Shown here: piece after piece, positions 1 to 64,000 of the stretch
How positions within the stretch are numbered: position 1 is the stretch's first letter
Layout: the number at the start of each line of letters is the position of its first letter
Assembly: GCA_963712855.1 (NCBI GenBank)
Contig: CAVQJN010000001.1
Coordinates: 742,747-806,746, forward strand
Source: Thermoanaerobaculia bacterium
GTDB taxonomy: Bacteria > Acidobacteriota > Thermoanaerobaculia > Multivoradales > JAGPDF01
Length of the DNA: 64,000 bases
Direction: 5' to 3'
The notes under the pieces: generated by a model
What the model was told of the DNA's origin: nothing
Database searches by the model: none
Seen by the model: only the letters and a program-made list of their open reading frames with translations
Program-made: the position numbers and the translations under genes

Positions 1-1018
1 GCCGCTCAACATGCCGCCGCTCACGCCGACCGAGACGAAGCAACTCTGTTATTCGATTCTCACCGACAACCAGAAGCACCGCCTCGAAGAAACGCTCGAG
101 CTCGACCTCTCGTTCGGGATCAAGGGACTGGCGCGCTTTCGCGCCAACGTCTTCCACCAGCGCGGCGCCGTCTCCGGCGCCTTTCGACAGATTCCCTACG
201 AGATCCGCAGCTTCCGCGAGCTCGGCCTGCCGCAGATCGTGGAGAAGATCTGCGAGAAGCCGCGCGGCCTGGTGCTGGTGACGGGTCCGACCGGTTCCGG
301 CAAGTCGACGACGCTCGCCGCGATGATCGACAAGGTCAACCGGGAGCGCCACGAGCACATCGTCACCATCGAGGATCCGGTCGAGTACCTGCACAGTCAC
401 AAGAACTGCATCGTCAACCAGCGCGAGCTCCACGCCGACACCCACAGCTTCGCCAACGCCCTGCGTTCGGCGCTCCGCCAGGACCCCGACGTCGTGCTGA
501 TCGGCGAGATGCGCGACTTCGATACCGTGGAGTCGGCCTTGCGCATCGCCGAGACCGGACACCTCACTTTCGCAACCCTGCACACCAACTCGGCCGTGTC
601 GTCGCTCAACCGCATCATCGACATCTTCCCCGCCCACCAGCAATCGCAGATCCGAGTGCAGCTCTCGATGGTGCTGGAGGGAATCCTCTGCCAATCCCTG
701 CTGCCGAAGGCGAACGGCAAGGGCAGGGTGCTGGCGCTCGAGGTCATGATGCCCAACTCGGCGATCCGGAACCTGATTCGCGAGGACAAGGTGCACCAGA
801 TCTACGGCATGATGCAGACCGGACAAGCCAAGTACGGCATGCAGACCTTCAACCAGTCTCTCGCCTCGCTCTACTTCAAGCGCATGATCACCCTGCAAAC
901 GGCGCTCGGCCGATCCTCATACCAGGACGAGCTCCAAGATCTCATCGCGCGCGGGCCATCGGCGCTCAATCCGAACCTGGTCGAGGGACAGGGCGCGACG
1001 GTCGCCAACAGGAGCTGA
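1..1018 (+). CDS. pilT: Type IV pilus retraction ATPase PilT (5' partial, starts before window)
   Basis: Translation aligns with PilT from about residue 35 onward. Walker A GPTGSGKST, Asp-box/His-box region HEHIVTIEDPVEY and the AIRNLIRE motif are present. The ORF runs to the window start. Confidence 0.9.
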   Translation, partial: PLNMPPLTPTETKQLCYSILTDNQKHRLEETLELDLSFGIKGLARFRANVFHQRGAVSGAFRQIPYEIRSFRELGLPQIVEKICEKPRGLVLVTGPTGSGKSTTLAAMIDKVNRERHEHIVTIEDPVEYLHSHKNCIVNQRELHADTHSFANALRSALRQDPDVVLIGEMRDFDTVESALRIAETGHLTFATLHTNSAVSSLNRIIDIFPAHQQSQIRVQLSMVLEGILCQSLLPKANGKGRVLALEVMMPNSAIRNLIREDKVHQIYGMMQTGQAKYGMQTFNQSLASLYFKRMITLQTALGRSSYQDELQDLIARGPSALNPNLVEGQGATVANRS

Positions 1019-1022
1019 ACCG

Positions 1023-2228
1023 ATGCCGAGCTTCGTCTGGAAAGGGAAGAATCGCTTCGGCGCCTTCCAGGAAGGCGTGCTGATCGCCGACACCCGCGAC
1101 GCGGCGGCCGCCACCTTGCGCCGTCAGAACATCCAGGTCAACACGCTGCGCGAGAAGGGTCGCGAGATTCGGCTCATTCCGCGCATCCCCCGCAAGGTCA
1201 AGGCCAAGCAACTAGCGATCTTCACGCGTCAGTTTTCGGTCATGCTCGACGCCGGCCTGCCGCTCGTGCAGTGCCTGGAGATTCTCGGTGAGCAGGAAGA
1301 GAACAAGACCTTCGCGCAGATCATCAACCAGGTACGAACCGACATCGAGAGCGGAGCGTCGCTGGCCGATGCGATGGCGAAGCATCCTCGGACCTTCAGC
1401 AGTCTCTACACCAGCATGATCTCCGCCGGCGAGGCGGGCGGCATCCTGGACATCATCCTGCAGCGCCTCTCGATCTACATCGAAAAGGCGGTACGCCTGC
1501 AGACCCAGGTCAAGTCGGCCATGATCTACCCGGTCTCGGTGCTGCTCATCGCGTCGGGCGTCGTGTACATCATCTTGTGGAAGGTCATTCCGGTGTTCTC
1601 TCAGTTGTTCGCCGGTCTGGGAGCCGACCTGCCCGTCCTGACGCGCTTTGTCGTCGGTGCGTCGAATTTCATCGGACGCTTTGGCTGGCTGGTCGTCCTC
1701 GCCTTCATCGGCATCTTCATGTTGCTCCGGCGTTACTACCGCACCAAGAGCGGCCGCCACCTGATCGACGCCTTCATGCTCAAGGTTCCAGTCGTGGGCA
1801 TGCTGATCCGCAAGATCGCGGTGGCCCGTTTCTGCCGGACCCTGGCGACCCTGACCGCCTCGGGCGTGCCGATTCTCGAAGGTCTCGAGATCACGGCCCG
1901 CACGTCTGGAAACGCGATCATCGAGGACGCGATCATGGCGGTCCGCAAGGCGGTCGAGGAAGGCAAGACGATCTCCGGCCCACTCGCCGAGACCAAAGTC
2001 TTCCCGCCGATGGTGGTCCAGATGATCAACGTGGGCGAGCAGACCGGCGCCCTCGACCAGATGCTCTCCAAGATCGCCGACTTCTACGAGGAGGAGGTCG
2101 ACGTCGCGGTGGCCGGCCTCATGAAGCTGCTCGAACCCGTCATGATCGTGATTCTCGGCGGCATCATCGGCACCATCGTGACCGCGATGTATCTGCCGAT
2201 GTATTCGATCCTCTCCAAGATCGGGTGA
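1023..2228 (+). CDS. pilC: Type IV pilus assembly platform protein PilC (GspF/T2SS-F family)
   Basis: 401 aa with two T2SSF-type repeats and three TM segments; conserved FTRQFSVMLDAGLPLVQCLEIL and PMVVQMINVGEQTGALD motifs. Lies 5 bp after pilT. Confidence 0.9.
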   Translation: MPSFVWKGKNRFGAFQEGVLIADTRDAAAATLRRQNIQVNTLREKGREIRLIPRIPRKVKAKQLAIFTRQFSVMLDAGLPLVQCLEILGEQEENKTFAQIINQVRTDIESGASLADAMAKHPRTFSSLYTSMISAGEAGGILDIILQRLSIYIEKAVRLQTQVKSAMIYPVSVLLIASGVVYIILWKVIPVFSQLFAGLGADLPVLTRFVVGASNFIGRFGWLVVLAFIGIFMLLRRYYRTKSGRHLIDAFMLKVPVVGMLIRKIAVARFCRTLATLTASGVPILEGLEITARTSGNAIIEDAIMAVRKAVEEGKTISGPLAETKVFPPMVVQMINVGEQTGALDQMLSKIADFYEEEVDVAVAGLMKLLEPVMIVILGGIIGTIVTAMYLPMYSILSKIG

Positions 2229-2271
2229 GGTCGGTTCCCACCGAGGTCGCGACGCGAGTCGGCAGCCCGCA

Positions 2272-3988
2272 GTGCCACGCCAGGATCCCGGCGGCGCGTC
2301 CGCGCAGCTCGACTCGGCGGACCTGCGCCGACCGCGCGCCGGGCTCGAGCGCCGGCTCCGCTGGCTGATCGCCATCCGTCTGGTGGTGATCACGAGCTTC
2401 GTCTTTCCCTATCTGCTTTCCCAGCTCGCCAGCCCGACCGAACTGCCAACCTTCGATTTCCTCTTCCTGATCGCCGGCTTCACCTACGTCGTCAGCCTCG
2501 TCTACATCGCGTTGTTGCGCATCCTGCGCGGCCGCCTCGTTCAGCAGGCCTTCATCCAATTCTCCGGCGATCTGATCGTCGTCACCGGCCTCGTCTACTA
2601 CTTCGGCGGCATCGGCAGCCCCTTCTCGCTCTTCTACCTCGTCGTCATCATGGTGGCATCGACGATGTTGAGAAGGCGTTCGGGTCTCCTCGTCGCGACG
2701 GCGGCCTTCGTCCTCTACGCGAGTCTCATCATCGGCCTCGCCTACCACTACGTTCCCCCGGCCGGACCCAGCCTCTCGGCGGCCGAGATCGCCTGGCGCC
2801 TTCCCTACAACCTCGGCATCCACCTGTTCGGCTTCTATGCCGTCGCGTTCCTGACCTCGATCATCGCCGAGAACATGCGTCGGGCCGAGGAGGAGCTGGC
2901 GGAGAAGCGGGACAGCCTGGCGAACCTCGAGGCTTTCCACCACGACGTCGTGCAATCGATCTCCACGGGTCTCGTGACGAGCGACCTCGGGGGGCGGATC
3001 ACCTCGCTGAACCGCGCGGCGATCGAGATCCTGCGGCGCGGCGACGACGAGCTTCTGGGAGAGCCGCTCACGCGGATCGGCCTCTTCTCCACGGAGGAAT
3101 GGACTCAACTCGCGGCGCACGCCACCGAGATGGGCCGTACGTTGCGCACCGAAGCGGAGATCGATTGCGGCGGCGAAATCGTGCCCATCGGCTTCAACCT
3201 CTCGAGTCTCACCGACGCGAGTGGCGTTCCCACGGGCCACATCCTCCTCTTTCAAGATCTCTCGCAGTGGCGCCAGCTCGAACAGGAGCTGCGTCTCAAG
3301 GACCGCATGGCCGCGGTCGGCGAGCTCGCCGCCGGCCTCGCCCATGAAGTCGGCAACCCGCTGGCGGCGATCTCCGGTTCGGTGCAGCTGCTCTCGCAGA
3401 GCCCGGACTCGGACTCCTCTCAACACAAGCTGCTCGAGATCATTCTGCGTGAGAGCCAACGCCTCGACCGCACGATCAAGGGATTCCTGCGGTTCGCCAG
3501 GCCGCGCGAGCGCGCGACGGCCGCGTTCGACATCGCGGCGCTGTTGCGCGAGAACACCGAGCTGTTGCGCAATTCCGACGAGGCCACCCTACGTCACCGT
3601 TTCTCGCTCGACCTCGAGCCTCCTACCGCCCAGTTGGTCGGGGACCGCGACCAGATCAGCCAGATCTTCTGGAATCTGGCACGCAACGCCTTGCGCGCCA
3701 TGCCGGAAGGCGGTGACGCTCCTGATCCGCGGTCGCCTGGCGGACGCCGCGTACAGGGTCGAGTTTCGCGACACAGGACACGGCATGACCGCAGAGCAGC
3801 GCGCGCGACTCTTCCAGCCGTTTCGCTCCTTCTTCGATTCCGGAACCGGCATCGGCATGGCGATCGTCTACCGCATCGTCCAGGAACACGACGGTCGGCT
3901 CGACGTCGAGAGTGGCCCGGGAAGCGGCACCCGGATCGTGGTCGAGCTACCGTTGGGAAGACCGGCCGGCGTGGTGGCGGGAGCCTGA
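2272..3988 (+). CDS. pilS: PilS-like membrane sensor histidine kinase (frameshifted near 3715-3725 in this assembly)
   Basis: N-terminal multi-TM region, a PAS-like region, an H-box HEVGNPLAAISGSVQLL in the frame of ORF 2272, and a HATPase_c domain (EFRDTGHGM, DSGTGIGMAIV) in the frame of ORF 3221. The two frames join around 3715-3725 (...NALRAMPEGG / TLLIRGRLAD...). Located immediately upstream of the sigma54 regulator. Confidence 0.7.
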
Positions 3989-3991
3989 TCC

Positions 3992-5383
<1,392 letters not shown>

Positions 5384-5590
5384 GTTTCCTGCCGAGCGCT
5401 CGGGTCTTGGTCAGTCGCGCTCGGCACAGCGTCGGGAGCTCGATGGCGCGCCAACCGTAGCCCGACGTTCCGAGGAGCCTTCGCCCTCCGTCGAGGAGCG
5501 CGGACAACGCCGCAGCGGATGTCGCCGCCGTCAAGCGGCACGGCGTGGAATGGTGGCGCGAGCGCAGCCGGAGCGGGCTCGCGGGGAGAC

Positions 5591-5911
5591 TCAATCGTTG
5601 TCCGGACCCTTCGCAGGCGAGCTCGTCGTGGCCGGTTCGGCGGCCGGTTTCTTCTCGGGCGCCGAGTCCCCGGGACCGTCCGAGCCGGCAGGCGACGTGG
5701 ACTTGCCCTCGCTCGCCGGCGACGAGCCGCCCTTGCGCGCGTAGTCGGTGACGTACCAGCCGCTCCCCTTGAATTGAAAGGCCGGCGCCGAGACGAGCTT
5801 GTGCAACGCACCGCCGCACTGAGAGCAGGTCTCGAGCGGCGCGTCATTCAGCTTCTGCAGGAACTCGAACGTGCGGCCGCATGCTTCGCAACGATATTCG
5901 TAGAGGGGCAC
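5591..5911 (-). CDS. FmdB-family zinc-ribbon regulatory protein
   Basis: N-terminus [16 protein letters not shown]...CSQCGG is the FmdB/CxxC-x17-CxxC zinc ribbon, followed by a low-complexity tail. Start taken at GTG 5911. Confidence 0.55.
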
Positions 5912-5927
5912 CTGACCTTCTTTCCTG

Positions 5928-6710
5928 TCAACCTTCCGAGCGGAGCCGAATCTTGATGCCGCCACTCGAGCTGTGATCCGGGGTCACCGTGGTCTTGCGG
6001 ATCAGACCGAGCACCGAGAAAGCATAGAGCAGGCGCGCGTTCTCCGAGGCGCTGAGCGGACCCTGCGTGCACAGGTCGTAGAGCGACCGCTGGCCGTCGA
6101 CCTGGGAAAGGAGACCGAACTCGAGCTCGTCCAGAGCCAGCTGGATCAGGTCCTCGTAGCGGTAGTGAGGCTCGTAGACGGCATCGCGCCCTCCCATGCG
6201 CTGGACCAGGGCCTTGGCGTTGGAAGCCCGCTTGACCCCTTGCAGGATGACCTGGCGCAGAGGGATCTGGATGCGCACGACGCCGGTCAGGTCGGGTTCG
6301 CCGAGCTCGAACGTCACCTCGCCCTCTTCCCAGGAGAAGAGGCTCCAGAGGATGGTCTCGATGTGTTCGCGGATCGCCTCGAAGACTTGGGCCGGCGAGA
6401 GCATGCCCTGTTCGATCAGGACCTCCCCGAGTCGCCGTTTGCCTTCGTCGCGTTTCGACATCGCGGTCTGAAACTGGCCGTCGCTGAGCCTTCCGGAACG
6501 ACGCAGATAGCCGCCCAGGGAGTCGGCCCGGTCGCTCGACGACGCGTGCACGACGTATCCGCTCTCGAGGAAGATCTTCTTCGAGAACTCGCCGCGAGCG
6601 GCCTCGACGACGCCGGAGACTCGGATCTGGTGGATGACCGCGAGCATCTCCGGGAGCGCGGTGTGACGGAGGTCGCCGCGGTACTGGTGGGTCCGTTCCG
6701 GTCGATTCAT
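5928..6710 (-). CDS. DUF4388 domain-containing protein
   Basis: N-terminal segment [48 protein letters not shown] matches the DUF4388 (PatA-like N-domain) pattern. 260 aa. Confidence 0.5.
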
Positions 6711-6765
6711 CCCGAAGCGATGATCCTACCCGACGCCGCCCCCGGGTTGCGAGCCGGGGGGCCGA

Positions 6766-7986
6766 GTGATAAACGGCTTGCTCATGTTGAGCCCCGAACG
6801 AGCATGGGAAGCCATCGAGGAGCTCCTCCAGCCCCTCTCCTCCGCCCCACTGGCGATTCGCGAGGCCCGCGCAAGCCGTCTCGCGTCCCCCATCGTCGCC
6901 ACGACCGAAGTGCCACCTTTCGACGCGGCCGCGCTCGACGGCTACGCATACTCCGGCGAGCGCTCGCCGGGCTCGATCCTGACCGTGGCGGGCGTGATCG
7001 CCGCCGGCGCCGCGCCCGGCCAACGGCTCGCCGCGGGAGAAGCGGTCCGGATCTTCACCGGAGCCCCGGTGCCCGAGGGCGCGGATCGAGTCGTCGGCGT
7101 GGAGAACACCGACGAACCGGCCCCCGGGACCTTCCGCCTGCTCGTACCTGCGGGCGCGGGGGCGGCGATCCGGCGACGCGCCGAGGTGATCGACGTGGGG
7201 CAGCCGCTTCTGGCGCCCGGCGACCGCCTGAGCTCCGCGGCGCTCGCGCTCCTCGCCAGTCAGGGGATCGACCGCATCGACGTGGTGCGTCGGCCCCGGG
7301 TCGCGGTTCTGGCCACCGGAGACGAGGTCGTGCCCGCTTCCGCCGTGCCCCGGCCAGGTCAGCTGCGCGACTCCCACACCGACTACCTCATGGCCGAGGG
7401 AATTCGGCTCGGCGCCGAGGTCGTGTCGCTCGACATCGCCGACGACGACCCTGAAGCGCTCGCGGAGCGAACCCGCGAGGGCCTTCGGACCTGTGACGTG
7501 CTACTGGTTTGCGGCGGCGTCTCGATGGGGGGCCGCGACCATACCCGGCAAGTTCTCGAGCAGCTCGGCGCCCGCACGGTCTTCCACGGCGTGGCGGTTC
7601 AACCCGGCAAGCCGCTTCTCTTCGCCCACCTTCCGGAGCGCTGGATCTTCGGCCTGCCCGGTAATCCGGCCTCGGTGATGGTGGCTTTTCGTCTCTTCGT
7701 CGAACCTGCTCTGGCGAGACTGGCCGGCGACGCCCGAGCCCGCTTTTGGGGAGACGCCAGGCCCGCCCTCCTGGCCGGCGGGCTGCCGGCCGGCAAGAGC
7801 CGCGACCGATTCGTTCCCGCGCGATTCCGCGAGTCGACCGCCGCCGGGGAGCTCCTCGAACCGCTCGCGGTGCGCGGCTCCCACGACCTGGCCACCTTCG
7901 CGCGCGCGGATCGCCTCTTGCGAATTCGCGCCGGCGAAGCGGCGCGGCCGGCCGGCGACGCGGTGGAAGCGCTGGATTGGACCTGA
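6766..7986 (+). CDS. moeA: Molybdopterin molybdenumtransferase MoeA
   Basis: 406 aa with the MoeA signature (AALDGYA..., GGVSMGGRD, GLPGNPASVMV). Confidence 0.85.
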   Translation: MINGLLMLSPERAWEAIEELLQPLSSAPLAIREARASRLASPIVATTEVPPFDAAALDGYAYSGERSPGSILTVAGVIAAGAAPGQRLAAGEAVRIFTGAPVPEGADRVVGVENTDEPAPGTFRLLVPAGAGAAIRRRAEVIDVGQPLLAPGDRLSSAALALLASQGIDRIDVVRRPRVAVLATGDEVVPASAVPRPGQLRDSHTDYLMAEGIRLGAEVVSLDIADDDPEALAERTREGLRTCDVLLVCGGVSMGGRDHTRQVLEQLGARTVFHGVAVQPGKPLLFAHLPERWIFGLPGNPASVMVAFRLFVEPALARLAGDARARFWGDARPALLAGGLPAGKSRDRFVPARFRESTAAGELLEPLAVRGSHDLATFARADRLLRIRAGEAARPAGDAVEALDWT

Positions 7987-8023
7987 GCCGCTTTCCCGGG
8001 CGCCCCGTCGTCTGAGCGAGAGT

Positions 8024-8123
8024 TGGCGGAAGCGCATGGGAATCGAACCCACCTCCGCCGCCCCTACGGGCACCGGACGACGGTTTTGAAGACCGTGGGA
8101 GGCACCAGCCCCCGCGCGCTTCC
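8024..8123 (-). tRNA. selC: tRNA-Sec (selenocysteine, anticodon UCA)
   Basis: Reverse complement reads GGAAGCGC-G-GGGGGC/TGGT/GCCTCC-C-ACGGT/CTTCAAA/ACCGT-long variable arm-GTGGG/TTCGATT/CCCAT-GCGCTTCC-G-CCA. This gives an 8-bp acceptor stem, 6-bp D stem, UCA anticodon in a 7-nt loop, long extra arm and encoded CCA. It closely parallels E. coli selC (GGAAGAUCG...CUUCAAA...GGUUCGA.UCC...CUUCCGCCA). Confidence 0.8.
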
Positions 8124-8168
8124 GTCGACGATCATAGCGAGGCGCCCATCCCGGCGGCGCGGTCGCGC

Positions 8169-8903
8169 TCAGGTCACCCGCGACAACATGCGCTCGGAGC
8201 CGATCACGCGGCTGTAGACGACGCCCACCCGGTACCAGTGCAGGAGAAACCCCTCGCGACCCGCCCGCAGCCACCAGGTGAGCGTTCCCGGTCGCGGCGG
8301 CGCGGCGAGAGCGGGTGAGCAGACGACGTCGAGCGCCAGCCCGCGGGCGAGCGCCCGCGCGCGGCCGATGTGGAGCGGATCGGAGACCAGGATGAGCGTC
8401 CGCAGCCCCTCCCGCCCCAGGGCCTCGCGAACGAAGAAGAGATTCTCCAGGGTGTGACGACTCCGGTCCTCGGTCCAGATCGCCTCGGCCGGAAGGCCTC
8501 GATCGATCAGCAGATCCCGGCCCGCGCTCGCCTCGCTCCGGCTCGCTGTGCCGGTCATCCCCCCCGACACGATCACCCGGGGGGCCCAACCGTCGCGCCA
8601 GAGGCTCGCCCCGTGCTCGAGACGCGCCCGATAGACCGGGCTCAGAGCATCGTCTCGCAGCTCTCTGCCGAGAATCAGCAGGGCGTCCGACCTCCGCAGC
8701 GGTTCACCGCTCGCCAGGCGCAGGATCTTTCGAGCCTGCCAGGCCACCGGCAGCCCGAGGCCAGCGACGCCGGTCGCGAAGGCGAGGAGAAGCGTGCTCA
8801 GGCCGCCCGGGCCGAGCTCCTCGAGAAAGGTCGAATTGCGACGCCGCGCGCCCGGCCCGGCGGCCTCCTTCCGTCGACGACCCGCGGCCGGCGTCCCGCT
8901 CAT
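8169..8903 (-). CDS. DUF218 (YdcF/ElyC-like) domain protein
   Basis: Core LLILGRELRDD...RVIVSGGMTG...HTLENLFFVREAL matches DUF218. Start assumed at the internal Met (MSGTPAAG). Confidence 0.55.
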   Translation of the reverse strand: MSGTPAAGRRRKEAAGPGARRRNSTFLEELGPGGLSTLLLAFATGVAGLGLPVAWQARKILRLASGEPLRRSDALLILGRELRDDALSPVYRARLEHGASLWRDGWAPRVIVSGGMTGTASRSEASAGRDLLIDRGLPAEAIWTEDRSRHTLENLFFVREALGREGLRTLILVSDPLHIGRARALARGLALDVVCSPALAAPPRPGTLTWWLRAGREGFLLHWYRVGVVYSRVIGSERMLSRVT

Positions 8904-9415
8904 GGGTGGAGCTTTCCGCCACGGTCCCGGTGGATCGAATGCGCTCGTGGCTCCCAACCGAATCGCGCGAGGTCGATCCGGCCGCCGGGCCCGAAGACGA
9001 CGCCCTCTTCCAGGAGCAAGAGCCGCTGCCGCGGCGCTCCGTCGAAGTCGCGTCGCGCGCTGATCTCACCTCGTGCGTTGACCACCCTCTGCCAAGGAAC
9101 GGACGTTCCCGCCGGCAGCGCGGCGAGCGCGTAGCCGACCTGGCGCGCCGCCCCCGGAAAACCCGCCAGGGCGGCCACCTGGCCGTAGGTGGCGACGCGG
9201 CCTCTCGGAATCGTCCGCACCACGGTCCAGATGCGACGCCAGCGCGACTCGTCGGACCCCGGCCGCCTCACCGCATCGGCTTCCGGCTTCGACTTCGGCG
9301 AGATCGATTGGACAGGAGAGGGCACGGCGGCCACCGTCGCGAGACCGGGCGATCCTGAGCCGGAGAGCCATGAACTGAGCGCCCCATCTCGAAGGCCCAC
9401 ACGGGCGCTCAGCAT
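8900..9415 (-). CDS. Alkyltransferase-like protein (ATL; MGMT-family DNA-binding domain lacking the active-site Cys)
   Basis: TIPRGRVATYGQVAALAGFPGAARQVGYALA...VPWQRVVNARGEIS: a Methyltransf_1N/DNA_binding_1 fold with PWQRV in place of the catalytic PCHRV. Start taken at Met 9415, since the upstream part of the long ORF is low-complexity. Confidence 0.6.
   Translation of the reverse strand: MLSARVGLRDGALSSWLSGSGSPGLATVAAVPSPVQSISPKSKPEADAVRRPGSDESRWRRIWTVVRTIPRGRVATYGQVAALAGFPGAARQVGYALAALPAGTSVPWQRVVNARGEISARRDFDGAPRQRLLLLEEGVVFGPGGRIDLARFGWEPRAHSIHRDRGGKLHP
9090..9255. repeat. Direct repeat partner (~165 bp) of 12795-12960, internal to the ATL gene
   Basis: Same >140-nt string in both places (…cgcgagcgcgtagccgacctggcgcgccgcccccggaaaacccgccagggcggccacctggccgtaggtggcgacgcggcctctcggaatcgtccgcaccacg…). 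Confidence 0.8.
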
Positions 9416-9624
9416 ATCGACTCCAGCGTCGAATCCCTTCACGCCGGACCCTCGCGTCGAGACGAGAGTGAAGAAGCTCGTGAGGAGGAGAAGAGAGTCA
9501 AGCCGAGGCCCGACTCCACGAGTTCTCGAAAGGGAGAGCGGAGTGGCCACCCAGAGAAATCGTGGACAGTAGACGTGCGCTCCGCTGAAACCTTTCGCGC
9601 CCGAATACGTTCTACAATGTAGAA

Positions 9625-12279
9625 ATGACGCCGATGCTAGCTCCCCCGCCCAGCCTCCCCGAACGGCTCCTGCTGGCCCTGATGCCGCCGGCCGAGCGCG
9701 ACGAAGTGCTGGCCGACCTGCGCGCCGAGCGCGCAACGCGCGCCGCACGCGACGGGGCGGGCGCGGCGCGGCGATGGATGTGGAAGCAGGTGGCGGCGTC
9801 GCTGCCGGCGCTCCTCGGGCGGAGCGTCTGGCGCGGCCGCACCGGATTCGAATCTCGAGCCAACCGCGCCCGACCGGGAGGGAACGCCTTGGAGAGCTGG
9901 ATCCTCGACTTCCGCTACACCTTGCGCCGGCTGCGCCGCCGGCCGCTCTATGCGACGCTGGCGGTGGCGACGCTGGCGCTCGGAGTCGGCGGCGCCGCCG
10001 CCATCGCCGGTCTGGTCCGCGGCGTGCTGCTCGAGCCGCTCCCCTACGCCCACGAGGAACGCCTCGGGATCTTCACCTGGGTCTACGACTGGTCGGAGAG
10101 CGAGATGCTCTACCTGCGACCCGACTTCCCGGGATTCCAGGACGTCGCCGCCTACGCGCCGCTCGACGTCACCCTCCATCGCGAGGGGTCCCCCGCCCAG
10201 CTCGTGCCGGGGATCCAGGCCTCGGCCGAGCTCTTCGACGTGCTGGGGAGCCGGCCGCTGCTCGGCCGCGGCTTCCAGAAAGGCGACGACGTTCGCGGTG
10301 CGGAACGCGTCGCGGTGCTGAGCTATGGCCTCTGGCAGCAACTCGGCGGCGACCCGGCGCTGGTCGGGCAGCGGCTGCGGCTCGGCGGCAGAGAGCGGAC
10401 CGTCATCGGCGTCATGCCGCGTGGCTTCTGGTTCCCGTCGCCCGATGTGCGCGTCTGGGTGCCGAGCCGGCTCGATCCCGACAACGGCTCAGGCGACTAC
10501 GCGCTCGTCGGCCGGTTGGCGTCCGGCGTCTCGTTCAGCGCGCTGCCCTCCTATATGAAGCGGCTCTCCGCGCGCCTCGCCGGCCGCTTCCACTATCCGG
10601 CGGACTGGGACAAGACGAAGGATCTGCGGCTGACGCCGATCCGCGACGCGCTCGTCGGACCGCTGCGCCCCGCGCTCTGGGCGACGCTGGCGGCAATGGC
10701 GATGATCCTGCTGATCGCCTGCGCCAACGTCGCCGCGCTCACCCTGGGCCAGCTCGAGGGACGCACAACCGAGCTCGCGGCACGGCTCGCTCTCGGCGCC
10801 GAGCAGCGACGGCTGGTGCAGCAACTTGTCGCCGAGGCGATCGTCCTCGGCGGCGCCGCGGCAGCGGTCGGCGCAGCGCTCGCGGCGGCCGGATTCCGGC
10901 TGCTGGTCGCCGCGCTGCCGCTCGGCGCCTGGGCCGAGCAGGCGCGCCTCGACGGCTCGGTCTTCGCCGCAGCGCTCGTCGCGGCGCTCGTCGCCGGTTT
11001 GCTCCTGGCTCTGCTCCCGACGATGTCGCTGGCACGGCGCGACCTGCGCGGCGCGCTGGCGATGACGCGTACCCGCGGGGTCGCTGGGCGGGGTGGGCGG
11101 CTCGAGAGCGGTCTCGTCGTCGCCGAGGTCGCCCTCGCCGTGCTGCTCACCGCCGGGGCGGCGCTGGTCGCGCACAGCGTCTCGAACCTCTACGCGGTCG
11201 ATCCCGGCTTCGAGACCCGCGGCCTGGCGGTGGTCGATCTGGTGCTTCCCGCTGGCAGCACGCTCGGCGAGCGGCAGCGGACGGTCCACGAGATGGTCGA
11301 CGGGCTGGCGGCGCTGCCGGGGGTGACGCGCGTCGCGGCGAGCCAGAAGCTGCCGCTGCGAGGTCCGGGATCCAGCGCCGGGATCGCGGTTGTCGGGCGC
11401 GCCGGCGACGCAGACACCACGACCTATTTCCGCTTCGTCACGCCGGGCTATTTCGAAGCGCTGCGCCTTCCGCTGGTGGCGGGGCGCACCTTCACGAGCG
11501 CCGACCGTGCCCTCGTTCCGTCCGGCGACGGGAGCGAGATTCCCGTGGTCGTCAACCAGGCGCTCGCCTCCGAGTACTTCAGGGGCGAGAGCCCCCTCGG
11601 CCGCGTCCTCACCGGCGGCATCGGCGTCCACGAGCGCATCGTCGGCGTGGTCGGCAATATCGCCGAGGCGCGGCTGTCGGATCCCCCGGTGCCGGCGCGC
11701 TACTGGCTCACCGACCAGGCACCCTTCGGGCTCGATGCCATGTCGTTCGTGCTGCGCGCCGCGCCCGGGCTCGACCCCGTCTCGCTGCTCGAGCCGGCCC
11801 GGGCGACGGTCGAACGGCTGGCGCCGGCGGCGGCGGTGCGCGAGACGACGACCATGGAAAGGGTGCTCGACCAGGCGGTCGGACCGGCCCGCCAGGTGAT
11901 GCGGCTGCTGGCCATCCTCACCGGGCTCGCGGTCCTGCTGGGCGCGGTCGGCGTCTACGGCGTCCTCGCCCACTTCGTCGCCCGCCGCCAGCGCGACTGG
12001 GCGATCCGCATGGCGCTCGGCTTCTCGCCGTCGCACGTCGTCGGCTACGTCGTGCGGCGCGGCGTCGCCCTGGTGCTCGCCGGCATCGCGATCGGTGGCG
12101 GCCTGGCGCTGGCGCTCTCGCGGCTGCTGCGCTCGCTGCTCTTCCACGTCGGCGCCGCCGATCCGGTGGCGCTCGCCGTGGCGGGAGCGACACTGCTCGT
12201 GGTCGGCATCGTCGCCGCACTCGTGCCGGCCTGGCGGGCGAGTCGCACCCACCCGGCACTATTGCTCAGGGAGGTTTAG
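9625..12279 (+). CDS. ADOP-family ABC transporter permease (MacB-like periplasmic core plus duplicated FtsX domains)
   Basis: 884 aa with the characteristic ADOP N-terminal leader, two MacB_PCD-like periplasmic regions and two four-TM FtsX-like modules (…LGFSPSHVVGYVVRRG…). Confidence 0.8.
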   Translation: MTPMLAPPPSLPERLLLALMPPAERDEVLADLRAERATRAARDGAGAARRWMWKQVAASLPALLGRSVWRGRTGFESRANRARPGGNALESWILDFRYTLRRLRRRPLYATLAVATLALGVGGAAAIAGLVRGVLLEPLPYAHEERLGIFTWVYDWSESEMLYLRPDFPGFQDVAAYAPLDVTLHREGSPAQLVPGIQASAELFDVLGSRPLLGRGFQKGDDVRGAERVAVLSYGLWQQLGGDPALVGQRLRLGGRERTVIGVMPRGFWFPSPDVRVWVPSRLDPDNGSGDYALVGRLASGVSFSALPSYMKRLSARLAGRFHYPADWDKTKDLRLTPIRDALVGPLRPALWATLAAMAMILLIACANVAALTLGQLEGRTTELAARLALGAEQRRLVQQLVAEAIVLGGAAAAVGAALAAAGFRLLVAALPLGAWAEQARLDGSVFAAALVAALVAGLLLALLPTMSLARRDLRGALAMTRTRGVAGRGGRLESGLVVAEVALAVLLTAGAALVAHSVSNLYAVDPGFETRGLAVVDLVLPAGSTLGERQRTVHEMVDGLAALPGVTRVAASQKLPLRGPGSSAGIAVVGRAGDADTTTYFRFVTPGYFEALRLPLVAGRTFTSADRALVPSGDGSEIPVVVNQALASEYFRGESPLGRVLTGGIGVHERIVGVVGNIAEARLSDPPVPARYWLTDQAPFGLDAMSFVLRAAPGLDPVSLLEPARATVERLAPAAAVRETTTMERVLDQAVGPARQVMRLLAILTGLAVLLGAVGVYGVLAHFVARRQRDWAIRMALGFSPSHVVGYVVRRGVALVLAGIAIGGGLALALSRLLRSLLFHVGAADPVALAVAGATLLVVGIVAALVPAWRASRTHPALLLREV

Positions 12280-12282
12280 GCG

Positions 12283-12609
12283 ATGACGGAAGCGGTCGGC
12301 AGCTTCGAGGAGCAGGTGATGATCGGCGTCCTGCGCACCGGCGGCGAGGCCTACGGCATGGCGGTGCGCCGCGAGCTCGAAGATGTCGGCGGGCGCGACG
12401 TCGCGATCGGCGCCGTCTACTCGACCCTCGACCGGCTGGAGGCGAAAGGACTGGTGCGCTCGTCGCGCAGCCGCGGCGCCGCCGCCCGCCGCCTCTTCGC
12501 CGTCACCCCAGCCGGCCTACGCGCCCTCGCCGAGACCCGCGCCGGCCGCGAGCGGCTCTGGGACGGCATCGACCTGGCCGCGTTCGGCTTGCGGACCCGA
12601 GCGACGTAG
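12283..12609 (+). CDS. PadR-family transcriptional regulator
   Basis: 108 aa; winged helix YGMAVRRELEDVGGRDVAIGAVYSTLDRLEAKGLV is typical of PadR. Starts 4 bp after the ADOP permease. Confidence 0.8.
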   Translation: MTEAVGSFEEQVMIGVLRTGGEAYGMAVRRELEDVGGRDVAIGAVYSTLDRLEAKGLVRSSRSRGAAARRLFAVTPAGLRALAETRAGRERLWDGIDLAAFGLRTRAT

Positions 12610-12794
12610 CTGCCGCGCCCAGCCGCCGGCGCCGAGGGGCCCCAGCGAGACGTTGGGGACGAGGTCGACGGTGAAGAGGGTGATGATGTTGGCCGAGAGA
12701 TCGCGGCGCTTTGCGCTAGAGGCCGGTTTTCCGGGGAAGGTGATCTCTATTTGCTTGCAAGGAGCAAAGCGGCCCGCTAGTTGGCGGGCCGTAA

Positions 12795-12960
12795 ACGACC
12801 GCCCCCGCCGGCAGCACCGCGAGCGCGTAGCCGACCTGGCGCGCCGCCCCCGGAAAACCCGCCAGGGCGGCCACCTGGCCGTAGGTGGCGACGCGGCCTC
12901 TCGGAATCGTCCGCACCACGCTCCAAATGACGCGCCAGCGCGAAGCTTCCGATCCAGGCG
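12795..12960 (-). pseudogene. Duplicated 5' fragment of the ATL gene (remnant)
   Basis: About 165 bp nearly identical to 9090-9255. It encodes ...RVIWSVVRTIPRGRVATYGQVAALAGFPGAARQVGYALA and then diverges, with no intact ORF context. Confidence 0.55.
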
Positions 12961-13117
12961 CGCGGAATGCTCCCTCTCGCGGACTCACGTTGGCGCTCAG
13001 ACTATCCGTTCCCGCTCCGGAACAGGCGCACTCACGACTTGCGTGGCGCGCCGGGTCGGCGGAAAATGACCGACGGTTTCGCCCCACGACTCGAACCCTT
13101 TCGAAGAGGATGAAATC

Positions 13118-15568
13118 GTGACTGCTCGCCTCCGGTCGGCCGTGCATTTTGCATCTGTTCGCCATGTTGTCGCACTCTTGGTTGCTGCAGCCTTCTGCGT
13201 GGTGCTCACTCCGCGGCCGCTCCGCGGACAGGATGGCCTGCCGCCCGGAACTCCGCCTGACATCCAGAAGATCATCGAGAAGGCGAAGAGCGGCCAAGTG
13301 CCGACGCCGCAAGAGACCCAGCGGCTCATGGAGTGGGAGAAGCAGCTGGCGCAGAAGATGGGGGACCCGTCGCGCTCGGCCCCTCCGGGCAAAGTCGACA
13401 CCCAGTATGCGCCCGCCTCGATCGCTCGCGACGGCATCCCCTGCCGCCTGGAAGCGACGATCCACTACACGTTGCAGGCACCCGACGCCGACACGGTGAC
13501 GGGCCAGGCGAGCGCGTGGGCCGACGGGATGATGTACGCGACGATCGATGGCACCGACGACTACGTCAATTCCTCGGCCGATCCCTCCTCGCACGTTTCG
13601 ATCATCCGGATCGAGCCCCTCGCCAAGAACGGGAAGGCCGTGCTCGGCGGCGGCGGCAGCTACACGATCGAATCGGCCCACGACCGCATCTCGGCGACCG
13701 TGAAGCGGGCGGTCGGGGGAACGGTGCTGGTCAGCAGCGGGCACGGCGACGCGCTCATGGACGTGACAGGCCCGGAGATGTTCGGCGTCGAGGCCGAGGG
13801 CACGGAGTGCGGTTCCCAGGGTTGTCAGCCTTACAAGCACGACACCAACGGTGACTTTCTGGACGTCGCCTTCCCCTTCGCGATGGAGAAGCACCTCGAG
13901 GACGAGAACCAGACGGGCATCGGCAAGCCGATGCCTCAGCCCCCGCTCGCCATCTCGCTCGACCGCCTGAAGGCCGCCATCCAGGCCGGCGGATCGCAGT
14001 CGGTGAGCGGTTCGGAGAACTTCTCCTGGAAGACCGAGTACGAGACGGTCAACGGCAACAGCACCCTGAAGATCACGCTACGGCCCTCGCCCCTCCGGCT
14101 TCTGATCGACGAGCCCCTCGAGTATCCGGAGTGGTCGCCGGTGCCGTCATCCGACGACCCGGCGATCACGCAGCTCTTCGGCAAGGGATCCCGCCTGACC
14201 TTCCACGTCCGGCTGGTCACGAAAGACGGCAAGGAATCGGTGGTCGACCAGCCGATCGACTTCTACCTCGACGAGGTCAGCCACCACAAGGGCATCTGCT
14301 CCAACTATCCGAAGAGGAACGCGGACGACAAGCCGGATCTCCGGTTCACGTCGCCGGACGACGGGGTCTTCAACCAGGCGATCGAGATCGACCCGAAGGA
14401 TCCGAACCACGCCTACCTCAAGGCGCCCGCGACCGAGGCCGACGTCACCATCGAGGCGACCGACACCGGCGCCTACGGCAAGTTCCGCGCCGAGGCGAAG
14501 ACCCTTGGCCTCCTGAGCCTGGACGAGCGCACGGGCGAGAACTTCGTGCGTATCCCGATGGACGACGACAAGAACCACATCGCCGACGGATGGGCGAAGC
14601 GGCGCGGGGTCATGAACCTGCCGCCGACCTGGGACGAGGACGCGGTGCCCGCCGAGATGCCGCGCAAGGGCGACAGCCTGACGCTCTACGAGGAGTATCG
14701 CGGATTCGTCGTCGCGGATCCCCTGACTCAAGAGCCGCACTGGACGCGCCTGGAGACCCAGCGGCGCAAGACGTTCGTCTACCCGAAGAACGGCCACGAG
14801 GACTGGATTCGGGAGGGAGCGCGTCTGTTCGAGACGGTGACCGGCATCCGGGTCTACTTCGTGCCCGGAGACGACTACGTGAAGCCCGATCCGGCGCTCG
14901 ACAACAACCTGAACTGGATCAATTTCAACTCCGACCTCGACGACGGCATCGACTTCGGCCCCAAGGTCGACATCATCCCGATCGTCAACACGCCCGGCTA
15001 CATCTCCGACGATCCCAAGAATCCCGGGGTGCACGTCAACGGCCGCACGATGGCCGCGGGCGACAAGTACGGCAAGGAAGTTCCCGACGGTCCGTGGCAG
15101 CTCGACGAGATCCAGATCTTCCCGCAGAAGATCACCGCCAGCATGAACGACGAGGAGAAGCTCTACAGCGACCTGGCGGCGGGACACGGGACGGCGCCGC
15201 ACACGAAGGTGAACCTGGGCTATTACGGCGCCACCTTCCACGATGTCGCGACCGACATCCAGAAGGACTTCGCCGACATGGTGCACGATCTCTACGTCTT
15301 CAGCACGATGCACGAGATGGGTCACGCGCTGGGCGCGCATCACCACGACGAGGACCACCCGGAGATCGGCCCGCTCACCTGCCCGATGACCTACTGGTCC
15401 GGAAGGCGCGCGAACCTGCCCTTCTTCCTCGTCCTGTTCCATCCCAGCCGGACGGCGTGGTCCCTTCCCCCCGCCCCCGGCTCGACCGACAGCACTCCCG
15501 GTCCCGGCAGCGCCGCTCCCTGGAAGTTCTGCGCCGCGAGCTGGCAGCAGATGAAGCTGAAGCCGTAG
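13118..15568 (+). CDS. Secreted metzincin-like zinc metalloprotease (HExxHxxGxxH)
   Basis: 816 aa with N-terminal signal peptide (VVALLVAAAFCVVLTPRPLRGQ) and a C-terminal region carrying HEMGHALGAHHHDEDHPEIGPLTCPMTYW, which fits the metzincin HExxHxxGxxH motif. The preceding ~600 aa have no recognised fold. Confidence 0.7.
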   Translation: MTARLRSAVHFASVRHVVALLVAAAFCVVLTPRPLRGQDGLPPGTPPDIQKIIEKAKSGQVPTPQETQRLMEWEKQLAQKMGDPSRSAPPGKVDTQYAPASIARDGIPCRLEATIHYTLQAPDADTVTGQASAWADGMMYATIDGTDDYVNSSADPSSHVSIIRIEPLAKNGKAVLGGGGSYTIESAHDRISATVKRAVGGTVLVSSGHGDALMDVTGPEMFGVEAEGTECGSQGCQPYKHDTNGDFLDVAFPFAMEKHLEDENQTGIGKPMPQPPLAISLDRLKAAIQAGGSQSVSGSENFSWKTEYETVNGNSTLKITLRPSPLRLLIDEPLEYPEWSPVPSSDDPAITQLFGKGSRLTFHVRLVTKDGKESVVDQPIDFYLDEVSHHKGICSNYPKRNADDKPDLRFTSPDDGVFNQAIEIDPKDPNHAYLKAPATEADVTIEATDTGAYGKFRAEAKTLGLLSLDERTGENFVRIPMDDDKNHIADGWAKRRGVMNLPPTWDEDAVPAEMPRKGDSLTLYEEYRGFVVADPLTQEPHWTRLETQRRKTFVYPKNGHEDWIREGARLFETVTGIRVYFVPGDDYVKPDPALDNNLNWINFNSDLDDGIDFGPKVDIIPIVNTPGYISDDPKNPGVHVNGRTMAAGDKYGKEVPDGPWQLDEIQIFPQKITASMNDEEKLYSDLAAGHGTAPHTKVNLGYYGATFHDVATDIQKDFADMVHDLYVFSTMHEMGHALGAHHHDEDHPEIGPLTCPMTYWSGRRANLPFFLVLFHPSRTAWSLPPAPGSTDSTPGPGSAAPWKFCAASWQQMKLKP

Positions 15569-15647
15569 GAGCCTCGAGGGCCGAGCGGCGGCATGGAAGC
15601 ACGACGCTCACCGTCGGAACACACGCCGCCGGACCGCCCATCGGCGG

Positions 15648-15953
15648 TCCGCTAGAGGCGAAAGGGTGCCAGGCGAATAGCTAGCTGGTCCCGGAGACAA
15701 ACCCCTCTTCGACCAGCTTCGCGGACGGCTTCGACGCCGGCGACGCGTGCAACTGGGAGACCCGGGTGCCCAATACGCCCTGCGCTAGCGAAAGGGTGCC
15801 AGGCGAATAGCAGGCGAAAGGGTGCCAGGCGAATAGCTAGCTGGTCCCGGAGACAAACCCCTCTTCGACCAACTTCGCGGACGGCTTCGACGCCGGCGAC
15901 GCGTGCAACTGGGAGACCCGGGTGCCCAATACGCCCGGAGTGAAAGGGTGCCA
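15648..15953. repeat. REP-like tandem repeat array (24-bp GCGAAAGGGTGCCAGGCGAATAGC motif x4, separated by two ~100-bp identical units)
   Basis: Motif at 15648, 15779, 15805 and 15930. The ~100-bp unit (tagctggtcccggagacaaac...gggtgcccaatacgccc) occurs at 15671-15770 and 15827-15926. The motif equals one terminal inverted repeat of the Y1-transposase element. Confidence 0.8.
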
Positions 15954-16140
15954 GGCGAATAGCTAGCCAAGCCCTTTGGGCATGGACGAATTCTCTCCTC
16001 TTGGGGGACCCACGTTGATCTCGTCCGTCTCGCGCAACGAGGCACATCGATCTCTAGGTACGGCCAAGGCGCCGAGAGACTCCTGACGGTCTCGAGAGCT
16101 CAACCTCGAAAGATCACACCCGCGCCCTTCCTGGGCCGCG
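15940..16140. repeat. 3'-end remnant (~200 bp) of a Y1-transposase element; second copy at 20980-21180
   Basis: Near-identical to 20980-21180, which is the 3' terminal region of the intact element copy 1. It is cut at ...ctgggccgcga by the IS3 insertion. Confidence 0.75.
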
Positions 16141-16205
16141 ATGACCTGCTCCCCGCAACTCGGCCCAGTGGGGAATGACACACTGGCCCGCGGAAGGGGT
16201 GAGCG

Positions 16206-16472
16206 ATGCGGAAGAGTCGGTACTCCGAGGAGCAGATCATTCGGGTGCTCCAGGAGGTCGAATCGGGCAAGACGGTTCGTGAGGTTTGCCGGGAGCATGG
16301 GATCGCGACCGGGACCTACTACGCCTGGAAGTCGAAGTTCGGCGGCATGGACGTCAACGAGGCGCGACGGCTCAAAGAGCTCGAGCTCGAGAATCGGCGT
16401 CTGAAGGCGGCGGTGGCGGACCTGACGCTCCGGGAGCAGGCACTGAAGGACGTGCTGTCAAGAAAATGGTGA
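16206..16472 (+). CDS. IS3-family transposase OrfA (HTH)
   Basis: 88 aa MRKSRYSEEQIIRVLQEVESGKTVREVCREHGI..YYAWKSKFGGMDVNEARRLKELE, typical IS3 OrfA with a leucine zipper. Confidence 0.85.
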   Translation: MRKSRYSEEQIIRVLQEVESGKTVREVCREHGIATGTYYAWKSKFGGMDVNEARRLKELELENRRLKAAVADLTLREQALKDVLSRKW

Positions 16473-17353
16473 CGCCCGCGGCCCGGCGTGCGGCGGTCCA
16501 TCTTCTCCGGGAGCGACACCAGCTGAGCGAGCGGAGTGCGTGTCGACTGATGAGCTACAGCCGCTCGTCGTACCGCCGCAAGAGTCTTCGCGCCGAGGCG
16601 GACAAGCCCCTGAGAGATCGCCTTCTGGCGCTTGCGTCGGAACGACCTCGCTACGGCTACCGCCGGTTGCACGTTTTCCTCGAGCGGGAGGGCTGGAGCA
16701 TCAACCGCAAGCGGGTCTACCGCGTGTATCGGGAGCTGGGCTTGGCCGTGCGGCGAAAGAAGCGCAAGCGCGTGGCTCAGGCGAATCGACAGCCCCGGGT
16801 CGTGCCGATCGCTCGTGACATTCAATGGTCGCTCGACTTCATGCGCGACACGCTGGCCAACGGCCGAGTCTTCCGCACGCTGAATGTCGTCGACGACGCC
16901 ACTCGGGAGTGCTTGGCGATCGAAGTCGACACCTCGCTCTCCGGTTATCGAGTCGGTCGCGTGCTGGACGCCGTAGCCCGCGAGCGAGGTCGCTACCCGA
17001 GCCGGATCGTCTTGGACAATGGCCCCGAGTGCACGAGCAAGGCGCTCGACCAGTGGGCCTACGATCACGGTGTCACGCTCGCCTTCATCCGCCCCGGGAA
17101 ACCGGTCGAGAACTGCTTCGTCGAGAGCTTCAACGGGAAGTTCCGCGACGAATGCCTCAACCTGCATTGGTTCCTCAGCCTGGCCGATGCGCGGCGCCGC
17201 ATCGAGGCTTGGCGCTTGGATTTCAACTTCGTCCGACCACACAGTAGCTTCGACGGCCGGCCCCCCGCCGTGGCGGCGCGCGAGGCGTGGCTCCACCCGG
17301 CTACGCCGGCTTCCGCCACGCCTCGACCAGGGGCTAGGTACCAGGGAAAATGA
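16466..17353 (+). CDS. IS3-family transposase OrfB (DDE integrase core), expressed by -1 frameshift from orfA
   Basis: rve domain: ...WSLDFMRDTL...RTLNVVDDATRECLAIEVD...DNGPECTSKAL...PGKPVENCFVESFNGKFRDECLN (D, D, E triad). Frame is -1 relative to orfA; the putative slippery region AAGAAAATGG lies near 16455-16470. Confidence 0.8.
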   Translation: MVTPAARRAAVHLLRERHQLSERSACRLMSYSRSSYRRKSLRAEADKPLRDRLLALASERPRYGYRRLHVFLEREGWSINRKRVYRVYRELGLAVRRKKRKRVAQANRQPRVVPIARDIQWSLDFMRDTLANGRVFRTLNVVDDATRECLAIEVDTSLSGYRVGRVLDAVARERGRYPSRIVLDNGPECTSKALDQWAYDHGVTLAFIRPGKPVENCFVESFNGKFRDECLNLHWFLSLADARRRIEAWRLDFNFVRPHSSFDGRPPAVAAREAWLHPATPASATPRPGARYQGK

Positions 17354-17400
17354 ATCGCGAGTGTCCAGTTGGTGGTGGTGTCAACCTGGGGAGCAGGTCA

Positions 17401-17470
17401 GGCCCACGACATTCTCAATAGACGGAATCCAACGCCCAGATTCCTCGCTATTCGGGTGGCACCTTTGTCG
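17401..17470. repeat. 5'-end remnant of the Y1-transposase element (tnp start plus terminal IR), abutting the IS3
   Basis: ggcccacgacattctcaatagacggaatccaacgcccagattcctcgctattcgggtggcacctttgtc is a diverged copy of 22140-22210 and 23070-23140 (tnp start codon region plus terminal repeat). Confidence 0.65.
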
Positions 17471-17694
17471 GGAGGTTACGCCATCCTCAAAATTCCACGG
17501 GATTCGGGACGGAACCTCCTCCCGAAGACACGCAGCTGCTTTCTGAGAGCAGAAGGAATGGAGAACATCATCAATCTATGTCACGAAGACATCCGAACGA
17601 GCAGGACGAGCACGGTCTTGGGTATTGCGGGTGTGCTCTCCATCTGCTCCGATCCATTGCTTGGAGTCCTCCGAACTCATACGTTGGTTAAGTC

Positions 17695-19602
17695 CTATTG
17701 CGAAGGAACCTTGATTCGCTCAACGGCCCAGTCTCCGCTCAGTAAGTCTTTGGCACCCACAGCCACATAGCCTCCCGCCAGCGGCATAGGAATCTCAATA
17801 TCTCGAACAAATAGAGGTCGCATCGCACTCCCCGCAGGTAGTGAGAGCTCGATGGTTTGCCCTCGTACCTGGGAGATGTCGCCATTCTTTGGAAGCAGCG
17901 CGATTTCTATGCGCAGCCGGCCAAGGAGGGTGTCTTTACTGGGCGACACGAGCGTGATCGCGGCCCGTTCGAAGCTTACGCGGACAGTCACTCGATCCTT
18001 GTTGCGATTGACTATAGATACCGACTCTCCGAGGCCGGGTCGACTCTTCTCGATGAAAAGAGAGGCTCGAACTCGCTGGGCTAAGAGTTGGTCATCGGGA
18101 GAGTCGCGCCAGCTTCTTCGGTAGAAGAGTCGGACACCCTTTCGAGTTGTCTCAAGTCGAAGTCTGTGGATGCGTGCATCGCCAAAATGGCGAGATTGAA
18201 AAGCTAGCAGGTATTCGCTCTGAAGGGACTCGTTGAGACCTCTGAGTGCAGGAATGAAGCTGTTGCGGTTGATGATGGCATGACCACCAGTCTCCTCTGC
18301 GAGGAAAGTGAACGGATCATTGAGATCAGCGCGAGTGCGGAATGCACCTTCAACTGTTTCGTTCCGTCCCTGGCTACTGGCGTCCGCGCCGGACGCGCTG
18401 AGTCCGTTGGCATCAAGTGTCCACACCGTTACGCCGTCAGAGTTTGCGGAGGCCGTTACCGCGTCGAGCATCGATGTGAGTTGAAGTCGTGCCTCATCCA
18501 GAGCGACAGCGTGCACATCGAGTCTGTCGGCAGAGGTGCGAGCGTTGTCTTCGGGCGGGACGGAGTACGGCACTCCTTGAAGGACACCGCTACCGTCGCA
18601 GAGAGCCCGGATGTATTCGTAAGCAGCGCGACCGGGATGCAGTGGGAATCCTTCGCTTACATAGAGTAACAGTCGGCGCCCGGGAAGGAGTGTCATGGAC
18701 GCGGCAAATGCCTGAAGTGCCTGAAGGGAGGCGATTGCATCTTCCCTTTGCTGACTGGCCAGGCCCTGCGCGATTTCGACCAAGCTACGGGGGCATGGAG
18801 TCTGAATCTTTGACTCAATAGCCTGACGTTGTTCTTGCATGATTAGGTCGAGAGCAGTCTGTTGCGCAGAGCGTCTGACCAATGCGGTGGTGCCGCCCAA
18901 TGCAATTTCTTCGAGTAGGTGGTCAACGTGAGAGCGATTCGTGCTGCGAGCTAGAAGAATCTGAAGAGAATGGTCGAACGACACCACCATCCACGCTGCG
19001 CGAGACGGTGGAAAGTCTCGCATCCACACGCGGAGCGCATCTATTACTAGTTGGCGCCGTCCAGGATCAAGGTAGGACATGTCGAGGAAGATCGCCACAG
19101 TAGGCGACGCGGTGCTCGTACCATGAGATTGGCTGCTAGAAGGCGGAGACGCAGAGGCAATCTCATCGCCGAGGTTCTCAGTGTGCCCGGCCGCCGGAGC
19201 TGTGAATCCATACAGCCCGCTGACAGGCTTTCCATCCTCGAAGAGCTGCAATTCTTCAGGACGAAGATCGTCTACCGGTCGTCCCTGTGAATCCTCCGCG
19301 AAGAGGTCGAGCTGGACTACATTTATGGTCACTTGGTCTGAGAACTGGGAGCTTGGCGTGAGACCTTGTGACGAGCCCGATGGCACGGCAAGAGCTGTCT
19401 GCGGAGGAATTGCGAGAAACGCGCCTATGACTATACGAATCCATCTAAACCCAAGTCTGTTTCGTATCGAGCCTGCTAGGTGAACAATGGCGACAAGGTG
19501 TGTGGCAATGCAGCCACCTTCTGGATGTCGCCGCAGGACGAGTGACGTCAGAGTAAGAGTGCATCGGCGCGCAGGAAATGCCTCCTGTCTCAGACTAGGC
19601 AC
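17695..19602 (-). CDS. Secreted VWA (von Willebrand factor A) domain protein
   Basis: Hydrophobic signal-like segment followed by a vWFA-like region (...VAIFLDMSYLD...GGTTAL...) and a C-terminal beta-rich region. Located in a lower-GC segment. The real start may be internal. Confidence 0.45.
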   Translation of the reverse strand: MPSLRQEAFPARRCTLTLTSLVLRRHPEGGCIATHLVAIVHLAGSIRNRLGFRWIRIVIGAFLAIPPQTALAVPSGSSQGLTPSSQFSDQVTINVVQLDLFAEDSQGRPVDDLRPEELQLFEDGKPVSGLYGFTAPAAGHTENLGDEIASASPPSSSQSHGTSTASPTVAIFLDMSYLDPGRRQLVIDALRVWMRDFPPSRAAWMVVSFDHSLQILLARSTNRSHVDHLLEEIALGGTTALVRRSAQQTALDLIMQEQRQAIESKIQTPCPRSLVEIAQGLASQQREDAIASLQALQAFAASMTLLPGRRLLLYVSEGFPLHPGRAAYEYIRALCDGSGVLQGVPYSVPPEDNARTSADRLDVHAVALDEARLQLTSMLDAVTASANSDGVTVWTLDANGLSASGADASSQGRNETVEGAFRTRADLNDPFTFLAEETGGHAIINRNSFIPALRGLNESLQSEYLLAFQSRHFGDARIHRLRLETTRKGVRLFYRRSWRDSPDDQLLAQRVRASLFIEKSRPGLGESVSIVNRNKDRVTVRVSFERAAITLVSPSKDTLLGRLRIEIALLPKNGDISQVRGQTIELSLPAGSAMRPLFVRDIEIPMPLAGGYVAVGAKDLLSGDWAVERIKVPSQ

Positions 19603-19951
19603 CGATACATACTACCTATGCATTCCTGCATTGAGCGACAATGAAAGCAACCTGTGCATCTTTCAGCCAAGAGCTGCTATTAGTCCTAGAGGAAAGCAAG
19701 CGTGCCGAGGCCAAAGATTGAAGGCCTCTAAAGAGGACTCGACGGCGTCTGTTGGTATCCATGGCTCGTCTGGGCCACGAGTACATGTCAGAGTCTTCAA
19801 CACCCGCGCACGACGAAGTGCGAAAAGCCGCGAGGGTCGTACTTGATAGAGGCGGAAACATGAGTCCTGACGGCTGCGGATCTGTCAAGACTGGCGCCAA
19901 ACGAAATTGAGGATGTGAGTACGGTCGCCAGCTAGACCGGAGGTATCGGTC

Positions 19952-20551
19952 TCATGGACAGACACACTCGCAATAGCAATTGATTAGGTCGATACAGTCA
20001 TTGAAGCAGCCTTGGCCCTTGCATGGAATGCAGCCTTGCCGGCAGATCGATAGCGTGCAGTCCGGCCCATCTTGCACCTGCGCATCGAAGTTCGACACGG
20101 GAGCTTGCGATGTATCGGACATGGCGAGTAGAGGCATGATGGAGCCCTGCTTGTCAGGGGAGCAGGCGGCTGCAGAAGTGGTAGGCGCCGTTTGCTGACT
20201 GGTTGGGTTGTCGAGCAAGAACGCCAGATTTGGCTGCGGTGGGCCAGAAGTCAAGGGCGTCATCGACGTTGAAGTATCGCTGGCGAGGCCGACAGAGGCA
20301 AAGACGAGCGCACTCGCGACTACGAAGCCGAGCGTCGCATGCTGTTTTATGGCAGGAGACTCCTCTAGACTAGGTTGATCTTGGACACTCTTCTGGAGAC
20401 GGGCCGCTGACATCCCCGTGAGAACAACTGCCCGCATGAGGTTGCCAGGGAATTGCGGCGCGACGATTCGTATCGGGCGGTCAGTGATCAGGGCAACCGG
20501 TCCGGGTATCCGATCTATCAGGTCAAGGAGGCTTGGCTGTGTGCAGCGCAA
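19952..20551 (-). CDS. Hypothetical protein with TM segment and Cys-rich C-terminus (10 Cys in the last 35 aa)
   Basis: ORF of 199 aa (likely start MRAVVLTG at 20437). Has a TM helix ATLGFVVASALVFASVGLA, a Ser/Thr/Pro-rich linker and a C-terminus CTLSICRQGCIPCKGQGCFNDCIDLINCYCECVCP. Low-GC context. Confidence 0.35.
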   Translation of the reverse strand: MRCTQPSLLDLIDRIPGPVALITDRPIRIVAPQFPGNLMRAVVLTGMSAARLQKSVQDQPSLEESPAIKQHATLGFVVASALVFASVGLASDTSTSMTPLTSGPPQPNLAFLLDNPTSQQTAPTTSAAACSPDKQGSIMPLLAMSDTSQAPVSNFDAQVQDGPDCTLSICRQGCIPCKGQGCFNDCIDLINCYCECVCP

Positions 20552-20743
20552 CGGTACGTCGTGTCGCGTGGGTTAGTTCGAATGCAGGGCGGCTCATAGG
20601 CATCGTCTCGACTGGAGAATACTCTTCTCTCGCGCTTCTGCAAGCTACTGACAGGTTCTGTCAGTGGGTGCCTCTTCGAGCATTCCGCTGAGCGATTTGT
20701 AGCGCAACAGGTTTCGAAAGAAGAGGTGGCCTGTGACCTGCTA

Positions 20744-20800
20744 CCCAGGTTGACACCACCACCAACTGGACACTCGCGATTCATTTTCCATGAGTCCCGG
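20744..20800 (-). mobile_element. Solo inverted copy of the IS3 terminal repeat (remnant)
   Basis: TGACCTGCTACCCAGGTTGACACCACCACCAACTGGACACTCGCGATTCATTTTCC is the reverse complement of IS3 right end 17345-17400 with one mismatch in the first 13 nt. Similarity decays after ~55 bp. Confidence 0.7.
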
Positions 20801-20974
20801 CCTCGGGTCGAGGTGCCGGAAGAGTGCCAGACGAATAGCGAATAGCAGTGGCTGCCTAGAGGGCGTGTGCCGGGCACCATCTGCAAACCATTACTGACCT
20901 TGGGCTTCTATGGAGGAGGAGCACGCCCATGCCTCTGTTCATGAGGCGAAGCAACCAAATTTGGTTCAGAGTAG

Positions 20975-22210
20975 CGAAAGGGTGCCAGGCGAATAGCTAG
21001 CCAAGCCCTTTCGGTATGGACGCATTCTCTCCTTTTGGGGGACCCACGTTGATCTCGTCCGTCTCGCGCAACGAGGCACATCGATCTCTAGGTACGGCCA
21101 AGGCGCCGAGAGACTCCTGACGGTCTCGAGAGCTCAACCTCGAAAGATCACACCCGCGCCCTTGCTGGGCCGCGACCCGCCTTGCTGCTGGCTCCGGACC
21201 TCTGTAGGCGAGCGAGTCTCTCTAGCTACGTCGCGGCCTGAACCCCGCGAAACGGCAAGGCCGGCGGGAAGCACCCTTGGGGAAATCCCACGTCGAGCTG
21301 ACCCGCGCGGAATCGCTCGGAGGAACGGCGGAAAGCCGCCAGGAAGGTCGCGTAGGCGTCGCGGACCTGCCTCCGAACCTGCCGCGAGTAGGCGTGGATC
21401 AGCGGAGCGGGCCCCTTCTTGATCCGGTTCGGCTCGAAGTGAGGATCCTGGCGCAGTACGAATGAACGGCCGGCAGCCGATCGCCCCGTCTCAGCCGCCT
21501 TCCGGGCGGTCTCCTGCTCGATGCCCTGGATCATCTCTGCGATTCGGCTCCGATACTGCTCGTCGTCGAGCCCGGCCCAACAGGGAATCGGGACGAGCTG
21601 GAGAGATTCCTCCTCGACCAGATCCCGCGGTTGGAGAGCGATCCCTTTGCGACTCGCCGTGTACTCGAGCGTATGGTTGATCCAACGACCGCGGACCGAC
21701 GATCCCGACAGGAGAAAGGGAGCCGCGTGGGCACCCGGCCATTCCTTGGGCGAGCGAACCAGGCCTTCCTTGGATCCGTGACCGAGGAGGTAATGCAAGC
21801 GTGCCACCTGGCTCGCTTCGTCGTCCGAGACGAGGATCGCCTGATACCTGCGTCCCCAGAACTTCTCGCGCCAGCGAATGAGCCGGCCCGCCTCACGGGC
21901 CAGATTCGAGTTGAGATAGCCCATGAAGGCGGCGAGGCGCTGTGCGTCGGGGACAGTGAGCAGAAGGTGGAAGTGATTGGAGAGAAAGGCGAAGGCATGA
22001 ACCCGCACCGGATAGAGGCGGGCTGCCCGTGCGAGAACGCCGAGCGTCAGGTCTCGGAGAATGGGGCTCGGCCGCAAGAGCAGACGCCCCTGAACCGTGC
22101 GACAGGTGACCTCGACGAGCGAGCCCGGCGGAACGAAGCGGATCCTTCGGCCCATGACACGCTCAACAGACGGAATCCAAGGCCCAGATTCCTCGCTAGT
22201 CGGGTGGCAC
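20975..22210 (-). mobile_element. Y1/HUH (IS200-like, COG1943/RAYT-like) transposase element, copy 1, with imperfect ~25-bp terminal inverted repeats
   Basis: Left terminus GCGAAAGGGTGCCAGGCGAATAGCTAGC versus right terminus (reverse complement) GAGAAAGGTGCCACCCGACTAGCG. It contains a single tnp gene, and the same termini recur as solo REP-like motifs. Confidence 0.65.
21226..22155 (-). CDS. Y1 HUH transposase (IS200/IS605-like TnpA domain with ~180-aa C-terminal extension)
   Basis: HUH motif SNHFHLLL, FMGYLNSNL, and catalytic-Tyr region KFWGRRYQAILV in the N-terminal ~130 aa. 309 aa in total. Confidence 0.7.
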   Translation of the reverse strand: MGRRIRFVPPGSLVEVTCRTVQGRLLLRPSPILRDLTLGVLARAARLYPVRVHAFAFLSNHFHLLLTVPDAQRLAAFMGYLNSNLAREAGRLIRWREKFWGRRYQAILVSDDEASQVARLHYLLGHGSKEGLVRSPKEWPGAHAAPFLLSGSSVRGRWINHTLEYTASRKGIALQPRDLVEEESLQLVPIPCWAGLDDEQYRSRIAEMIQGIEQETARKAAETGRSAAGRSFVLRQDPHFEPNRIKKGPAPLIHAYSRQVRRQVRDAYATFLAAFRRSSERFRAGQLDVGFPQGCFPPALPFRGVQAAT

Positions 22211-23066
22211 CTTTCTCTCCGAACCGCTCGGAGGAACGGCGGAAGGCCGCCAGGAAGGTCGCGTAGGCGTCGCGGAGCTGCCTCCGGACCTCCCGTGAGT
22301 GGGCGTGGATCAGCGGAGCCGGTCCCTTCTTGATCCGGTTCGGCTCGAAGTGAGGATCCTGGCGCAGTACGAATGAACGGCCGGCAACCGATCGCTTCGT
22401 CTCAGCCGCCTTGCGTGCGGCCTCCTGCTCGATTCCCTGGATCATCTCTGCGATTCGGCTCCGATACTGCTCGTCGTCGAGCCCGGCCCAACAGGGAATC
22501 GGGACGAGCTGGAGAGATTCCTCCTCGACCAGATCCCGCGGTTGGAGAGCGATCCCTTTGCGACTCGCCGTGTACTCGAGCGTATGGTTGATCCAACGAC
22601 CGCGGACCGACGATCCCGACAGGAGAAAGGGAGCCGCGTGGGCACCCGGCCATTCCTTGGGCGAGCGAACCAGGCCTTCCTTGGATCCGTGACCGAGGAG
22701 GTAATGCAAGCGTGCCACCTGGCTCGCTTCGTCGTCCGAGACGAGGATCGCCTGATACCTGCGTCCCCAGAACTTCTCGCGCCAGCGAATGAGCCGGCCC
22801 GCCTCACGGGCCAGGTTCGAGTTGAGATAGCCCATGAAGGCGGCGAGGCGCTGTGCGTCGGGGACGGTGAGCAGAAGGTGGAAGTGATTGGAGAGAAAGG
22901 CGAAGGCATGAACCCGCACCGGATAGAGGCGGGCTGCCCGTGCGAGAACGCCGAGCGTCAGGTCTCGGAGAATGGGGCTCGGCCGCAAGAGCAGACGCCC
23001 CTGAACCGTGCGACAGGTGACCTCGACGAGCGAGCCCGGCGGAACGAAGCGGATCCTTCGGCCCAT
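22047..23066 (-). CDS. Y1 HUH transposase, copy 2 (3' end replaced where copy 1 abuts; altered C-terminus)
   Basis: Protein identical to copy 1 over ~280 aa (one or two substitutions). Homology ends at 22211, where the 5' terminus of copy 1 begins, and the ORF reads on into copy 1 sequence. Confidence 0.6.
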   Translation of the reverse strand: MGRRIRFVPPGSLVEVTCRTVQGRLLLRPSPILRDLTLGVLARAARLYPVRVHAFAFLSNHFHLLLTVPDAQRLAAFMGYLNSNLAREAGRLIRWREKFWGRRYQAILVSDDEASQVARLHYLLGHGSKEGLVRSPKEWPGAHAAPFLLSGSSVRGRWINHTLEYTASRKGIALQPRDLVEEESLQLVPIPCWAGLDDEQYRSRIAEMIQGIEQEAARKAAETKRSVAGRSFVLRQDPHFEPNRIKKGPAPLIHAHSREVRRQLRDAYATFLAAFRRSSERFGEKGATRLARNLGLGFRLLSVSWAEGSASFRRARSSRSPVARFRGVCSCGRAPFSET

Positions 23067-23141
23067 GACACGCTCAACAGACGGAATCCAAGGCCCAGAT
23101 TCCTCGCTAGTCGGGTGGCACCTTTCTCCGGTGGTGGTCAA
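22211..23141 (-). mobile_element. Y1 transposase element copy 2 (3'-truncated, tandem to copy 1)
   Basis: Contains the same 5' terminus (22... ggtggcacctttctc at 23127-23141) and tnp gene. Its 3' ~90 bp and terminal repeat are missing. Confidence 0.6.
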
Positions 23142-24462
23142 CCAGCCGATCGACTTCTACCTCGACGAGGTCAGCCACCACAAGGGCATCTGCTCCAACT
23201 ACCCGAAGGGGAACGCGGACGACAAGCCGGATCTCCGGTTCACGTCGCCGGACGAAGGGGTCTTCAACCAGGCGATCGAGATCGACCCGAAAGATCCGAA
23301 CCACGCCTACCTCAAGGCGCCCGCGACCGAGGCCGACGTCACCATCGAGGCGACCGACACCGGCGCCTACGGCAAGTTCCGCGCCGAGGCGAAGACCCTG
23401 GGCCTCCTGAGCCTGGACGAGCGCACGGGCGAGAACTTCGTGCGCATCCCGATGGACGACGACAAGAATCACATCGCCGACGGATGGGCCAAGCGGCGCG
23501 GGGTCATGAACCTGCCGCCGACCTGGGACGAGGACGCGGCGCCCGCCGAGATGCCGCACAAGGGCGACAGCCTGACGCTCTACGAGGAATATCGCGGATT
23601 CGTCGTCGAGGATCCCCTGTCACAGCAAGCGCATTGGACGCGATTGGAAACCAAGCGTCGGAAGACCTTCGTTTATCCCAAGAACGGCCACGAGGACTGG
23701 ATCCGCGAAGGAGCGCGCCTGTTCGAGACGGTGACCGGCGTCCGCGTCTATTTCGTCCCGGGAGACGACTACGTGAAGCCCGACCCGGCGCTCGACAACG
23801 GGTTGAACTGGATCAACTTCAACTCGGACCTCAACGACGGCATCGACTTCGGTCCGAAAGTCGACATCATCCCCATCGTGAACACGCCCGGCTACGTCTC
23901 GGACGACCCGAAGCACCCGAAAGTCCACGTCTTCGGCCGCACCATGGCCGCGGGCGACAAGTACGGCGTGCAGGTCCCGGACGGCCCCTGGCAGCTCGAC
24001 GAGATCCAGATCTTTCCGCAGAAGATCACCGCCAGCATGAACGACGAGGAGAAGCTCTACAGCGATCTGGCGGCGGGACACGGGACGGCGCCGCACACCA
24101 AGGTGAACCTCGGTTACTACGGCGCCACCTTCCAGGACGTCGCGACCGACATCCAAAAGAACTTCGGCGCCATGGTGCACCAGCTCTATGTCTTCAGCAC
24201 GATGCACGAGATGGGACACGCCCTGGGCGCGCGCCACCACGACGAGGACCACCCGGAGATCGGCCCGCTCACCTGCCCGATGACCTACTGGTCGGGCCGC
24301 CGCGCCAACCTGCCTTTCTTCCTCGGGCGCTTCGACCCCGACAAGACCGCCTGGACCTTTCCCGCCTCCCCCGACGGATCCGACGACACCCCCGGCCCCG
24401 GCAACGCGTCCCCCTGGTCCTACTGCCAGACGAGCTGGAGCCAGATGAAGCTCAAGCCGTGA
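23141..24462 (+). pseudogene. 3' fragment of a paralogous metzincin-like protease gene, 5'-truncated by the Y1-element insertion
   Basis: Roughly 440 aa that are ~85-90% identical to residues ~375-816 of the 13118-15568 protein, including HEMGHALGARHHDEDHPEIGPLTCPMTYW. Homology starts exactly at the element boundary at 23141. Confidence 0.7.
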
Positions 24463-24576
24463 GGGCTCGCCGGCGGGGTCCGGATTTCGATCGGAGCCCG
24501 GGAGCCATCTCCCGTCATCGTGGACGCAGGACGGCCCGTTGGCCGACGCGAATTCCAGACCTCGCTCGCGAATCGT

Positions 24577-25545
24577 TCAGGGGGCAACGACGGTCGCCGA
24601 CCACCAGGAGGTGTCGCCACTCTCGAAGCCATCCGACATCAGGGGCGGGATGTAGAGATTGTAGAGCGAGTTCTCAATCATGGTCGCGTGGTCCTGGAAG
24701 AAGATCGCCCAGACGGAACCGGTGAACCAGACACCGAGCACGTGGGCGCTGCTCACCAGCACGGGCCCGGCCCTCGCCACGAAGACGACGGCGCCCGCTC
24801 GTCCGTTGAGCTCGGGGTGGTCGAGAAAGGTGGAGTTGCCGCTGTTCGTCCCCGCCGATGCGAAATGCTCGAAGCTCCACCCCAGCGAGCTGGCGATGTC
24901 CGGGGACTTCGCGATCAGGACGTTGAAGAACACTCCCGTGGGCATCAGGTCGAGGCAGCAGCTATCTGCGTTCTCGGTGACGATGGAGTAGCTGGGACTA
25001 CCGTAGACGATCGAGGAGTGGTGGTTGAACGACCCGCCAGGAATCCCCTCGAAGGTAGCGGTGTGGGTGTAGAGCATCAGCGTCGAGCTGGGACAGAGCA
25101 GACAGTCCGGATCGATCGGATTCAGCCGCGTCGCGCGGCCTGAGGTGTTGATGTCGTTCGATAGGTGGACGAAGGAGAGCGAATCGCCGCCCATCACGAG
25201 GACGTTGAACGCCGCGCCCACCGGAATCGCCGTGGCGTCCTCGTTGTAGATATACCAACTGCCGCCACCCGAGTAATTGGCGATGAAGACCACGCCGACC
25301 TCGTGGTCGTTGTAGACGCCAGAACCGAGCGGCGGATTCCAGTTCTGGGTGACCAGCAACCGCGCGTCCGGGTTGTCGTTGAGCTGCGGATGGTCGAGCT
25401 TCGTGTACTCGTCGTGGGACCCCGAGATGTTCGCGGCGGTTGCGACGTGCACGTACGAGACGAGACTCTCCCCGGCAACCGGCGCGACCGACAGGACCGA
25501 CAACGCCGCCAGGATCAGCCCGGCCAAACCCGCGTTAGCTTTCAT
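24577..25545 (-). CDS. Secreted protein with internal tandem duplication and C-terminal DGFESG..W motif
   Basis: Signal peptide MKANAGLAGLILAALSVLSVAPVAG; two related ~130-aa halves (LDHPQLNDNPDARLLV... / LDHPELNGRAGAVVFV...); C-terminus ...MSDGFESGDTSWWSATVVAP. Confidence 0.5.
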   Translation of the reverse strand: MKANAGLAGLILAALSVLSVAPVAGESLVSYVHVATAANISGSHDEYTKLDHPQLNDNPDARLLVTQNWNPPLGSGVYNDHEVGVVFIANYSGGGSWYIYNEDATAIPVGAAFNVLVMGGDSLSFVHLSNDINTSGRATRLNPIDPDCLLCPSSTLMLYTHTATFEGIPGGSFNHHSSIVYGSPSYSIVTENADSCCLDLMPTGVFFNVLIAKSPDIASSLGWSFEHFASAGTNSGNSTFLDHPELNGRAGAVVFVARAGPVLVSSAHVLGVWFTGSVWAIFFQDHATMIENSLYNLYIPPLMSDGFESGDTSWWSATVVAP

Positions 25546-25773
25546 CACTTGAACGAGGCCATTATCCCAATCGCCCGCCGGCCGTCCAATGGAGAGCTCC
25601 ACAAGTTTCCGCGCGCGCCTGCGAAGGCCACCGGGAAACTCTCGCCCGGGCCCACGCGCACCAGAACCGCGCCGGTCAACTGCGCAGAGGTACCAACCGA
25701 TTCGCAAATCTACTGGCATCAACTACTTGCCAATCGGCTAGCACCTTCTCCTTCTTCGCGGATCGCTGCGCGC

Positions 25774-26730
25774 CTACCTACTCGCCCGCGCTACCCTCTT
25801 CAGGATCGCCCGCCCCACGGTGGAGTCCGAGTAGTGTGGGAACTGCTCGAAGAACCGCTCAGATGCTGCCCCCGCCTCCTGGTGCCGGCCGAGTTTCCCC
25901 AGGCAGAGCGTTAGGCGGTCGAGGATCACGATGTCGGCGGCTCGGCGTTCTCGGGCGAGGTCTGCGACAAGGCCAGTCTCACACTCCATCGCCGAGTATT
26001 CGTACATCCTCTCAAGGGCGTCCAAGTACCGATGCACGGCTTCCTCCGGCCGCGACTTTTCGAGCGCGCGAGTGTCCTTCACGTCCTGCATGGTCCGGTT
26101 TCGCAGTCGGTGATACTCAGAGACCTTCGCTATGTCGATCTTGCGCGAGGGGGAGTCGTACCCGAGCAGCTCCGCCCCTTCGCGCACCAGCGAATCCCGC
26201 GTCTCGGCCTCGACGCGATACGCCTCGCCTTCGGTCAGGCCGGAGCGGACAATCTCAACATCGAATTGTCCATTCAGCCGCGATTCGACGTACTGCTTCC
26301 AGAACGGATTCCTTCGCTCGGTTGAGTATGCACGCCTGCCAGTTCCCTTGCCGACGTAGAACGCCCTCCCGCCAGAATCCTTGTGGACATAGACGTAGTA
26401 ATCCCTGCGGACGTTGCCCTGCGCGTCGAAAGTGACCGCCGAGGGGTCGCCGCTGAGCAGCGTGAACCGGACCCGGCCCACGAGCAACTCGCGGCTGAGA
26501 ATCGCCAAGAGGTCCTCGTGGGTTAGGTTTGGATTCTCCGCCAAGAGTTCACGGGCGCGTGCCACAGCTCGCTGCCCGAGGTCCTCATCGCTGGAGCGAT
26601 CCCCTTCCGCGCCGCCTAGGCTCTCGGCGCTCGAAGTGCTTTCGGTGGCCGTCTGTTCAGGCCGCTTCGCAGGTTCGGATTCCTGCTCGCCGTCCTTCGT
26701 CCTGAAGCGGAGCTTTGAGAACAGCCCCAT
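25774..26730 (-). CDS. GIY-YIG nuclease-family domain protein
   Basis: YYVYVHKDSGGRAFYVGKGTGRRAY...R...E matches the GIY-YIG motif. N-terminal acidic low-complexity region and a C-terminal helical region. Confidence 0.55.
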   Translation of the reverse strand: MGLFSKLRFRTKDGEQESEPAKRPEQTATESTSSAESLGGAEGDRSSDEDLGQRAVARARELLAENPNLTHEDLLAILSRELLVGRVRFTLLSGDPSAVTFDAQGNVRRDYYVYVHKDSGGRAFYVGKGTGRRAYSTERRNPFWKQYVESRLNGQFDVEIVRSGLTEGEAYRVEAETRDSLVREGAELLGYDSPSRKIDIAKVSEYHRLRNRTMQDVKDTRALEKSRPEEAVHRYLDALERMYEYSAMECETGLVADLARERRAADIVILDRLTLCLGKLGRHQEAGAASERFFEQFPHYSDSTVGRAILKRVARASR

Positions 26731-26852
26731 CGCGGCACCTCCGGGCCGAGGCTACCGCGCCCGACTGTCAGCTGCCGTCAGCGGCGCGGCCTGGAAGAAT
26801 CGAGTGCCACTCGGTTCCAGTGGGTTCAGACATCGAGCGCGCGGTCGTGCCT

Positions 26853-27482
26853 TCATCGCAGCCACGCCAGAGACGCGACTTCGTCAAATCGATCGACGTG
26901 ACGGCCGCAGCGCGGACAGCGGGTGACCCAGCCGGCGACCCCCTGCGCCGCGCGCCAGAAGGCGGGTGGTGCGCAGAACCAGTGCCACTCGAGCCGGGAT
27001 GGGAGGGTCAGGCAGGGCCAGCAGGGGCGTACCCGGGATCGCTGGCGGGCCCGCCGCTCCGCGGTCGGTTCGATGGGACGGACGACCCAGTCGGCGAGCG
27101 CATGCTCGGCGAGCCAGTCGTCGGGCACCAGCCGGCCGACTCGTTGCGGAAAGATGCGGACGAAGAAGGTGCCCGCGGCCCGGGTGGGGAGAAGGGCGTA
27201 GCCCGAGATCAGAGCCCGCGCTTGCGCTAGCCGGCGCGCTCGCACGATCAGAGAGCGAAAGCGCCGGGGCGACTGCGCGCCGCCGAAGTATGCGGTGTCG
27301 TCGTCGTGCACGAAGACGACGCCCGCGACGCCCGGCCGGCGGGCGAGCTCGCCCGCCGCCACGCGCAGGGCCTCCAGGTGGAGCTCGCGATCTCCTGGCA
27401 ACCGCACCTCCACGACAATCGCGTCCCCCGCGAGACGCCGGAAGTCGGCCGCGAGATCCTCGCTCAGCGGCCGGTTCGTCAA
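26853..27482 (-). CDS. Hypothetical protein with C-terminal CxxC zinc-ribbon-like motif, translationally coupled to the upstream AAA+ ATPase
   Basis: 209 aa. Its start codon overlaps the AAA+ gene stop (27479-27482). C-terminal C-W-P-C ... C-P-R-C-G arrangement. No recognised domain. Confidence 0.35.
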   Translation of the reverse strand: MTNRPLSEDLAADFRRLAGDAIVVEVRLPGDRELHLEALRVAAGELARRPGVAGVVFVHDDDTAYFGGAQSPRRFRSLIVRARRLAQARALISGYALLPTRAAGTFFVRIFPQRVGRLVPDDWLAEHALADWVVRPIEPTAERRARQRSRVRPCWPCLTLPSRLEWHWFCAPPAFWRAAQGVAGWVTRCPRCGRHVDRFDEVASLAWLR

Positions 27483-28862
27483 TCCGCCTCCTCCGCTGCG
27501 AGGAGGCCGAACCCCGCCGTTCGCCGCTCCGGCGCCCGGCCGACGAGATCCAGCGCGCAGAGCAGGTGGACTCGCAACACTTCGACGCGCTCCATCGCCT
27601 CGCCCTCACGCTCCAGCACCGCGGCGGCGATGGCGCCATTGGCGACCTCCTCGATCTGCGCCCCCGTCGAGCCGTCCAGTCGTTCGACCGCCCAGTCGAG
27701 GTCTTCGTCCGCGACGCCGACGTGGCGGAGCCGGTGGCCGAGCAGCCGCCGACGGGTCTCCGCGTCGGGGGGGCCGATTTCGAGGATCTGGTCGAAGCGC
27801 CCCGGCCGGTTGCGCACCGCCTCTTCCACCACCTCGAGCCGGTTGGTGGTAGCGATGGTCAGGATCGGCTGATCGCCGGCTGCCCCGTCGAGCTCGTTCA
27901 TCAGCGGCCCGAGCAGGTCGTTGCGGAAGCCGCGATCTCGGCTCTGCGCGATGAGGTCGAGGTCTTCGAGGAAGATCACGGTGGGCGCCAGCCAGCGGGC
28001 GATTTCGAAGACCTCGTGCACGTGGTCGGGCTTCTGCAGATCGGCGGGGGTCACCCAGAGAAAGGTGCAAGAGAGACTCTCCGCCAACTCGCGTCCGATC
28101 GAGCTCTTGCCAGTGCCGGGCGGGCCCGCCAGGATGAGGCCGGCACGGCGCCGCAGCCCGAGCCTCTGGGTGGCCGGGGAGGTGAAACGCCGGACCGCGA
28201 AGTCGAGGCGCTCGCGCAGGAGCCCGGGTAGGAAGAGCCGCTCGTCTTCGGAGCTTCCTGCGGCTCGGCGCCATGGTTCCGTCAGCGAGCAGCTTGCGGC
28301 CACGCAGCACGTTGTGCGCGCGCGTGAAGTCGAGCCAGTCCTCGAGCAGCTTCGGCTGGCGGTCGAGCTGCAGGGCGGCGATGCCGATCTCGTTGGGGCC
28401 GAAGCTCTCGGCCTCGAAGCGCACGACGCAGCGCTCGCGGTCACGTTCGAGGAAGAGCTGGAGGTTCTTCGGGATCTCGAGCCAGAGGCTCGGGTCGAGC
28501 CTGAGGCTCTCGAACTCGGGTGGCACGACCGAGGAGTTGCCGCGCGGCCCCTCTTCGAATCCGATCGCGCCGCGAATCCGCCACCCCTGGCTGTCGAGGA
28601 ACGCCTCGAGGGAGCTCCAGAGGAGCGCTGCGCGCAGCTTGCCGAAGAGCATGTAGAGCTTGATCGAGCCGTCGCTGCCGAGGAACTGCGAGGTCAGCCG
28701 GGTGAGCAGGCAGTCTTCCTCCTCGAAGCGGAGGAGCTTGAGGAACTCCTCGGAGCTGCGGCGATGGATCGGGGGCACGGGCTCCGCACCGGGCGGGATG
28801 GCGCGCAGGGCTTCGCGCCCGGCTTCGCGTTGCTCGTCAGGGATCTCGGGGATGGGTTGCAT
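27479..28862 (-). CDS. AAA+ ATPase (classic clade) with ~200-aa N-terminal domain; frameshifted near 28255-28270 in this assembly
   Basis: C-terminal half carries Walker A GPPGTGKS, Walker B IFLEDLDL, sensor-1 TTN and RNRPGRFDQ (arginine finger region). The N-terminal half (MQPIPEIPDEQ...KLLADG) is in the other frame (ORF 27606-28958). One gene with a 1-nt indel. Confidence 0.6.
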
Positions 28863-28942
28863 GGCGTTCTTCCTTTCGCCGCGCAAACTATCCGCCGACC
28901 TCAGACAAACCCTGTCCGACCGCTTGTGGGAGGATCTCCGTC

Positions 28943-29893
28943 GTGCCCCGGAGGACACTGCACCGCGCGGGCGATTTCCTCTCGCAGCCGGCCCGGCTAC
29001 TCGAGATCGACGCCCGCCTGCGCGCCGGCCGCCACCCGAGCCACGCCGAGCTGGCGAGCGAGCTCGGCGTCTCGGCCCGCACGATCCAGCGCGACTTCGA
29101 CTACCTCCGCTTCACCCTCGGCGCCCCCCTCGAATACGACGAGCGCCGCAAAGGCTGGAGCTACACGGAAGACACGTACTCCCTCCCCGCCGTCTATCTG
29201 ACGAACGACGACGTGCAGGCCCTCCTCCTGGTCCGCCAGGCGGTCGAGCAATACCAGGGCACCCCTTACGCCGCCGCCGCGCATCACGCCCTCGAGCTCA
29301 TGGAACGCGCCCTCCCCGCCCGCGAACGCCTCGCCGCAGAGTGGGTCAGCCAACGCGTCGCCTTCACCGACTTCCCCGCCGCCACCATCCGCCCGGCCGT
29401 CTGGAAGGCTGTGCTCGAGGGACTCCGCACCTCACACACCCTCGCTCTGACCTACCAACGCCCTGGCGCCAAGCCCCAACGGCGGCGCGTCGATCCCTAC
29501 GGGCTGATCGTTTCGGAAGGCGACTGGTATCTCTACACGTACTCGCACCACCACAAGGCGCGCCGAACGTTCTTGCTGGCGAGAATGAAGCGGGTCACGG
29601 TCCTGCAGGCGAGCTTCGACCTGCCGGAGGGCTTCTCGCTTGCGCGCTACGTGCACGAGGGCTTCGGTGGCTTACAGGCCGACGGCATGCGAGCGCGGTG
29701 GGTACGAATTACGTTCACCGAGAATGCGTCGCGGGTCGCCGCCGAGCGCAAATGGCATCCGGACCAGAGGATGAGCTGGGACACACGAAAGCGGCTTACG
29801 ATCGAGTTCGAGGTACGAGCGCCATTCCGCCTGGCGAGACGCCTGCTCGAGTGGGAGAACAGGATCGAAGCGCTCTCTTGGCACGCCGGATAG
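28943..29893 (+). CDS. WYL-domain transcriptional regulator (HTH-WYL-WCX architecture)
   Basis: N-terminal HTH (HAELASELGVSARTIQRDFDYL), central WYL domain (RVDPYGLIVSEGDWYLYTYSH) and a C-terminal WCX-like extension. Divergent from the AAA+ operon. Confidence 0.8.
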   Translation: MPRRTLHRAGDFLSQPARLLEIDARLRAGRHPSHAELASELGVSARTIQRDFDYLRFTLGAPLEYDERRKGWSYTEDTYSLPAVYLTNDDVQALLLVRQAVEQYQGTPYAAAAHHALELMERALPARERLAAEWVSQRVAFTDFPAATIRPAVWKAVLEGLRTSHTLALTYQRPGAKPQRRRVDPYGLIVSEGDWYLYTYSHHHKARRTFLLARMKRVTVLQASFDLPEGFSLARYVHEGFGGLQADGMRARWVRITFTENASRVAAERKWHPDQRMSWDTRKRLTIEFEVRAPFRLARRLLEWENRIEALSWHAG

Positions 29894-29984
29894 AGAGACA
29901 GGCGCCCCGGCCTGAAGCAAACTCTAGAATCGAACACACATGCGTCGACAGCTGTGAGCAGAGACTCAAGGAGAGAGAGTTCAA

Positions 29985-31028
29985 ATGCGATACATCGGAG
30001 TCGATCTTACGTCCGGTCTCGTTGACCACCCCAGGCCAGTAGACCTGGCAATCATCGAAGACAATAATGTGGAGTTTCAGCAGTGGGACTGGCCACAAGA
30101 TCAGCAAGTGATATTCAATGCTGGACCCGCGCTGGCCAACCACTTCCTGCAGAACATCGACTGGAATCCAGACGAGATGCGGCTCGCGATTGACGGCCCT
30201 CAAGCTCTCGCGACGATAGGGCATTTTGTGCGGATTGCTGAACTGGAGCTCGCAACTCCGGGCCGGACACCCGACGAAATGCCTCTCCTTGATCGACCAT
30301 TTGGCAGCTACATCCAATCCAGCATCTTCCTCTTCCGAGCACTACTGGCTTTCGGCGAGCGCATTTGCCTCCCGAACAATGCCAATCACTTGGACGCTTC
30401 GCTCTATGAAATATTTCCAGGCAGTGAGTGGCAAGTGCTCTTTGGCCGCCGACTTCCGAAGAAGGCCTCAAGAGCCGGTCGAGAGGCTAGGGCCACGCTC
30501 TTCCGCCAACTTGGACTCGATCTTCCACATCTGCTGCCATCTGCCGACCAGAACGATGCGCTGATTGGCGCATGTCTCCTTCGGTGGGCCGAACACGAAC
30601 CGCAGCGCGTCCGATTAGTTGGGGAGGTAGCTCAGGAGAACCCCCTGCGAGAAGGATTCATCCTTCATTCAGCCCGACGGGCGAATGAGCTGGACCGTGA
30701 AGACGTTGAGGTGGCAGAACCTGCCGACATGGAGGTTCCGGATTGGGCAGCAGACGTGCACTACATCAGATTCACAGACAACGGATGTGTCTGGCGGAAG
30801 CCGCCAGAGAATCGGTGGCTGGAAATCGGAGTAACGTACACATTGGAGGCCTGTGGCCAACATTTCACGCTCTCCCCACTCGGCGGCGACGTGGCATGGG
30901 GGTGCGACCCAACGGTCCAGGCGCTACTCGGTCAGCTCGGGATCGCGCCGATTCCTCAGCATCTGAGTGCTGCGAACTCGATCAGTGTTGCTGTTGCCGT
31001 GATCAATGAAGAGGAGGCTGGTGGGTGA
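29985..31028 (+). CDS. Predicted RNase H-like fold protein (DUF429-like)
   Basis: N-terminus MRYIGVDLTSG...VDLAIIED and a later ...ADQNDALIGACLL resemble the carboxylate-bearing strands and helix of RNase H-like/DUF429 proteins. Low-GC segment. This is a weak assignment. Confidence 0.4.
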   Translation: MRYIGVDLTSGLVDHPRPVDLAIIEDNNVEFQQWDWPQDQQVIFNAGPALANHFLQNIDWNPDEMRLAIDGPQALATIGHFVRIAELELATPGRTPDEMPLLDRPFGSYIQSSIFLFRALLAFGERICLPNNANHLDASLYEIFPGSEWQVLFGRRLPKKASRAGREARATLFRQLGLDLPHLLPSADQNDALIGACLLRWAEHEPQRVRLVGEVAQENPLREGFILHSARRANELDREDVEVAEPADMEVPDWAADVHYIRFTDNGCVWRKPPENRWLEIGVTYTLEACGQHFTLSPLGGDVAWGCDPTVQALLGQLGIAPIPQHLSAANSISVAVAVINEEEAGG

Positions 31029-31228
31029 ATCTATGTCCTCTGCTACGTTCTTGCGGACGCCGAAAGGTCGCAGACCTAGCGGCTCAGAATCGGGGAGGAG
31101 AGCCCCATTCAACCCGGACTAACGCTGTCAGTGGACCGACATAGGGGAAGGGCGCAATGTCCTCAGCGAACTGACAGAGGCTGTCAGCGTCGAGTGCTAC
31201 CGTAGGTCCCGACAAGAAGAATCCGCAT

Positions 31229-34200
31229 ATGAATAGGCAGCCGGGGTCATCTCAGTCCGTCCGTGTTCTCCTGATTCTGCTGATAGCGTTCGTCGGATCG
31301 CAGACAGCAGCGAGATCCGACCCGCCTCAGTTGTATGCGTTCACAGGCGATCCTACGCCCCTCGGGACTCGCACTCCCTTGATCCTGATTCATGGTCTTC
31401 AACCGAATTGCGACGAGACATACGAAGGAGTCTGGGCAAACTTCGTGTGGAACGAGTGGGCGAACAACGTCGAACTCCGACAGAAGACAAAAGTGTACCT
31501 ATTGAGGTACGAAACCGTCCAAGGAAAACTGGCATCCGGCGACCCTACAAACGTTGCATCTGTGGCTACAGCTCTCGGTGAGCAACTGGAGTCGAGTCAA
31601 CAATTCCCTGAGTTCTCGGGAAAGGACTTTCTCTTAGTCGCGCACTCCTTGGGTGGTCTAGTCGCCAGGTCCTTCATGCAGCAATTCCGATTCTCTGATG
31701 GAACTCTGGGGGGGGCCCGAGTCCTCAGGCTGATTACTTTAGCCACTCCACACCATGGCAGCCCAATTGCCAACATAGCTGAAGGCTACCCATCGGTCTG
31801 GTGCCTCACTCCTAGCAACGGATTTCTTCAAGACCTTTCATGGGATGCGTACGATGGCTTCCTCTTCCTCTTGGATCCGTGCAACCCCTGGTTAGGAAGC
31901 TTGAATATCAGCGGAGGCGCGCCCTCATATGCCACTCAAGCGTGCGCATATCAGGACGTACCTGGAGAAGATGGTGAGTTCTCGAAAATCTTCGCCTACG
32001 GCGGCGAGACGACACCTCTCGCTGCCACGCTCGATTTCGTTCTCTCGAATTCACTATTGAATGCGCGCGGATACGAGCACAATGACGGTCTAGTGCCGCT
32101 TGGTAGCGCTCTATTCGACGGGGTATCCCTTGGCGCCAAACGCACGGTAATCGCTCCCTGTAACCATGGCCAGATCGTTGGTGGATCGTGCAGCGTCATC
32201 TATGACAACGGAGATATTGCCAGTGTCTTTGACGCGGTGGCCAATGATCTGCTAGCAGCGCTTAACGAGGATCCAACACCAGTCATCATGTCGGTAAGCC
32301 CCAGCGTCTTGGCAACTGAGCCACTTCCTCAGACACAGCGTTTGACGATTTCAGGGAGTGATTTTGCGCCTGACGCCACTCTGACGTTCTTTGACGGAAG
32401 TTCCCACTATGTGGGGCGATCTCCCATTCCGCCAGTACAGCCTAACCAACTTCAATACGACATTGCTGCGGGCCCGTACGAAGGTGCTTGGACTGTCCAG
32501 GTGGTTAACGGCACGAAGGCTTCGAACGAATTTCCGTTCTGGGTTGTCGACACGCCGGGCAACGACGACACAGCACCACCCGCACCGATCGACCCACAGA
32601 TGTCACCAGCATCCTGGGGCAACCCAATTCTCTTCTACCTCGACTGGGCGAATCCAGCCGATCCCTCTGGAGTCACCAAAGTCTGGTGGAAGTGGGACAG
32701 CCCGCCCACATTTCAGGGTGACGGCATTGGACTTGCCCTCCCACTCTTCAAACCGCTCCCCGTTGCACCTGTCACAGAGGGTGCGCGAACGATCTATTTC
32801 TGGCTTGAGGATGGGAGTGGAAACTCCGATTTCCACAACTGGGCCAGTGCCACCGCTTACTACGATGTAACTGCGCCGTCGCTCTCGATTGACGAGAGTC
32901 CGGACGGTTCCCCCATTCAGATCGCCAGCAGCCAGCTGATCTTGCACGGGTCGGCCACGGACAACCTCAGCGGCGTCGGTGGCATTAGCTGGATGAGCAA
33001 CCGCGGTGGTACAGGAGGCGCAACGGGGACAACCAACTGGTCAACGTCATCGATCCTGCTTGCTCCAGGCGACAACGTGATCACTGTCTCAGCCACTGAC
33101 CGCGCGGGCAACTCGGCATCCGAATCGCTTACCGTGACCTCGACCGCCCAGCCATCGGCCTGCGGTCCCTGGGAGTGGGACTCACCAGTGTCGAACGTGG
33201 CGAGCGCCGCTGCCTATGGGGATGGCAAGTGGGTGGCAGTCGGCTACAGCGGTGCGATCTGGACGAGTCCGGATGGGGTCACTTGGACTCCGCAGACGAG
33301 CTCAGTGGCCCAGAGCCTCAACGACGTCATCTGGACCGGCAGTCAGTTTATGGCGGTCGGTAACAACGACACGATCCTGACCAGCCCGGATGGGGTGAAC
33401 TGGCAGGTCGTGAGGTCCTCATCGGTCTTTAACTACTACGGCGTGGCCTGGAACGGATCGCAGTATGTGCTCGTGGGTCGTGGGGCCTCCCCGACAACGA
33501 CGAGCCGGGGTTGGATGTGGACGAGCTCGGACGGCGCGGTCTGGACACAACGCTTCTACGACCCTGACACCAACTACAGATCACCGATCTGGAGCGGGAC
33601 GTTGTTCGCCCTGCTCGACAACAAGGGCAACGTCTACACCAGCCCGGACGGCGCCAACTGGACCAGCCAAAACATCTCGGCCACGGGATTGAACGACGTC
33701 GCCTGGAGTGGCACCGAGTACCTCATCACCCAGGGCACCACCGTCTACACCAGCCCCGACGCCGTCACCTGGACTCCTCACTCCATCACTCCTTCGCTCA
33801 GCCACGTGATCTGGGCCGGCAACCGCTTCGTAGCAACCAGCGGTCCTCAGATCTGGTCGAGTGCGGACGGGCTGAGCTGGACATTGGAGACCACCGACGG
33901 CAATGGCGACATCAACGACCTTGCCTGGAGTGGCAACCAAGCCATCGCGGTCAGTGGTGGAGAGTCCTTCTGGAGGCAGAGCTGCACGCTTCCCGCTGCG
34001 GATTTCCGCTTCAGTCCGGCTACACCGTTGCGCAACCAGCCGGTCGCCTTCTTCGACCAGTCCACCGCTAGTCCGACGGCCTGGAGCTGGGACTTCGGCG
34101 ACGGCCAGGGAAGCTCGCAGCAGGATCCGACCCACACCTATGGCCAAGGTGGCGTCTACTCGGTGAGCCTCGCCGCGACCAACGCCTTCGGCACGGACAG

Positions 34201-37200
34201 CACCCAGCAGCAGATCACCGTCTCGCTACCGACCAGCCCGTGCAGCCCCTGGGAGTGGGACGCCCCGGTGGCGAGCCCGGTCAACGCGGCGACCTACGGC
34301 AATGGCCAGTGGGTGGCGGTGGGCAATTCCGGATGGATCGGGACGAGCCCGGATGGGGTGACCTGGACGCAGCAGACGAGTCCGGTCACGACCAAGCTGC
34401 TCGATGTCATCTGGACGGGCAGCCAGTACATGGCAGTCGGCTTCGCCGGCACGATCCTGACGAGCCCGGACGGAGTCACTTGGCAAGCCAGCAACAGCAT
34501 CTCCGGCGTTTACGACCTCTATAGCGTAGTCTGGAGCGGCTCACAGTACCTGCTCGTGGGAAGACTCCCGAGCACCACGAGGAGCTATGTTTGGACGAGC
34601 TCGGACGGTCACGTCTGGGCCCAACGTCTCTATGGACCTGACACCACGTACCTCCATCCGATCTGGAGTGGGACGCTCTTCGTCCTGCTCGACAACAAGG
34701 GCAACGTCTCCACCAGTCCGACGGGCGCGAACTGGACGACCCAGAACATCTCGGCCAGCGGATTGAACGAAGTGGCTTGGAGCGGCACCGAGTACCTGAT
34801 CACCCAGTGGACCACGGTCTACACCAGCCCCGACGCCGTCACCTGGACTCCTCACTCCATCACTCCTTCGCTCAGCCACGTGATCTGGGCTGGCAACCGC
34901 TTCATTGCCGCCGGAGGAACCGGGACGACACAGATCTTCTCCAGTCCCGATGGACTCAACTGGACCTTGGAGACCACCGACGGTAATGGCGGCATCAACG
35001 ACTTGGCTTGGAGTGGCAATCAAGCCGTGGCGGGTGCAGGAGCTTCTTTCTGGACCCAGAGCTGCACAATTCCGACAGCCGACTTCCGCTTCAATCCGGC
35101 AGCACCTCTACGCAACCAACCTGTCGCCTTCTTCGACCTCTCCAGCGCCAATCCAACGTCATGGAGCTGGGACTTTGGTGACGGCCAGGGGAAGCTCCCA
35201 GCAGGATCCGACCCACACCTATGGCCAAGGTGGCGTCTACTCGGTGAGCCTCGCCGCGACCAACGCCTTCGGCACGGACAGCACCCAGCAGCAGATCACC
35301 GTCTCGCTACCGACCAGCCCGTGCAGCCCCTGGGAGTGGGACGCCCCGGTGGCGAGCCCGGTCAACGCGGCGACCTACGGCAATGGCCAGTGGGTGGCGG
35401 TGGGCAATTCCGGATGGATCGGGACGAGCCCGGATGGGGTGACCTGGACGCAGCAGACGAGTCCGGTCACGACCAAGCTGCTCGATGTCATCTGGACGGG
35501 CAGCCAGTACATGGCAGTCGGCTTCGCCGGCACGATCCTGACGAGCCCGGACGGAGTCACTTGGCAAGCCAGCAACAGCATCTCCGGCGTCTACGACCTC
35601 TATAGCGTGGTCTGGAGCGGCTCACAGTACCTGCTCGTGGGAAGACTCCCGAGCACCACGAGGAGCTATGTTTGGACGAGCTCGGACGGTCACGTCTGGG
35701 CCCAACGTCTCTATGGACCTGACACCACGTACCTCCATCCGATCTGGAGTGGGACGCTCTTCGTCCTGCTCGACAACAAGGGCAACGTCTCCACCAGTCC
35801 GACGGGCGCGAACTGGACGACCCAGAACATCTCGGCCAGCGGATTGAACGAAGTGGCTTGGAGCGGCACCGAGTACCTGATCACCCAGTGGACCACGGTC
35901 TACACCAGCCCCGACGCCGTCACCTGGACTCCTCACTCCATCACTCCTTCGCTCAGCCACGTGATCTGGGCTGGCAACCGCTTCATTGCCGCCGGAGGAA
36001 CCGGGACGACACAGATCTTCTCCAGTCCCGATGGACTCAACTGGACCTTGGAGACCACCGACGGTAATGGCGGCATCAACGACTTGGCTTGGAGTGGCAA
36101 TCAAGCCGTGGCGGGTGCAGGAGCTTCTTTCTGGACCCAGAGCTGCACAATTCCGACAGCCGACTTCCGCTTCAATCCGGCAGCACCTCTACGCAACCAA
36201 CCTGTCGCCTTCTTCGACCTCTCCAGCGCCAATCCAACGTCATGGAGCTGGGACTTTGGTGACGGCCAGGGGAGCTCCCAGCAGGATCCGACCCACACCT
36301 ATGGCCAAGGTGGCGTCTACTCGGTGAGCCTCGCCGCGACCAACGCCTTCGGCACGGACAGCACCCAGCAGCAGATCACCGTCTCGCTACCGACCAGCCC
36401 GTGCAGCCCCTGGGAGTGGGACGCCCCGGTGGCGAGCCCGGTCAACGCGGCGACCTACGGCAATGGCCAGTGGGTGGCGGTGGGCAATTCCGGATGGATC
36501 GGGACGAGCCCGGATGGGGTGACCTGGACGCAGCAGACGAGTCCGGTCACGACCAAGCTGCTCGATGTCATCTGGACGGGCAGCCAGTACATGGCAGTCG
36601 GCTTCGCCGGCACGATCCTGACGAGCCCGGACGGAGTCACTTGGCAAGCCAGCAACAGCATCTCCGGCGTCTACGACCTCTATAGCGTGGTCTGGAGCGG
36701 CTCACAGTACCTGCTCGTGGGAAGACTCCCGAGCACCACGAGGAGCTATGTTTGGACGAGCTCGGACGGTCACGTCTGGGCCCAACGTCTCTATGGACCT
36801 GACACCACGTACCTCCATCCGATCTGGAGTGGGACGCTCTTCGTCCTGCTCGACAACAAGGGCAACGTCTCCACCAGTCCGACGGGCGCGAACTGGACGA
36901 CCCAGAACATCTCGGCCAGCGGATTGAACGAAGTGGCTTGGAGCGGCACCGAGTACCTGATCACCCAGTGGACCACGGTCTACACCAGCCCCGACGCCGT
37001 CACCTGGACTCCTCACTCCATCACTCCTTCGCTCAGCCACGTGATCTGGGCTGGCAACCGCTTCATTGCCGCCGGAGGAACCGGGACGACACAGATCTTC
37101 TCCAGTCCCGATGGACTCAACTGGACCTTGGAGACCACCGACGGTAATGGCGGCATCAACGACTTGGCTTGGAGTGGCAAGGAGTTGGTTGCCGGAGGAG

Positions 37201-38381
37201 GCGCTGGCGCAATCGGAACGCAGGGCTGCAACGATGCTGTGGATCTCCAGGTCACTGGGCCCTCGGTGAGCTCCACCTCTCCAGAACCCGGTTCAGATCT
37301 TGTCGTCTACATGACCGCCTCGAACCTCGGCACAGATCCCAGCAATGCAACTACGCTGGTTTACTACCGCTCATCGGATGCCGTGATCTCCTCCGCCGAT
37401 ACGGAGATCGGTCAGGACTCGATCTCCAGCTTGGCCGGTGGGGCGAGCTCTCCACAGAATCTGCAGACAACTGCCCCGAGCAGCGACGGGACGTACTGGT
37501 TTGGAGCCTGCATCCTGCCAACTGGCGATGAGTCCAATGTATCCAACAATTGTTCGACCGGAGTTGAGGTTGATGTGGTGTCCCACCCCGACCTCGTCGT
37601 CATTGACCCGTCAGTCGACAACGCGGCCCCAGCACAGGGACAGCAGATCACTATCCACGCGACCGCCAAGAATTCAGGAATCGCCGCATCAGCTGCGACA
37701 AACCTCACTTACTACCTCTCCCCGGACCCGACAATCACTTCTGGCGACACGTCGCTCGGTCAGAAATCCGTCCCAGCGCTGTCGCCAAATGGCACCTATC
37801 CGGACAGCCTTCAGACTACTGCGCCGCCCGCCACAGGCAACTATTGGCTTGGCGCATGCGTTCAGTCTGTCAGTGGTGAGACCAATGTCTCCAACAACTG
37901 TTCGACCGGCGTGGAGATTCAAGTTGGGCCCGCTTGCACAGACGATGAATTCGAGCTCCTCGGGAGCGACAACTCTGATGACACCTGCTACGGCGCCAGC
38001 GTCGTGCCAGGAGTCGCGCAGCAACATCTTCACTGCGACGAAGACTGGGTTCGCTTCGTGCCAGATGCAGGAGCTACCTACCGCATCGAGACTTCATCCC
38101 TAACTGGTGGAGCCGACACAACACTCGCGCTACACCAAGACTGTGGTCAGCAGCAGTTGGCGTTCAACGACAACTTCACAGGCCTCGCATCACGAATCGA
38201 CTGGACCGCTACAGGTACCGCGCCGATCGATATCAGAATCCAAGAAAGGGCCGGTACTTACGCAACTGGGGAGGGCTACACCATCTCCGTGTCTTGCATC
38301 GCCGGATGCGCGCCCGTCCCAATCTTCGCCGACGGCTTCGAGGACGGCACTCTTTGCGCATGGTCGAACGGAGGATGCTAG
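31229..38381 (+). CDS. Giant secreted multidomain protein: alpha/beta-hydrolase (lipase-like) + Ig-like domains + 4x [BNR/Asp-box beta-propeller + PKD] + 2x CARDB + PPC-like C-terminal domain; single frameshift near 35192
   Basis: Signal peptide; ILIHGL...VAHSLGGLVAR (GxSxG serine hydrolase). Repeated YG(D/N)G(K/Q)WVAVG...TSPDGVTWT (SxDxGxTW Asp-boxes) blocks, each followed by PKD (WDFGDGQ...THTYGQGGVYSVSLAATNAFG). CARDB-like segments at 37230-37900. C-terminus ...IFADGFEDGTLCAWSNGGC. ORFs 31229-35605 and 34905-38381 differ by a 1-nt insertion (GGGGAAGCT versus GGGGAGCT in the other copies). Confidence 0.75.
34221..37180 (+). repeat. Near-perfect tandem repeat, unit 1080/1081 bp, ~2.7 copies (preceded by a more diverged copy from ~33150)
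   Basis: The same >100-nt strings recur at 34264, 35345 and 36425 (offsets 1081 and 1080). Each unit encodes one beta-propeller plus PKD module. Confidence 0.9.
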
Positions 38382-38657
38382 CTAGCCGAACCTTGCTCTT
38401 CCACCGAAGTAGTCCGCTTGAGGTATCCAATATGGAACAAGCCTAGGCGTTCTTCGCTTCTTACCTACTTCTCCCGTCCGATCAGACTGCCGGGAAGAGA
38501 CCGAACCTTTGACCTGCTCCCCGCAACTCGGACCAGTGGAAATCAACAACCCCACAAGATGGGCTCTTGAGCTTGCGAGATCGCCCCAAAGCGGTCGACC
38601 CCAAGTCTTCTGAGGGGTACATTAGAGGTATCCTCAGCCTGACGAGCCACAAGCCCT

Positions 38658-39917
38658 GTGCCCCTCGCACCGAGACCCTTCATGTCATCTCTTCTTCAGA
38701 CTGAGCTCGCCTCGCGACACCTGTGCAATGCTTGCATTGTTGACCGACAGTTCCTAAGGGGCACCCTCCAGCAGCAGCGAGCTAAAGCTCGACATGCACT
38801 CCAACTGGTCGATCTCTACTGTGGAGCCGGGGGACTCTCTCTGGGAGCCGCGATTGCGGCGCGGCGCTACGCCACTAACGTCGACGTGCGTCTAGCCGCC
38901 GACTCGTGGCAGCCAGCCATCGACGTTTATTGCAGCAATTTCGAGATTGAGCAGGCACGAGTCGCCGCGGTAGAGGATCTCTTCGATGGCGAGCTTGGCT
39001 CTACCCGCCGAACTCGAAGTGAGAGAGCGCTACGCGACAGTGTCGGTCCGGTCGGTCTTCTGGTTGGTGGTCCGCCCTGCCAGGGATACTCGGATCTCAA
39101 CAACCACAGCCGCCGGCGTGATCCCAGGAATCGCCTGTATGCCCGAATGGCGAGGGCCGCAGAGGTCCTGACGCCCAAGGTGATCGTGATCGAAAACGTG
39201 CCAGCTGTTATCCACGACGACGAGAACGTCGTCGCCGTCACGAGCTCGGCGCTCGATGACGCTGGCTACGATGTAATGGGACAAGTCTTCGACATGAGCG
39301 CACTTGGCTTGCCCCAGACTCGCAGACGCCATCTGCTCCTTGGAGTCCAGCGAGGTTTGGGCAGGGCGAGAGTCATGCTCGACGCCATCGCCCCAAACTG
39401 CCCTGTCCACCAGCCAAGAACTGTTCGGTGGGCGATCGAGGATCTCGCAAGGCTGGTGCCGAAGAGTCTCTTCGACCAGCCCAGCCGCAACAGTAGAGAG
39501 AACTCCGCGCGCATCCAATGGCTCATGACCCATGACGCATACGATCTGCCCAATCGAATGAGGCCGCGCTGCCACCGCGGTGAGCATTCCTACAAATCGA
39601 TGTACGGGCGCCTTCGCTGGGACGCGCCTGCGCAGACGATCACGACAGGTTTCGGATCGATGGGACAGGGGCGATACGTGCATCCGAGCGAGGCCCGGAC
39701 GATCACACCGCATGAAGCGGCGCGTCTCCAGTCGTTCCCGGATAGCTTCTCGTTCGCGGCGGCACCCAACCGTGGCGCTCTCGCCCAATTGATCGGCAAC
39801 GCCGTTCCCCCACTCTTCGCCGCTGCCGTGATCTCCACCATCCTCTCGACGCTATTTCCCGGGTCGGCTCGCCGCATCACACGCCGCCCCCCCCAAGGCA
39901 CCGCACGCAATGGCTAA
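38658..39917 (+). CDS. dcm: DNA (cytosine-5)-methyltransferase
   Basis: Motif I LYCGAGGLS, motif IV GGPPCQGYS, motif VI ENV, motif X QLIGNAVPP. 419 aa. Confidence 0.9.
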   Translation: MPLAPRPFMSSLLQTELASRHLCNACIVDRQFLRGTLQQQRAKARHALQLVDLYCGAGGLSLGAAIAARRYATNVDVRLAADSWQPAIDVYCSNFEIEQARVAAVEDLFDGELGSTRRTRSERALRDSVGPVGLLVGGPPCQGYSDLNNHSRRRDPRNRLYARMARAAEVLTPKVIVIENVPAVIHDDENVVAVTSSALDDAGYDVMGQVFDMSALGLPQTRRRHLLLGVQRGLGRARVMLDAIAPNCPVHQPRTVRWAIEDLARLVPKSLFDQPSRNSRENSARIQWLMTHDAYDLPNRMRPRCHRGEHSYKSMYGRLRWDAPAQTITTGFGSMGQGRYVHPSEARTITPHEAARLQSFPDSFSFAAAPNRGALAQLIGNAVPPLFAAAVISTILSTLFPGSARRITRRPPQGTARNG

Positions 39918-40338
39918 TCCGGGCACGCCGCGCGCCTCCTCTCTTCAGGCAGCGAAGAGGATGCGTGCAACCCGACAGCGGGACACCAAAGCAGAGATGG
40001 CCATTCGTTCAGCCCTTCACCGGATGGGTCTGCGGTATCGAGTGCAGGCGAGTCCGATTCCCGGTTCGAGGCGCCGTGCAGACATCATCTTCCTGAAGGA
40101 GAGGGTTGCCATCTTCGTCGACGGCTGCTTCTGGCACGGCTGTCCGGAGCATGCCTCGACGCCCCGCGTCAATCGCGCTTGGTGGGTGGAGAAGCTAGCG
40201 GCGAATCGACGCCGCGACCGAGATACTGACCATTGCCTGGCGGCGGCCGGTTGGACAGTCTTGCGCTTCTGGGAACACGAGGATCCTCTCGCCGTCGCCA
40301 ATGGGGTCCGAAACCTGGTGATCTCCAAGCGGAAGTGA
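39910..40338 (+). CDS. vsr: Very-short-patch repair endonuclease Vsr
   Basis: FVDGCFWHGCPEH...W and the overall 142-aa Vsr pattern. Overlaps the dcm stop by 8 bp. Confidence 0.9.
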   Translation: MANPGTPRASSLQAAKRMRATRQRDTKAEMAIRSALHRMGLRYRVQASPIPGSRRRADIIFLKERVAIFVDGCFWHGCPEHASTPRVNRAWWVEKLAANRRRDRDTDHCLAAAGWTVLRFWEHEDPLAVANGVRNLVISKRK

Positions 40339-40362
40339 ACTCTGCTCGAGGGGCCTTCGCAG

Positions 40363-42189
40363 TCAGTTCAACCCGAAGTACCGCTTGACCAACTCTCGGT
40401 CGAGTAGACGGTTCTGGAACTCGCAGCTCGTCTCCGGCAGCAGCGAACACGCGTGGCAGGCGGCCAGGTTGAGCGATCCCGGCCCCTGCCCGGCGCTCTC
40501 GCTGCAAATCGGATCCGAGGCGCACCACATGGCGTCTTCCAGAGCACGCTTAAGTATTGGTTCCAGTCTGCCCGGTTTCCCAAGTTCAACGAGGCCCCCG
40601 AGCGTACCGTCCGCGTCCCCAGCCGCGGTATAGAGGAGGATCCCGCCCATTTGCACCCCCGCGACTACCGGCGCAGAGTAGATCCGCTCTCGGATCGATG
40701 AGGCGCCATAGCCCGCCTCGAAGGCGAGGCGTTTGATCAGGAGATGGGCCAGCGTGTGGAGGAAGACGAGCTCGACGGTCGGGGGGAGGACGCACCTCCC
40801 CCATTCGTTTGCACGGCGGAGGAGATCGGCGTGCCGGTGATCAACGTGCTCGGAGAGTCCCGCCAGTTGGTCGAGATCGACCGTCAGGAAGATCCCTTCG
40901 CCATGGACGCGGAAAGCGGGGAGCCAATCCAGCGGCCGAAGACTCAGCGCCGACGGTGGCGCAGCCGAATCGTCGATGCGATGGAACCCAGTGAGTACCC
41001 TCGTCTCGGCTAATCGCTCGACGAGGCCCACGTGGGAGAAGCAGCCTCGCACCGGCTCCGAGTACTCCCGGAGGTCTTGGGGGCGGCACACTAGGAGGTC
41101 TTGGACGTCGCGACGCTCCTGGTGGAGCGCCCTGTACTCGGCATCGCGGAAGGCGATCTCGCTCTCCGGATCGTCGATCCCGCGGCCCGCCCGCAAGGCA
41201 TCGTAGGCGGCCCGGAGTTGCTCGGCGTCGACGCCTTTCATTGCGGCGATCACCCGGAAGGTACGGATATCGGGATCTCGCTCCGAGTCGAGTAGATCTC
41301 GAACTCTCGGCTCCTCGAGGATCTGTGCCACACGCGAGGAGTACGGAGGAATCAGGATCGAGCTCGCAGTTTTCGGGAAGTAGACGTTGGACGCGCCTCG
41401 TTGCAGCGCGAGGAGGTTCGACGACCCTCCAGGTTCCATGGGTCCGTTGCACGTCTCGACACCGTCCGGACCCAGCCATGGTCTCCTCCCCCGACATCGC
41501 AAGCCACGCACGCCCGTCGGGCTCGTCGAGCCCATGAGAGAGCGACGTTTGCCGCATGTCGCGCACTCGACCAGCAAGCCACCGAGACCTCCCATCTTAG
41601 TGGCGAAGAAGTAGAGTCGAGGCGGACTGCACCCGGTGTCCCATTCGAGAGCGCGATCCCTCGCCGAGTGAACCCATTCGTTCCACGGGAAGTCGTCGAT
41701 GTGTCCCTGGCGACAGGCGACGACGAATCGGAGCGGCAGCATGCGCGGCCGGCGGCGGTCAGGGAGGGTCCCGCAGGGCGGCTTGCCTCGCAGCCTCGGC
41801 GACGGGTGTGAGTTGCCGCACCGAGGCGGATTGAGCGCGAAGAGCTCCACCCGCTCCAGCCAACGGCAGCGGGGACAGAAGTGCCACTGGGGAAACCGAA
41901 CGTACGGGAGCGGTGCCATCGTTCCTGGTGCGACTCCACGCTCCGGCCTGGGCGGCGGCGTCAGGAAGTGACGCACCCCAAGCCGCGCGGCAAGTCGTTG
42001 GTCGAACAGCTTCGGCGCTTCGTTCGTCGGCCAGACGTCGATACCTGCCGCCATTAGTGCCTCGTCCTCGAACTCAACGATCGCCCCGACGCCGAACGGG
42101 ACGATCGACTGTGTGCGGCGCGTCGCGCGGCGCGTCACACGGCACCCCCTCGACCGGCGCCGTAACGCGGGACGACGTCGGCTCCGCAC
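40363..42189 (-). CDS. DUF1998-domain protein (DISARM DrmB-like)
   Basis: C-terminal ...GSLNLAACHACSLLPETSCEFQNRLLDR is the DUF1998 Cys4 motif, and additional Cys clusters occur in the N-terminal half. Last gene of the minus-strand operon; the start may be slightly internal to 42189. Confidence 0.7.
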   Translation of the reverse strand: MRSRRRPALRRRSRGCRVTRRATRRTQSIVPFGVGAIVEFEDEALMAAGIDVWPTNEAPKLFDQRLAARLGVRHFLTPPPRPERGVAPGTMAPLPYVRFPQWHFCPRCRWLERVELFALNPPRCGNSHPSPRLRGKPPCGTLPDRRRPRMLPLRFVVACRQGHIDDFPWNEWVHSARDRALEWDTGCSPPRLYFFATKMGGLGGLLVECATCGKRRSLMGSTSPTGVRGLRCRGRRPWLGPDGVETCNGPMEPGGSSNLLALQRGASNVYFPKTASSILIPPYSSRVAQILEEPRVRDLLDSERDPDIRTFRVIAAMKGVDAEQLRAAYDALRAGRGIDDPESEIAFRDAEYRALHQERRDVQDLLVCRPQDLREYSEPVRGCFSHVGLVERLAETRVLTGFHRIDDSAAPPSALSLRPLDWLPAFRVHGEGIFLTVDLDQLAGLSEHVDHRHADLLRRANEWGRCVLPPTVELVFLHTLAHLLIKRLAFEAGYGASSIRERIYSAPVVAGVQMGGILLYTAAGDADGTLGGLVELGKPGRLEPILKRALEDAMWCASDPICSESAGQGPGSLNLAACHACSLLPETSCEFQNRLLDRELVKRYFGLN

Positions 42190-45100
42190 TCCACGTCAAC
42201 GTTCCGCATCGAGCTGAGCGTCTCCCAACTCTCCTCCTCGCCCTCTCTAGCCACGGTCCCGGCGACCCGCATGAGGACTCGCATGTCCTGGGGTGGGCCG
42301 AAGGTTCCCCACGATGCGGCAGAGCTCTCCTCCCACTCCTGGAGCCGCCTCGCCAAGACCTCTTCGAACTCCCGGTAGTGCTCTGGGTCGATGCGCCTCA
42401 CCCGCTCGCGGATCCGGTCGATCGCTGCGGCGAACGCTGGATCCGAAGCATCGAAGTCCCTCGGCGTGGCCCAGCCGGCGGCGTGCCGGCCGGCGATCAC
42501 CAGTACGGCGTGGAGAGCTCGGTCAAGCGACGGCACGGAATAGGGCGTGACGCTCGTCGGCTCGACGTCGCGATAGAACGCCTCGTGGAAACTGCGGAAC
42601 TGCTCGTAATGCGAGCGGTCTCGCGGCCGGTTGGCATTGTAGAGCGTGAGAATCAGGCCCGGGCCCTTGCTCGAGCGCCCGACGCGGCTGCTCGCCTGGA
42701 TGTACTCCGCGGTGCTCTTCGGCTGGGTCACGATCATCATCAGTCCGAGTCGGTCGACGTCGACGCCGACCGAGATCATATTGGTGGCGAGGACCGTGTC
42801 CAGGGCCTGGTTGCCCCATTGCGCGCCCTTCGTGTACGGCACCTCCAATCGCTTCAAGATCCTCGGGATCTCCTCCTGGTCCTTGCGGCTCGTCAGCTCC
42901 TCTGCGATCCGCATATAGCGGCGCTCGTCGGCGCCGAGCCCGTAACGACGGTGCATGGTCGGCAGGAATTCCGGGATGTCCGAGGTGATGAAGGTCGCTG
43001 CCCGCCCGAGCTCGCGCAGGCTCGAGTAGTATTGGATCAGGGTCCAATAGGGATCAACGATCCCGTCGGGCGCCGCGCCCCCGGCAACGATCGGCACGCC
43101 CTGCTGCATGGCGACGACGGCCCGGATCTGGGCCGTCAGCGGCGAGGAGGCCGCTGTCGGCAACAGGCCGAGGTAGATCCTCCCTGGCTGGTTTGCGTCT
43201 TCGATCGCAAAGTAGGAATCCGAGGCCTCCAGCCCGGGAGGCGGAAACTGGAAGAGCTCGCGGTCGAAGAGCGCCCTCGCCTGCCGGCCCGCGTGCCGGA
43301 TGGTCGCTGTGGAGGCGATGATCTTCGGTCGGTGCGTGCCGCGCGAGCAGAGATGGTCGATGATGCCCTCGTATGCGCCGACGATCGACCCCAGCGGCCC
43401 CGAGATCAGGTGGAGCTCATCCTGGATGATGAGATCGGGCCCTGCGCCGATCCCGAAGATTGCCCCGGCCTGCTCACGCCAAGCGAGCATCGCAAACTTG
43501 TCGACCGTACCGATGAGGAGCGTCGGCGGGGCGCGATAGATCGATTCGTCGACCACGCAGATCGGGAGGCGATTTGCGATCTCGGAGAAGGGACAGGGCC
43601 CAACCTCGTCTCCTCGACTCGGGCAGACGAAGATCTGCCGGCCGCCACGGTCGAGGTATCCCAGGCGCTCCAGGTTGTCCATCTCCGTGCCACACCATGG
43701 ACACGAGAGCAGTTGGAACGGGTTCTTGGCATCCCAGGCACGTGCCTGCAGTCGGCTGAGCATTCGAAGCGCATCTCCCTCGTTGTTCGGAGTGAGTGAC
43801 AACCCGACCCAGAGTCCGATGGAGATCGGTTCGATGCCGAAGCTCTCTGGCGCCTCGCGTCGGATCAGCTCGCAAGCGCACACCAGCGACGCCGCTCGCT
43901 GGAACTGCTGGCTCGTCAGGAGGCGCAAGGTGTAGCGCATCAAAACTCGACAACCCCGGCGCTCGGGATCGTCGAGCCGACCGCGAAGAATTGCGAAGGC
44001 TGAGGCACCCAAGTACGCCTCGGTCTTGCCGCCGCCCGTCGGGAACCAAATGAGGTCCACGAGCTCGCGATTCGGCGGCCCGAGCTCGCGAGCCACCCAA
44101 GAGTCGGGGTCGCTCACGAGACCAGGCAGCACCATCAGCAGGAAGCCGAGCTGGAACGACCGCCAGTGGCCAGAGCGTGACTCCCAATCGGACCGATAGT
44201 CCCGCTTGCCGGGAAGCGGAACCCAGGGGTCGTCGAGCTTCCGTCGCAATCGGGAGTGATAATGCTGCATCAGCATCGCCCGGTTCATGGCCATGAAGGC
44301 GCTCATCGATCTCAGGTCCGACTCCAGGAGCTCGATACCGCTCCGCATCCTCCCCAGCGCCTCTCGACAGCGCTCGACGTTCGAGCACGCGACCGGCTGC
44401 AATCGGTCCTCGAGATCCACGACCCGCGCTTCCAGGTCAACGATCCACGCTTCGTACTCGTGGCAGAACTCGTAGAGGGCCGCCGGGATCTCGCGGCCCG
44501 GATCGCCGTCGCAATCGCCTGCCAAGAACTGCATGCTCAGATAGCGCTCCCCGCTCGCCTTTGGCACGATCGGGGCGACCTCGACCACCGGTATCGTCGC
44601 CGTGCGTAGCTCCGTCGCTCGCTCGCCTCGGCAGGAGGTCCAGTCCGCGGCACAGCCGTGACCGATGGCGAAGACGCGGCGCTCTCTGTAGAGCATCTCG
44701 AGAGCCAGTTCCTCGAGCTCGTCGCTTCGGCCCTCCGGGCTTCGATACTCGACGAACGCCGGGCGACCGTCTCGTGCACGGACGGAGAGACCGACCTGAA
44801 AGAACATCTGACCTCGTTGCCCCTTCGTGCGGTTGTAGACGCTCAGAGTCACCAGTCGCTGCCCGCTCTCTCGTCGCCGGCTCACGACTCGGAGGCGAAG
44901 ACCGGGCACGACTTCTAGGTCCTGGACCGGTTCAGCCGTGGGATCCACGCTCTGCGGTTCGATTCCCAGTGGCCGGCGATGCCAAGACGTTCGCTCTCGC
45001 CCCTCAATCGTTTCAGTATGGCTATCGTAGACAGCAGCCGAGACCTCGACGACGAGCCCCCCCTCGGGCGGATCCAACAGAAAGCTCAGAGCCATCGCCG

Positions 45101-45419
45101 AGGGGCGGTACTGATTGGCGAGGGTCACCCCGTCGTCATAGACGTCCCGCGCCTCCCGCGCCTCACCCTCTCCGGGCTCGAACTCGACCTCGGCCGCCTC
45201 AAGCTCGATTGGTTCGCCGTCGGCTTCGCCGGTCTCGCCCTCGACGCCGGCGATCGCGTCCGACTCGTTGCTCGTCGACTCCTGCGGGAACAGGACCCCA
45301 GCGAGATAGCGAATCGCCGGGGGCTCCTCAAGCGTCTCGCCGATACCCTGCGCCGGCCCGACGAGGTCCCTCACCAGGAACTCGACGAGGCCCAGGCGAA
45401 ACTCGCTGGGGTCGTTCAT
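42135..45419 (-). CDS. SF2 DExH-box helicase with ~450-aa N-terminal domain (DISARM DrmA-like)
   Basis: Motif I FPTGGGKTEAYLG, motif II DELHLISGP, motif III IASTAT, motif VI IQASSRVGRS. Start overlaps the stop of the upstream gene (ATGA at 45416-45419). Confidence 0.7.
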   Translation of the reverse strand: MNDPSEFRLGLVEFLVRDLVGPAQGIGETLEEPPAIRYLAGVLFPQESTSNESDAIAGVEGETGEADGEPIELEAAEVEFEPGEGEAREARDVYDDGVTLANQYRPSAMALSFLLDPPEGGLVVEVSAAVYDSHTETIEGRERTSWHRRPLGIEPQSVDPTAEPVQDLEVVPGLRLRVVSRRRESGQRLVTLSVYNRTKGQRGQMFFQVGLSVRARDGRPAFVEYRSPEGRSDELEELALEMLYRERRVFAIGHGCAADWTSCRGERATELRTATIPVVEVAPIVPKASGERYLSMQFLAGDCDGDPGREIPAALYEFCHEYEAWIVDLEARVVDLEDRLQPVACSNVERCREALGRMRSGIELLESDLRSMSAFMAMNRAMLMQHYHSRLRRKLDDPWVPLPGKRDYRSDWESRSGHWRSFQLGFLLMVLPGLVSDPDSWVARELGPPNRELVDLIWFPTGGGKTEAYLGASAFAILRGRLDDPERRGCRVLMRYTLRLLTSQQFQRAASLVCACELIRREAPESFGIEPISIGLWVGLSLTPNNEGDALRMLSRLQARAWDAKNPFQLLSCPWCGTEMDNLERLGYLDRGGRQIFVCPSRGDEVGPCPFSEIANRLPICVVDESIYRAPPTLLIGTVDKFAMLAWREQAGAIFGIGAGPDLIIQDELHLISGPLGSIVGAYEGIIDHLCSRGTHRPKIIASTATIRHAGRQARALFDRELFQFPPPGLEASDSYFAIEDANQPGRIYLGLLPTAASSPLTAQIRAVVAMQQGVPIVAGGAAPDGIVDPYWTLIQYYSSLRELGRAATFITSDIPEFLPTMHRRYGLGADERRYMRIAEELTSRKDQEEIPRILKRLEVPYTKGAQWGNQALDTVLATNMISVGVDVDRLGLMMIVTQPKSTAEYIQASSRVGRSSKGPGLILTLYNANRPRDRSHYEQFRSFHEAFYRDVEPTSVTPYSVPSLDRALHAVLVIAGRHAAGWATPRDFDASDPAFAAAIDRIRERVRRIDPEHYREFEEVLARRLQEWEESSAASWGTFGPPQDMRVLMRVAGTVAREGEEESWETLSSMRNVDVECGADVVPRYGAGRGGAV

Positions 45420-47182
45420 CGTATCGCCTCGCTCTGTCCAAACGATCTCTCGATCTCAGCTTCTAACCTCTCATGACGCCGTGCCTCGCAGTCCTCACGA
45501 AGGATCGTGACGAGGCGGTAGCGGGCGCGCGACATTCCGACATAGGCGATCGAACGCCACCAGTCGTCGTCGATTTCATCGAGACCCGCCAAGATCACAA
45601 CGTCATTCTCAAGCCCCTTGAAGCTCGACACGGTCGACCAGGTACCCGCCACGCCCTTCCCCGACGAACGGCCCTGGTGCGTCCTGCCCTCGTATCGCCG
45701 GAGGCCCATCCCTTCGAGGAGAACCTCCTCGTTCGGCTTGGGAGTTCGGGGGAGGAGCACCGAGAGCCTCTCGCTCGTCAGCTCCTGGGGGCCCAATCTG
45801 GCGACGACCTCGCGGAGCACCTCGAATTGGCCCTTGCGGTCTCGATAGGTCACGAATTCGACCGGCGGACCTTCCGCGCGTGCCTCGCACCGCACCCGTG
45901 GATTCGCGACGACGTGCGTCTGAATGGCAATCGGCCGCGTGTTCCGGCAGTTGGCGGTCAAGAGGTGGGTCGGGGCCAGGCTCCGGATTCGCGTCAGCAA
46001 GTCTTCGTCCAGTCGGCCGTAGACACACGCCTGGTTGTTGATGTCCATGAACAGTCGCCAGCGGCCCGACTCGAGCCCACCGAAAACGAGGAACGACAGG
46101 ACCTCGAAAACGCTGGGACCGAGGACGTCCTGGGCTTCGTCGATGATCAAGACGTCATACGGCGCCAGGACCTCCTCCAGGCAAGCGAAACCCGCGTACT
46201 CCGGATAGAGAAGCTCGAAGACAAGCGCGGGATCCATCGAGCTCGATCGGCGCACGAACTCCTCCTCGAGCGACGAGCGCTCGATCAGGCGCCGGAACAG
46301 GGCGTGGACCGTCTGGACCTCGACGCTCCCGGAGAACCGCTCGCCGTCGACCAGACTCCGGAGTCGACCTGCCAGGAACCGATTGAAGCAAAGCAGCAAA
46401 GCGCGACGGCCTTGGCGCGCCTCGCGCCGAGCAGCTTCGGCAGCCAAAATCGTCTTGCCCGAGCCAGCGGCGCCCTCGACCAGCAATCGGGGCGCTTCGG
46501 CAGCGACCTCGAGGACTACGGCCTGTTCCCGAGTCAACGACGCGAGTCGTTCCAGCGTGTCCTCGACGACGATGTCCATCGACGGAACGAGGTCGAAATC
46601 GCCGCGGGCGAGTTCGACGGTCGCCTGTATCTCCCGCAGAGTGAGCCGCGCAGTTGTTCGTCCCGCCTTCCTCTCGGCGAACCGCGCTAGCCGTTCGAGG
46701 TACGCGCCAAACGGCGCGTGCCGGTCGCGTACGTCGAAGACGAGCTCGGAATCGCCCTCAGGCCCCATTGAAGCGAACTCAATGTCCGGCAGGACGACTC
46801 CGTAGGCGAAGAGCGGCCCCCGGGCGGACTCACCCGCGACCCGCTCGCGCAGGATGCGCTCGAGTGCGAACATCGCGCTCGCCGCCTGGTCAAACGGGCC
46901 CTCGGCGCGGCGATGCTCCTGGCCGTATCGGTCCGTAAAGATCCAGATGCCCGCCTCGCGCCGGATGCGCCCACCCTTGACCTCCAGAACGAAGACGCCG
47001 CGCGGCGCCACGATCAGGAAGTCGATCTCGGCTCGACGCTTGGTCGGATGGCGCGCCAACCCGAGCGAGTGGAGGCACACCCACTCCTCCGACCCAACGC
47101 TCGTTTCGATCGTTCGGAAGATCCTCCTCTCGGCGCCACTGCGGACGCGAGAGTGGATGGTCGCCGGAATCATCCGCGCCAT
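45416..47182 (-). CDS. NERD-domain / UvrD-like (SF1) helicase fusion protein
   Basis: N-terminal NERD (…EIDFLIVAPRGVFVLEVKGG…), Walker A GAAGSGKT, motif II VLIIDEAQD, and C-terminal UvrD_C-like …KGLENDVVIL…YVGMSRAR. Confidence 0.65.
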   Translation of the reverse strand: MARMIPATIHSRVRSGAERRIFRTIETSVGSEEWVCLHSLGLARHPTKRRAEIDFLIVAPRGVFVLEVKGGRIRREAGIWIFTDRYGQEHRRAEGPFDQAASAMFALERILRERVAGESARGPLFAYGVVLPDIEFASMGPEGDSELVFDVRDRHAPFGAYLERLARFAERKAGRTTARLTLREIQATVELARGDFDLVPSMDIVVEDTLERLASLTREQAVVLEVAAEAPRLLVEGAAGSGKTILAAEAARREARQGRRALLLCFNRFLAGRLRSLVDGERFSGSVEVQTVHALFRRLIERSSLEEEFVRRSSSMDPALVFELLYPEYAGFACLEEVLAPYDVLIIDEAQDVLGPSVFEVLSFLVFGGLESGRWRLFMDINNQACVYGRLDEDLLTRIRSLAPTHLLTANCRNTRPIAIQTHVVANPRVRCEARAEGPPVEFVTYRDRKGQFEVLREVVARLGPQELTSERLSVLLPRTPKPNEEVLLEGMGLRRYEGRTHQGRSSGKGVAGTWSTVSSFKGLENDVVILAGLDEIDDDWWRSIAYVGMSRARYRLVTILREDCEARRHERLEAEIERSFGQSEAIR

Positions 47183-50100
47183 GCGTCCTCGTGAAGCCGA
47201 TTCGCCATAGACAATGGTACCGTCACTATCTCGGGATCAACCGACTCGATGACAACGAGTACGACCCGTTCCTCGATCTCAAGCACCTCATCGAGGACAG
47301 AGCCGCCCCGCAACCGATTCCGAACGCGAGCGACAACCTCTTGTGTGAGCTCATGTCCACACTTCTGGTGCAGCCGCCAAAGTGTCTCGATGGCTCGTTT
47401 GCAGGCAGCGAGGTCGGTCTGGAGACCACGGTCGCACGTCACCCGCAAGATGGCTTCCAGGTCCCTGTCGAAATCCCGAGGGCCGATCACCGTCTCGTCC
47501 TCCACCCAGCCTCGTAGGGTGGCCACCGTTCGTTTGCAGCCCTCCCTGGCGAGCTGGCGCTGGAGCTCCTGATATGAAAGGCCCGCGCGGAGCGCTCGTT
47601 CGAGCGCATCACGCCATGCTGCCGCCTGGTCGCGCAGCCCAGCCGGCGCGACGCGATCGACCGCGTCGCGGATCGCGTCTCGATCGCTTCCTCGCACGAG
47701 CAGCACGAGATCACCGGCACCAACCTCCGCAGCACGCTGCGGAACGAGCCGCTCCCCTGAGTCGCCGTCCACCTCCGTCGAGAGCAGCAACAACACGCGA
47801 TGTTCGGGCGTAAAGGCTGCCCAACCTCCACCAGCAAAGTAGACGAGCCGAGCCTCCACCGTCCGGTCATTTGCCAGGCCCAGCTGCTGAATTGCCCGAA
47901 TACGCCGACCGCGCAGGGCGATTTCGTCTGGGTCGGGCAGAATGATCGACGCTGACTCGGCGCCCTTCGGGTCGACTAGCGCCTGTCGCCGCACCGCACG
48001 GAAGGGGCGTTGGCGCTCCGTGAGCTCCCGAACTTCCGCAGCCGCTCGCGACGCCCTCGCGTTCGATCTCTCGAGCCATCCGAGCTCGGACTTGTAGAGG
48101 AGGAGTGTCATAGAACGAGCAATCGGCGGATACAGAAGCCTTTCCATGCGCTGCCGCCCGTACCAGGCTGGGACCAGGATCGGAGTCTCGGGATCGTCAG
48201 AATGCGGTCGGTCGAGCCACTGCAACTCGGGGGGTGTTGCGAGCTCGTTGAGGAATGTCCGGTCCTGACCAGGGACCGCCACGAGTCCTCCAGGGTGGTC
48301 GAATGACCAAGCCATTGCAGCCTCGAACTTTGGGTTGTTCCACTGCAGTGACTCGATCGCCTCGTGTGCACTCGCGAAAATACAATCGAATTGCTCCTTC
48401 CACTCGTCCCGCCACCACAGCTGTCTTTGGCGGACCGCCGCAGCCAGTTCGGTCCAGAGCTCCTGGAGCTGCTTCCACGTCGACCGGCCTGAAGGCGCAA
48501 GGAACCGGCAGATTCGAACGAGCGCCCCGATGCACTCGCTACAAGTCTCGGCCAGTGTCTCTACCTTCTCCCGTCGCGCCAGCGACTCGAGCTCCACAGC
48601 CGCTTCGAAGGCATGTTCGAGCCCAGGCAAATCGAGAGCGATGGATTTTGTCTGTGATCCCGAGCGACGACGGAACTCCCGTTCGAAATTTTGAACGACG
48701 GCTGGACCGTCGCTTCCCCTGGGCTGGGGCCACTCTAGGTTGCCAAGCCACTCGTCGCTCCACGTCCAGAATCCAAAGCCAGCTCTGGAGAACTGCTGCA
48801 GCGCCTCGCCATCGTGCTCGCTCGTGATCGCAAGTACCCGGCGGCCATCGCTAGCGATGCGGCAGAGGTTGGCGGCGTCTCTGGTCCCCGCGCCCACGGG
48901 AGAAACGACCGCCGCGACGGATGCATCGCTCTCGGCAATCTCAAGCGCCTCAGCCGTACTCTGCACGACCGTGAGAATCGGAGCTCCACCCGGACCGCGA
49001 CGCGTTGTCCATGTGTCGCGGATGAAACGACCATCTGCTAGACGTTCCCGGGAAATCGGCAGGAGATCAACGATCGGCGAGCCGAGAATCTTCAGCTCGC
49101 TCGCGAGATGCCTCGTCTCACCCGCAGGTCCAACAAAGAGGATCCGATTTCGCTCCGTGCGAAGTATCGCCGGCGATGGAAGCCCGAATATTTTTTCAAG
49201 AGTTCCGACCGGCTTCTTCGCCAGATTGAAGGCCACCCGGCCACCCTTCAACGCGTTGATTGCCTTCGCTCGACGAAGGCTTCGAATATCCTGAATTCGA
49301 TGAAACCTATGAATCGAATTCCCCTTCTTCCCAAGCTGGAGGAGCTCGAAATGTGTAGCCTCACCGGGGTCACACTCCTCCGCGTCCTCGTAGATCCGTG
49401 AGCCGTCGGGACACTTCACATACCCAACGAATTCAACCTCGCCTCTCCCTGCTGGACCGACTAGGCGCTCCCCCCGGCTAAAGGCAGGAACCGACCCCAA
49501 GTCGAGCACCCGCCTCACCTCGCTGAGAGCTCGCAATACTGCAATCAAGAACGGGAGCGGACCCAGACGCGACTGGATCAGCACCGATCCCTTCGCGCCG
49601 GTCTCAAGCACCGAATCCAGGACTAGCGCAGCGCTAACGAGGACGAACTCGGAGACGGGATAAGGATTGCTCTCCTCTCCAAGCGAGAGATCCATCACGA
49701 ACGGCCAGTCGCGAACGACGTCGTCGAGCAACGCACCGATCACCCCGCGCTCGGGATGGATCTCAGCGACGGCATGCTGGATGGCGGCTGCGTCGTCGAG
49801 CATCCCAACTGGCCCGAGATCATCTGGAATGGCGTCGGATACTTCGCTGAAGTAGGTCAGCGCAGCACGCGCAGCCTCGCAATGTCGAGGGCTCGCGCCG
49901 GGGTTCTCAAGCACTTCGACCAGAAGTCGAAGGCCCGCCGACAGCTTTCGGAAGTGATGACCGGAACGCTCGTGCTGGTCGGCGAACGCGCGCGCATTGT
50001 GGATCAGCTCCTGTTCCGAGAACGACTGGTCGCCCCGTGCTACCTCGAGCAGCGTTTCCATTTCCTCTCTCTCGGGCGCCTCAAGCTCCGGGAGCCACCA

Positions 50101-64000: not shown

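Follow-up and report, generated by a model that had tools for sequence, protein, structure and literature searches.

We found that nucleotides 8024..8123 of the 64-kb stretch of DNA analysed here (the window) are, with a probability of about 0.9, the organism's genuine selC, the gene for a bacterial-type (8+5) selenocysteine tRNA (tRNA-Sec) with the anticodon UCA. Two independent detectors concur on this identity. ARAGORN, run on the window, called tRNA-SeC with the anticodon tca on the minus strand, with precisely these end points, and Rfam 15, run at gathering thresholds, matched RF01852 (tRNA-Sec) at 8028..8123 of the same strand over model positions 1-91 of 91 (74.3 bits, E = 2.2e-13), 27 bits above the gathering score of 47 for this family. 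A permissive Rfam rescan left the call unchanged. On the minus strand, nucleotides 8024-8027 read GCCA, which corresponds to the discriminator G (8027) and an encoded CCA (8024-8026). The first-pass annotation had proposed selC at these coordinates and had named a covariance score below the tRNA-Sec threshold as grounds for giving the proposal up; the score lies well above that threshold, the identification and the coordinates stand, and the strand, which had been left unstated, is minus. The gene is a canonical selC, of a kind already known and readily picked up by standard tools. The only other tRNA gene called by ARAGORN in the window encodes tRNA-Ala(GGC) (51399..51474, minus strand).

Table 1. 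Features of the selC gene, its surroundings and the variable region of the window. Positions are those of the window unless marked "gene", which denotes numbering 1-100 from the mature 5' end of the tRNA.
Feature	Position	Strand	Basis or remark
tRNA-Sec gene (selC), 100 nt	8024..8123	-	ARAGORN, Rfam RF01852, base-by-base parse, covariation
Anticodon UCA (tRNA positions 35-37), loop CUUCAAA	8087..8089	-	ARAGORN and parse
Acceptor stem GGAAGCGC/GCGCUUCC	gene 1-8/89-96		8 standard pairs
Acceptor-D linker, G9 C10			2 nt
D stem GGGGGC/GCCUCC, loop UGGU	gene 11-16/21-26		6 pairs
C27			Between D stem and anticodon stem
Anticodon stem	gene 28-32/40-44		5 pairs; loop CUUCAAA
Extra arm	gene 45-70		4+5 bp around one G.G, loop GUAG
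Linker G71			Between extra arm and T stem
T arm GUGGG-UUCGAUU-CCCAU, contains GGTTCGATTCC	gene 72-76/84-88		5 pairs, the first G.U (G72.U88)
G97 and CCA			tRNA 3' end
-10-like hexamer TATGAT, candidate promoter	8131..8136	-	7 nt upstream of mature 5' end
Spurious 64-aa ORF, TTG start	8023..8217	+	Antisense to tRNA conserved as RNA
362-aa ORF overlapping the tRNA	7501..8589	-	GC1 0.83 > GC3 0.69
moeA (molybdopterin molybdotransferase)	6766..7986	+	Pfam MoeA_N, MoCF_biosynth, MoeA_C
DUF218 gene	8169..8957	-	Pfam DUF218
MGMT-like DNA_binding_1 gene	within 8900..9748	-	Pfam
rve integrase, IS-rich stretch	16286-17353		
Two IS200-like Y1 transposase genes, IS-rich stretch	21226-22155 and 22047-23141		
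IetA-like AAA ATPase	27479-28444	-	
WYL/HTH regulator	28943-29893	+	
C5 methylase (DrmMII/DruM-like)	38658-39917	+	
DrmB	40363-42189	-	248 bits
DrmA	42135-45419	-	698 bits
NERD+helicase gene	45416-47182	-	
DrmE_C-containing protein	47170-50421	-	

Parsing the sequence base by base gave a cloverleaf in which all 31 pairs are intact. It contains every element that had been described from the letters alone in the first-pass annotation, namely an 8-bp acceptor stem, a 6-bp D stem with a 4-nt loop, the UCA anticodon, a long variable arm and a T arm with its characteristic motif (Table 1). Acceptor and T stems form a helix of 8+5 = 13 bp, all 13 pairs of which are standard, with C8-G89 as the eighth acceptor pair. 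Bacterial tRNA-Sec has been described as having such an 8+5 (13 bp) helix, a 6-bp D stem with a 4-nt loop and an extra stem of 6-9 bp (Itoh et al. 2013, PMC3711452), and the 9-bp (4+5) extra stem of the window's tRNA lies inside this published range. The pair C15:G20a and the linker residue G48, both fully conserved in bacterial tRNA-Sec (PMC3711452), are present (C16:G21 and G71 in gene numbering), as are all loop residues for the D/T-loop contacts G18:U55, G19:C56 and U16:U59 of the bacterial molecules (PMC3711452). The sole deviation from the canon concerns 26:44, which is C.C in the window and C.U in most of the clade, so that the anticodon stem comprises 5 bp.

Homologues gave further evidence on this structure. 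Scanning metagenomes with the invariant 30-nt 3' end of the tRNA as query matched at least 120 public contigs, nearly all of them called tRNA-SeC(tca), and yielded 85 distinct full-length sequences. When these were threaded onto the 8/5 structure, 96.5% of cells were paired, versus 43-54% with the partners slid by 1-3 columns. Two-sided changes occurred at 16 pairs, and the observed covariation score was reached by none of 500 shuffles. The D stem was paired in 100% with two-sided changes at 5 of its 6 pairs, the anticodon stem in 99.8% with 4 of 5 pairs covarying, and the extra arm in 88% with all 7 tested pairs covarying. The search pattern itself fixes the T arm and the 3' acceptor strand throughout this set, so that the covariation support comes from the D, anticodon and extra arms only. 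RNAalifold on seven sequences recovered the 8/5 cloverleaf as well, with compensatory changes at four pairs (28:44, 29:43, 50:67 and 52:65); in the window, A28-U44 replaces the C-G of the closest relatives, a lineage-specific compensatory double change. That is, the helices are maintained by compensatory substitutions. C15:G20a was C:G and the CUUCAAA loop was invariant in 85 of 85 homologues, while G48 lies inside the search pattern, so that its constancy among these sequences carries no independent weight.

[quoted passage not shown] A G9.U88 pair is possible in the window sequence, and the RNAfold MFE structure uses this 9/4 form. Across the 85 sequences, the first linker position (9) is occupied by A in 26, T in 25, G in 17 and C in 17, and such near-equal use argues that a ninth acceptor pair is not selected. 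With position 9 unconstrained across homologues and G48 present, we rejected a eukaryal/archaeal-type 9+4 tRNA-Sec. Some variation within the set was also recorded. A sub-lineage of 21 of the 85 distinct sequences (L021, L023, L026, L030, L035, L043, L045, L055, L060 and others) begins with GGAAGCGG and has, at the eighth acceptor position, a non-standard G opposite G. An extra D-stem nucleotide was present in 29 of the 85 sequences, which only partly overlap with this sub-lineage.

Stable folding is usual in GC-rich DNA, and dinucleotide shuffles of the tRNA sequence themselves averaged -44.6 kcal/mol. It might thus be argued that there is no RNA gene at this site but a chance GC-rich fold, and that the 64-aa ORF (plus strand) or the 362-aa ORF (minus strand) is the real feature. 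We regard this as scarcely tenable. The cloverleaf was obtained from the single-sequence fold at -56.1 kcal/mol (z = -3.0 versus the shuffles), the Rfam E-value speaks against a chance fold, and the conservation is RNA-like: paired positions show two-sided substitutions, and codon periodicity is absent. The GC profile of the 362-aa ORF, with GC1 above GC3, is the one typical of a non-coding shadow frame of high-GC DNA. As for the 64-aa ORF (GC3 0.83), it crosses the tRNA in antisense and extends into the 3'-terminal part of DUF218, a gene encoded on the other strand; it had been dismissed as spurious beforehand, which agrees with its position antisense to a conserved tRNA gene, and the selC call removes it.

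With coding frames chosen by GC3 and named by Pfam, the gene order around the tRNA is pilT, pilC, pilS, pilR, a DUF4388/PatA_N gene (minus), moeA (plus), selC (minus), DUF218 (minus) and an MGMT-like gene (minus). moeA converges on selC, with its stop codon 37 nt from the tRNA 3' end, and the stop codon of the co-oriented DUF218 gene precedes the tRNA 5' end by 45 nt. Six relatives (L003, L004/L005, L006, L007 and L008) carry selC between moeA and DUF218 in matching position and orientation. Of these, L005 belongs to GCA_036397015.1, and L006 is contig_34402 of ERZ25039503, 3.82 Mb in length. Their common order is PatA_N, moeA, tRNA-Sec (minus), DUF218, MGMT, in some cases an acid phosphatase gene, tRNA-Ala(GGC) (minus), hflX and redoxin, followed further on by comF-like, CarboxypepD_reg, histidine kinase and sigma-54 activator genes; in L009, selC lies 8.5 kb from moeA. 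MoeA of the syntenic relatives is 54-58% identical to that of the window (L009: 50%; local tblastn), and the tRNAs are about 94% identical. Apart from an identical 400-aa protein (P0001), further BLASTP matches of MoeA were at most 61% identical, the named ones coming from Thermoanaerobaculia/Acidobacteria MAGs, and a scan of a genome collection with MoeA gave relatives 36-37% identical among the matches listed. The host is probably an uncultured Acidobacteriota belonging to, or standing close to, the class Thermoanaerobaculia. Given this synteny in relatives, the immediate flanks of selC are core, as the first-pass annotation had judged them to be.

Upstream of the tRNA, a TAnGAT element is found at a distance of 6-7 nt both in the window and in each of the five distinct relatives with conserved gene order (L003, L004, L006, L007 and L008), while the remaining upstream spacer is not alignable among them. 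The conserved element suggests a putative promoter of selC's own with a very short leader. A consensus scan of 7700-9200 gave no two-hexamer sigma-70 site, and no intrinsic terminator was found in the same interval; the 3' flank of selC is not conserved.

A molybdopterin gene accompanies selC in many contigs with this type of tRNA-Sec. moeA lies within the selC locus in L003-L009, L025, L027, L040, L059, L068 and L114, and L026 has a MoCF_biosynth (molybdopterin-biosynthesis) gene near selC (L026:4982-5467). The linkage is kept across lineages of this Acidobacteriota group with about 50-60% MoeA identity. It may be no more than shared gene order, or it may reflect a functional tie to Mo/W enzymes that contain Sec. 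If it were functional, Sec decoding would be coupled to Mo/W cofactor insertion, for example in a Sec-containing Mo/W formate dehydrogenase.

Genomic islands associated with selC are known in Enterobacteria, for example LEE and SHI-2. In the window, the 3' end of selC faces the syntenic core gene moeA, and no second copy of the 3' part of the tRNA was found at up to 3 mismatches; a selC-integrated island in the window was rejected, since the 3' end faces moeA and no direct repeat of the tRNA 3' part exists. Among metagenomic relatives, we observed truncated 3' copies of tRNA-Sec, reaching from the anticodon loop to CCA and preceded by unrelated DNA (L014, L018, L022, L024, L040, L044, L049, L054, L064, L089, L105 and L116). 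Three of these (L018, L022 and L040) also have an intact selC, followed 1.4-3.4 kb downstream by the truncated copy; in L022 and L040, genes for TIR-domain proteins, but none for an integrase, lie between the two copies. These second copies resemble the attachment sites of selC islands, whereas the window has no such copy. The truncated copies and the intervening DNA point to selC as an insertion site in the clade, though not in the window, and the inter-copy DNA may represent small defence-gene inserts at selC. We consider it improbable that either the selC-moeA linkage is functional or the 3' half of selC is the clade's target for very small integrase-less TIR-domain defence inserts; neither idea bears on anything unusual in the tRNA of the window.

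A larger variable region begins 1.6 kb from selC. About 42 kb (approximately 9.6-51.4 kb) separate the MGMT-like gene from tRNA-Ala(GGC) in the window, compared with 0-1.4 kb in six syntenic relatives. This region adjoins the 3' side of tRNA-Ala (51399) and not selC, and neither an attachment-type repeat nor an integrase was found. It contains a MacB/FtsX-PadR module, IS elements, giant PKD/CARDB repeat proteins, an IetA-like ATPase, a WYL regulator and DISARM, and shows patches of lower GC (0.556 at 18-20 kb and 0.564 at 30-32 kb). The DISARM-type anti-phage system occupies 38658..50421 (DrmA and DrmB scores in Table 1), and the IetA-like ATPase and the WYL/HTH regulator may be further defence-related genes. 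Repeats are frequent here. A 166-nt segment from the 5' region of MGMT is present in two copies (9098..9263 and 12794..12959, 90% identical) that flank the MacB/FtsX-PadR module, and a repeat of at least 300 nt (14239..14538 and 23133..23432, 98% identical) joins two unknown genes (13118-15568 and 23008-24462), with an IS-rich stretch in between (15650..23140). At 33100..37200, a unit of about 1080 nt is repeated in tandem three to four times, the copies being 76-100% identical, inside giant PKD/CARDB surface-protein ORFs (31229-35605 and 34905-38381) that overlap in different frames, possibly as the result of a frameshift or of misassembly in the repeats.

Two essential-looking genes are interrupted by a change of frame. 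In pilS (2272..4077), HATPase_c is read in the frame of 3221-3988 and HisKA in a different one. The RF1 gene (61401..62487; PQT and GGQ motifs) uses the frame of 61401 for its N-terminus and, from near 61585 onwards, that of 61477, with an apparent 1-nt indel at the switch. We rejected a prfB with programmed frameshift, as the PQT motif identifies the gene as RF1 and the switch is an apparent 1-nt indel. Most likely, the splits in pilS and RF1 are 1-nt assembly indels, and they are a caution on sequence quality.

A selC gene raises the question whether the organism uses selenocysteine. The first-pass annotation had taken it to imply an active selenoprotein system, which is a reasonable supposition, and we hold a working Sec system in it to be highly probable. 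Acidobacteria include selenoprotein users, although among bacteria the trait is scattered and has frequently been lost (PMC1794560). Searches for the remaining components gave the following picture. Pfam matched no SelA, SelB or SelD among the genes of the 64-kb window. In tblastn searches, E. coli SelA, SelB and SelD matched neither the window nor any of 129 loci (about 860 kb), with MoeA working as positive control; a weak SelB-like match in L026 was rejected as EF-G. An FdhF probe had no match in the window or in the approximately 860 kb of related loci, and a screen for in-frame TGA codons in the window and related loci returned only adjacent genes in the same frame, such as pilS/pilR, and no convincing UGA-interrupted gene. 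No SECIS family of Rfam matched at E <= 1, and a literature search gave no paper connecting Thermoanaerobaculia with selenocysteine. However, sel genes are commonly unlinked to selC, as they are in E. coli K-12, and 64 kb is a small fraction of a genome, so that their absence from the window says little and is weak negative evidence.

The absence of any gene for Sec machinery or a selenoprotein from the window and from the loci beside selC in relatives, together with the patchy distribution of the trait, would also fit an intact but orphaned selC, that is, a relic in a lineage that has lost selA, selB, selD and its selenoproteins and in which the tRNA has not yet decayed. This seems quite improbable to us. 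The window's copy retains all 31 pairs of the cloverleaf, the A28-U44 replacement is a compensatory double change specific to the lineage, the -10-like element persists upstream of selC, and the position of the gene is fixed across lineages with about 55% MoeA identity; the common separation of sel genes from selC weakens the absence from 64 kb itself. From the same observations, namely intact pairs, lineage-specific compensation, a conserved upstream element and a locus fixed across deep divergence, we infer, indirectly, that selenocysteine is probably used.

In a working system, the tRNA would be transcribed, probably from its own promoter (TATGAT) and possibly also by read-through from DUF218. 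RNase P would trim its 5' end, the CCA being genome-encoded. SerRS would then serylate it via the long extra arm and G73, and SelA would turn Ser into Sec with selenophosphate from SelD. The 8-bp acceptor stem, a known SelB determinant and EF-Tu rejection element (PMC7609411), would, as part of the 13-bp acceptor/T helix, lead to rejection by EF-Tu and binding by SelB, and the tRNA would be brought to in-frame UGA codons that have a SECIS hairpin downstream. The sequence determinants predicted to govern handling by SerRS, SelA, SelB and EF-Tu are present (long extra arm, G73 and 8-bp acceptor stem). selC thereby flags an uncultured Thermoanaerobaculia-like lineage as a probable selenocysteine user, and UGA-interrupted genes elsewhere in the genome (e.g. 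fdhA) should be annotated as selenoproteins and not as pseudogenes. For Sec biology as such the gene teaches nothing new, being a canonical selC whose 30-nt 3' end recurs in the metagenome contigs scanned here.

Molecules that look like tRNA-Sec but do not carry Sec exist, among them allo-tRNAs that have been reported in Acidobacteria, the same phylum (PMC5389517; PMC7609411). [quoted passage not shown] We judge this very unlikely. The acceptor/T branch of allo-tRNAs has 12 bp, arranged 8/4 or 9/3 (Mukai et al. 2017, PMC5389517), versus 8+5 = 13 bp of standard pairs in the window. The UCA-anticodon selC* tRNA-Cys of Desulfobacterales has an 8/4 arrangement with a bulge, A1:U72 and selB*/cysS* as neighbours (PMC5389517), whereas the window's tRNA has G1:C, no bulge and a discriminator G, and its neighbours by Pfam are moeA and DUF218 and not selB*/cysS*; E. 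coli SelB had no significant tblastn match in the window. C15:G20a and G48, specific to bacterial tRNA-Sec, and an Rfam tRNA-Sec score far above gathering also argue against a look-alike.

Compared with tRNA-Sec of the type found in E. coli (b3658) and Aquifex aeolicus, the latter known from its crystal structure (PMC3711452), the tRNA of the window has the same 8+5 helix, 2-nt linker and 6-bp D stem with 4-nt loop, and it shares with bacterial tRNA-Sec C15:G20a, G48, the CUUCAAA loop, a long extra arm, the discriminator G and the encoded CCA. BLASTN of the tRNA against E. coli genomes at default sensitivity gave no match, and selC of E. coli K-12 was taken by its annotated coordinates instead (L010:2223-2317). 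Aligned in this way, 61 of 100 columns are identical and the elements follow in the same order, which bears out the similarity to E. coli selC noted beforehand. Both tRNAs open the T stem with a G.U pair. With 100 nt versus 95 nt, the window's tRNA is the longer one because its extra arm is longer (4+5 bp with one G.G mismatch). The linker between acceptor and D stem reads GC in the window, UU in A. aeolicus and GU in E. coli, and 26:44 is paired in A. aeolicus and E. coli, giving a 6-bp anticodon stem, but unpaired in the window (5 bp). The surroundings differ as well: selC lies between moeA and DUF218 in the window, and between yicJ and setC in E. coli.

Follow-up and report, generated by a model that had tools for sequence, protein, structure and literature searches.

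The stretch of DNA analysed here, referred to as the window, comprises 64,000 nucleotides from a Thermoanaerobaculia bacterium. On its minus strand, a DUF218 gene (8169–8903, PF02698) is translationally coupled to an intact alkyltransferase-like (ATL) gene (8900–9271, PF01035 profile positions 4–81 of 81), whose stop TGA at 8902–8900 overlaps the DUF218 start as ATGA, and this is the native, conserved context. Upstream of ATL, a spacer (9272–9586) and an upstream signal (9587–9624, plus strand) lead to two genes on the plus strand, one for a permease of the ADOP family of duplicated permeases (9625–12279) and, 4 nt downstream, one for a PadR-family regulator (12283–12609). Then a truncated ATL frame (12716–12988) occurs on the minus strand, and accessory DNA (12960–51398) extends to a tRNA-Ala(GGC) gene detected by ARAGORN (51399–51474, minus strand), which in relatives is directly upstream of ATL. 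Here ‘copy A’ refers to the intact ATL gene and ‘copy B’ to the truncated one. The spacer upstream of copy A is unlike both the spacer upstream of copy B (12960–13117) and the tRNA-ATL spacers of relatives.

ATL proteins carry another residue, usually Trp, at the position of the active-site Cys in PCHRV. Copy A has VPWQRVV, so PWQRV stands in the place of PCHRV with Trp for the active-site Cys, and this Trp is nearly invariant among 13 aligned full-length sequences. The invariant columns GRVATYGQ...ARQVGYA, which correspond to the ATL helix-turn-helix with its arginine finger and tyrosine, are present in both copies; the roles of single residues are taken from the literature. ATL proteins consist of the C-terminal DNA-binding domain of AGT alone, without the N-terminal AGT domain, and their biochemical property is to bind O6-alkylguanine and recruit nucleotide excision repair (PMC10779285). 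Likewise, PF01035 is the sole domain of copy A when its 123 aa are counted from GTG at 9271. The source annotation instead has ATG at 9415 and 171 aa. ATL homologues, the best of which is 79–84% identical, are 97–150 aa long, mostly about 117–130, and start 8–12 codons before SRW. The start of copy A is likely GTG at 9271, and the annotated start is probably over-extended.

Copy B also matches PF01035 on the minus strand, at positions 5–49 of 81. From a possible GTG at 12988, its frame runs through ~66 ATL-like codons, then ~24 unrelated codons and a stop; by Pfam PF01035 and tblastn it corresponds to the first ~57 codons of ATL and diverges after them. An N-terminal motif, R-x-PGS-D/E-x-SRW, is common to copies A and B and absent from all other top homologues. 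Because copy B ends before the PWQRV pocket, it would be non-functional, an orphaned 5′ gene fragment that should be flagged as a pseudogene in the annotation.

The repeat search of the window reported a single direct-repeat family. Its two members, 9098–9263 in copy A and 12794–12959 in copy B, both on the minus strand, are 166 nt long, lie 3,696 bp apart and match at 149 of 166 positions (90% identity). One end of the repeat lies at about the start codon of ATL, and the other is a single illegitimate breakpoint. A run of 102 nt, 9123–9224 in copy A and 12819–12920 in copy B, is identical (102/102), and all 17 mismatches fall outside this core, leaving ~70% identity at the 5′ end and ~76% at the 3′ end. 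When the mismatches were permuted, an identical run of at least 102 nt was obtained in 0 of 200,000 trials. Outside the core, 8 synonymous and 9 non-synonymous differences were counted in 24 codons, while none of the 34 codons inside it differs.

An earlier note, made from the letters of this DNA, had described a 5′ ATL fragment repeated in direct orientation around the ADOP–PadR pair, with copy B being only a 5′ fragment that then diverges, and both descriptions are borne out by the repeat search, the PF01035 matches and tblastn. It placed copy B correctly and copy A at 9090–9255, about 8 nt off. Its ‘nearly perfect’ repeat holds for the identical core but not for the ends, which are just 70–76% identical.

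Purifying selection fails to explain the identity of the core, because the same segment of ATL is only 71–76% identical in nucleotides across species. A later gene conversion could have produced the 102-nt core, which has the look of such a tract. On the other hand, the repeat ends have diverged between copies A and B about as much as ATL genes of different genera, so copy B is no recent simple copy of A. Differences at the third codon position amount to 11/23 between the copies, and this excess of third-position and synonymous differences suggests that part of the divergence arose in a functional gene.

The DNA that follows the copy-B breakpoint provides a second clue. Directly after the breakpoint lies a segment of 79 nt (H2, 12714–12792, minus strand), which is homologous to a segment beginning 17 nt downstream of tRNA-Ala (H1, 51303–51381, minus strand), 38.5 kb away. 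Ungapped, the two match at 58 of 79 positions (73%, BLAST E = 9e-7); the runner-up to H1 in the window reaches 43/79, against a background of 21 ± 3.9. In H2 a hairpin at 12771–12790 precedes CTTTGCTCCTT, together resembling a terminator on the minus strand, and H1 contains one at 51360–51379 followed by TTTTG. This hairpin motif occurs in the window at these two sites only, against 0.02 expected, and the fold predicted for H2 is -22 kcal/mol. As H2 is homologous to the sequence downstream of tRNA-Ala, one illegitimate junction has fused the middle of ATL to tRNA-proximal sequence. The alignments place this single junction, which joins ATL codon ~57 to H2, at ~12793/12794 with 0–2 nt ambiguity and at most 0–2 nt of microhomology.

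Pattern scans of metagenome and genome contigs found no H elsewhere, and a scan for tRNA-Ala followed by H likewise gave zero. H may be either a native terminator of the tRNA or the end of an island. A hairpin after tRNA-Ala is absent in four of the six relatives, and a loosely similar one occurs in contigs L010 and L011. Viral sequences gave generic GC hairpins only, with no extended homology; Rfam matched no RNA family in the spacers or in H2; and a consensus scan for sigma-70 promoters and terminators returned nothing useful in this high-GC DNA. Separately, an IS200/IS605-type end was considered for H2, as TTAC precedes its hairpin and the window has Y1 transposase ORFs at 21–23 kb. It was rejected, since H1 has TGAC instead of TTAC, the homology runs 60 nt past the hairpin, the Y1 units are >8 kb away with different repeats of their own, and a passenger of 3.7 kb or 38 kb does not fit the family.

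The only genes between 9264 and 12793 are those for ADOP and PadR. The permease scores 667.9 bits against the TIGR03434 cut-off of 622.3 and has the duplicated architecture, with two MacB_PCD (PF12704) and two FtsX (PF02687) stretches; its best homologue is 69% identical. The regulator is assigned to its family by PF03551 only, scoring 25.9 bits against the cut-off of 101.8 for the acidobacterial PadR family TIGR03433. The upstream signal consists of GAAAC, 16 nt, CGTT and an overlapping perfect palindrome TTCTACAATGTAGAA (9610–9624) directly before the ADOP ATG. The same motif and palindrome precede ADOP in three other contigs (L006, L007 and L008), where ADOP is also followed by PadR in unrelated contexts, and this conserved element, with its ECF-like motif, is a putative signal of the ADOP–PadR unit. 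The pair has 73% GC and a GC3 of 0.90–0.93, resembling core genes, and no ATL or tRNA-Ala lies beside ADOP at its four closest homologues.

In the 3.7-kb unit that extends from one repeat copy to the other, no integrase, transposase or terminal inverted repeats were found, its ends carry no convincing inverted repeats, and neither the IS3 nor the Y1 transposase repeats found elsewhere in the window resemble it. The unit is not bounded in the way of a transposon or an IS element. No second ADOP, PadR or integrase remnant was found in the window, and the literature search on ADOP/PadR mobility returned nothing relevant. The pair should not be labelled a mobile element on present evidence.

The surroundings were compared with related contigs. 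In six of them the core order is HflX, tRNA-Ala(GGC), ATL, DUF218 (a peptidase in two of the six), tRNA-SeC and MoeA, and the tRNA-Ala to ATL gap is 26–136 nt in four of the six. The core order is kept on both sides in the window, L002–L005 and L010–L012, and ATL followed by DUF218 is kept in L002–L005 and L012. From these gene orders, the ancestral order is seen to be tRNA-Ala directly followed by ATL. What lies in the interval varies. It may be empty or contain an acid phosphatase or an integrase island, and in the window it spans 42 kb (9.3 to 51.4 kb), which is inserted by comparison with the six relatives. Thus the variable DNA is directly 3′ of a conserved tRNA gene and between conserved core genes, as at a hotspot.

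The site takes up islands in relatives. In L002 and L003, an integrase island is present at tRNA-Ala with the integrase gene immediately upstream of ATL, and a 47-nt copy of the tRNA-Ala 3′ end adjoins the integrase as the attachment site, while L004 is the empty site relative to this island. Both features are absent from the window, in which no tRNA-Ala 3′ fragment was found and the L002 integrase had no tblastn match. Between copy B and tRNA-Ala, the window has a DISARM defence system (DrmA, DrmB, DrmE and a C5 methylase), Vsr and a NERD helicase. The same stretch contains PKD giant proteins and a WYL regulator, together with an IS3 transposase, Y1 transposase units in tandem and an orphan gene of 816 aa that is metzincin-like. 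The 816-aa neighbour had no match in genome contigs and seven distant homologues only. The GC content of this DNA ranges from 56% to 70%, with patches of 56–60% against 73% for ADOP–PadR, and the DNA is missing at the same site in L004, L005, L010, L011 and L012. Several other partial duplications within 12 kb mark a recombination-active region.

The repeat is an ordinary recombination scar in a tRNA-linked hotspot. We consider, with a probability of roughly 55%, that a second, diverged ATL gene left its 5′ end behind as copy B, where a 42-kb pile-up of foreign DNA, wedged between tRNA-Ala(GGC) and the ATL-DUF218 operon, has its inner edge. Two lineages, or two older copies, would have had different inserts downstream of tRNA-Ala and H, one parental form holding ADOP–PadR and the other the DISARM island. 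A homologous crossover on the HflX/tRNA-Ala side, together with an illegitimate join on the ATL side, would have brought them together. Because such an event is homologous on one side and illegitimate on the other, the incoming DNA would have been added rather than swapped, leaving the ATL 5′ stump. Homology-facilitated illegitimate recombination of this kind is well established as a source of orphaned gene ends in arrays (PMC3240628; PMC5361080). Later, gene conversion with the intact ATL would have homogenised the central 102 nt, as suggested by the identity pattern of this one genome. Neither of the two parental arrangements was seen among the relatives examined.

The recombination origin proposed by the earlier note holds, but its emphasis on a two-gene module bracketed by direct repeats finds no support: the unit has no mobility genes, and the repeat has one illegitimate breakpoint and belongs to a larger hotspot. 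The note had further suggested comparing relatives for presence or absence of the pair at this site. The 3.7-kb unit and ATL fragments are absent at the six related ATL loci, and these show the whole of 9.3–51.4 kb in the window to be an insertion between tRNA-Ala and ATL, so the repeat is one scar within a much larger hotspot. The note left two histories open, insertion into a second ATL copy and duplication with deletion. A single junction ambiguous by 0–2 nt would also be produced by a circle junction or a tandem duplication, and readings of both kinds are weighed as rivals.

The first of these, its main reading, is that ADOP–PadR was the incoming DNA, and we regard it as unlikely. A circle or tandem unit of H2, PadR, ADOP, the spacer and the ATL 5′ part, formed where ADOP–PadR lay between tRNA-Ala and ATL, would have entered the ATL of an island-bearing genome by a single homologous crossover. 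This would give the observed order and the same novel junction of the ATL 5′ part with H2, and the site of the crossover would be the most conserved stretch of ATL, in which the core is found. The recurrence of the pair with the same promoter and palindrome in the unrelated contexts of L006–L008 also means that the pair relocates over evolution. However, a Campbell-type crossover of diverged DNA would not on its own leave 102 nt of identity, so conversion is still needed. Furthermore, it is the island that looks foreign in composition and ADOP–PadR that looks core-like, and none of the four closest ADOP homologues has an adjoining ATL or tRNA-Ala.

Somewhat more doubtful is a tandem duplication in situ from H to mid-ATL, including ADOP–PadR, in which the 38-kb island later took the place of the upstream copy's interior and the two copies diverged slowly. 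It would create exactly one novel junction, from the ATL 5′ part to H, and a single step would double both H and the 5′ end of ATL, in keeping with the similar divergence of H1/H2 (73%) and the ATL ends (70–76%) and with a neighbourhood full of segmental duplications. However, neither the surroundings of H1 nor the DNA upstream of copy B preserves any remnant of another ADOP, PadR or upstream spacer, so two further precise breakpoints would be required. A divergence of ~25–30% also implies that a useless stump persisted for very long, and the third-position excess speaks for divergence partly in a functional gene.

It is highly improbable that the repeats are attL and attR of a site-specific integrative element that targets the ATL 5′ end, brings a replacement for it and carries ADOP–PadR as cargo. 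An identical core with less similar arms is superficially att-like, and the L002/L003 integrase gene is immediately upstream of ATL. However, that integrase uses the 47-nt tRNA-Ala 3′ end rather than ATL, and the L002 island has no second ATL fragment at its far end. No integrase or its remnant lies inside or beside the unit or anywhere in the window, the six related ATL loci lack the unit, and H2, by its homology to H1, links the junction with DNA close to tRNA-Ala.

Finally, an assembly chimera, in which two strains or loci with a common 102-nt core were misjoined, has a comparably slight chance, even though the assembly is metagenome-derived and short-read graphs branch at such a core. In an independent assembly, Logan contigs of ERR11571143, L001 is 100% identical to 11821–12848, confirming the 12794–12848 side of copy B, and L009 is 100% identical to 9152–8033. 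Each ends exactly 30 nt inside the identical core, which is k-1 for a k-mer size that we take to be 31. A genuine repeat breaks a de Bruijn graph in just this way, so the repeat is no obvious assembly artefact, and the two junctions that these contigs carry give it read-level support. This support covers the junctions of unique flank to core on the 3′ side of both cores; for the 5′-side junctions, exact-protein look-ups of ADOP and the 816-aa protein found no record. In addition, the source contig of 1.67 Mb would be hard to obtain from short reads and suggests long reads, which would span 166 nt; synteny is coherent on both flanks; and the truncated ATL is fused to H2 and PadR in reads whatever the rest.

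Under the preferred reading of an orphaned ATL 5′ end, several consequences can be predicted from the sequence. RecA-dependent deletion of 3,696 bp could plausibly use the 102-nt core as its substrate, as the earlier note had expected of the direct repeats, and the predicted product would have one intact, in-frame hybrid ATL. A transcript from the stump would end at the H2 hairpin, and the intact ATL-DUF218 operon would now share its upstream region with the ADOP promoter. ADOP permease genes are notoriously multiplied and scattered in Acidobacteriota. We conceived that ADOP–PadR could act as a recombination cassette, leaving as a 3,696-bp circle via RecA and re-entering by ATL or H homology. 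Although this is very unlikely, it would, if true, be a transposase-free contributor to that multiplication and scattering.

The repeat and its history open no long-standing question. Rather, the stump and the 79-nt tRNA-proximal segment would record DNA being added, not swapped, at a hotspot, a worked example from a poorly sampled Acidobacteriota lineage, and the sharp 102-nt block of identity points to a pseudogene fragment that has undergone ectopic gene conversion.

Four known systems can be compared. First, a permease above the TIGR03434 cut-off has a PadR-family gene as its partner, as in the known ADOP–PadR pairs of Acidobacteriota and Gemmatimonadota, but here ADOP comes first, PadR is below the TIGR03433 cut-off, and a palindrome and an ECF-like motif are upstream of ADOP. 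Second, the site directly downstream of tRNA-Ala(GGC) is that of tRNA-linked islands with a tyrosine integrase and a duplicated tRNA 3′ end, although in the window the ATL stump and the 79-nt H are the only boundary repeats, and integrase and tRNA 3′ repeat are absent. Third, a sharp block of 100% identity within 70–76% sequence resembles ectopic gene conversion between gene and pseudogene, in the concerted evolution of dispersed repeats, with a tract of ~100 nt here and with one genome as its source. Fourth, orphan 3′ ends of Rhs/CDI and the T6SS effector-immunity arrays of Vibrio cholerae (PMC5361080, PMC3240628), which arise by homology-facilitated illegitimate recombination or sequential displacement, differ in that here a housekeeping DNA-repair-type gene has left its 5′ end instead of a toxin its 3′ end, that the stump has no apparent adaptive role, that its central tract is homogenised and that neither parental state is observed. 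The likeness to these arrays would be that DNA is added beside a conserved anchor gene, with no replacement of the resident DNA, by an event with one homologous side and one illegitimate junction, and that the anchor gene persists in a second, truncated copy forming a direct repeat.

A repeat search of 7-15 kb returned a single long direct repeat of 166 nt, at 9098-9263 and 12794-12959, with an offset of 3,696 bp and 90% identity. Together with a base-by-base comparison, it bears out the earlier note's claim that a fragment of the alkyltransferase-like (ATL) gene is repeated on both sides of the ADOP permease and PadR genes. The coordinates in that note were right for the far copy (copy B) and about 8 nt off for the one in the ATL gene (copy A). 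By the same comparison, a core of 102 nt is identical without interruption (9123-9224 = 12819-12920). The gene-5′ arm beside it (~40 nt) has ~70% identity and the gene-3′ arm (~29 nt) ~76%; beyond these arms the similarity ends.

Each copy is a minus-strand match to Pfam PF01035. Copy A spans the complete domain (profile positions 4-81 of 81), copy B 5-49 only; tblastn found no further ATL-like sequence in the window. Copy A has the AGT C-terminal domain only, and PWQRV replaces the PCHRV of alkyltransferases. As the lone domain with an altered PCHRV defines the family (PMC10779285), copy A is, on its sequence, an alkyltransferase-like protein. Its database protein has 171 aa from ATG 9415 (annotated span 8900-9415). 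Because ATL homologues are 97-150 aa long, mostly ~117-130, and start 8-12 codons ahead of SRW, GTG 9271 (123 aa) is the likelier start; the extra 48 annotated residues derive from a lineage-specific spacer. The ATL stop and the DUF218 start overlap by 4 nt (ATGA), identically in a relative (L005), and the two genes therefore form an operon. Copy B follows ATL until LPAG and then diverges, as the earlier note had described for 12795-12960. It lacks the binding pocket, reaches its stop at 12716 after ~24 unrelated codons, and is a pseudogene fragment. Two family-rare residues in it, V for consensus R (1/120) and V for consensus A (2/116), fit decay.

Identity within the repeat is mosaic. When its 17 mismatches were shuffled, a run of at least 102 was obtained in 0 of 200,000 trials. 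Purifying selection does not account for the perfect core, because the copy A core is only 71-76% identical to the orthologues in two relatives (L002 and L005). Recent exchange, that is, gene conversion, would explain it, and the repeat appears to carry a clear signature of this kind. Of the 24 codons outside the core, 17 differ (8 synonymous, 9 non-synonymous), with third positions making up 11 of the 23 individual differences. The divergence is as large as that between genera, and part of it seems to have built up while selection was acting. The N-terminal motif R-x-PGS-D/E-x-SRW is common to both copies and absent from other top homologues; the copies therefore come from closely related lineages or an old duplication.

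The closest ATL homologues have 74-84% protein identity, and six contigs of the nearest ones were examined for gene order. The window and all six share a response regulator/histidine kinase pair, CarboxypepD_reg, ComF-like, redoxin, HflX, tRNA-Ala(GGC) and ATL. After ATL the conserved order is DUF218, tRNA-SeC, MoeA (reverse), PatA_N, Zn-ribbon and RsgA, with peptidase M28 in the DUF218 position in L010 and L011. The tRNA-SeC, at 8024-8123 between DUF218 and MoeA in the window, keeps its position in L002, L003, L005 and L010-L012. ATL lies 26-136 nt from the upstream tRNA-Ala in L012, L005 and L004. One acid-phosphatase gene intervenes in L010 and L011, and in L002 and L003 a tyrosine integrase is the neighbour of ATL, from which a 47-nt copy of the tRNA-Ala 3′ end separates it. 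The sample that gave L003 also gave L004, in which this site is empty, and the two sites are a natural attB/attR pair. Thus metagenome 3300015263 holds the site both empty (L004 686-918) and occupied (L003 632-2058); L002 (8439-9865), from another sample, has the same integrase-island occupancy and 47-nt repeat. As its content differs among relatives, the tRNA-Ala-ATL interval is an integration hotspot.

In the window, tRNA-Ala is at 51399-51474, followed by HflX (51540-52721); therefore ~42 kb (9272-51398) has been inserted between this tRNA and ATL. GC within the insert varies from 56% to 74%, and a search of the whole window found neither an integrase nor a tRNA-Ala 3′ repeat. A class-2-like DISARM cluster (38658-50421) adjoins the tRNA, with a C5 methylase (38658-39917), DrmB (40363-42189), DrmA (42135-45419; PADLOC 698 bits) and DrmE (47170-50421) as its components; Vsr (39910-40338) and a NERD/UvrD-like helicase (45416-47182) lie there as well. 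The insert also holds a WYL regulator, an AAA ATPase, ADOP-PadR and copy B. Several more partial duplications occur within the 12 kb that follow the repeat, which shows how readily they arise in this region. A rare 816-aa metzincin-like gene (HEMGHALGAHH motif, no Pfam match, only 7 distant homologues) has its 3′ half (14239-15566) duplicated at 23133-24460 with 89.5% identity, as ORF 23008-24462. Directly after this gene is a 156-nt tandem repeat (15656-15963, 95.5% identical), and the 203-nt segment 15939-16141 recurs 5 kb off at 20973-21175 (97%). Short repeats akin to 17310-17476, beside an IS3 transposase (16286-17353), recur at 20734-20822, 22149-22217 and 23060-23135. Two tandem 911-nt units (21310-23128, 98% identical) each have an IS200-like Y1 transposase domain. 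Farther along the insert, two overlapping giant PKD/CARDB ORFs (31229-38381) contain ~1,085-nt tandem repeats (33143-37180, 76-92% identical), and a frameshift or assembly collapse may lie between them.

The segment directly after the copy-B breakpoint (H2, 12714-12792) is homologous to one beginning 17 nt downstream of tRNA-Ala (H1, 51303-51381). They match ungapped at 58 of 79 positions (BLAST E = 9e-7), against 43/79 for the next best in the window and a background of 21 ± 3.9. The homology is bounded on both sides, and the breakpoint is ambiguous by 0-2 nt at most. Both segments have predicted strong hairpins on the minus strand, then T-rich tracts; the GGCCCGCC...GCGGGCC hairpin is confined to these two sites, against 0.02 expected. 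Thus the window has two copies of the sequence after tRNA-Ala, the second fused to mid-ATL. Pattern scans of public genome and metagenome contig collections gave no match to either segment; viral matches had the hairpin alone in common, and L010 and L011 have a loosely similar hairpin after tRNA-Ala. We infer that the H2 hairpin would halt transcripts from upstream of copy B before antisense entry into PadR.

The earlier note had raised the possibility of an assembly duplication. In a Logan assembly of run ERR11571143, independent of the source, exact-protein look-up retrieved two contigs 100% identical to window 11821-12848 and 9152-8033. Each terminates exactly 30 nt into the core, which is k-1 at k=31, presumably the Logan k-mer size; such ends are the behaviour of a true repeat in a de Bruijn graph. 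The reads therefore contain both PadR-H2-diverged copy-B 3′ end-core and DUF218-ATL 3′ part-core, backing two of the repeat junctions. Long-read support for the source contig is inferred from its 1.67 Mb.

Between the copies lie the ADOP permease (9625-12279; TIGR03434 667.9 bits, cut-off 622.3) and the PadR-family gene (12283-12609). Each of the four closest ADOP homologues (63-69% identical) is followed by PadR; their surroundings are unrelated, and ATL or tRNA-Ala is near none of them. Four units were compared at the DNA level (window 9587-9624, L006 3320-3375, L007 1100-1158, L008 280-336). All four have, directly before the ADOP start, an ECF-sigma-like promoter motif (GxAAC, 16-17 nt, CGTT) that overlaps the perfect palindrome TTCTACAATGTAGAA; these are probably a promoter plus PadR operator. 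The shared motifs make the unit a self-contained operon, conserved from ~9587. The window and L008 leave no space for a ribosome-binding site before ADOP. The spacer at 9272-9586 shows no relationship to the copy-B upstream spacer or to those of the relatives. The unit contains neither a recombinase or transposase gene nor terminal inverted repeats, and its composition is core-gene-like (GC 73%, GC3 0.90-0.93).

Every viable history needs exactly one illegitimate junction, from mid-ATL to the H start, plus a conversion event. The history we favour starts from two related lineages whose inserts after tRNA-Ala and H differed, ADOP-PadR in the first and the DISARM island in the second, and has them undergo one-sided homologous recombination. 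The island, together with an ATL 5′ stump, would thereby have come to lie ahead of H2, PadR, ADOP and ATL. A close rival is the mirror image, in line with the insertion into a second ATL copy suggested in the earlier note, with ADOP-PadR entering as a circle via a crossover in ATL. That note is partly supported: the repeat and a recombination origin stand, but the emphasis on a module bracketed by its own repeats does not. The other close rival is a tandem duplication in situ, after which the interior of the upstream copy was replaced. Site-specific att repeats are disfavoured, as the relatives' integrase uses the tRNA, the window has none, and the H2 homology indicates tRNA-proximal DNA.

For RecA recombination in E. 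coli, the minimal efficient processing segment is shorter than these 102 nt of perfect identity. Because the 3,696-bp offset is a multiple of three, a core crossover is predicted to remove ADOP-PadR; what remains would be an intact hybrid ATL that bears the copy-B N-terminus, the reciprocal product being a 3,696-bp circle with a truncated ATL. The preferred one-sided recombination between lineages would be a case of homology-facilitated illegitimate recombination (definition in PMC3240628), a process that PMC5361080 invokes for orphan gene ends. Overall, the repeat is a recombination scar, of a well-known type, at a tRNA-linked hotspot.

Follow-up and report, generated by a model that had tools for sequence, protein, structure and literature searches.

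Sortase- and exosortase-type signals consist of a signature motif, a hydrophobic transmembrane helix and a basic cluster, in that order. In the LPXTG/sortase, PEP-CTERM/exosortase, GlyGly-CTERM/rhombosortase and MYXO-CTERM systems, numerous unrelated proteins with a signal peptide end in such a short signature; signals of this type occur in one lineage, on many paralogous carriers per genome, and are interchangeable with other anchors. The C-terminal domain of the T9SS (PF18962), which folds as a beta-sandwich of 70-100 residues and does not span the membrane, likewise tags adhesins and enzymes with Sec signal peptides. The discovery of new sorting machinery has repeatedly started from C-terminal tags peculiar to one lineage, as with sortases, exosortases, rhombosortase and the T9SS. 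Among mobile repeats, REPs are scattered through a genome in many extragenic copies, form a palindromic hairpin with GTAG or CGTC on its 5' side, and typically have a single-copy RAYT for each REP family. The REP/REPIN-RAYT systems (Bertels & Rainey, PMC3116915, PMC3337134; see also PMC5581495) combine a Y1 HUH transposase gene with short inverted repeats that flank it and that are also found in intergenic and tandem positions. A GTAG directly 5' of the stem characterizes the GTAG-tagged REPs (PMC3733652).

The segment at 15656-15967 of the window, by which we mean the whole 64-kb stretch of DNA analysed, has features of both kinds of system. We consider it probable (roughly 0.7) that two things are superimposed there: a lineage-specific C-terminal tail of ~20 residues, and the 3' fragment of a lost gene which is bracketed by RayT REPs and was duplicated.

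A six-frame scan of the 64 kb for DGF[ED]xG returned four sites only, all lying 16-28 codons 5' of a stop: one in a giant PKD/CARDB surface protein, one in a DUF7452 protein and one in each of two repeat units. Looser patterns applied to the window gained nothing comparable. The original prediction had proposed that two secreted proteins and a repeated remnant share this motif, and the scan located both tails and the repeat-unit peptide and confirmed that they do. The tail of the giant protein (38322-38381, + strand) reads IFADGFEDGTLCAWSNGGC followed by the stop, the longer end up to 38381 being PIFADGFEDGTLCAWSNGGC, and its Asp is placed 16 residues from the end, the canonical register. The DUF7452 protein (24577-25545, - strand) ends in LMSDGFESGDTSWWSATVVAP at 24577-24642, or over a longer stretch in PLMSDGFESGDTSWWSATVVAP, and has a register of 18 residues as against 16 in the giant protein. 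The N-termini of both proteins are signal-peptide-like.

The giant gene (31229-38381) consists of two overlapping ORFs, 31229-35605 and 34905-38381, and contains units of ~1080 nt whose sequences agree at 100% over some stretches. These units are spaced by 1081 and 1080 nt, so that the frameshift is explained by a 1-nt indel between units; the split gene is either a pseudogene or an assembly error within the repeat. Position 9 of the tail, which is Ser in the consensus, is Cys both in the giant protein (38331-38378) and in the fragment U of the repeat segment (15724-15771), and each has a second Cys further downstream. These two may represent a disulfide-bearing subtype of the tail.

A tail profile (A2) was built from nine tails. 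Exhaustive search of 1.84 billion representatives with this nine-tail profile matched 3513 proteins at E<=1e-3. Among the best 150 of these 3513, the Asp was exactly 16 residues from the end in 70, 63 of which end in VP, while 13 more end within 11-22 residues and 66 have internal copies only. The same profile in a word-indexed search of a 5.8-billion-sequence set recovered 120 short proteins; in about 112 of these, whose upstream sequences are unrelated, the DGFE Asp stands at exactly -16 from the C-terminus; all nine organism-named matches of that search were to Acidobacteriota, several of them to Thermoanaerobaculia. Six-frame scans of four other contigs placed every motif match 16 codons before a stop. 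The consensus of the terminal class is [IL]FADGFESGDTSAWSxxVP-COOH, and the tail is occasionally doubled in tandem with a period of 21 residues.

Analysis of 12 tail-coding sequences indicated that Ser is encoded by both TCN and AGY, and Gly and Pro by four codons each, with an identity of 0.77 at codon positions 1 and 2 and of 0.53 at position 3. This synonymous variety, together with the higher identity at positions 1 and 2 than at position 3, shows that selection acts on the tail at the protein level. The possibility that tail-coding DNA is a dispersed recombination repeat drew little support, since within one genome these sequences are 46-88% identical and exact runs are mostly <=15 nt. 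The Pfam scan found no model covering the terminal tail, searches of PDB sequences with the tail profile and an internal-class protein returned no chain, and literature searches on the motif and on sorting in Thermoanaerobaculia found no searchable paper that covers the tail. The profile searches, together with the checks on carriers described below, thus support a conserved tag, locked in position and common to unrelated exported proteins, as had been predicted; the tail is a real, large and lineage-specific family that is apparently undescribed.

The carriers contain PKD, CARDB, DUF11, cadherin-like, beta-helix and DUF7452 domains. A crude test of hydrophobicity assigned signal-peptide-like N-termini to 14 of 24 long carriers; the other ten failed this heuristic, and most of those look N-terminally truncated. 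In the AlphaFold2 model of the DUF7452 protein the domain has a pLDDT of ~95, while the last 22 residues have values of 35-59 and are undocked. Like the sortase- and exosortase-type signals, the tail is short, sits at the very end of numerous unrelated proteins with signal peptides, belongs to one lineage, has many paralogous carriers per genome, and is interchangeable with other anchors on the same domain family. It differs from them in having neither helix nor basic cluster: DGFESG is followed only by DTSAWSxxVP, without any hydrophobic stretch or Arg/Lys cluster, that is, by 11 mostly polar residues after the second Gly, ending in VP-COOH. It also differs in having no NCBIfam match and no known partner enzyme. 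Comparison with the NCBIfam sorting-signal models matched none to the tail, and the NCBIfam scans gave no match for the window proteins at E<=1 or for tails and carriers at E<=10.

The likeness to the T9SS C-terminal domain lies in the absence of a membrane-spanning segment, in the tagging of adhesins and enzymes with Sec signal peptides, and in the site that is occupied: homologues of the DUF7452 protein end in the DGFESG tail, in a T9SS Por_Secre_tail (PF18962), in K-[VI]-Y-L-P-L-[VI]-[LM]-R ('YLPLVLR') or in nothing. Against the folded 70-100 residues of that domain, the tail has ~20 residues, is predicted to be unstructured and shows no sequence similarity to it, and Pfam and NCBIfam scans found no PF18962/TIGR04183 T9SS domain in the carriers. 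The K-[VI]-Y-L-P-L-[VI]-[LM]-R ending is present on many DUF7452 homologues (P0008-P0034 and others) at the position of the DGFESG or T9SS ends, and two somewhat similar matches are named Anaerolineae; it may be a second undescribed lineage-specific tag.

Since the tail is restricted to a lineage, sits on many exported paralogues and is interchangeable with the T9SS domain, we infer by analogy that it would be recognized as a tag once the protein has been exported, and would serve surface retention, outer-membrane passage or processing. Of the "sorting or anchoring tag" first proposed, the C-terminal tag stands, while a function in sorting or anchoring is suggested by these likenesses, no NCBIfam sorting-signal model matching the tail. 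A more specific proposal, which we put forward tentatively and at less than even odds, is that DGFESG...VP-COOH may be a new sorting or anchoring signal of diderm Acidobacteriota: short, with no transmembrane segment, with a free C-terminus read by a machinery, derived from the first strand of a jelly roll, possibly acting by strand complementation with a surface receptor, and with coding ends that are recurrent breakpoints of mobile elements.

The relation to jelly-roll domains comes from a second, internal class of the motif. Proteins of this class have 2-6 copies, each at the head of a 190-290-residue unit, and the last of these copies lies ~182-203 residues before the protein end. Pfam aligns the internal copies to profile positions 1-3 of Polysacc_lyase (PF14099), CBM_4_9 and related ConA-like models, which identifies them as the first jelly-roll strand. 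The units that follow match ConA-like models weakly; one protein of the class (P0282) exceeds the Polysacc_lyase cut-off of 29.9 bits, with a score of 31.9. In ConA-like jelly rolls (PF14099, CBM_4_9 PF02018, Laminin_G_3 PF13385) the pattern FxDGFESGxLxxW[ST] opens domains in multi-domain proteins and is matched by the same profile, and the full beta-sandwich extends over ~130-210 residues; the terminal tail, on the contrary, ends 16 residues after the Asp, with no domain. In sequence, the tail thus resembles the beta-strand with which ConA-like jelly-roll domains begin, and it probably derives from that strand.

It might then be asked whether the tail has any function, or is a vestige of truncated ConA-like domains, reduced to their first strand and spread by recombination or by descent. 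The identity of the internal class with the N-terminal strand of jelly rolls and the unstructured state of the tail in the AlphaFold2 model are in line with a vestige. We nevertheless regard it as very unlikely, because the end point is the same residue in thousands of unrelated proteins (VP, with the Asp at -16), because the terminal copies have a signature of their own (DTS and VP-COOH, where internal copies have DLS or NLS and then ...xG...), and because synonymous codons turn over while the amino acids are conserved. Moreover, no domain-like sequence follows the stops: in one locus (L012) a convergent stop is 11 nt away, and an intergenic scar follows the giant gene. Read-through from tail stops into a downstream jelly roll was ruled out, the DNA there being intergenic or a convergent gene. 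In the L012 locus, at 5001-5169, an orphan tail ORF (+) faces the tail of a convergent 222-aa gene (-), their ends being 11 nt apart.

The tail could also be a structural or binding module that works without dedicated machinery, such as a Ca2+-, glycan- or LPS-binding beta-hairpin by which proteins would be kept at the cell surface, or a donor strand completing the incomplete jelly roll of a partner. Its acidic and aromatic residues (D, E, D; F, F, W), its resemblance to the first strand of CBM and ConA-like folds, its occasional doubling in tandem and the lack of a membrane-spanning segment agree with such a module. No partner was identified, however, the model gives no stable fold for the tail alone, and the strict free C-terminus fits carboxylate recognition at least as well, so that a binding module appears unlikely. 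The reading that we prefer remains that of a tag selected as a peptide.

The repeat segment at 15656-15967 has the layout M-U-M-(AGGC)-M-U-M with a period of 156 bp, which refines the units of ~100 bp described earlier; the tail peptide bounded by TAG codons was found as described. M is the 22-nt sequence GAAAGGGTGCCAGGCGAATAGC, with five exact copies and one 3-mismatch variant in the window and none in 100 shuffles. The first copy, M1 (15660-15681, + strand as is the rest of the segment), is an exact match in which the 3' hairpin arm is missing; TAGC comes next, and then the first orphan 3' gene fragment, U1 (15682-15789), with codons from 15685 and the tail FADGFDAGDACNWETRVP at 15718-15771, followed by NTP. 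M2 (15790-15811) is exact and gives the in-frame TAG that closes the frame of U1; M3 (15816-15837), also exact, starts 26 bp after M2, and the two form a tandem REP pair. U2 (15838-15941) is 99% identical to U1. The last copy, M4, opens 15939-16140, which comprises a possible hairpin GAAAGGG...CCCTTT (15942-15977) and ~200 nt that match the 3' flank of the RayT gene at 97% identity. The closing TAG had been placed inside the REP-like motif; this is correct for the first unit, where it lies inside GCGAATAGC, but in the second it falls just after the motif.

In frame +2, the stretches 15685-15808 and 15841-15966 encode LVPETNPSST[S/N]FADGFDAGDACNWETRVPNTP... between in-frame TAG codons. U thus encodes DGFDAGDACNWETRVP, the full 16-residue register (Asp plus 15, ending in VP), and continues with NTP... 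without a stop. It comprises 28 codons including the complete tail, has no start codon and has lost its own stop, and in its core 20 of 21 third codon positions are G or C. The original view of the repeat unit as a coding remnant is supported by the full register and these third positions. The 5' boundary of U lies exactly after ...AATAGC TAGC, where an intact REP runs on into its hairpin, and the 3' boundary lies ~10 nt beyond the end of the tail register. U1 and U2 measure 108 and 104 nt, differ by one SNP (S to N) and have different 3' junctions, TGCGCTAGC and GGAGT respectively; as these junctions differ, a single simple tandem duplication is insufficient and more than one event is required.

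No Rfam ncRNA, promoter or terminator was found in 15.3-16.3 kb, and the repeat region folded as single-stranded DNA no better than shuffles (z = -0.3). We also considered whether U had been displaced from the end of the metalloprotease gene upstream; both paralogues of that gene end in ...MKLKP and a stop, and similarity fades past the stop, so this origin gains no support. Read from its sequence, the segment 15656-15967 is an ordinary pseudogene fragment and not a gene, presumably what remains of the 3' end of a tail-bearing gene that has been lost.

The source of M was found downstream in the window. An ORF of 309 aa (21226-22155, - strand) matches Y1_Tnp (PF01797) with 28.1 bits against a cut-off of 23, and H61-F-H63 and Y122 (LHYLLGHGSKEGLV) are visible in its sequence. 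It belongs to a complete RayT unit (20973-22224, -) with an M copy at 20976-20997 (+), the Y1 gene and an inverted variant, M', at 22195-22210. A second, tandem RayT copy (22047-23135, -) is 3'-truncated, with a Met at 23063 and its own M' at 23106-23121. M' (GTGCCACCCGA[AC]TAGC) lies upstream of each RayT copy (22195 and 23106), with a further occurrence at 17447; M and M' flank the tandem RayT pair (21.2-23.1 kb) in inverted orientation. A degenerate copy with three mismatches lies at 20818-20839 (+). M opens the 203-nt segment 15939-16141, which shares 97% identity with 20973-21175, where the 3' flank of the 309-aa ORF lies, and a remnant of the RayT 5' flank (17401-17469, -) carries the inverted M' GTGCCACCCGAATAGC at 17447-17462. 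The window has nine REP copies, all within 15.6-23.1 kb. A 20-mer of the REP scanned against collections of genome and metagenome contigs met only chance matches, in a Serratia chromosome and in an rpoA-rpsD hairpin.

Homologues of the RayT protein, 60-81% identical, are annotated "REP element-mobilizing transposase RayT" or "transposase [Thermoanaerobaculia bacterium]". At two homologue loci (L016 and L019) inverted AGGTGCCAGCCGATT or AAGGTGCCACCCGA flank the gene with the GGTGCCA core seen in the window, and further copies with this core are present in intergenic DNA away from the gene. At 9022-9090 of L019, three tandem REPs (AAGAGGTGCCAGCCGATTCTC) spaced by 23-25 bp lie in intergenic DNA 3.9 kb from the RayT homologue, an arrangement that resembles the M2-M3 pair of the window. 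A paralogue (P0364) that is 81% identical is located on the same 1.66-Mb contig.

The locus agrees with REP-RAYT systems in that a Y1 HUH transposase gene is flanked by inverted short repeats, which at homologue loci are intergenic and tandem as well. It recalls the GTAG-tagged REPs in that the RayT-proximal copy, at 20972, bears a GTAG immediately before its 8-bp stem, CGAAAGGG...CCCTTTCG, with a loop of 23 nt; this is the only copy to do so. The fold of that copy is marginally better than shuffles (z-score -1.05), and M1-M3 have no second arm. The differences are that the core shows hardly any palindromy and the second stem arm is missing from most copies, that the RAYT, of ~309 aa, is present as a tandem pair plus an 81% paralogue where a single copy per REP family is typical, and that a coding fragment trapped between REPs is unusual. 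The tie to the adjacent RayT-type Y1 transposase speaks for the 22-24-nt motif as a genuine REP. The assignment of the "REP-like" motif was thus strengthened by the PF01797 gene with its inverted repeats and by the like arrangement at homologue loci, and the sequence evidence supports M as the putative REP of the adjacent RayT, with copies seen at 15.6-23.1 kb of the window.

The second U-M unit is followed by an IS3-family insertion sequence (16141-17400, +) with orfA at 16206-16472 and orfB at 16286-17353. Its terminal inverted repeats, TGACCTGCTCCCC and GGGGAGCAGGTCA, are perfect over 13 bp, and no target duplication is present. The element occupies the place of the RayT body, with the 203-nt piece on one side and the M' piece (17401-17469) on the other. 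Solo IS3 ends were also seen: an inverted right end of 80 nt at 20734-20813 adjoins the degenerate REP at 20818, and a left-end fragment, TGACCTGCTCCCCGCAACTCGG..., at 38510-38541 lies ~130 nt past the stop of the giant gene. The sequence 23133-24462 is a truncated, 98% identical copy of the 3' two-thirds of the metalloprotease gene (14239-15568 of the gene at 13118-15568), and abuts the REP end of the second RayT copy (23135), which makes another joint of a REP end with internal sequence. Upstream of the island, 9098-9263 and 12794-12959 form a direct repeat of 166 nt with 90% identity, 3.7 kb apart. The island itself (13-38 kb) is rich in mobile elements and holds the two metalloprotease paralogues, the IS3 element, the RayT elements and the tail carriers. 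Type IV pilus genes occupy 0-5.4 kb of the window. Directly after the island, from 38.6 kb, a DISARM-like defence locus (38658-50421) encodes a C-5 cytosine methylase (38658-39917), a helicase-C protein (42135-45419) and a DrmE-like protein (47170-50421).

The original prediction went on to suggest that the REP could be a vehicle for 3'-end exchange, carrying a tail-coding cassette and swapping or donating 3' ends between secreted-protein genes, with the U fragments as silent donor cassettes. U is indeed bracketed by REPs and duplicated with them, and the REP-U break exactly after ...AATAGC TAGC is compatible with site-specific cutting. Yet the tail is the conserved part of its carriers, so that swapping it would create no diversity. 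Tail-coding DNA is 46-61% identical between loci of the window, U being 61% identical to the tail of the giant gene and 51% to that of the DUF7452 gene, with exact runs of <=11 nt. The DUF7452 gene end has no REP, and no intact gene of the window has a REP-borne tail. The sequence TAGCTAGCC (9 nt) that follows the stop of the giant gene could be taken as a trace of exchange; the TAGCTAGC noted there earlier is present, but as one extra match of an 8-mer with 0.28 expected per window it is not significant and weighs little. The RayT homologue loci that we examined have REPs without tail fragments. Exchange by the REP is on these grounds very improbable.

Orphan tails of other genomes bear on the same question. 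Tail-only short ORFs sit inside long contigs of other metagenome assemblies. In one (L004) a displaced duplicate of 105 nt (92%) of the neighbouring gene end is parted from that gene by an inserted AbiE toxin-antitoxin islet, an arrangement that might favour exchange; it proved to be a duplicated convergent gene junction, and not a site-specific event at the tail. An integration scar as the origin of the L004 orphan tail was rejected for the same reason, both sides of the convergent junction being duplicated. The AbiEii/AbiEi islet lies between the two copies of the junction in several metagenomes (L004 2769-5397, L006 3-2428), flanked on one side by the 105-nt tail-coding end and on the other by 172 nt of the end of a GFO_IDH_MocA gene, and leaves an orphan tail ORF of 48 aa that is conserved on nine contigs. 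The other orphan tails examined are decayed genes and none involves REPs. Orphan tails are common by-products of turnover, produced by assorted duplications and gene decay; as they arise elsewhere without REPs, the vehicle idea gains no support from them.

We return to the reading of a tail family and a REP-bracketed fragment. The tail is carried by many unrelated Sec-exported proteins of Thermoanaerobaculia-type Acidobacteriota, mostly adhesin-like proteins or enzymes, and is selected as a peptide, locked to the free C-terminus and undocked on the preceding domain. The usual position of a REP is just downstream of a gene. We infer for the fragment an order of events in which a REP would have been located just downstream of a tail-bearing gene; the body of that gene would have been lost at a second REP-associated break, leaving the last 28 codons and ~10 nt of 3' flank; and the REP-plus-fragment unit would then have been duplicated in tandem. 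The duplication may have proceeded by REP-to-REP recombination, by slippage or by aberrant RayT cutting after ...AATAGC TAGC. The anatomy of the segment, the tail family with its C-terminal register, the constraint at the protein level and the link between RayT and REP are shown by these analyses; the sorting function, the sequence of events and the mechanism of duplication are proposals built on them.

The orphan fragment is minor in itself and shows the fast turnover of tail-bearing genes in islands rich in mobile elements. With the REP/RayT pair, a REP family from outside the proteobacteria is added, whose core is weakly palindromic. In an acidobacteriotal class that has been little studied and is mostly uncultured, thousands of proteins predicted to be secreted or at the surface bear the tail; a tail profile would improve their annotation and, through co-occurrence, would give a handle on the partner system.

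Follow-up and report, generated by a model that had tools for sequence, protein, structure and literature searches.

To our knowledge, the HUH/Y1 transposases studied so far (IS608, ISDra2, TnpA_REP) all read DNA hairpins, and the working of their relatives associated with terminal inverted repeats (TIRs) has never been tested. A RAYT of a REPtron is present in a single copy per genome and is inherited vertically. The REPtron itself comprises a RAYT/TnpA_REP together with REP or REPIN sequences (Nunvar 2010; Bertels and Rainey 2011; Ton-Hoang 2012; 4ER8). In the TIRtron, a RAYT-like gene encoding a TIR-associated tyrosine transposase (TIRYT) is flanked by TIRs, which occur as singles, dimers, and clusters (Di Nocera 2013, PMC3733652; PMC6006769). 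TIRYTs belong mostly to subclass 2.1 of the TnpA-Y1 classification (Quentin 2018, PMC6006769). Therefore, inverted repeats around a RAYT-like gene are not unprecedented (PMC3733652). The literature reports activity for no TIR-associated Y1 protein.

The window analysed in this study, a stretch of 64,000 nucleotides, contains what is probably a TIRtron: a 1.24-kb unit, with a RAYT-like HUH/Y1 gene bracketed by inverted repeats, that multiplied and was then rearranged. The TIRtron/TIRYT is the closest published kind (PMC3733652). The feature is real and of a known kind, and its mechanism is one that we infer. By the criteria checked, the family to which the element belongs is very large and could be placed in no published class.

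Organization of the locus

The unit is composed, in order, of a 5' inverted repeat of ~22 nt, a conserved leader of ~35 nt, the gene, a non-coding spacer of ~230 nt, and a 3' inverted repeat. Three copies (A, B, and C) are present in the window and B alone is intact (Table 1), which agrees with the initial annotation in that two further tandem Y1 copies, with imperfect TIRs, lie beyond the disrupted one. The source genome holds at least five copies or remnants of the unit, decayed ones included, of which three are those of the window; P0001 (81% identical) and P0004 (94% identical, truncated) are found elsewhere on the same 1.66-Mb contig.

Table 1. Positions of the repeats, element copies, and neighbouring genes, counted from the first nucleotide of the window.
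Feature	Position	Strand	Details
Metzincin-like paralogue A, full	13118-15568		
Tandem array outside copy A	15656..15941	+	three extra exact 3'-type repeats: 15660-15681, 15790-15811, 15816-15837
Copy A, 3' segment	15939..16140	-	3' terminal repeat 15942-15963 and 180 nt of 3' spacer
IS3-family insertion sequence, 1260 bp	16141..17400	+	inverted repeats TGACCTGCTCCCC at 16141-16153 and 17388-17400
IS3 genes	orfA 16206-16472; orfB about 16469-17353		
Copy A, 5' segment	17401..17469	-	start codon region, leader, 5' terminal repeat 17447-17469
Solo IS3 right-end remnant	20737..20816	-	80 nt, 89% identity; inverted relative to the full IS3
Degenerate solo 3'-type repeat	20818..20839	+	GGAAGAGTGCCAGACGAATAGC, 3 mismatches; 158 nt outside the 3' end of copy B
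Copy B, intact, 1.24 kb	20973..22217	-	3' repeat 20976-20997; 3' spacer 20998-21225; gene 21226-22155 (309 aa); leader 22156-22194; 5' repeat 22195-22217
Copy C, 3'-truncated	22221..23128	-	5' repeat 23106-23128
Metzincin-like paralogue B, 3' part	23131..24462	+	HEMGHALGARH; begins 2 bp past the outer end of copy C

The array outside copy A directly follows the upstream gene's terminator-like hairpin and contains a duplicated 156-bp unit (99% identity), which holds the extra repeats. Copy C aligns to copy B from 21310 onward with 98% identity over 907 nt. It had been described as lacking about 90 bp at its 3' end; the truncation is evident, and it amounts to 337 nt relative to copy B, made up of 85 nt of the ORF, the entire 3' spacer, and the 3' repeat. 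From the ATG at 23066, the ORF of copy C runs through the junction into copy B and encodes 339 aa (P0121). Paralogue B of the metzincin-like protease aligns to paralogue A solely from position 14240 of A onward, starting at the end of copy C, as was to be expected from the initial proposal that the pair of copies had replaced the 5' half of a metzincin paralogue. A deletion probably joined copy C to copy B and took away this 5' half. An origin of the three copies by segmental duplication was rejected, as their orientation and position differ relative to the protease paralogues and the similarity between them begins and ends at the repeats.

The interrupting IS3 element

The 3' piece of copy A (200 nt) and its 5' piece (76 nt) directly abut the IS3 element, and the gene is missing between them. 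Both pieces align to intact element ends, as the initial annotation had claimed: 15939-16141 is 97% identical to 20973-21175 in copy B, and 17401-17476 is 82% identical to 22149-22224 in copy B and 88% identical to 23060-23135 in copy C. The assignment of the inserted element to the IS3 family and its termini were confirmed, while its length was corrected from 1258 to 1260 bp. OrfA matches HTH_Tnp_1, and OrfB matches rve/rve_3 and scores 229 bits with NCBIfam transpos_IS3 (NF033516; cut-off 160). With a helix-turn-helix in OrfA, a DDE integrase core in OrfB, TG...CA inverted repeats (TGACCTGCTCCCC / GGGGAGCAGGTCA), a length of 1.26 kb, and overlapping ORFs, the element is typical of the IS3 family except for the absent target-site duplication. 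Its TGACCTGC termini presumably resemble those of the IS407 group in ISfinder.

A simple IS3 insertion is expected to generate a target-site duplication of 3-5 bp, and none was found at the left (...GCCGCGA) and right (GGCCCAC...) flanks, whose counterparts in the intact copy B are separated by 973 bp. Since there is no target duplication, the flanks are this far apart, and the two halves of copy A diverge unequally (97% vs 82-88%), a simple insertion is ruled out. Of the initial proposal that the IS3 element was inserted into a Y1 element, it stands that IS3 lies within a gene-less Y1 element. Judging from the alignments, copy A probably resulted from an IS3 insertion together with either an IS3-mediated deletion or recombination between two IS3 elements. 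Simple insertion into a miniature gene-less derivative was likewise rejected because the target duplication is absent. The solo inverted IS3 end reported at first is real and ends at about 20816. Overall, the IS3 mosaic is routine and represents ordinary genome wear.

The terminal repeats

The 3'-type repeat GAAAGGGTGCCAGGCGAATAGC has five exact copies in the window and one with three mismatches (0 expected from 100 shuffles), and the variant of the other end, GCTAKTCGGGTGGCACCTTT, has three (0 expected by chance). The GCCAGACGA variant of the degenerate copy is present in the relative L014 as well. Neither repeat occurs anywhere in the 64 kb outside 15660-23125. Some copies of the repeat are truncated, with ends 0-3 nt past GGTGCCA. 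Since the repeats are confined to 15.6-23.1 kb, the window does not support a dispersed repeat family in the source genome. A scan of genome contigs returned one isolated 21-nt match, in Serratia, which is compatible with chance (~0.3 expected, by estimate).

Folding of both repeats and both element ends was compared with that of shuffled sequences on both strands. The repeats showed no hairpin potential (z +1.3 and +0.2) and the ends gave no stronger folds than the shuffles did (z -1.1 to +0.9). A hairpin or REP nature was therefore rejected: the repeat cannot form a hairpin and so is not a REP. The solo and tandem repeats, REP-like in the initial annotation, are indeed extra copies of one terminus, though not REPs.

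Relatives in metagenomes

The unit was compared with about 80 metagenome loci encoding proteins of 50-76% identity. Among 81 such loci the motif AGGTGCCAGCCGATTC, the consensus of 40 repeat pairs from the relatives, occurs 205 times, compared with 20 times in shuffles. Inverted copies of it bracket the gene, ~50 nt upstream and ~230 nt downstream; 72 copies are gene-oriented at -25 to -140 and 62 are inverted at +150 to +460. Of the 51 loci whose flanks were long enough, 30 carry both repeats. The two repeats of one locus are more alike than repeats across loci (0.483 vs 0.408), a difference reached in 0 of 2000 permutations.

Gene-less inverted doublets are found in L014 (1799-1892) and L025 (1121-1240), where they fold as long hairpins. 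One-sided arrays, as well as distant and extra copies of a single-end repeat, are also carried by relatives, and L002 has in-frame intragenic copies. No target-site duplication was seen by eye at the window copies and in four groups of relatives (~10 ends), and an empty site was found for none of the insertions.

The length of the 3' spacer is constant among relatives, for which the TIRtron model gives no reason, and its sequence is not alignable beyond close relatives. The element was judged to hold neither a structured RNA nor a member of a known RNA family, as the mean folding z of the spacer was -0.16 and -0.28 over 48 loci and no Rfam model matched 15400-23400 at E<=1. A small ORF hidden in the spacer was also rejected, since six-frame peptides match just between near-identical DNA and do so in all frames. 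Scanning 20900-23250 for sigma-70 promoters gave 0 matches with a model that is not informative for this phylum.

The transposase-like protein

The initial annotation had made its reading depend on a match of the 309-aa protein to Pfam Y1_Tnp, which the protein provides with 28.1 bits (cut-off 23); it had also called the protein RAYT-like and about twice the usual size, and this is correct. In the AF2 model (pLDDT 82.6, pTM 0.84), the protein has a TnpA_REP fold with the HUH residues H61 and H63 and with Tyr122, and the family-specific region 143-309 packs on the core. In 36 relatives, the HUH residues, the Tyr, and more than 70 further alignment columns do not vary, the C-terminal half included. 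The tyrosine motif across relatives is Y-[ILV]-L-[ASG]-[HQ]-G; aligned to 4er8, the protein has HG where that structure has NP. The C-terminal region of 165 residues has no match in Pfam or PDB. A profile of residues 143-309 recovers 2700 clusters at 50% identity and, among the full-length matches listed, sits at ~144-305 of ~310-aa proteins.

Comparison with described systems

As in published TIRYTs, a RAYT/TnpA_REP homologue with HUH and catalytic Tyr is encoded by a gene flanked by non-hairpin TIRs, and further repeats, at a distance from the gene, occur singly, as dimers, or in clusters, both in the window and in relatives. When aligned to published TIRYTs, the core (40-142) scores highest with gbm_2474 (34.6 bits) and aba_3477 (33.6 bits). 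Its HuH motif has the form NH[FY]H, one of two that are given for subclass 2.1 (PMC6006769). However, the repeat core is AGGTGCCAGCCGATTC here, whereas the majority of published TIRYT repeats have GGGGWSAS; the window repeats read GAAAGGGTGCCAGG and GAGAAAGGTGCCACC, and GGGG[AT][CG]A[CG] is in neither. Y-x-L-[AS]-[HQ]-G takes the place of the Y---NP common to all class 2 members, and the post-core motif is WPGAH rather than WSS. The C-terminal helix-turn-helix tail of subclass 2.1 (Bac_DnaA_C, HTH_23 or HTH_28) is lacking. In length, the protein (309 aa) differs from the TIRYT median of 238 and from the published Acidobacteria TIRYT group, which has 168-188 aa.

The locus differs from a REPtron in that the repeat is non-palindromic and lacks the GTAG tag, also in the consensus from relatives, and in that the entire unit is multi-copy in varied flanks. 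The model for REP-associated tyrosine transposases, NCBIfam REP_Tyr_transpos (NF047646), scores 44.2 bits, below its curated cut-off of 80. With IS200/IS605 elements (TnpA of IS608, ISDra2), the locus shares a Y1_Tnp domain above the Pfam cut-off, a single small HUH/Y1 gene, and the absence of target-site duplication, and in some family members position Y+4 is Gln, which recalls the Y---Q motif of IS200. The ends are the opposite, since that family has subterminal imperfect hairpins and no inverted repeats. IS200/IS605 elements transpose by way of a circular single-stranded intermediate, the product of a TnpA dimer. With its hairpin-less repeat and ends, the element is unlike every Y1 enzyme studied so far.

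Proposed mechanism and alternative explanations

The nuclease may recognise the AGGTGCCA core, and it would cut and rejoin single-stranded DNA via a 5'-phosphotyrosine link, as do TnpA of IS608 and TnpA_REP. Since the repeat is unable to fold alone, recognition would need paired repeats or sequence-specific binding assisted by the C-terminal region. In the first option, two repeats would pair in single-stranded DNA as a panhandle, which forms readily in short doublets; in the second, the C-terminal region would aid binding to the sequence itself. Abortive or one-ended events would leave solo ends and arrays.

A bolder reading, which we put forward tentatively as a possibility, is that the elements are autonomous HUH/Y1 insertion sequences of a large unclassified family, in which true TIRs replace hairpins, the 1.24-kb unit moves without making a target duplication, and REP-like solo ends, doublets, and also in-frame intragenic copies are shed. 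Here the enzyme, with the aid of its family-specific C-terminal region, would read the non-palindromic 16-nt core on opposite strands at the two ends, or the paired ends as a panhandle. If true, biochemistry has yet to describe this mode of HUH transposition, and the family would stand as a living intermediate linking insertion sequences with REP/RAYT systems.

It is rather unlikely that the gene is a domesticated RAYT-like gene incapable of moving itself, with the repeats as its binding or processing sites, the role that REPs have around single-copy RAYTs, and the window copies produced by local duplication and recombination. The whole protein is strongly conserved, and the presence of repeat copies alone, in arrays, and within genes is reminiscent of REPs. 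In addition, identical P0087, P0036, and P0094 each keep to a single genomic context across 24 contigs drawn from many samples; one fixed locus in these three relatives fits a resident, possibly domesticated gene and not an active insertion sequence, although one locus in many samples may simply represent one widespread strain. On the other hand, copies A, B, and C have different neighbours, with similarity ending exactly at the repeats, and four groups of metagenome loci have in common solely the repeat-to-repeat unit (1.24 kb, 85-97% identity) in unrelated flanks. The number of copies and decayed remnants in the source genome is also the profile of an insertion sequence.

A partial assembly artefact, in which the B-C junction and the chimeric copy A would be mis-joined repeats of a metagenome-assembled genome, is very improbable. 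In its favour, the 1.66-Mb source contig is of an uncultured type, 1.2-kb repeats that are 95-98% identical are easily mis-assembled, and the B-C junction lies inside an ORF; however, the copies are distinguished by specific substitutions rather than being collapsed, copy C's fused ORF is in the public annotation of the contig, and relatives from independent assemblies repeat the same unit, ends, and arrays. Least credible of all is that the repeats are those of a DDE-type transposon or MITE system, with the Y1 gene as a mere passenger between them, for although TIRs of 20-25 bp are a hallmark of DDE elements and an IS3-family element is active nearby, the unit has no other conserved ORF, the repeats keep fixed distances to the Y1 gene across relatives of 50-76% identity and co-vary within loci, the inspected ends lack target-site duplications, and the IS3 ends are unrelated to the repeat.

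Probably a TIRtron, the unit bears on the origin of REP/RAYT systems from insertion sequences. The family offers a clean test system, with one gene, a 16-nt core conserved at 50-76% protein identity, precise borders, natural mini-derivatives, and a single-copy as well as a proliferating state. Annotation is also concerned, as the family's genes are labelled "RayT" or "IS200-like transposase" yet fail the hallmark motifs of both, and its repeats can lie within coding regions.

Copies of the unit in the window

The window contains three copies (A, B and C) of a 1.24-kb RAYT-like HUH/Y1 unit that is bracketed by inverted repeats of ~22 nt, the 5' and 3' repeats. Similarity between the copies starts and stops at the outer repeat edges, in differing surroundings. 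The nested IS3 and Y1 mosaic described in the initial annotation was recovered nearly base for base by repeat finding, pattern searches and alignment; the feature is real and that reading of it essentially right.

Coordinates of the unit copies, associated elements and repeat derivatives
Feature	Position	Strand	Remarks
Copy A, left piece	15939-16140		97% identity to 20973-21175 (alignment)
IS3-family element	16141-17400		1260 bp; TGACCTGCTCCCC inverted ends
Copy A, right piece	17401-17476		82-88% identity to 22149-22224 and 23060-23135
Acidobacteria-type VWA-domain gene	17695-19602	minus	TIGR03436, 112 bits
Cys-rich 199-aa ORF	19952-20551	minus	
Solo IS3 right end, inverted	20737-~20816		repeat finding
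Copy B, intact unit	20973-22217		
3' spacer	20998-21225		
309-aa ORF of copy B	21226-22155	minus	
Copy C	22221-23128		98% identity to B across 907 nt
Solo IS3 left-end remnant, 33 nt	38509-38541		TGACCTGCTCCCCGCAACTCGGACCAGTGG; in intergenic gap
Gene-less inverted doublets	L014:1799-1892; L025:1121-1240		~95-120 bp
Palindromic 3' repeat	L017 ~2654-2690		TGCCACCCGAGT-TGC-ACTCGGGTGGCA
Truncated outer-half copies	L002 2938-2969; L035 5' flank; L040, L045 3' flanks; L065, L068, L071, L079 upstream		

Truncation of copy C had been recognised, with the loss put at ~90 bp; it amounts to 337 nt, comprising the final 85 nt of the ORF, the entire 3' non-coding part and the 3' repeat. Differences between B and C cluster in the last 210 nt of C (22221-22430 vs 21310-21520), the other 700 nt being near-identical, and these 210 nt carry the substitutions (HAHSREVRRQL) of P0004, a distant truncated copy (94%) on the same contig outside the window. 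This pattern points to copy C as a mosaic, or a product of gene conversion, between two element lineages. A diverged intact copy, P0001 (81%), also lies on this 1.66-Mb NCBI/ENA contig outside the window, and the source genome holds at least five copies or remnants of the unit.

A metzincin-like paralogue (HEMGHALGARH) picks up again 2 bp beyond the outer end of copy C, at the equivalent of position 14240 in its full-length counterpart, in keeping with the earlier proposal that the two copies replaced the 5' half of this gene. The two large secreted-type paralogues, 13118-15568 (HEMGHALGAHH) and 23131-24462 (HEMGHALGARH), share 90% protein identity. Their Pfam match to Reprolysin_5 is weak (E 0.0011) and below the cut-off; therefore, the protease assignment rests on the zinc motif.

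The 309-aa protein

The product of copy B matches Pfam Y1_Tnp (28.1 bits, cut-off 23), as its initial assignment to Y1 implied, and falls below the cut-off of the NCBIfam RAYT model (44 vs 80). Its AlphaFold model, built with 36 relatives as input, is confident (pLDDT 82.6, pTM 0.84). The HUH motif (H61, H63) and Tyr122 are invariant across the family, and the C-terminal half likewise has many invariant positions. Residues 143-309 gave no Pfam match, no PDB sequence match and no fold match. Modelled by themselves they reach far lower confidence (pTM 0.42), which suggests that the region probably packs on the core. Searching with a profile of residues 143-309 retrieved 2700 cluster representatives at 50% identity, and among the full-length matches listed the region occupies ~144-305 of ~310-aa proteins. 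The first protein search gave 1784 matches, annotated "RayT" or "transposase", with Thermoanaerobaculia and Acidobacteriota as the named sources.

Terminal repeats in the window and in relatives

Pattern searches of the window found five exact copies of the 22-nt GAAAGGGTGCCAGGCGAATAGC and one with three mismatches, together with three copies of the inverted variant GCTAKTCGGGTGGCACCTTT; for both forms 0 were expected in shuffles, and no copies of either lie beyond 15660-23125 in the 64 kb searched. These repeats had been regarded as REP-like. However, the repeat is incapable of forming a hairpin (folding z +1.3 and +0.2), and the folding of the element ends does not surpass that of shuffles. 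Therefore, REP identity of the repeats and IS200/IS605-type ends are both ruled out. Among 185,579 representative genomes, one exact 21-nt match was found, on the chromosome of Serratia sp. L9 (L001:5617-5637). Since it is isolated, without a nearby partner, and an estimated ~0.3 matches are expected by chance, it was taken as such.

Eighty metagenome loci encoding relatives (50-76% identity) were subjected to an unprompted inverted-repeat search of the upstream 200 nt against the downstream 600 nt, which gave one core, (A)GGTGCCA(N)CCG, in most of them. The pattern [AG]GTGCCAN[CG]C matched 205 times in the relatives' loci vs 20 in shuffles, with 72 copies in gene orientation 25-140 nt upstream of the start and 62 inverted copies 150-460 nt downstream of the gene. 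Both repeats are present in 30 of the 51 loci with sufficient flank, and the consensus AGGTGCCAGCCGATTC stands at both ends of the unit. Repeats of the same locus are more alike than those of different loci when the invariant core is left out (0.483 vs 0.408; reached by 0 of 2000 permutations). A conserved leader (...CCGATTCTGCAAGAT...TTCCGTCTT...ATG) separates the 5' repeat from the start codon. Extra copies form one-sided arrays, in gene orientation upstream and inverted downstream, and the window array at 15660-15837 is of the same kind.

In 40 of 48 loci, 207-256 nt separate the stop codon from the 3' repeat. No Rfam family matched this spacer, and the 48 loci revealed neither a conserved ORF or sequence nor an excess of RNA or DNA structure in it.

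Mobility and derivatives

The entire unit appears to be mobile now or to have been so in the past. Four groups of metagenome loci have only the repeat-to-repeat unit in common (1170-1291 bp, 85-97% identity), their flanks being unrelated on either side. No duplicated flank occurs at the inspected ends of the window copies and the four groups. This absence agrees with HUH chemistry and speaks against a DDE enzyme. Three relatives each occupy a single fixed locus in 24 contigs of many samples, which counts against continuing activity everywhere.

The inverted doublets, which fold as long hairpins, and the perfect palindrome formed by a 3' repeat in L017 are MITE- or REPIN-like derivatives. Within L002, three repeat cores (4646-4735) lie inside a called gene (4169-4900, minus) for a zinc-ribbon and FHA-domain protein. 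Since they read in frame as NNSAGTLS-like repeats in the protein's linker, they are intragenic repeat insertions. Truncated tandem copies of the repeat's outer half, directly beside full repeats, end 0-3 nt past GGTGCCA, and these ends may indicate where strand cleavage or slippage takes place.

Relationship to TIRtrons and a possible mechanism

Some RAYT-like genes have terminal inverted repeats in place of REPs on either side. Di Nocera et al. (2013, PMC3733652) named such genes TIRYTs and the units TIRtrons, and observed that the repeats can occur in families, as singles, dimers and clusters. Within the TnpA-Y1 superfamily, most TIRYTs were assigned to subclass 2.1 by Quentin et al. (2018, PMC6006769). 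No activity of any TIRYT was described in the literature searched. The window element resembles a TIRtron in every architectural respect and is probably one. However, its repeat core lacks the published GGGGWSAS; its family has Y-x-L-[AS]-[HQ]-G where all class 2 members have Y---NP, and where subclass 2.1 has a helix-turn-helix tail it carries an unrelated 165-residue region. Alignment of the window protein to the published Acidobacteria TIRYTs, which are far shorter, is confined to the core and scores <=34 bits. With several tested hallmarks of the published groups failing, the element does not fit the published subclasses; it is one member of a conserved, experimentally unexplored family of TIR-flanked HUH/Y1 units that is very large.

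The anatomy of the unit, its conservation, its borders, the absence of target duplication and the derivatives are observed. In a possible scheme, the AGGTGCCA core would be recognised by the HUH/Y1 protein, which would cut and rejoin single-stranded DNA through Tyr122. Since the two ends carry the core on opposite strands, recognition could take two modes. The two repeats may pair in single-stranded DNA to give a stem that the enzyme would recognise in the manner of TnpA_REP on a REP stem; such pairing would occur readily in the short doublets, less so over 1.2 kb. Alternatively, the enzyme may bind the sequence directly, with help from the C-terminal region, and nick opposite strands. Solo ends, arrays and the truncated copies beside many full repeats would be the products of events that were abortive or involved one end. 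This specific cutting model is much less probable than the TIRtron identity itself.

The IS3-family element and its remnants

ORF 1 of the IS3 element matches HTH_Tnp_1 and ORF 2 matches rve/rve_3, the latter scoring 229 bits on the NCBIfam IS3 model (cut-off 160). Its position between two Y1-element ends was correctly described, as was the solo inverted end; its length had been given as 1258 bp, 2 bp too short. Comparison of both flanks revealed no target-site duplication, the flanks map to points of copy B 973 bp apart, and the halves of copy A diverge unequally from B (97% left vs 82-88% right). Therefore, this is not a simple insertion. We infer either an IS3 insertion followed by IS3-mediated adjacent deletion or a recombination of two IS3 copies from two different units. 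Such rearrangement is standard insertion-sequence behaviour, and the nested mosaic is routine. The segment 17401-20736, which includes the VWA-domain gene and the Cys-rich ORF, may be IS3-mobilised or inverted cargo. It is lower in G+C (55-59% vs 65-74% nearby) and is bracketed by two IS3 right ends facing it (17400 and 20737).

Follow-up and report, generated by a model that had tools for sequence, protein, structure and literature searches.

A recurrent gene pair of a WYL-domain regulator and an atypical AAA ATPase in a probably mosaic segment of a Thermoanaerobaculia genomic island

Results

We lean towards reading the segment described here (Table 1), located within a 64,000-nucleotide window of a Thermoanaerobaculia genome, as a mosaic with a two-gene core composed of a WYL-domain regulator and an AAA ATPase, and not as a five-gene system; what this pair does is put forward as a proposal. 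The five open reading frames of the module outlined in the initial annotation are all located where they had been placed, but they do not form a joint conserved unit, since recurrence is limited to the WYL and AAA+ genes. Across the four closest cassettes (loci L001, L083, L085 and L095) and more than 30 further loci, these two are the only recurring genes, and none of the genes encoding the 209-residue, the 347-residue and the GIY-like protein is found again in those four. The assignment to an accessory region rich in defense genes was borne out: the window carries IS elements, a C5-methylase, DrmB, DrmA, a NERD/UvrD helicase and DrmE, and represents a mobile and defense island with IS elements and a class 2 DISARM system, the latter being located ∼9 kb from the WYL regulator on the far side of an adhesin gene. 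Comparison with PADLOC and NCBIfam matched no named system, as had been anticipated.

Table 1. Coordinates of the features in the segment (positions in the 64,000-nucleotide window).
Feature	Position	Strand	Basis or remark
318-aa protein with GIY-YIG-like motif (YYVYVHKDSGGRAFYVGKG)	25774..26730	-	motif, weak matches
209-aa orphan with C-terminal C4 zinc ribbon, in variable slot after ATPase	26853..27482	-	TTGA overlap, GC3
Atypical classical-clade AAA ATPase, core gene 2	27479..28862	-	1-nt insertion interrupts assembly copy
Frameshift site, GGAAGCTCC on coding strand; homologues imply GGAGCTCC (...APSRR-SSEDERLF...)	28250..28258	-	
Divergent promoter region, WYL/AAA+	28863..28942	.	between the two genes
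Candidate WYL operator GGACAGGGTTTGTC, GACA-N5-TGTC palindrome	28904..28917	.	conservation
HTH-WYL-WCX transcription regulator, core gene 1	28943..29893	+	Pfam, PADLOC, DriD alignment
DUF429-family protein, RuvC-like RNase H fold, ∼90-aa C-terminal β domain	29985..31028	+	homologues, model

All three parts of the HTH-WYL-WCX layout that had been ascribed to the regulator were found: (i) an N-terminal winged HTH (Pfam HTH_11, 7.9e-6; HTH_PafC, 2e-4; residues 17–118), (ii) a central Sm-like WYL domain (PF13280, 5.3e-17, above the cut-off; residues 154–220), and (iii) a C-terminal WCX extension, as the alignment to DriD (8tp8) and 9pfq reaches residue 311 of 316. DriD aligns with residues 16–311, the PADLOC WYL model matches residues 17–306 at 8e-38, and the regulator is equally distant from PafBC, BrxR and CapW. 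A placement of the BrxR/CapW type was not found, since no recognized defense operon lies directly downstream and the AAA+, 209-residue and 347-residue protein genes constitute no PADLOC system.

In a locus sample that is metagenomic, often truncated and biased to few sediment and peat studies, the WYL gene adjoins the ATPase gene at 38 of the 43 loci that are informative; dereplication leaves 22 of 27, and these 22 pairs are arranged divergently (10), on the same strand upstream (8) or downstream (3), or convergently (1). WYL identity follows AAA+ identity, with orthologues being 60–68% identical beside close AAA+ homologues and 27–30% beside distant ones. The WYL regulator and the ATPase are thus inherited together and, judged by this genomic context, appear to be a real functional pair; the cassette is found widely among uncultured bacteria of the Acidobacteriota and Planctomycetota type. 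Of the earlier proposal that the two are linked in a defense-type unit, the linkage therefore stands by virtue of pairing and co-divergence, while a defense role of the cassette is possible but unproven. The WYL gene is missing at five informative loci (L002, L086, L107, L113 and L134) and altogether from a phage-borne branch, in which the ATPase gene sits in replication and recombination modules and belongs to the syntenic core of large phages, near RuvC, RecA and SbcCD-like genes; hence, the ATPase can work without the regulator. Consistent housekeeping surroundings had been named as evidence against a defense module, and this was found in part: some cassettes lie among housekeeping genes (Obg/L27 at L089; DnaB/NusA/IF2 at L087), and the WYL-less branch lies in phage modules. 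At ∼12 of 31 loci, a co-directional reading frame starts ≤150 nt behind the ATPase stop codon; these slot genes fall into at least ten families unrelated to one another, and in several cases the reading frame overlaps or abuts that codon.

The palindrome between the two core genes lies ∼45 nt ahead of the ATPase start codon and is conserved in place between the divergent genes of L001, L083 and L095 (four loci including the window). The window contains no second exact copy, and we consider the palindrome a candidate operator that the WYL protein may bind. A ribosome-binding site (GAAAGGAG) is conserved ahead of the AAA+ start, and a σ70 scan of the intergenic region found no site.

The predicted AAA+ ATPase with a ∼200-residue N-domain was corroborated with regard to both the ATPase (Pfam AAA, 3.8e-23) and the conservation of the N-domain, although the reading frame turned out to be interrupted; homologues are uninterrupted and comprise 437–466 residues, corresponding to ∼460 residues for the cassette protein. 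The N-domain has no Pfam, PADLOC or PHROG match, and its confident model (pLDDT 92) yields only generic α+β folds as structural matches: it is a new, private domain. In the AAA domain, the Walker A motif GPPGTGK is kept (G246, P248, G249, G251 and K252 are invariant), as are the arginine fingers R352 and R355, and Walker B has ED in place of DE in 109 of 109 members, with E299 and D300 being invariant. Exactly opposite the KYYG/KWVG loops of VAT, a six-residue gap replaces pore loop 1, and the aromatic-hydrophobic-Gly pore motif is not present in 97 of 98 members. A hydrophobic-Gly-Phe motif is found about three residues from the C-terminus in 108 of 109 members. Based on the new N-domain, the loss of pore loop 1, the ED Walker B and the C-terminal motif, the protein is probably an ATP switch or adaptor and not an unfoldase; alternatively, the ED Walker B together with the absent pore loop could indicate a largely inactive scaffold. 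Since the ATPase is devoid of pore loop 1, the 'ATPase plus nuclease' logic invoked for the segment does not correspond to a demonstrated unit.

The coupling proposed for the 209-residue protein is evident from its TTG start, which overlaps the AAA stop codon (TTGA); the reading frame is confirmed as a coding one, with a GC3 of 0.84, and its cysteine motif was confirmed as a C-terminal CxxC...CxxC zinc ribbon. The expected conservation of the AAA+/209-residue pair was not seen, with no full-length relative of the latter protein among 5.8 billion clustered proteins or 1.84 billion representatives. Protein searches likewise returned no relatives for its N-terminal 140 residues; the ribbon has 33 remote relatives, and residues ∼142–203 match a zinc-ribbon module which elsewhere is fused to FHA, Mrr_N, transmembrane segments or itself.

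The gene of the 347-residue protein is indeed low in GC (57.5%; GC3 0.60 versus 0.84–0.91 in its neighbors), and the RNase-H-like, DUF429-like assignment is sustained by PF04250 in 12 of 23 homologues (35–48% identity), while the protein itself has no Pfam match at E≤0.1. Its model matches the resolvases RuvC, MOC1 and Cce1, and the acidic catalytic residues are invariant. Elsewhere, this DUF429 family occurs without WYL or AAA+ genes; the gene is a separately acquired neighbor and not a component of the cassette. For the 318-residue protein, membership in the GIY-YIG family found no confirmation, with no Pfam match at E≤5 for either the whole protein or residues 98–208 and no PDB sequence match. 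A YVYV...FYVGKG motif can be read from the sequence, and the only matches, all of them weak, are to PD-T4-3 (PADLOC, 0.026), phrog_5356 (3e-4) and phrog_314, a homing endonuclease (0.039). The mosaic reading, on which we put somewhat better than even confidence as a whole, treats both the DUF429 nuclease and the GIY-like gene as independent cargo of the island.

Discussion

WYL regulators such as PafBC, DriD, BrxR and CapW control genes in response to nucleic-acid-type ligands. We infer operator binding, a ligand, oligomerization and a partner of the C-terminal tail for the cassette, as follows: the WYL protein would bind the palindrome and control the ATPase gene along with the coupled gene (here that of the zinc-ribbon protein), and this control would respond to a nucleic-acid-type ligand as in the four regulators named. 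The ATPase would then form an oligomeric, ATP-dependent switch or adaptor without threading protein, its N-domain engaging the target and its C-terminal tail engaging the partner, and the output would most likely be a stress or infection response.

It might be argued that the GIY-like, 209-residue, AAA+, WYL and DUF429 proteins constitute one WYL-controlled anti-phage system in which the ATPase drives or licenses the nucleases. The five genes lie side by side in a mobile and defense island next to class 2 DISARM, ATPase and 209-residue protein are translationally coupled, the orthologous WYL gene in L001 is also followed by a (different) DUF429 gene, and a Cas4-like DUF2779 gene lies behind the WYL gene in L085. 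However, the three accessory genes recur in none of the related cassettes, the 347-residue protein has stand-alone relatives and a gene of foreign GC3, the GIY-YIG identity is without Pfam confirmation, PADLOC finds no system, and the palindrome is confined within the window to the WYL/AAA+ intergenic region, so that we consider a single system highly improbable. Likewise, the cassette in the window might be a decaying, non-functional remnant with a truly frameshifted ATPase gene. Three-frame translation and comparison with the L001 homologue revealed that the N-domain frame starting at ATG 28862 breaks near 28255, with the AAA frame ending at 27479; the reading frame is thus split by a 1-nt insertion, the public record holds a 274-residue product only, IS elements abound in the region, and GAGCTC is unaltered at a further 90 sites, which would fit a genuine inactivating mutation. 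On the other hand, both ATPase halves are strongly coding-like (GC3 0.87–0.91) with no further lesions, and katG is in three pieces in a related long-read assembly, which indicates systematic indel errors. Since the same GGAGCTCC to GGAAGCTCC change also splits an adhesin repeat at 35190, the paralogous copy of which at 36249 is intact, the frameshift is, as far as these sequence comparisons can tell, most likely an assembly error, and we regard decay as quite unlikely.

A role outside immunity deserves more weight, though we deem it somewhat unlikely: the cassette may be a DNA-damage or replication-stress module akin to the PafBC and DriD regulons, with an ssDNA-sensing WYL protein inducing an ATPase that acts on proteins of DNA metabolism. 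The WYL protein is equally close to PafB/PafC and DriD on the one hand and to BrxR and CapW on the other, several cassettes are surrounded by genes of housekeeping function (DnaB, NusA, IF2, Obg, PolA, TopA), and the recombination genes beside the phage ATPase would fit. Against it speak the variable position of the cassette between related genomes, the frequent nuclease or defense-candidate neighbors (e.g., PDC-S02 at 1e-86, HEC-07 at 1e-28 and DUF2779/Cas4-like; furthermore DUF429, mad2/3/5 and CARF-PDDEXK), and the lack of any recA- or lexA-type link in the loci seen. Comparison with BrxR, CapW and CapH/CapP also raises the idea, unlikely in our judgment, of a portable two-gene regulatory unit that controls inserted cargo, with the ATPase serving the WYL protein as co-regulator or anti-repressor. 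The diversity of the coupled slot genes, the nuclease-like and defense-candidate proteins among the cargo, and a co-evolution of regulator and ATPase as would be expected for physical partners agree with this idea. Yet most of the informative loci (over half) are devoid of a tightly coupled downstream gene, phages of the WYL-less branch encode the ATPase but not the regulator, and no WYL regulator is known to need an ATPase partner.

Returning to the switch or adaptor reading of the ATPase, it is tempting to speculate, albeit with low probability, that the WYL–AAA+ pair represents an undescribed, widespread sensor-switch module of conflict or stress, in which the ATPase recruits or activates interchangeable slot effectors. 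If so, the WYL protein would detect a nucleic-acid signal arising from infection or damage, the ATPase, devoid of its pore loop, would assemble on ATP, and its hydrophobic-Gly-Phe tail and N-domain would recruit or activate effectors such as zinc-ribbon, PD-(D/E)XK/PDC-S02, phosphatase or TPR proteins, with phages having a WYL-less ATPase copy of their own.

Comparison with known systems sets the components apart. The 318-residue protein shares a GIY...YVG-like motif with PD-T4-3 and other GIY-YIG defense proteins, yet the PD-T4-3 match covers only 28 residues (110–137, E 0.026) and the C-terminal half is unrelated to these single-gene proteins; the 347-residue protein differs from DUF429/RuvC-like nucleases in falling below Pfam detection and in its extra C-terminal β domain. 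IetAS and CBASS Cap6/TRIP13 provide the best PADLOC matches of the AAA domain (IetA, 5e-19; TRIP13, 3e-8), but the likeness is limited to the generic AAA domain and the cassette N-domain is unrelated. Membership in the IetA family was rejected (NCBIfam IteA_antiphage, 69 bits versus a cut-off of 510), and the flanking reading frames encode neither an IetS subtilase/protease nor a HORMA partner.

Among PDB sequences, the regulator is matched best by ssDNA-sensing WYL activators of the DNA-damage response, namely PafBC of Actinobacteria (PafB, 2.3e-8) and DriD of Caulobacter. Actinobacterial PafBC likewise has an AAA ATPase system in its genomic surroundings, at the pup-proteasome locus; in comparison, the cassette is devoid of a proteasome, Pup and Mpa/ARC-type N-domains, and its WYL protein is a single chain instead of a PafB–PafC tandem. 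With BrxR and CapW (BREX/CBASS) the regulator shares the HTH-WYL-WCX architecture, a gene that heads or diverges from its presumed targets, and a palindrome in the promoter region. However, sequence similarity to them is remote (E 2.5e-6 and 5.6e-4), and while BrxR and CapW serve known defense operons, the WYL partner here is one specific, co-evolving ATPase, with which the regulator is co-transcribed in many loci. That ATPase, finally, is akin to the classical-clade unfoldases (VAT, p97/Cdc48, PAN, FtsH), its profile matching VAT and p97 D1/D2 at ∼1e-87, and has Walker A, sensor 1, arginine fingers and lid in common with them; it differs by the deleted pore loop 1, the ED Walker B, a single AAA domain, the private N-domain and the hydrophobic-Gly-Phe tail.

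WYL regulator and its ATPase partner

The initial annotation named a WYL-domain regulator divergent from an AAA ATPase gene, and by sequence comparison the WYL identity of the regulator is secure: beyond the Pfam and PADLOC matches (table), residues 16–311 align to DriD when compared with solved structures. Neighbourhoods of the cassette formed by these two genes were gathered in three ways, that is, by exact homologue look-up, by a family-specific metagenome scan and with local HMMs for the ATPase N-domain and the WYL protein; a scan of genome contigs with the full AAA+ alignment (patterns Walker A and RNRPGRFD) returned only generic AAA genes. Of the loci that match the N-domain strongly, 58 in all, 38 have a WYL gene adjoining the ATPase gene. 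It is divergent in 19 of these and convergent in one; on the same strand, it directly precedes the ATPase gene in 15, frequently with overlap, and lies downstream in three. A further 15 of the 58 are too short upstream for a call, and five are informative negatives. After dereplication at 90% ATPase identity, adjacency is seen in 22 of 27 loci. The WYL proteins are orthologues whose divergence keeps pace with that of the ATPase: those that are 60–68% identical stand alongside ATPases that are 53–62% identical, and those that are 27–30% identical alongside ATPases at 31–37%. Since adjacency survives changes of gene order, there is strong comparative evidence that regulator and ATPase constitute a functional pair, and their proposed link is upheld by both adjacency and co-divergence. 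No description of a WYL–AAA pair was found in the literature searched.

The intergenic regions of the divergent clade have in common a GACA-N5-TGTC palindrome located ~45 nt 5' of the ATPase start, and likewise keep a GAAAGGAG ribosome-binding site. The version listed for the window is the sole exact copy within it. We consider this palindrome a good operator candidate, and infer that it is bound by the WYL protein; a promoter and terminator scan was uninformative for the segment.

Features of the window, and palindromes at related divergent loci
Feature	Position	Strand	Evidence or remark
rve/IS3-type integrase (IS)	16286–17353		upstream of IS200-like ORFs
IS200-like Y1-transposase ORFs	21226–22155 and 22047–23141		nearly identical, overlapping
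484-aa protein	23008–24462		zinc-metalloprotease-like HEMGH motif
DUF7452 protein	24577–25722		2.3e-45, three repeats
GIY-like 318-aa ORF	25774–26730	-
209-aa ORF	26853–27482	-
AAA ATPase	27479–28862	-	Pfam AAA 3.8e-23
Palindrome, candidate WYL operator	28904–28917		GGACAGGGTTTGTC
WYL regulator	28943–29893	+	Pfam WYL 5.3e-17, HTH_11 7.9e-6, HTH_PafC 2e-4; PADLOC WYL 8e-38
347-aa ORF	29985–31028	+
C5 cytosine methylase	38658–39917	not -	PF00145, 5e-47
DrmB	40363–42189	-	6e-74
DrmA	42135–45419	-	3e-210
NERD/UvrD-like helicase	45416–47182	-
DrmE	47170–50421	-	DrmE_C, 1.7e-10
Palindrome, locus L083			GGACAGGGCTTGTCC
Palindrome, locus L095			TGACATGCCATGTCA

Frameshift in the ATPase gene

The five ORFs listed in the initial annotation are all present in 25774–31028, but it had been overlooked that the ATPase gene, in spite of its clear Pfam match, spans more than one open frame. 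Translation of the N-terminal frame from the ATG at 28862 gives nonsense beyond ...LLADGTMAPSRR, and the AAA frame resumes at ...SSEDERLFLPG and stops at 27479. Homologues of 437–466 aa span 92–95% of the repaired ATPase unbroken, and the closest of them has LAPRRESAEDSKLFLP over the junction; hence, one extra base, giving GGAAGCTCC for the expected GGAGCTCC, splits the gene. Programmed frameshifting was ruled out because every homologue is uninterrupted. GC3 is 0.87–0.91 in both halves, with no second lesion. An assembly error is the probable cause, and the 274-aa 'ATP-binding protein' of the public record is then probably half of a 460-aa protein.

The giant adhesin exhibits the same 1-nt insertion, from GGAGCTCC to GGAAGCTCC, at 35190. 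A near-identical paralogous repeat at 36249–36280 reads GGGGAGCTCC in frame (cf. also 34088–34120), and in the copy at 35168–35200 this has become GGGGAAGCTCC, with a frame shift that parts ORF 31229–35605 from ORF 34905–38381. Such repetition suggests that the assembly has an indel error which recurs at GGAGCTCC. GAGCTC is unaltered at 90 further places, and the effect is therefore not universal; a third GGAAGCTCC occurs at 62555. In a related ENA long-read assembly, katG is broken into three pieces.

Genes flanking the cassette

The TTG start of the 209-aa ORF overlaps the ATPase stop codon (TTGA), and its GC3 of 0.84 is coding-like; in line with the translational coupling noted initially, it is probably co-translated with the ATPase. 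The further proposal of a conserved ATPase/209-aa pair does not hold, as neither protein library contains a full-length relative of the 209-aa protein. Only its final ~60 residues (CWPC...W..F...GW.TRCPRCG...D.F) match other proteins, and the matching region is a zinc-ribbon module found at the end of many proteins with no other relationship, such as FHA, Mrr_N and membrane-anchored ones, as well as versions with up to five tandem copies. Pfam provides weak DZR matches only, and the module is apparently undescribed so far. Its pattern (window 26853–27060; proteins P0156–P0188) is C-P-x-C...L-x-W-F-Y-F...G-R-A-G-W-M-T-x-C-x-x-C...D-F-F-x-E. In ~12 of 31 loci a co-directional ORF lies at most 150 nt behind the ATPase, and at least 10 unrelated families occupy this slot, among them DUF8426/PADLOC PDC-S02 (1.4e-86), a second paralogous ATPase, and TPR, TM2 and metallophosphatase proteins.

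The description of the 347-aa gene as low-GC and DUF429-like was confirmed: its GC3 is 0.60 versus 0.85 in the adjoining WYL gene, and 12 of 23 homologues carry PF04250, which places it in the DUF429 family. Relatives occur in cassette-free loci, beside an SMC_N/DUF6361/helicase cluster (L093) and among toxin-antitoxin genes (L094). The orthologous WYL gene is followed by a different DUF429 gene (1.3e-6) in L001 and by a Cas4-like DUF2779 gene in L085, and it is thus possible that a nuclease recurs beside the regulator, at three loci. Comparisons by hhalign of the 347-aa family with the L001 DUF429 protein and with a 256-aa protein of locus L083 were not significant, so that a recurrent 'WYL–DUF429' link comprises two loci only. 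The 318-aa protein has a motif suggestive of GIY-YIG and weak PADLOC and PHROG matches; with no Pfam match at E≤5, excised region included, its GIY-YIG assignment is unconfirmed.

The initial view that all five genes form one WYL-controlled defence-type module is therefore not upheld, the 209-aa, 347-aa and 318-aa genes being local. The evidence supports instead a mosaic island in which a cassette is flanked by unrelated cargo, and annotation should not group the five genes as a single system. The setting itself was recognized correctly: the window is an accessory and defence region with IS elements and, at 38658–50421, a class 2 DISARM-type set. The twin IS200-like ORFs are due to tandem duplication or else are an artefact of assembly. 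Adjoining the segment are genes for the DUF7452 protein and for the 484-aa protein, which has no family match; both show native GC3. Named homologues of the window's proteins are from Thermoanaerobaculia and Planctomycetota.

Cassettes in other genomes and a phage branch

Among 147 ORFs around cassettes from 38 dereplicated loci, defence-type neighbours comprise type I methylase/specificity subunits, PDC-M57B, PDC-S02, PDC-S44, mad2/3/5, CARF-PD-(D/E)XK, Cas4-like and HEC-07 proteins, and non-defence neighbours comprise PolA, DnaB, TopA, DnaJ, CoaE, transporters and secretion ATPases. Housekeeping contexts, which the initial annotation had named as evidence against its proposal, are indeed present at L087 (DnaB/NusA/IF2) and L089 (Obg/L27). 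In the L087/L089 clade a DSPc-like phosphatase is a third conserved gene. This gene (dual-specificity phosphatase fold) lies ~0.9–1.4 kb downstream of the ATPase (L087 9388–10140, L089 9141–9572, L148, L162), and a variable PD-(D/E)XK-like gene stands in between; at L087 it is PDC-S02/DUF8426, and at L089 it encodes a phrog_29029-like protein of 172 aa. A Planctomycetota MAG (L086 7001–9761) encodes two paralogous N-domain ATPases in tandem with no WYL gene nearby, which may be a hetero-oligomeric variant. The cassette nearest in layout to that of the window (L083 9784–11418) is flanked by PhdYeFM/PIN toxin-antitoxin genes, a HEC-07-like protein (PADLOC 1.4e-28), TrbL and a DEAD/ResIII helicase, a setting suggestive of a conjugative or defence island.

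A low-GC branch of the ATPase family, unchanged in architecture (E-values down to 1e-140 for the full profile and 1e-13 for the N-domain), is found on 23 IMG/VR contigs, all without a WYL gene; plasmid and cultured-phage collections yielded no family member, N-domain tblastn included. The phage-branch ATPases (L175–L199; e.g., L198 10001–11320) retain a weakly similar N-domain, the ED Walker B and the C-terminal Gly-Phe motif, and are located in a syntenic block with RuvC, RecA, SbcCD-like, sigma70_r4, MJ0330_N/intein and homing endonuclease genes. Within this synteny, the ATPase is a core gene of large uncultured phages.

Functional implications

The ATPase family profile matches VAT and p97 at ~1e-87. 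The profile alignment has a six-residue gap opposite the VAT pore loops SKYYGQ and SKWVGE, and between the A and B Walker motifs 97 of 98 scorable members (109 examined) lack an aromatic-hydrophobic-Gly motif. Walker B is ED, not DE, in all 109, and neither Walker A nor the arginine fingers vary. A hydrophobic-Gly-Phe motif is present in 108 members, its median distance from the C-terminus being three residues. The ~200-aa N-domain, without a match in Pfam, PADLOC or PHROG, is predicted to adopt an alpha+beta fold (pLDDT 92). These features would fit an oligomeric protein with a docking tail that acts as an ATP-dependent switch or adaptor, and seem not to fit a protein-threading unfoldase. The C-terminal motif is reminiscent of the IGF loop of ClpX; a ClpX-like role in feeding ClpP was considered and dropped, since the deletion of pore loop 1 speaks against the threading of substrates.

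Most likely, the WYL protein would act at the palindrome and control the ATPase gene together with the gene coupled behind it in answer to a nucleic-acid-type signal, and the ATPase would serve as an ATP switch or adaptor. The output of the cassette may be anti-phage defence, a DNA-damage response or control of adjacent cargo. Its variable, nuclease-rich neighbours and shifting genomic position favour a role in conflict, and its occurrence in housekeeping contexts, along with the phage copies beside recombination genes, favours a role in DNA metabolism.

If the pairing is functional, it would define a new family of WYL-controlled modules, open WYL regulation to study through a defined, co-evolving output gene, extend the catalogue of domains by a zinc ribbon and an N-domain so far uncharacterised, and offer an explanation for a core gene of one lineage of large uncultured phages. 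The unusual ATPase makes the cassette a reasonable experimental target. The WYL–AAA cassette is conserved and uncharacterised, and is best placed among WYL-regulated modules; its regulator is at roughly the same distance from PafB/PafC, BrxR and CapW in the comparison with solved structures, and the constant partner would be neither a nuclease nor a known defence operon, but a classical AAA ATPase with an ED Walker B, stripped of its threading loop and newly equipped with a docking tail.

Follow-up and report, generated by a model that had tools for sequence, protein, structure and literature searches.

The locus at positions 31229-38381 of the window (the whole 64,000-nucleotide stretch of DNA that was analysed) raises the question of whether a lipase-like domain and the large repeats that follow it form one gene and, if so, what its product does. 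Our reading, to which a probability of about 0.65 is given, is that of a Thermoanaerobaculia (Acidobacteriota) gene for a Sec-exported esterase/lipase whose binding region is exchangeable. All features are on the + strand unless indicated.

Gene organization and frameshift site

At 7,153 nt, a length not divisible by 3, the span is not one ORF. The initial annotation had taken it as the intact ORF of a giant protein; the sequence holds two overlapping ORFs in different frames, 31229-35605 (1,458 aa) and 34905-38381 (1,158 aa), and one extra base. The start at 31229 and the stop at 38381 were both verified, and the protein ends in IFADGFEDGTLCAWSNGGC as had been stated. Dropping the single extra base at 35188-35193 yields a 2,383-aa protein. 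This frameshift site, GGGGAA, lies within PKD domain 2 and has one base in surplus relative to its sister junctions GGGAA (34103) and GGGGA (36264). The repeat junction sequences are GGCCAGGGGAAGCTCC at 35183 versus GGCCAGGGAAGCTCG at 34103 and GGCCAGGGGAGCTCC at 36264, and the spacing between repeats is 1081 versus 1080 nt. The GC3 phase changes over at the site; downstream of it 1,062 codons remain open, their domains intact and their GC3 high in the right phase.

We consider a consensus error at the repeat junction about twice as likely as a true mutation. The extra base is found within a G4A2 run, at the sole position that differs between the otherwise identical sister junctions (GGGA versus GGGG), a typical spot for consensus or polishing artefacts. 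It is possible, if doubtful, that the frameshift is genuine and the gene a recent pseudogene whose downstream 3.2 kb is untranslated; its product would then have at most 1,458 aa, namely the head, the Ig domains, two propellers, half a PKD domain and ~137 out-of-frame residues. Besides the sequence itself, the database entry P0163 contains the extra base; it is the same broken gene call, of 1,309 aa, with the same out-of-frame tail. However, P0163 comes from the same 1,665,215-bp contig, which carries the PilC gene of the window, and is thus no independent record of the extra base. A search for a second, independent assembly of the gene found none. The argument for an error is weakened by the neighbours PilC, PilR, DrmA, DrmB and Dcm, which like the rest of the window's genes seem intact, so that indel errors are infrequent and the assembly is not indel-rich overall; the gene moreover belongs to a variable, island-like region, a setting in which decay is frequent. 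The 1,062 open codons imply, on the other hand, that any inactivation was very recent. The size of the contig, 1.67 Mb, which suggests long reads, also speaks for an error.

Export signal and hydrolase head

The amino terminus (aa 1-28, 31229-31312), read directly from the translation as MNRQPGSSQSVRVLLILLIAFVGSQTAA followed by R-S, is a putative Sec-type signal peptide, as suggested by its basic n-region, hydrophobic core and T-A-A; it has no lipobox Cys. No outer-membrane translocation route was found for the protein. The alpha/beta-hydrolase (lipase/esterase-like) head that follows (aa 29-346, 31313-32266) was assigned by Pfam, AF2, Foldseek and phmmer. Its presence, already proposed, is borne out by scores above the Pfam cut-offs for DUF676 (30.7 bits, cut-off 20.3) and PGAP1 (26.8 bits, cut-off 24.3) and by a lipase-like predicted fold, while its extent is not the amino-terminal ~250 aa but ~aa 45-345. 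The serine motif VAHSLGG is found at aa 137-143; its A-H-S-L-G core is an AxSxG variant and not the GxSxG first reported. The nucleophile S140 (31646-31648) lies in this motif, preceded by the oxyanion-hole H55-G56 (31391-31396) and followed by the triad residues D286 (32084-32086) and H313 (32165-32167), which are D258 and H285 in mature-head numbering. The near-invariant HG, H-S-x-G-G, Asp286 and His313 are all invariant or at least 90% conserved among 35 homologues, and the LATPHHG motif is conserved throughout the head family. When the AF2 model of the head (pLDDT 81.7, pTM 0.87) was compared to the PDB by Foldseek, the top 14 matches were lipases or esterases only, as were most of the top 50: the BlEst2 lipase ranked first, followed by Pseudomonas/Burkholderia lipases and PlaB, at just 14-20% identity to characterised lipases. 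The conserved triad favours reading the head as a DUF676/PGAP1-like serine carboxyl-ester hydrolase that is catalytically complete.

BlEst2 of Bacillus licheniformis (PDB 6WPX/6WPY) is the top match both in sequence (phmmer against the PDB, E 7e-4) and in fold (E 6e-11, TM 0.55-0.70). Its TPHHGS motif and its nucleophile-elbow region can be aligned with those of the head, and in BlEst2/EstA3 as in this protein a beta-sandwich comes right after the catalytic domain. They differ in that identity is 17-18%, that the nucleophile-elbow residues ahead of the Ser are not the same (Y-S in BlEst2 versus A-H-S here), and that BlEst2/EstA3 have ~450-490 aa with one accessory region whereas this protein has ~2,000 residues more (propellers, PKD, CARDB). 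In Thermoanaerobacter EstA3 the beta-sandwich following the BlEst2-like esterase is needed for long-chain (C12-C16) substrates (PMC10816834). The secreted family I LipA enzymes of Pseudomonas and Burkholderia (2LIP, 1EX9, 9G8U) share with the head the alpha/beta fold, the HG oxyanion motif and the Asp of NDGLV, a head motif that aligns with that of a lactonizing lipase. Unlike them, at 14-19% identity and a marginal sequence E (0.015), the protein is multi-domain and has no adjoining gene for a Lif-type foldase: the upstream ORF matches no family and lacks a signal peptide.

Conserved cassette and its relatives

The IPT/TIG-like beta-sandwich at aa 347-445 (32267-32563) narrowly misses the Pfam TIG cut-off (19.9 bits, cut-off 20.9) and is conserved in P0001, P0166, P0167, P0183 and P0179. 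The next conserved domain (aa 446-545, 32564-32863) matches no Pfam or NCBIfam family at E<=1 and is defined by phmmer homologues only (P0166, P0298, P0167, P0274, P0179 and P0276, E 5e-32 to 5e-17); it is best read as the first of two Ig-like domains in a head-TIG-Ig-Ig cassette. The final module (aa 546-642, 32864-33154), which ends in D-R-A-G-N, is a bacterial Ig-like domain similar to Glucodextran_B (27.1 bits, cut-off 27) and Big_13 (21.6 bits), and its equivalent in homologues scores higher. The earlier placement of Ig-like domains after the head holds.

Among 1.84 billion library representatives, 914 are relatives of the head. Fusion of such a head to a long stalk had been considered uncommon, which is contradicted by the lengths of the best 150 of these 914: 85 have at least 600 aa, 55 at least 1,000 aa and 13 at least 2,000 aa. 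Those examined bear Kelch, NHL (P0001), FG-GAP or Vgb-lyase-type (P0165) propellers, or PKD, BACON, PPC, cadherin-like or CARDB domains. The whole cassette (aa 35-645) is shared by six relatives (P0166, P0167, P0179, P0298, P0274, P0276), which are collinear with it over aa 33-671, with 29-41% identity over ~600-670 aa (41% for P0166, 40% for P0167). Judged from these sequences, a lipase head on a long accessory chain is a recurrent design and no rarity. The six have the same order of head, TIG, unassigned domain and Ig, are long and presumably exported, and P0179 has the same type of tail, reading DGFESGDTSRW. Homology to the closest relatives breaks off at aa 636-671, just at the first propeller, beyond which the six carry either Kelch propellers combined with cadherin-like/Big_9 domains or FG-GAP ones combined with fn3. 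Among 186 head relatives none besides the protein itself has a propeller of the S-P-D-G-x-x-W type described below, and a literature search for a subgroup combining the cassette with a variable propeller found no description. The cluster of P0167 also includes P0305, a protein of 2,954 aa.

Propeller/PKD repeats and CARDB domains

The region following the cassette is built of large repeats whose 1,080-nt unit codes for a propeller and a PKD domain (360 aa). Four modules, each an Asp-box propeller with a PKD domain, had been announced; the four propellers are there, while PKD domains number only three and a canonical Asp-box is missing. Propeller 1 (aa 643-918, 33155-33982) is seven-bladed, flanked by Cys645 and Cys919 and 73-79% identical to units 2-4. 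PKD domain 1 (aa 919-1002, 33983-34234) scores 59.8 bits with Pfam PKD_4 and 51.7 bits with PKD. Propeller 2 (aa 1003-1280, 34235-35068) matches unit 3 at 100% in tblastn and PKD domain 2 (aa 1281-1362, 35069-35315) is divided over two frames (tblastn pieces 35069-35191 and 35187-35315). Propeller 3 (aa 1363-1640, 35316-36149) is protein-identical (100%) to module 2, and PKD domain 3 (aa 1641-1722, 36150-36395) is identical to PKD domain 2. Propeller 4 (aa 1723-1998, 36396-37223) shares 97.5% identity with units 2 and 3 and has no PKD after it: its unit diverges from unit position 946 and leads directly into two CARDB domains (aa 1999-2117 and 2118-2233, 37224-37928). The latter, correctly anticipated, match Pfam CARDB (69.3 bits) in two stretches and are 47% identical to one another. 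The 26 Cys of the protein are paired around each propeller and inside each CARDB domain, in line with export.

The DNA of units 2-4 is 99.7-99.9% identical, with 3 substitutions and 1 indel between units 2 and 3 over ~1,080 nt; unit 1 has only 76-86% DNA identity to the others. In surface proteins, DNA-identical tandem long repeats imply copy-number variation. With 1,080-nt units that are 99.7-100% identical, the repeat copy number may also be mis-assembled.

The propeller is modelled with seven blades at pLDDT >90 and the PKD portion with low confidence. The blade consensus is W-x-G-x-x-F-V-A-V-G-x-x-G-x-I-x-T-S-P-D-G-x-T-W, and it includes a 7-residue repeat motif, S-[PS]-D-G-x-x-W, found about six times per propeller. 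The canonical 8-residue Asp-box (S-x-D-x-G-x-T-W) occurs nowhere in the protein and neither Pfam BNR nor PSII_BNR matches it; domain searches thus support the PKD assignment (59.8 bits) and not the BNR one. The propeller has 2,572 relatives, and no hydrolase domain is present among the best 120. The ~600-aa PF25852/DUF6242-like proteins, some of which are named 'photosystem II stability/assembly factor-like', have the same blade consensus and seven blades. They differ in being stand-alone, many seemingly lipoproteins, with identity of at most 43%. Ycf48 (PDB 5OJR, 2XBG) has the top TM among the Foldseek matches of the propeller (0.58), at 15-16% identity.

Base composition and gene assembly

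The compositional mosaic of the gene is real and is located at synonymous sites. Its GC content is 54.6% in the head, 63.2% in the repeat block (maximum 69.7% over 300 nt) and 58.9% in the tail; the step between head and repeats holds, at a smaller size than the 52% to 68% given previously. Third codon positions show the step most clearly: in codon usage along the gene, a comparison suggested at that time, GC3 rises from 0.59 to 0.81 and falls to 0.66. It is 0.586 up to codon 548, then 0.805 (log-likelihood gain 28.5), and drops from ~codon 1926-2000. For comparison, the pil genes have a GC3 of 0.79-0.89. Given the GC3 mosaic and the end of homology at the first propeller, module exchange is a reasonable account of how the gene was assembled. 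The domain-shuffling origin stands to that extent, with the restriction that the low-GC stretch is wider than the gene: it starts near 29800 and includes the upstream ORF 29985-31028 (GC3 0.60). The GC3 change point lies ~95 codons ahead of the homology end (aa ~645), which blurs the recombination junction. We propose that the carboxyl-terminal region was probably gained or exchanged through recombination where cassette and propeller meet, and later enlarged by a very recent tandem duplication of the 1,080-nt unit.

A rather unlikely alternative is that the mosaic results from GC-biased gene conversion among the tandem repeats, the rest keeping the lower GC3 of an acquired island. This would fit the offset just mentioned, the near-identity of units 2-4, which points to ongoing homogenisation or very recent duplication, and the low GC3 that flanking genes (the upstream ORF; dcm, 0.68; vsr, 0.71) share with head and tail. 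Yet unit 1 is not homogenised and its GC3 is equal (0.82), and the unrelated propellers that same-cassette relatives bear past the same boundary are direct evidence of exchange.

Putative function

The PilC of the window is 81% identical to that of Thermoanaerobaculia MAGs, which agrees with the taxon. The repaired gene of this uncultured, soil-type Thermoanaerobaculia bacterium would code for a 2,383-aa Sec-exported protein with a constant cassette (aa 29-645: hydrolase, TIG-like domain, two Ig-like domains) and a lineage-specific carboxyl-terminal region (four propellers with three PKD domains between them, followed by two CARDB domains, a PPC-like domain and the tail). The head would cleave ester bonds in a lipid or esterified polymer beyond the cytoplasm, and the propeller/PKD/CARDB region may act as a binding and spacing module that keeps the enzyme at an insoluble substrate or at the cell surface. 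Secreted PKD/PPC hydrolases likewise combine a catalytic domain with PKD, CARDB and PPC-like non-catalytic modules; their catalytic part is a protease or glycosidase, whereas here it is a lipase-like esterase and the repeat unit is a propeller plus PKD domain of 360 aa.

A role as an antagonistic, target-directed (phospho)lipase is improbable for the protein; its constant membrane-attacking head would in that case be brought to the surfaces of other cells by swappable propeller 'receptor-binding' modules, an arrangement resembling polymorphic toxins with reversed polarity or the PGAP1-like T6SS effectors Tle4/TplE. The head belongs with these DUF676 (PF05057)/PGAP1-like (PF07819) esterases by its Pfam scores and serine-hydrolase motif, PGAP1-like domains are found in antibacterial T6SS phospholipases (for example PMC9846239), and the phospholipase PlaB is among the fold matches. 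The swap of propeller type between relatives also resembles conflict systems, and the gene sits in a variable or defence island. In contrast to Tle4/TplE, however, the protein has an amino-terminal Sec signal and hydrolase and no T6SS context: it lacks PAAR, VgrG, Rhs or T6SS trafficking domains and no T6SS genes were seen within the 64-kb window. The gene is followed by that of the Dcm methylase, with no small immunity-like gene 3' of it, and polymorphic toxins change the toxin while the binding part stays. A mainly structural role of the protein, as an adhesin or part of a surface layer with a vestigial head, is highly improbable: the identical tandem repeats and the PKD, CARDB and Ig-like domains are adhesin-typical and the head is just 13% of the protein, but triad, oxyanion hole and LATPHHG motif are conserved family-wide, and a constant head beside a region that varies past aa 645 indicates selection on the enzyme.

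Carboxyl-terminal domain and tail motif

The carboxyl-terminal domain (aa 2234-2355, 37929-38294) is Cys-rich, as described initially, and PPC-like by motif only: PPC matches below threshold (E 0.065, 14.6 bits, cut-off 25.9). It has only 6 homologues, at 55-60% identity, and a PDB search with its profile gave no match. The tail, which ends in PVPIFADGFEDGTLCAWSNGGC and the stop codon (38295-38381), carries DGFE-x-G-x-T-x-x-W at most 5 residues from the end. No NCBIfam family was found for this motif, which looks like an apparently undescribed carboxyl-terminal tag. IFADGFEDG..W-type endings are also found by motif comparison at the extreme carboxyl termini of four other proteins: P0057, P0179, P0157 and a DUF7452 protein encoded in the same window (24577-25545, - strand).

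Domain organization of the giant protein

The 2,383-residue product of 31229-38381 (+ strand, as for all its domains), read with the one-base correction discussed below, begins with a catalytic part, goes on with a beta-sandwich cassette that is conserved, and then has a variable region of propeller, PKD and CARDB domains that was duplicated recently. It is an exported protein whose predicted fold is lipase-like and whose serine-hydrolase active site is complete. The initial annotation holds in part, for its description as well as for its interpretation. A Sec-type signal peptide (aa 1-28), identified in the translation, precedes a DUF676/PGAP1-like alpha/beta hydrolase head (aa 29-346) that was delimited from Pfam, an alignment, an AF2 model and PDB matches. 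The head scores above the cut-offs of both DUF676 (PF05057; 30.7 bits, cut-off 20.3) and PGAP1-like (PF07819; 26.8 bits, cut-off 24.3), and it has no match to an NCBIfam family. The H55-G56 oxyanion residues, the H-S-x-G-G elbow (Ser140), the L-A-T-P-H-H-G segment, Asp286 and His313 are each conserved in at least 90% of the 35 sequences of an alignment (A1), or in all of them. A search of PDB with the AF2 model (pLDDT 81.7, pTM 0.87) gave 258 matches at E<=1e-3 with lipases and esterases at the top, the best being BlEst2, lipases of Pseudomonas, Burkholderia and Proteus, Geobacillus lipases and the phospholipase PlaB. A phmmer comparison to PDB sequences yields weak matches to BlEst2 and to the lactonizing lipase, in which the NDGLV aspartate motif is aligned. 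The lipase-like hydrolase head proposed in the initial annotation is thus borne out by the two Pfam scores, the conserved triad and the predicted fold, but its nucleophile elbow is AxSxG (A-H-S140-L-G) and not the GxSxG motif that had been read.

Assignment to the true lipases of families I.1/I.2 was rejected: the E-value to the lactonizing lipase is only 0.015, identity is 14-19% and there is no adjacent Lif. The ORF found directly 5' of the giant gene (29985-31028, + strand, 347 aa) is not a lipase foldase candidate, as it lacks a signal peptide and matches no family in Pfam or PADLOC, and the gene on the downstream side codes Dcm.

The head is followed by a TIG-like domain (aa 347-445; IPT/TIG, PF01833, 19.9 bits vs. 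a cut-off of 20.9), by a domain with no Pfam or NCBIfam model (32564-32863, aa 446-545) that six distant relatives share (E 5e-32 to 5e-17), and by a Glucodextran_B/Big_13-like Ig domain (aa 546-642) assigned by Pfam. Four propellers of ~276 residues each, with three PKD domains between them, span aa 643-1998, as defined by Pfam, modelling and tblastn. They are followed by the two CARDB domains (PF07705; aa 1999-2233), correctly anticipated in the initial annotation, which score 69.3 bits over two stretches, above threshold. The propeller model features seven blades with pLDDT >90. Its motif, S-[PS]-D-G-x-x-W, is one residue shorter than the canonical Asp-box; the Asp-box pattern S.D.G.[TS]W has no match in all 2,383 residues and no BNR family (PF02012) is found in Pfam at E<=1. 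Structurally the propeller is closest to Vgb lyase, YncE, WD40 proteins and Ycf48 and not to the six-bladed sialidases. The four beta-propellers described earlier are therefore present, but with no canonical Asp-box and no BNR match. Note that an NCBIfam match of the propeller to BamI (23 bits vs. a cut-off of 370) is meaningless. The PKD domains match PKD_4 (59.8 bits) and PKD (51.7 bits) above threshold (PF00801/PF18911), which supports the PKD component of the repeated modules, though in three copies instead of four and with the second one split by the frameshift. The AF2 model has pLDDT <50 over this part, and PKD was therefore called from Pfam. The 26 cysteines bracket each propeller and pair inside each CARDB domain, which fits an extracytoplasmic protein.

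Reading frame and repeat units

The length of the stretch 31229-38381, 7,153 nt, is not divisible by three. The stretch comprises ORF1 (31229-35605, + strand, 1,458 aa, ATG start) and ORF2 (34905-38381, + strand, 1,158 aa), whose frame differs from that of ORF1. A repeat search identified four direct repeats of ~1,080 nt with start-to-start spacings of 1074-1083, 1081 and 1080 nt. MAFFT alignment of these propeller/PKD units revealed three substitutions and one extra base between units 2 and 3, and one substitution in the first 945 nt between units 3 and 4. The extra base lies at a PKD junction, the three + strand junction sequences being GGCCAGGGAAGCTCG at 34103, GGCCAGGGGAAGCTCC at 35183 and GGCCAGGGGAGCTCC at 36264. 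The third-position GC phase flips at the same place and tblastn recovers PKD2 as two pieces in two frames. Deletion of one base restores the continuous 2,383-residue protein. The single giant protein of the initial annotation is therefore obtained only after a correction that had gone unnoticed, the sequence as given coding for two ORFs.

The database entry P0163 (1,309 aa; 31676-35605) corresponds to ORF1 from Met150 to the identical out-of-frame end. It derives from a single NCBI/ENA contig of 1,665,215 bp that also encodes the PilC of the window; P0163 thus originates from the same assembly. Its start at the internal Met150 is past the catalytic serine and leaves an entry that is N-terminally truncated and frameshifted. 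The head was used to scan GTDB genomes, where no relative was found, and its profile to scan JGI metagenomes, where there is no close relative (best <=36% identity); neither scan provided a relative sharing the frameshift feature. No paralogue of the giant protein was detected by tblastn within the 64-kb window.

The extra base is more probably an artefact than a real mutation, at odds of about 2:1. It is found within a G4A2 run, at the sole position that distinguishes the sister junctions (GGGA vs. GGGG), the repeats around it are 99.7-100% identical, and the 1.67-Mb contig suggests long reads. These three features weigh against a true pseudogene, a state that would be compatible with the architecture and for which it can be said that the neighbouring genes appear intact and that the gene is located in a variable island; we consider it a minority possibility. 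A programmed ribosomal frameshift is unlikely and was rejected, since both sister junctions are in frame, the G4 is short and the site has no stop or rare codon. Phase variation was discarded on account of the short G4 and of the in-frame sister junctions. The lesson for annotation is that the giant protein exists only with a one-base correction at a repeat junction, while the current database gene call is truncated and mis-started.

Base composition

Total GC and GC3 were computed per segment and change points were located by maximum likelihood. The head has a GC of 54.6% and a GC3 of 0.587; GC3 is 0.566 in the TIG, 0.62 in the unassigned and 0.72 in the Ig domain. The repeat block has a GC of 63.2%, with a GC3 of ~0.81 in the propellers and 0.76-0.83 in the PKD domains, and the tail formed by the CARDB and PPC-like domains has a GC of 58.9% and a GC3 of 0.65-0.66. 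GC3 rises from 0.586 to 0.805 at a change point at codon 548, with a log-likelihood gain of 28.5, and falls from 0.87 to 0.66 at a second one near codon 1926 (gain 18.2). The initial annotation had the direction of the step between head and repeats right but overstated its size (52% vs. 68%). The core genes pilT, pilC, pilS and pilR of the window have a GC3 of 0.79-0.89, and the propeller block is the part that looks "native". GC3 is 0.60 in the ORF at 29985-31028, which places the beginning of the low-GC stretch near 29800, before the giant gene, and 0.68-0.71 in dcm and vsr. That gene conversion, and not shuffling, caused this GC3 mosaic is rather unlikely.

Relatives of the hydrolase head

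Among 1.84 billion representatives, 914 are related to the head at E<=1e-3. The best 150 of the 914 include 85 proteins of at least 600 residues, 55 of at least 1,000 and 13 of at least 2,000. Six of these 150 (P0166, P0167, P0179, P0298, P0274, P0276) align collinearly to aa 33-671, with identities of 29-41%, and their homology ends at the start of the first propeller. Past this cassette P0166, P0179 and P0274 carry Kelch propellers with cadherin-like domains and P0298 has FG-GAP propellers with fn3, whereas the giant protein has its S-P-D-G-x-x-W propellers. Other head relatives feature NHL propellers (P0001), a Vgb-lyase-like propeller with ASH/HYDIN Ig domains (P0165), PKD and a beta-helix (P0005), four BACON and three PPC domains (P0030), or He_PIG and SH3 (P0009). 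Judged by sequence comparison, the general design, in which a beta-rich binding region follows an esterase head, is recurrent, since long head relatives carry other propellers or beta-rich modules; the fusion is not uncommon, contrary to the first assessment. No S-P-D-G-x-x-W propeller was found in 186 head relatives other than the giant protein itself and no hydrolase domain in the best 120 propeller relatives. Most of the propeller relatives bear the family tag PF25852. The combination of this head with this propeller was found only in the giant protein. A literature search on the architecture of the giant protein found nothing specific.

The carboxyl terminus

A Cys-rich, PPC-like domain occupies aa 2234-2355. 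Its PPC match (PF04151) is below threshold (14.5-14.6 bits vs. a cut-off of 25.9, E 0.065-0.069) and is seen in one of seven family members; the likeness of the pattern D-E-D-W..F...G..Y.I....D..L....G..LA.NDD to PPC is by eye only. The Cys-containing domain announced initially is hence there, its PPC-like character being tentative. Among 5.8 billion clusters six relatives of the domain were found, and a profile search against PDB gave only noise. Five of the six (alignment A3, P0158-P0162) have no DGFE..W tail and run instead into a ~60-residue extension, TV.T.E.F.A..TITAG..F.V.STG.VTL.AG....L.DGFSV..G.

The giant protein has a DGFE-x-G-x-T-x-x-W motif at most five residues before its stop. 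The same motif is found at the end of a DUF7452 signal-peptide protein of 322 aa (24577-25545, - strand; DUF7452 155 bits; ...PPLMSDGFESGDTSWWSATVVAP) encoded 6 kb upstream of the giant gene, of the propeller relative P0057 (...ILVDGFESGDTSAWSSAVP), of the cassette relative P0179 (...LFGDGFESGDTSRWPP) and of P0157 (...PIFQDGFENGGLTYWSSWKP). The giant protein and these four, otherwise unrelated or only distantly so, share an ending hydrophobic-x-DGFE[SDN]G(D)T..W, then 2-7 residues. By a rough estimate not computed by a tool, about 0.05 occurrences of the strict pattern are expected by chance when the window is translated in six frames, and 1.1 Mb of other loci contain no further case. The last 154 residues match none of PEP-CTERM, LPXTG, GlyGly-CTERM, MYXO-CTERM and T9SS CTD, nor any NCBIfam family at E<=1, and the tail has no hydrophobic helix. 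The motif DGFESG was searched in the literature and no paper text contains it. The DGFE..G.T..W ending is a candidate C-terminal tag; its recurrence on unrelated exported proteins provides a cheap, testable lead to a possible new sorting tag.

Proposed function and origin

Outside the cytoplasm, the head would cleave ester bonds in lipids or in esterified polymers. Binding of long acyl chains may be aided by the first beta-sandwich, by analogy with EstA3 and BlEst2; in EstA3 a beta-sandwich after the catalytic domain is needed for long-chain substrates (PMC10816834). The propeller, PKD and CARDB domains would serve to attach the enzyme to an insoluble substrate or surface and to space it there, and the module set may have been born of recombination at the cassette/propeller junction. 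Taken together, the cassette would define an undescribed family of Sec-exported esterases whose propellers are exchanged by recombination between unrelated superfamilies, and the DGFE ending a new tag for C-terminal sorting, secretion or attachment, a joint reading to which we assign a probability of about 0.2. Proteins with the full cassette would have received Kelch and FG-GAP propellers, other head relatives NHL and Vgb-lyase-like ones, and the giant protein S-P-D-G-x-x-W propellers. A single catalytic head would in this way be redirected to different surfaces. If intact, the protein would be a very large predicted extracellular esterase from Thermoanaerobaculia, a class of Acidobacteria represented here solely by uncultured MAGs, and a concrete example of how enzymes for insoluble substrates combine a constant catalytic cassette with interchangeable binding modules of propeller and Ig type.

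An antagonistic phospholipase directed at a target is improbable. Among the genes adjacent to the giant gene, none codes for a lipase foldase, a T6SS component or an immunity-like protein. A polymorphic toxin or T6SS Tle effector was rejected in view of the Sec signal, of the N-terminal position of the enzyme and of the neighbours (WYL regulator, unassigned ORF, Dcm/Vsr). An adhesin with a vestigial head is the least credible of these readings and is given very little weight.

Genomic neighbourhood

Upstream of the giant gene are found an IetA-like AAA ATPase (27479-28444, - strand) and a WYL/HTH regulator (28943-29893, + strand). The ORFs 27606-28958 and 27479-28444 overlap, and between them the minus-strand GC3 phase shifts near 28250-28350, which corresponds either to a second frameshift or to two genes. 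The giant gene is directly followed by a DISARM class-2-like defence locus (38658-50421) coding DrmMII/Dcm (38658-39917) and Vsr (39910-40338) on the + strand and DrmB (40363-42189), DrmA (42135-45419), a NERD/UvrD-like helicase (45416-47182) and a DrmE_C-containing, DrmE-like protein (47170-50421) on the - strand. A tRNA-Ala(ggc) gene (51399-51474, - strand) just past this set is a possible island boundary. A second low-GC patch (17695-19602, - strand; GC 0.566, GC3 0.55), with a 635-aa ORF without Pfam match, may be another acquired segment. The window starts with type IV pilus genes (11-5383) coding a PilT/B-like ATPase, PilC, PilS and PilR, the PilC being 81% identical to that of Thermoanaerobaculia MAGs, and carries a tRNA-SeC gene at 8024-8123 (- strand).
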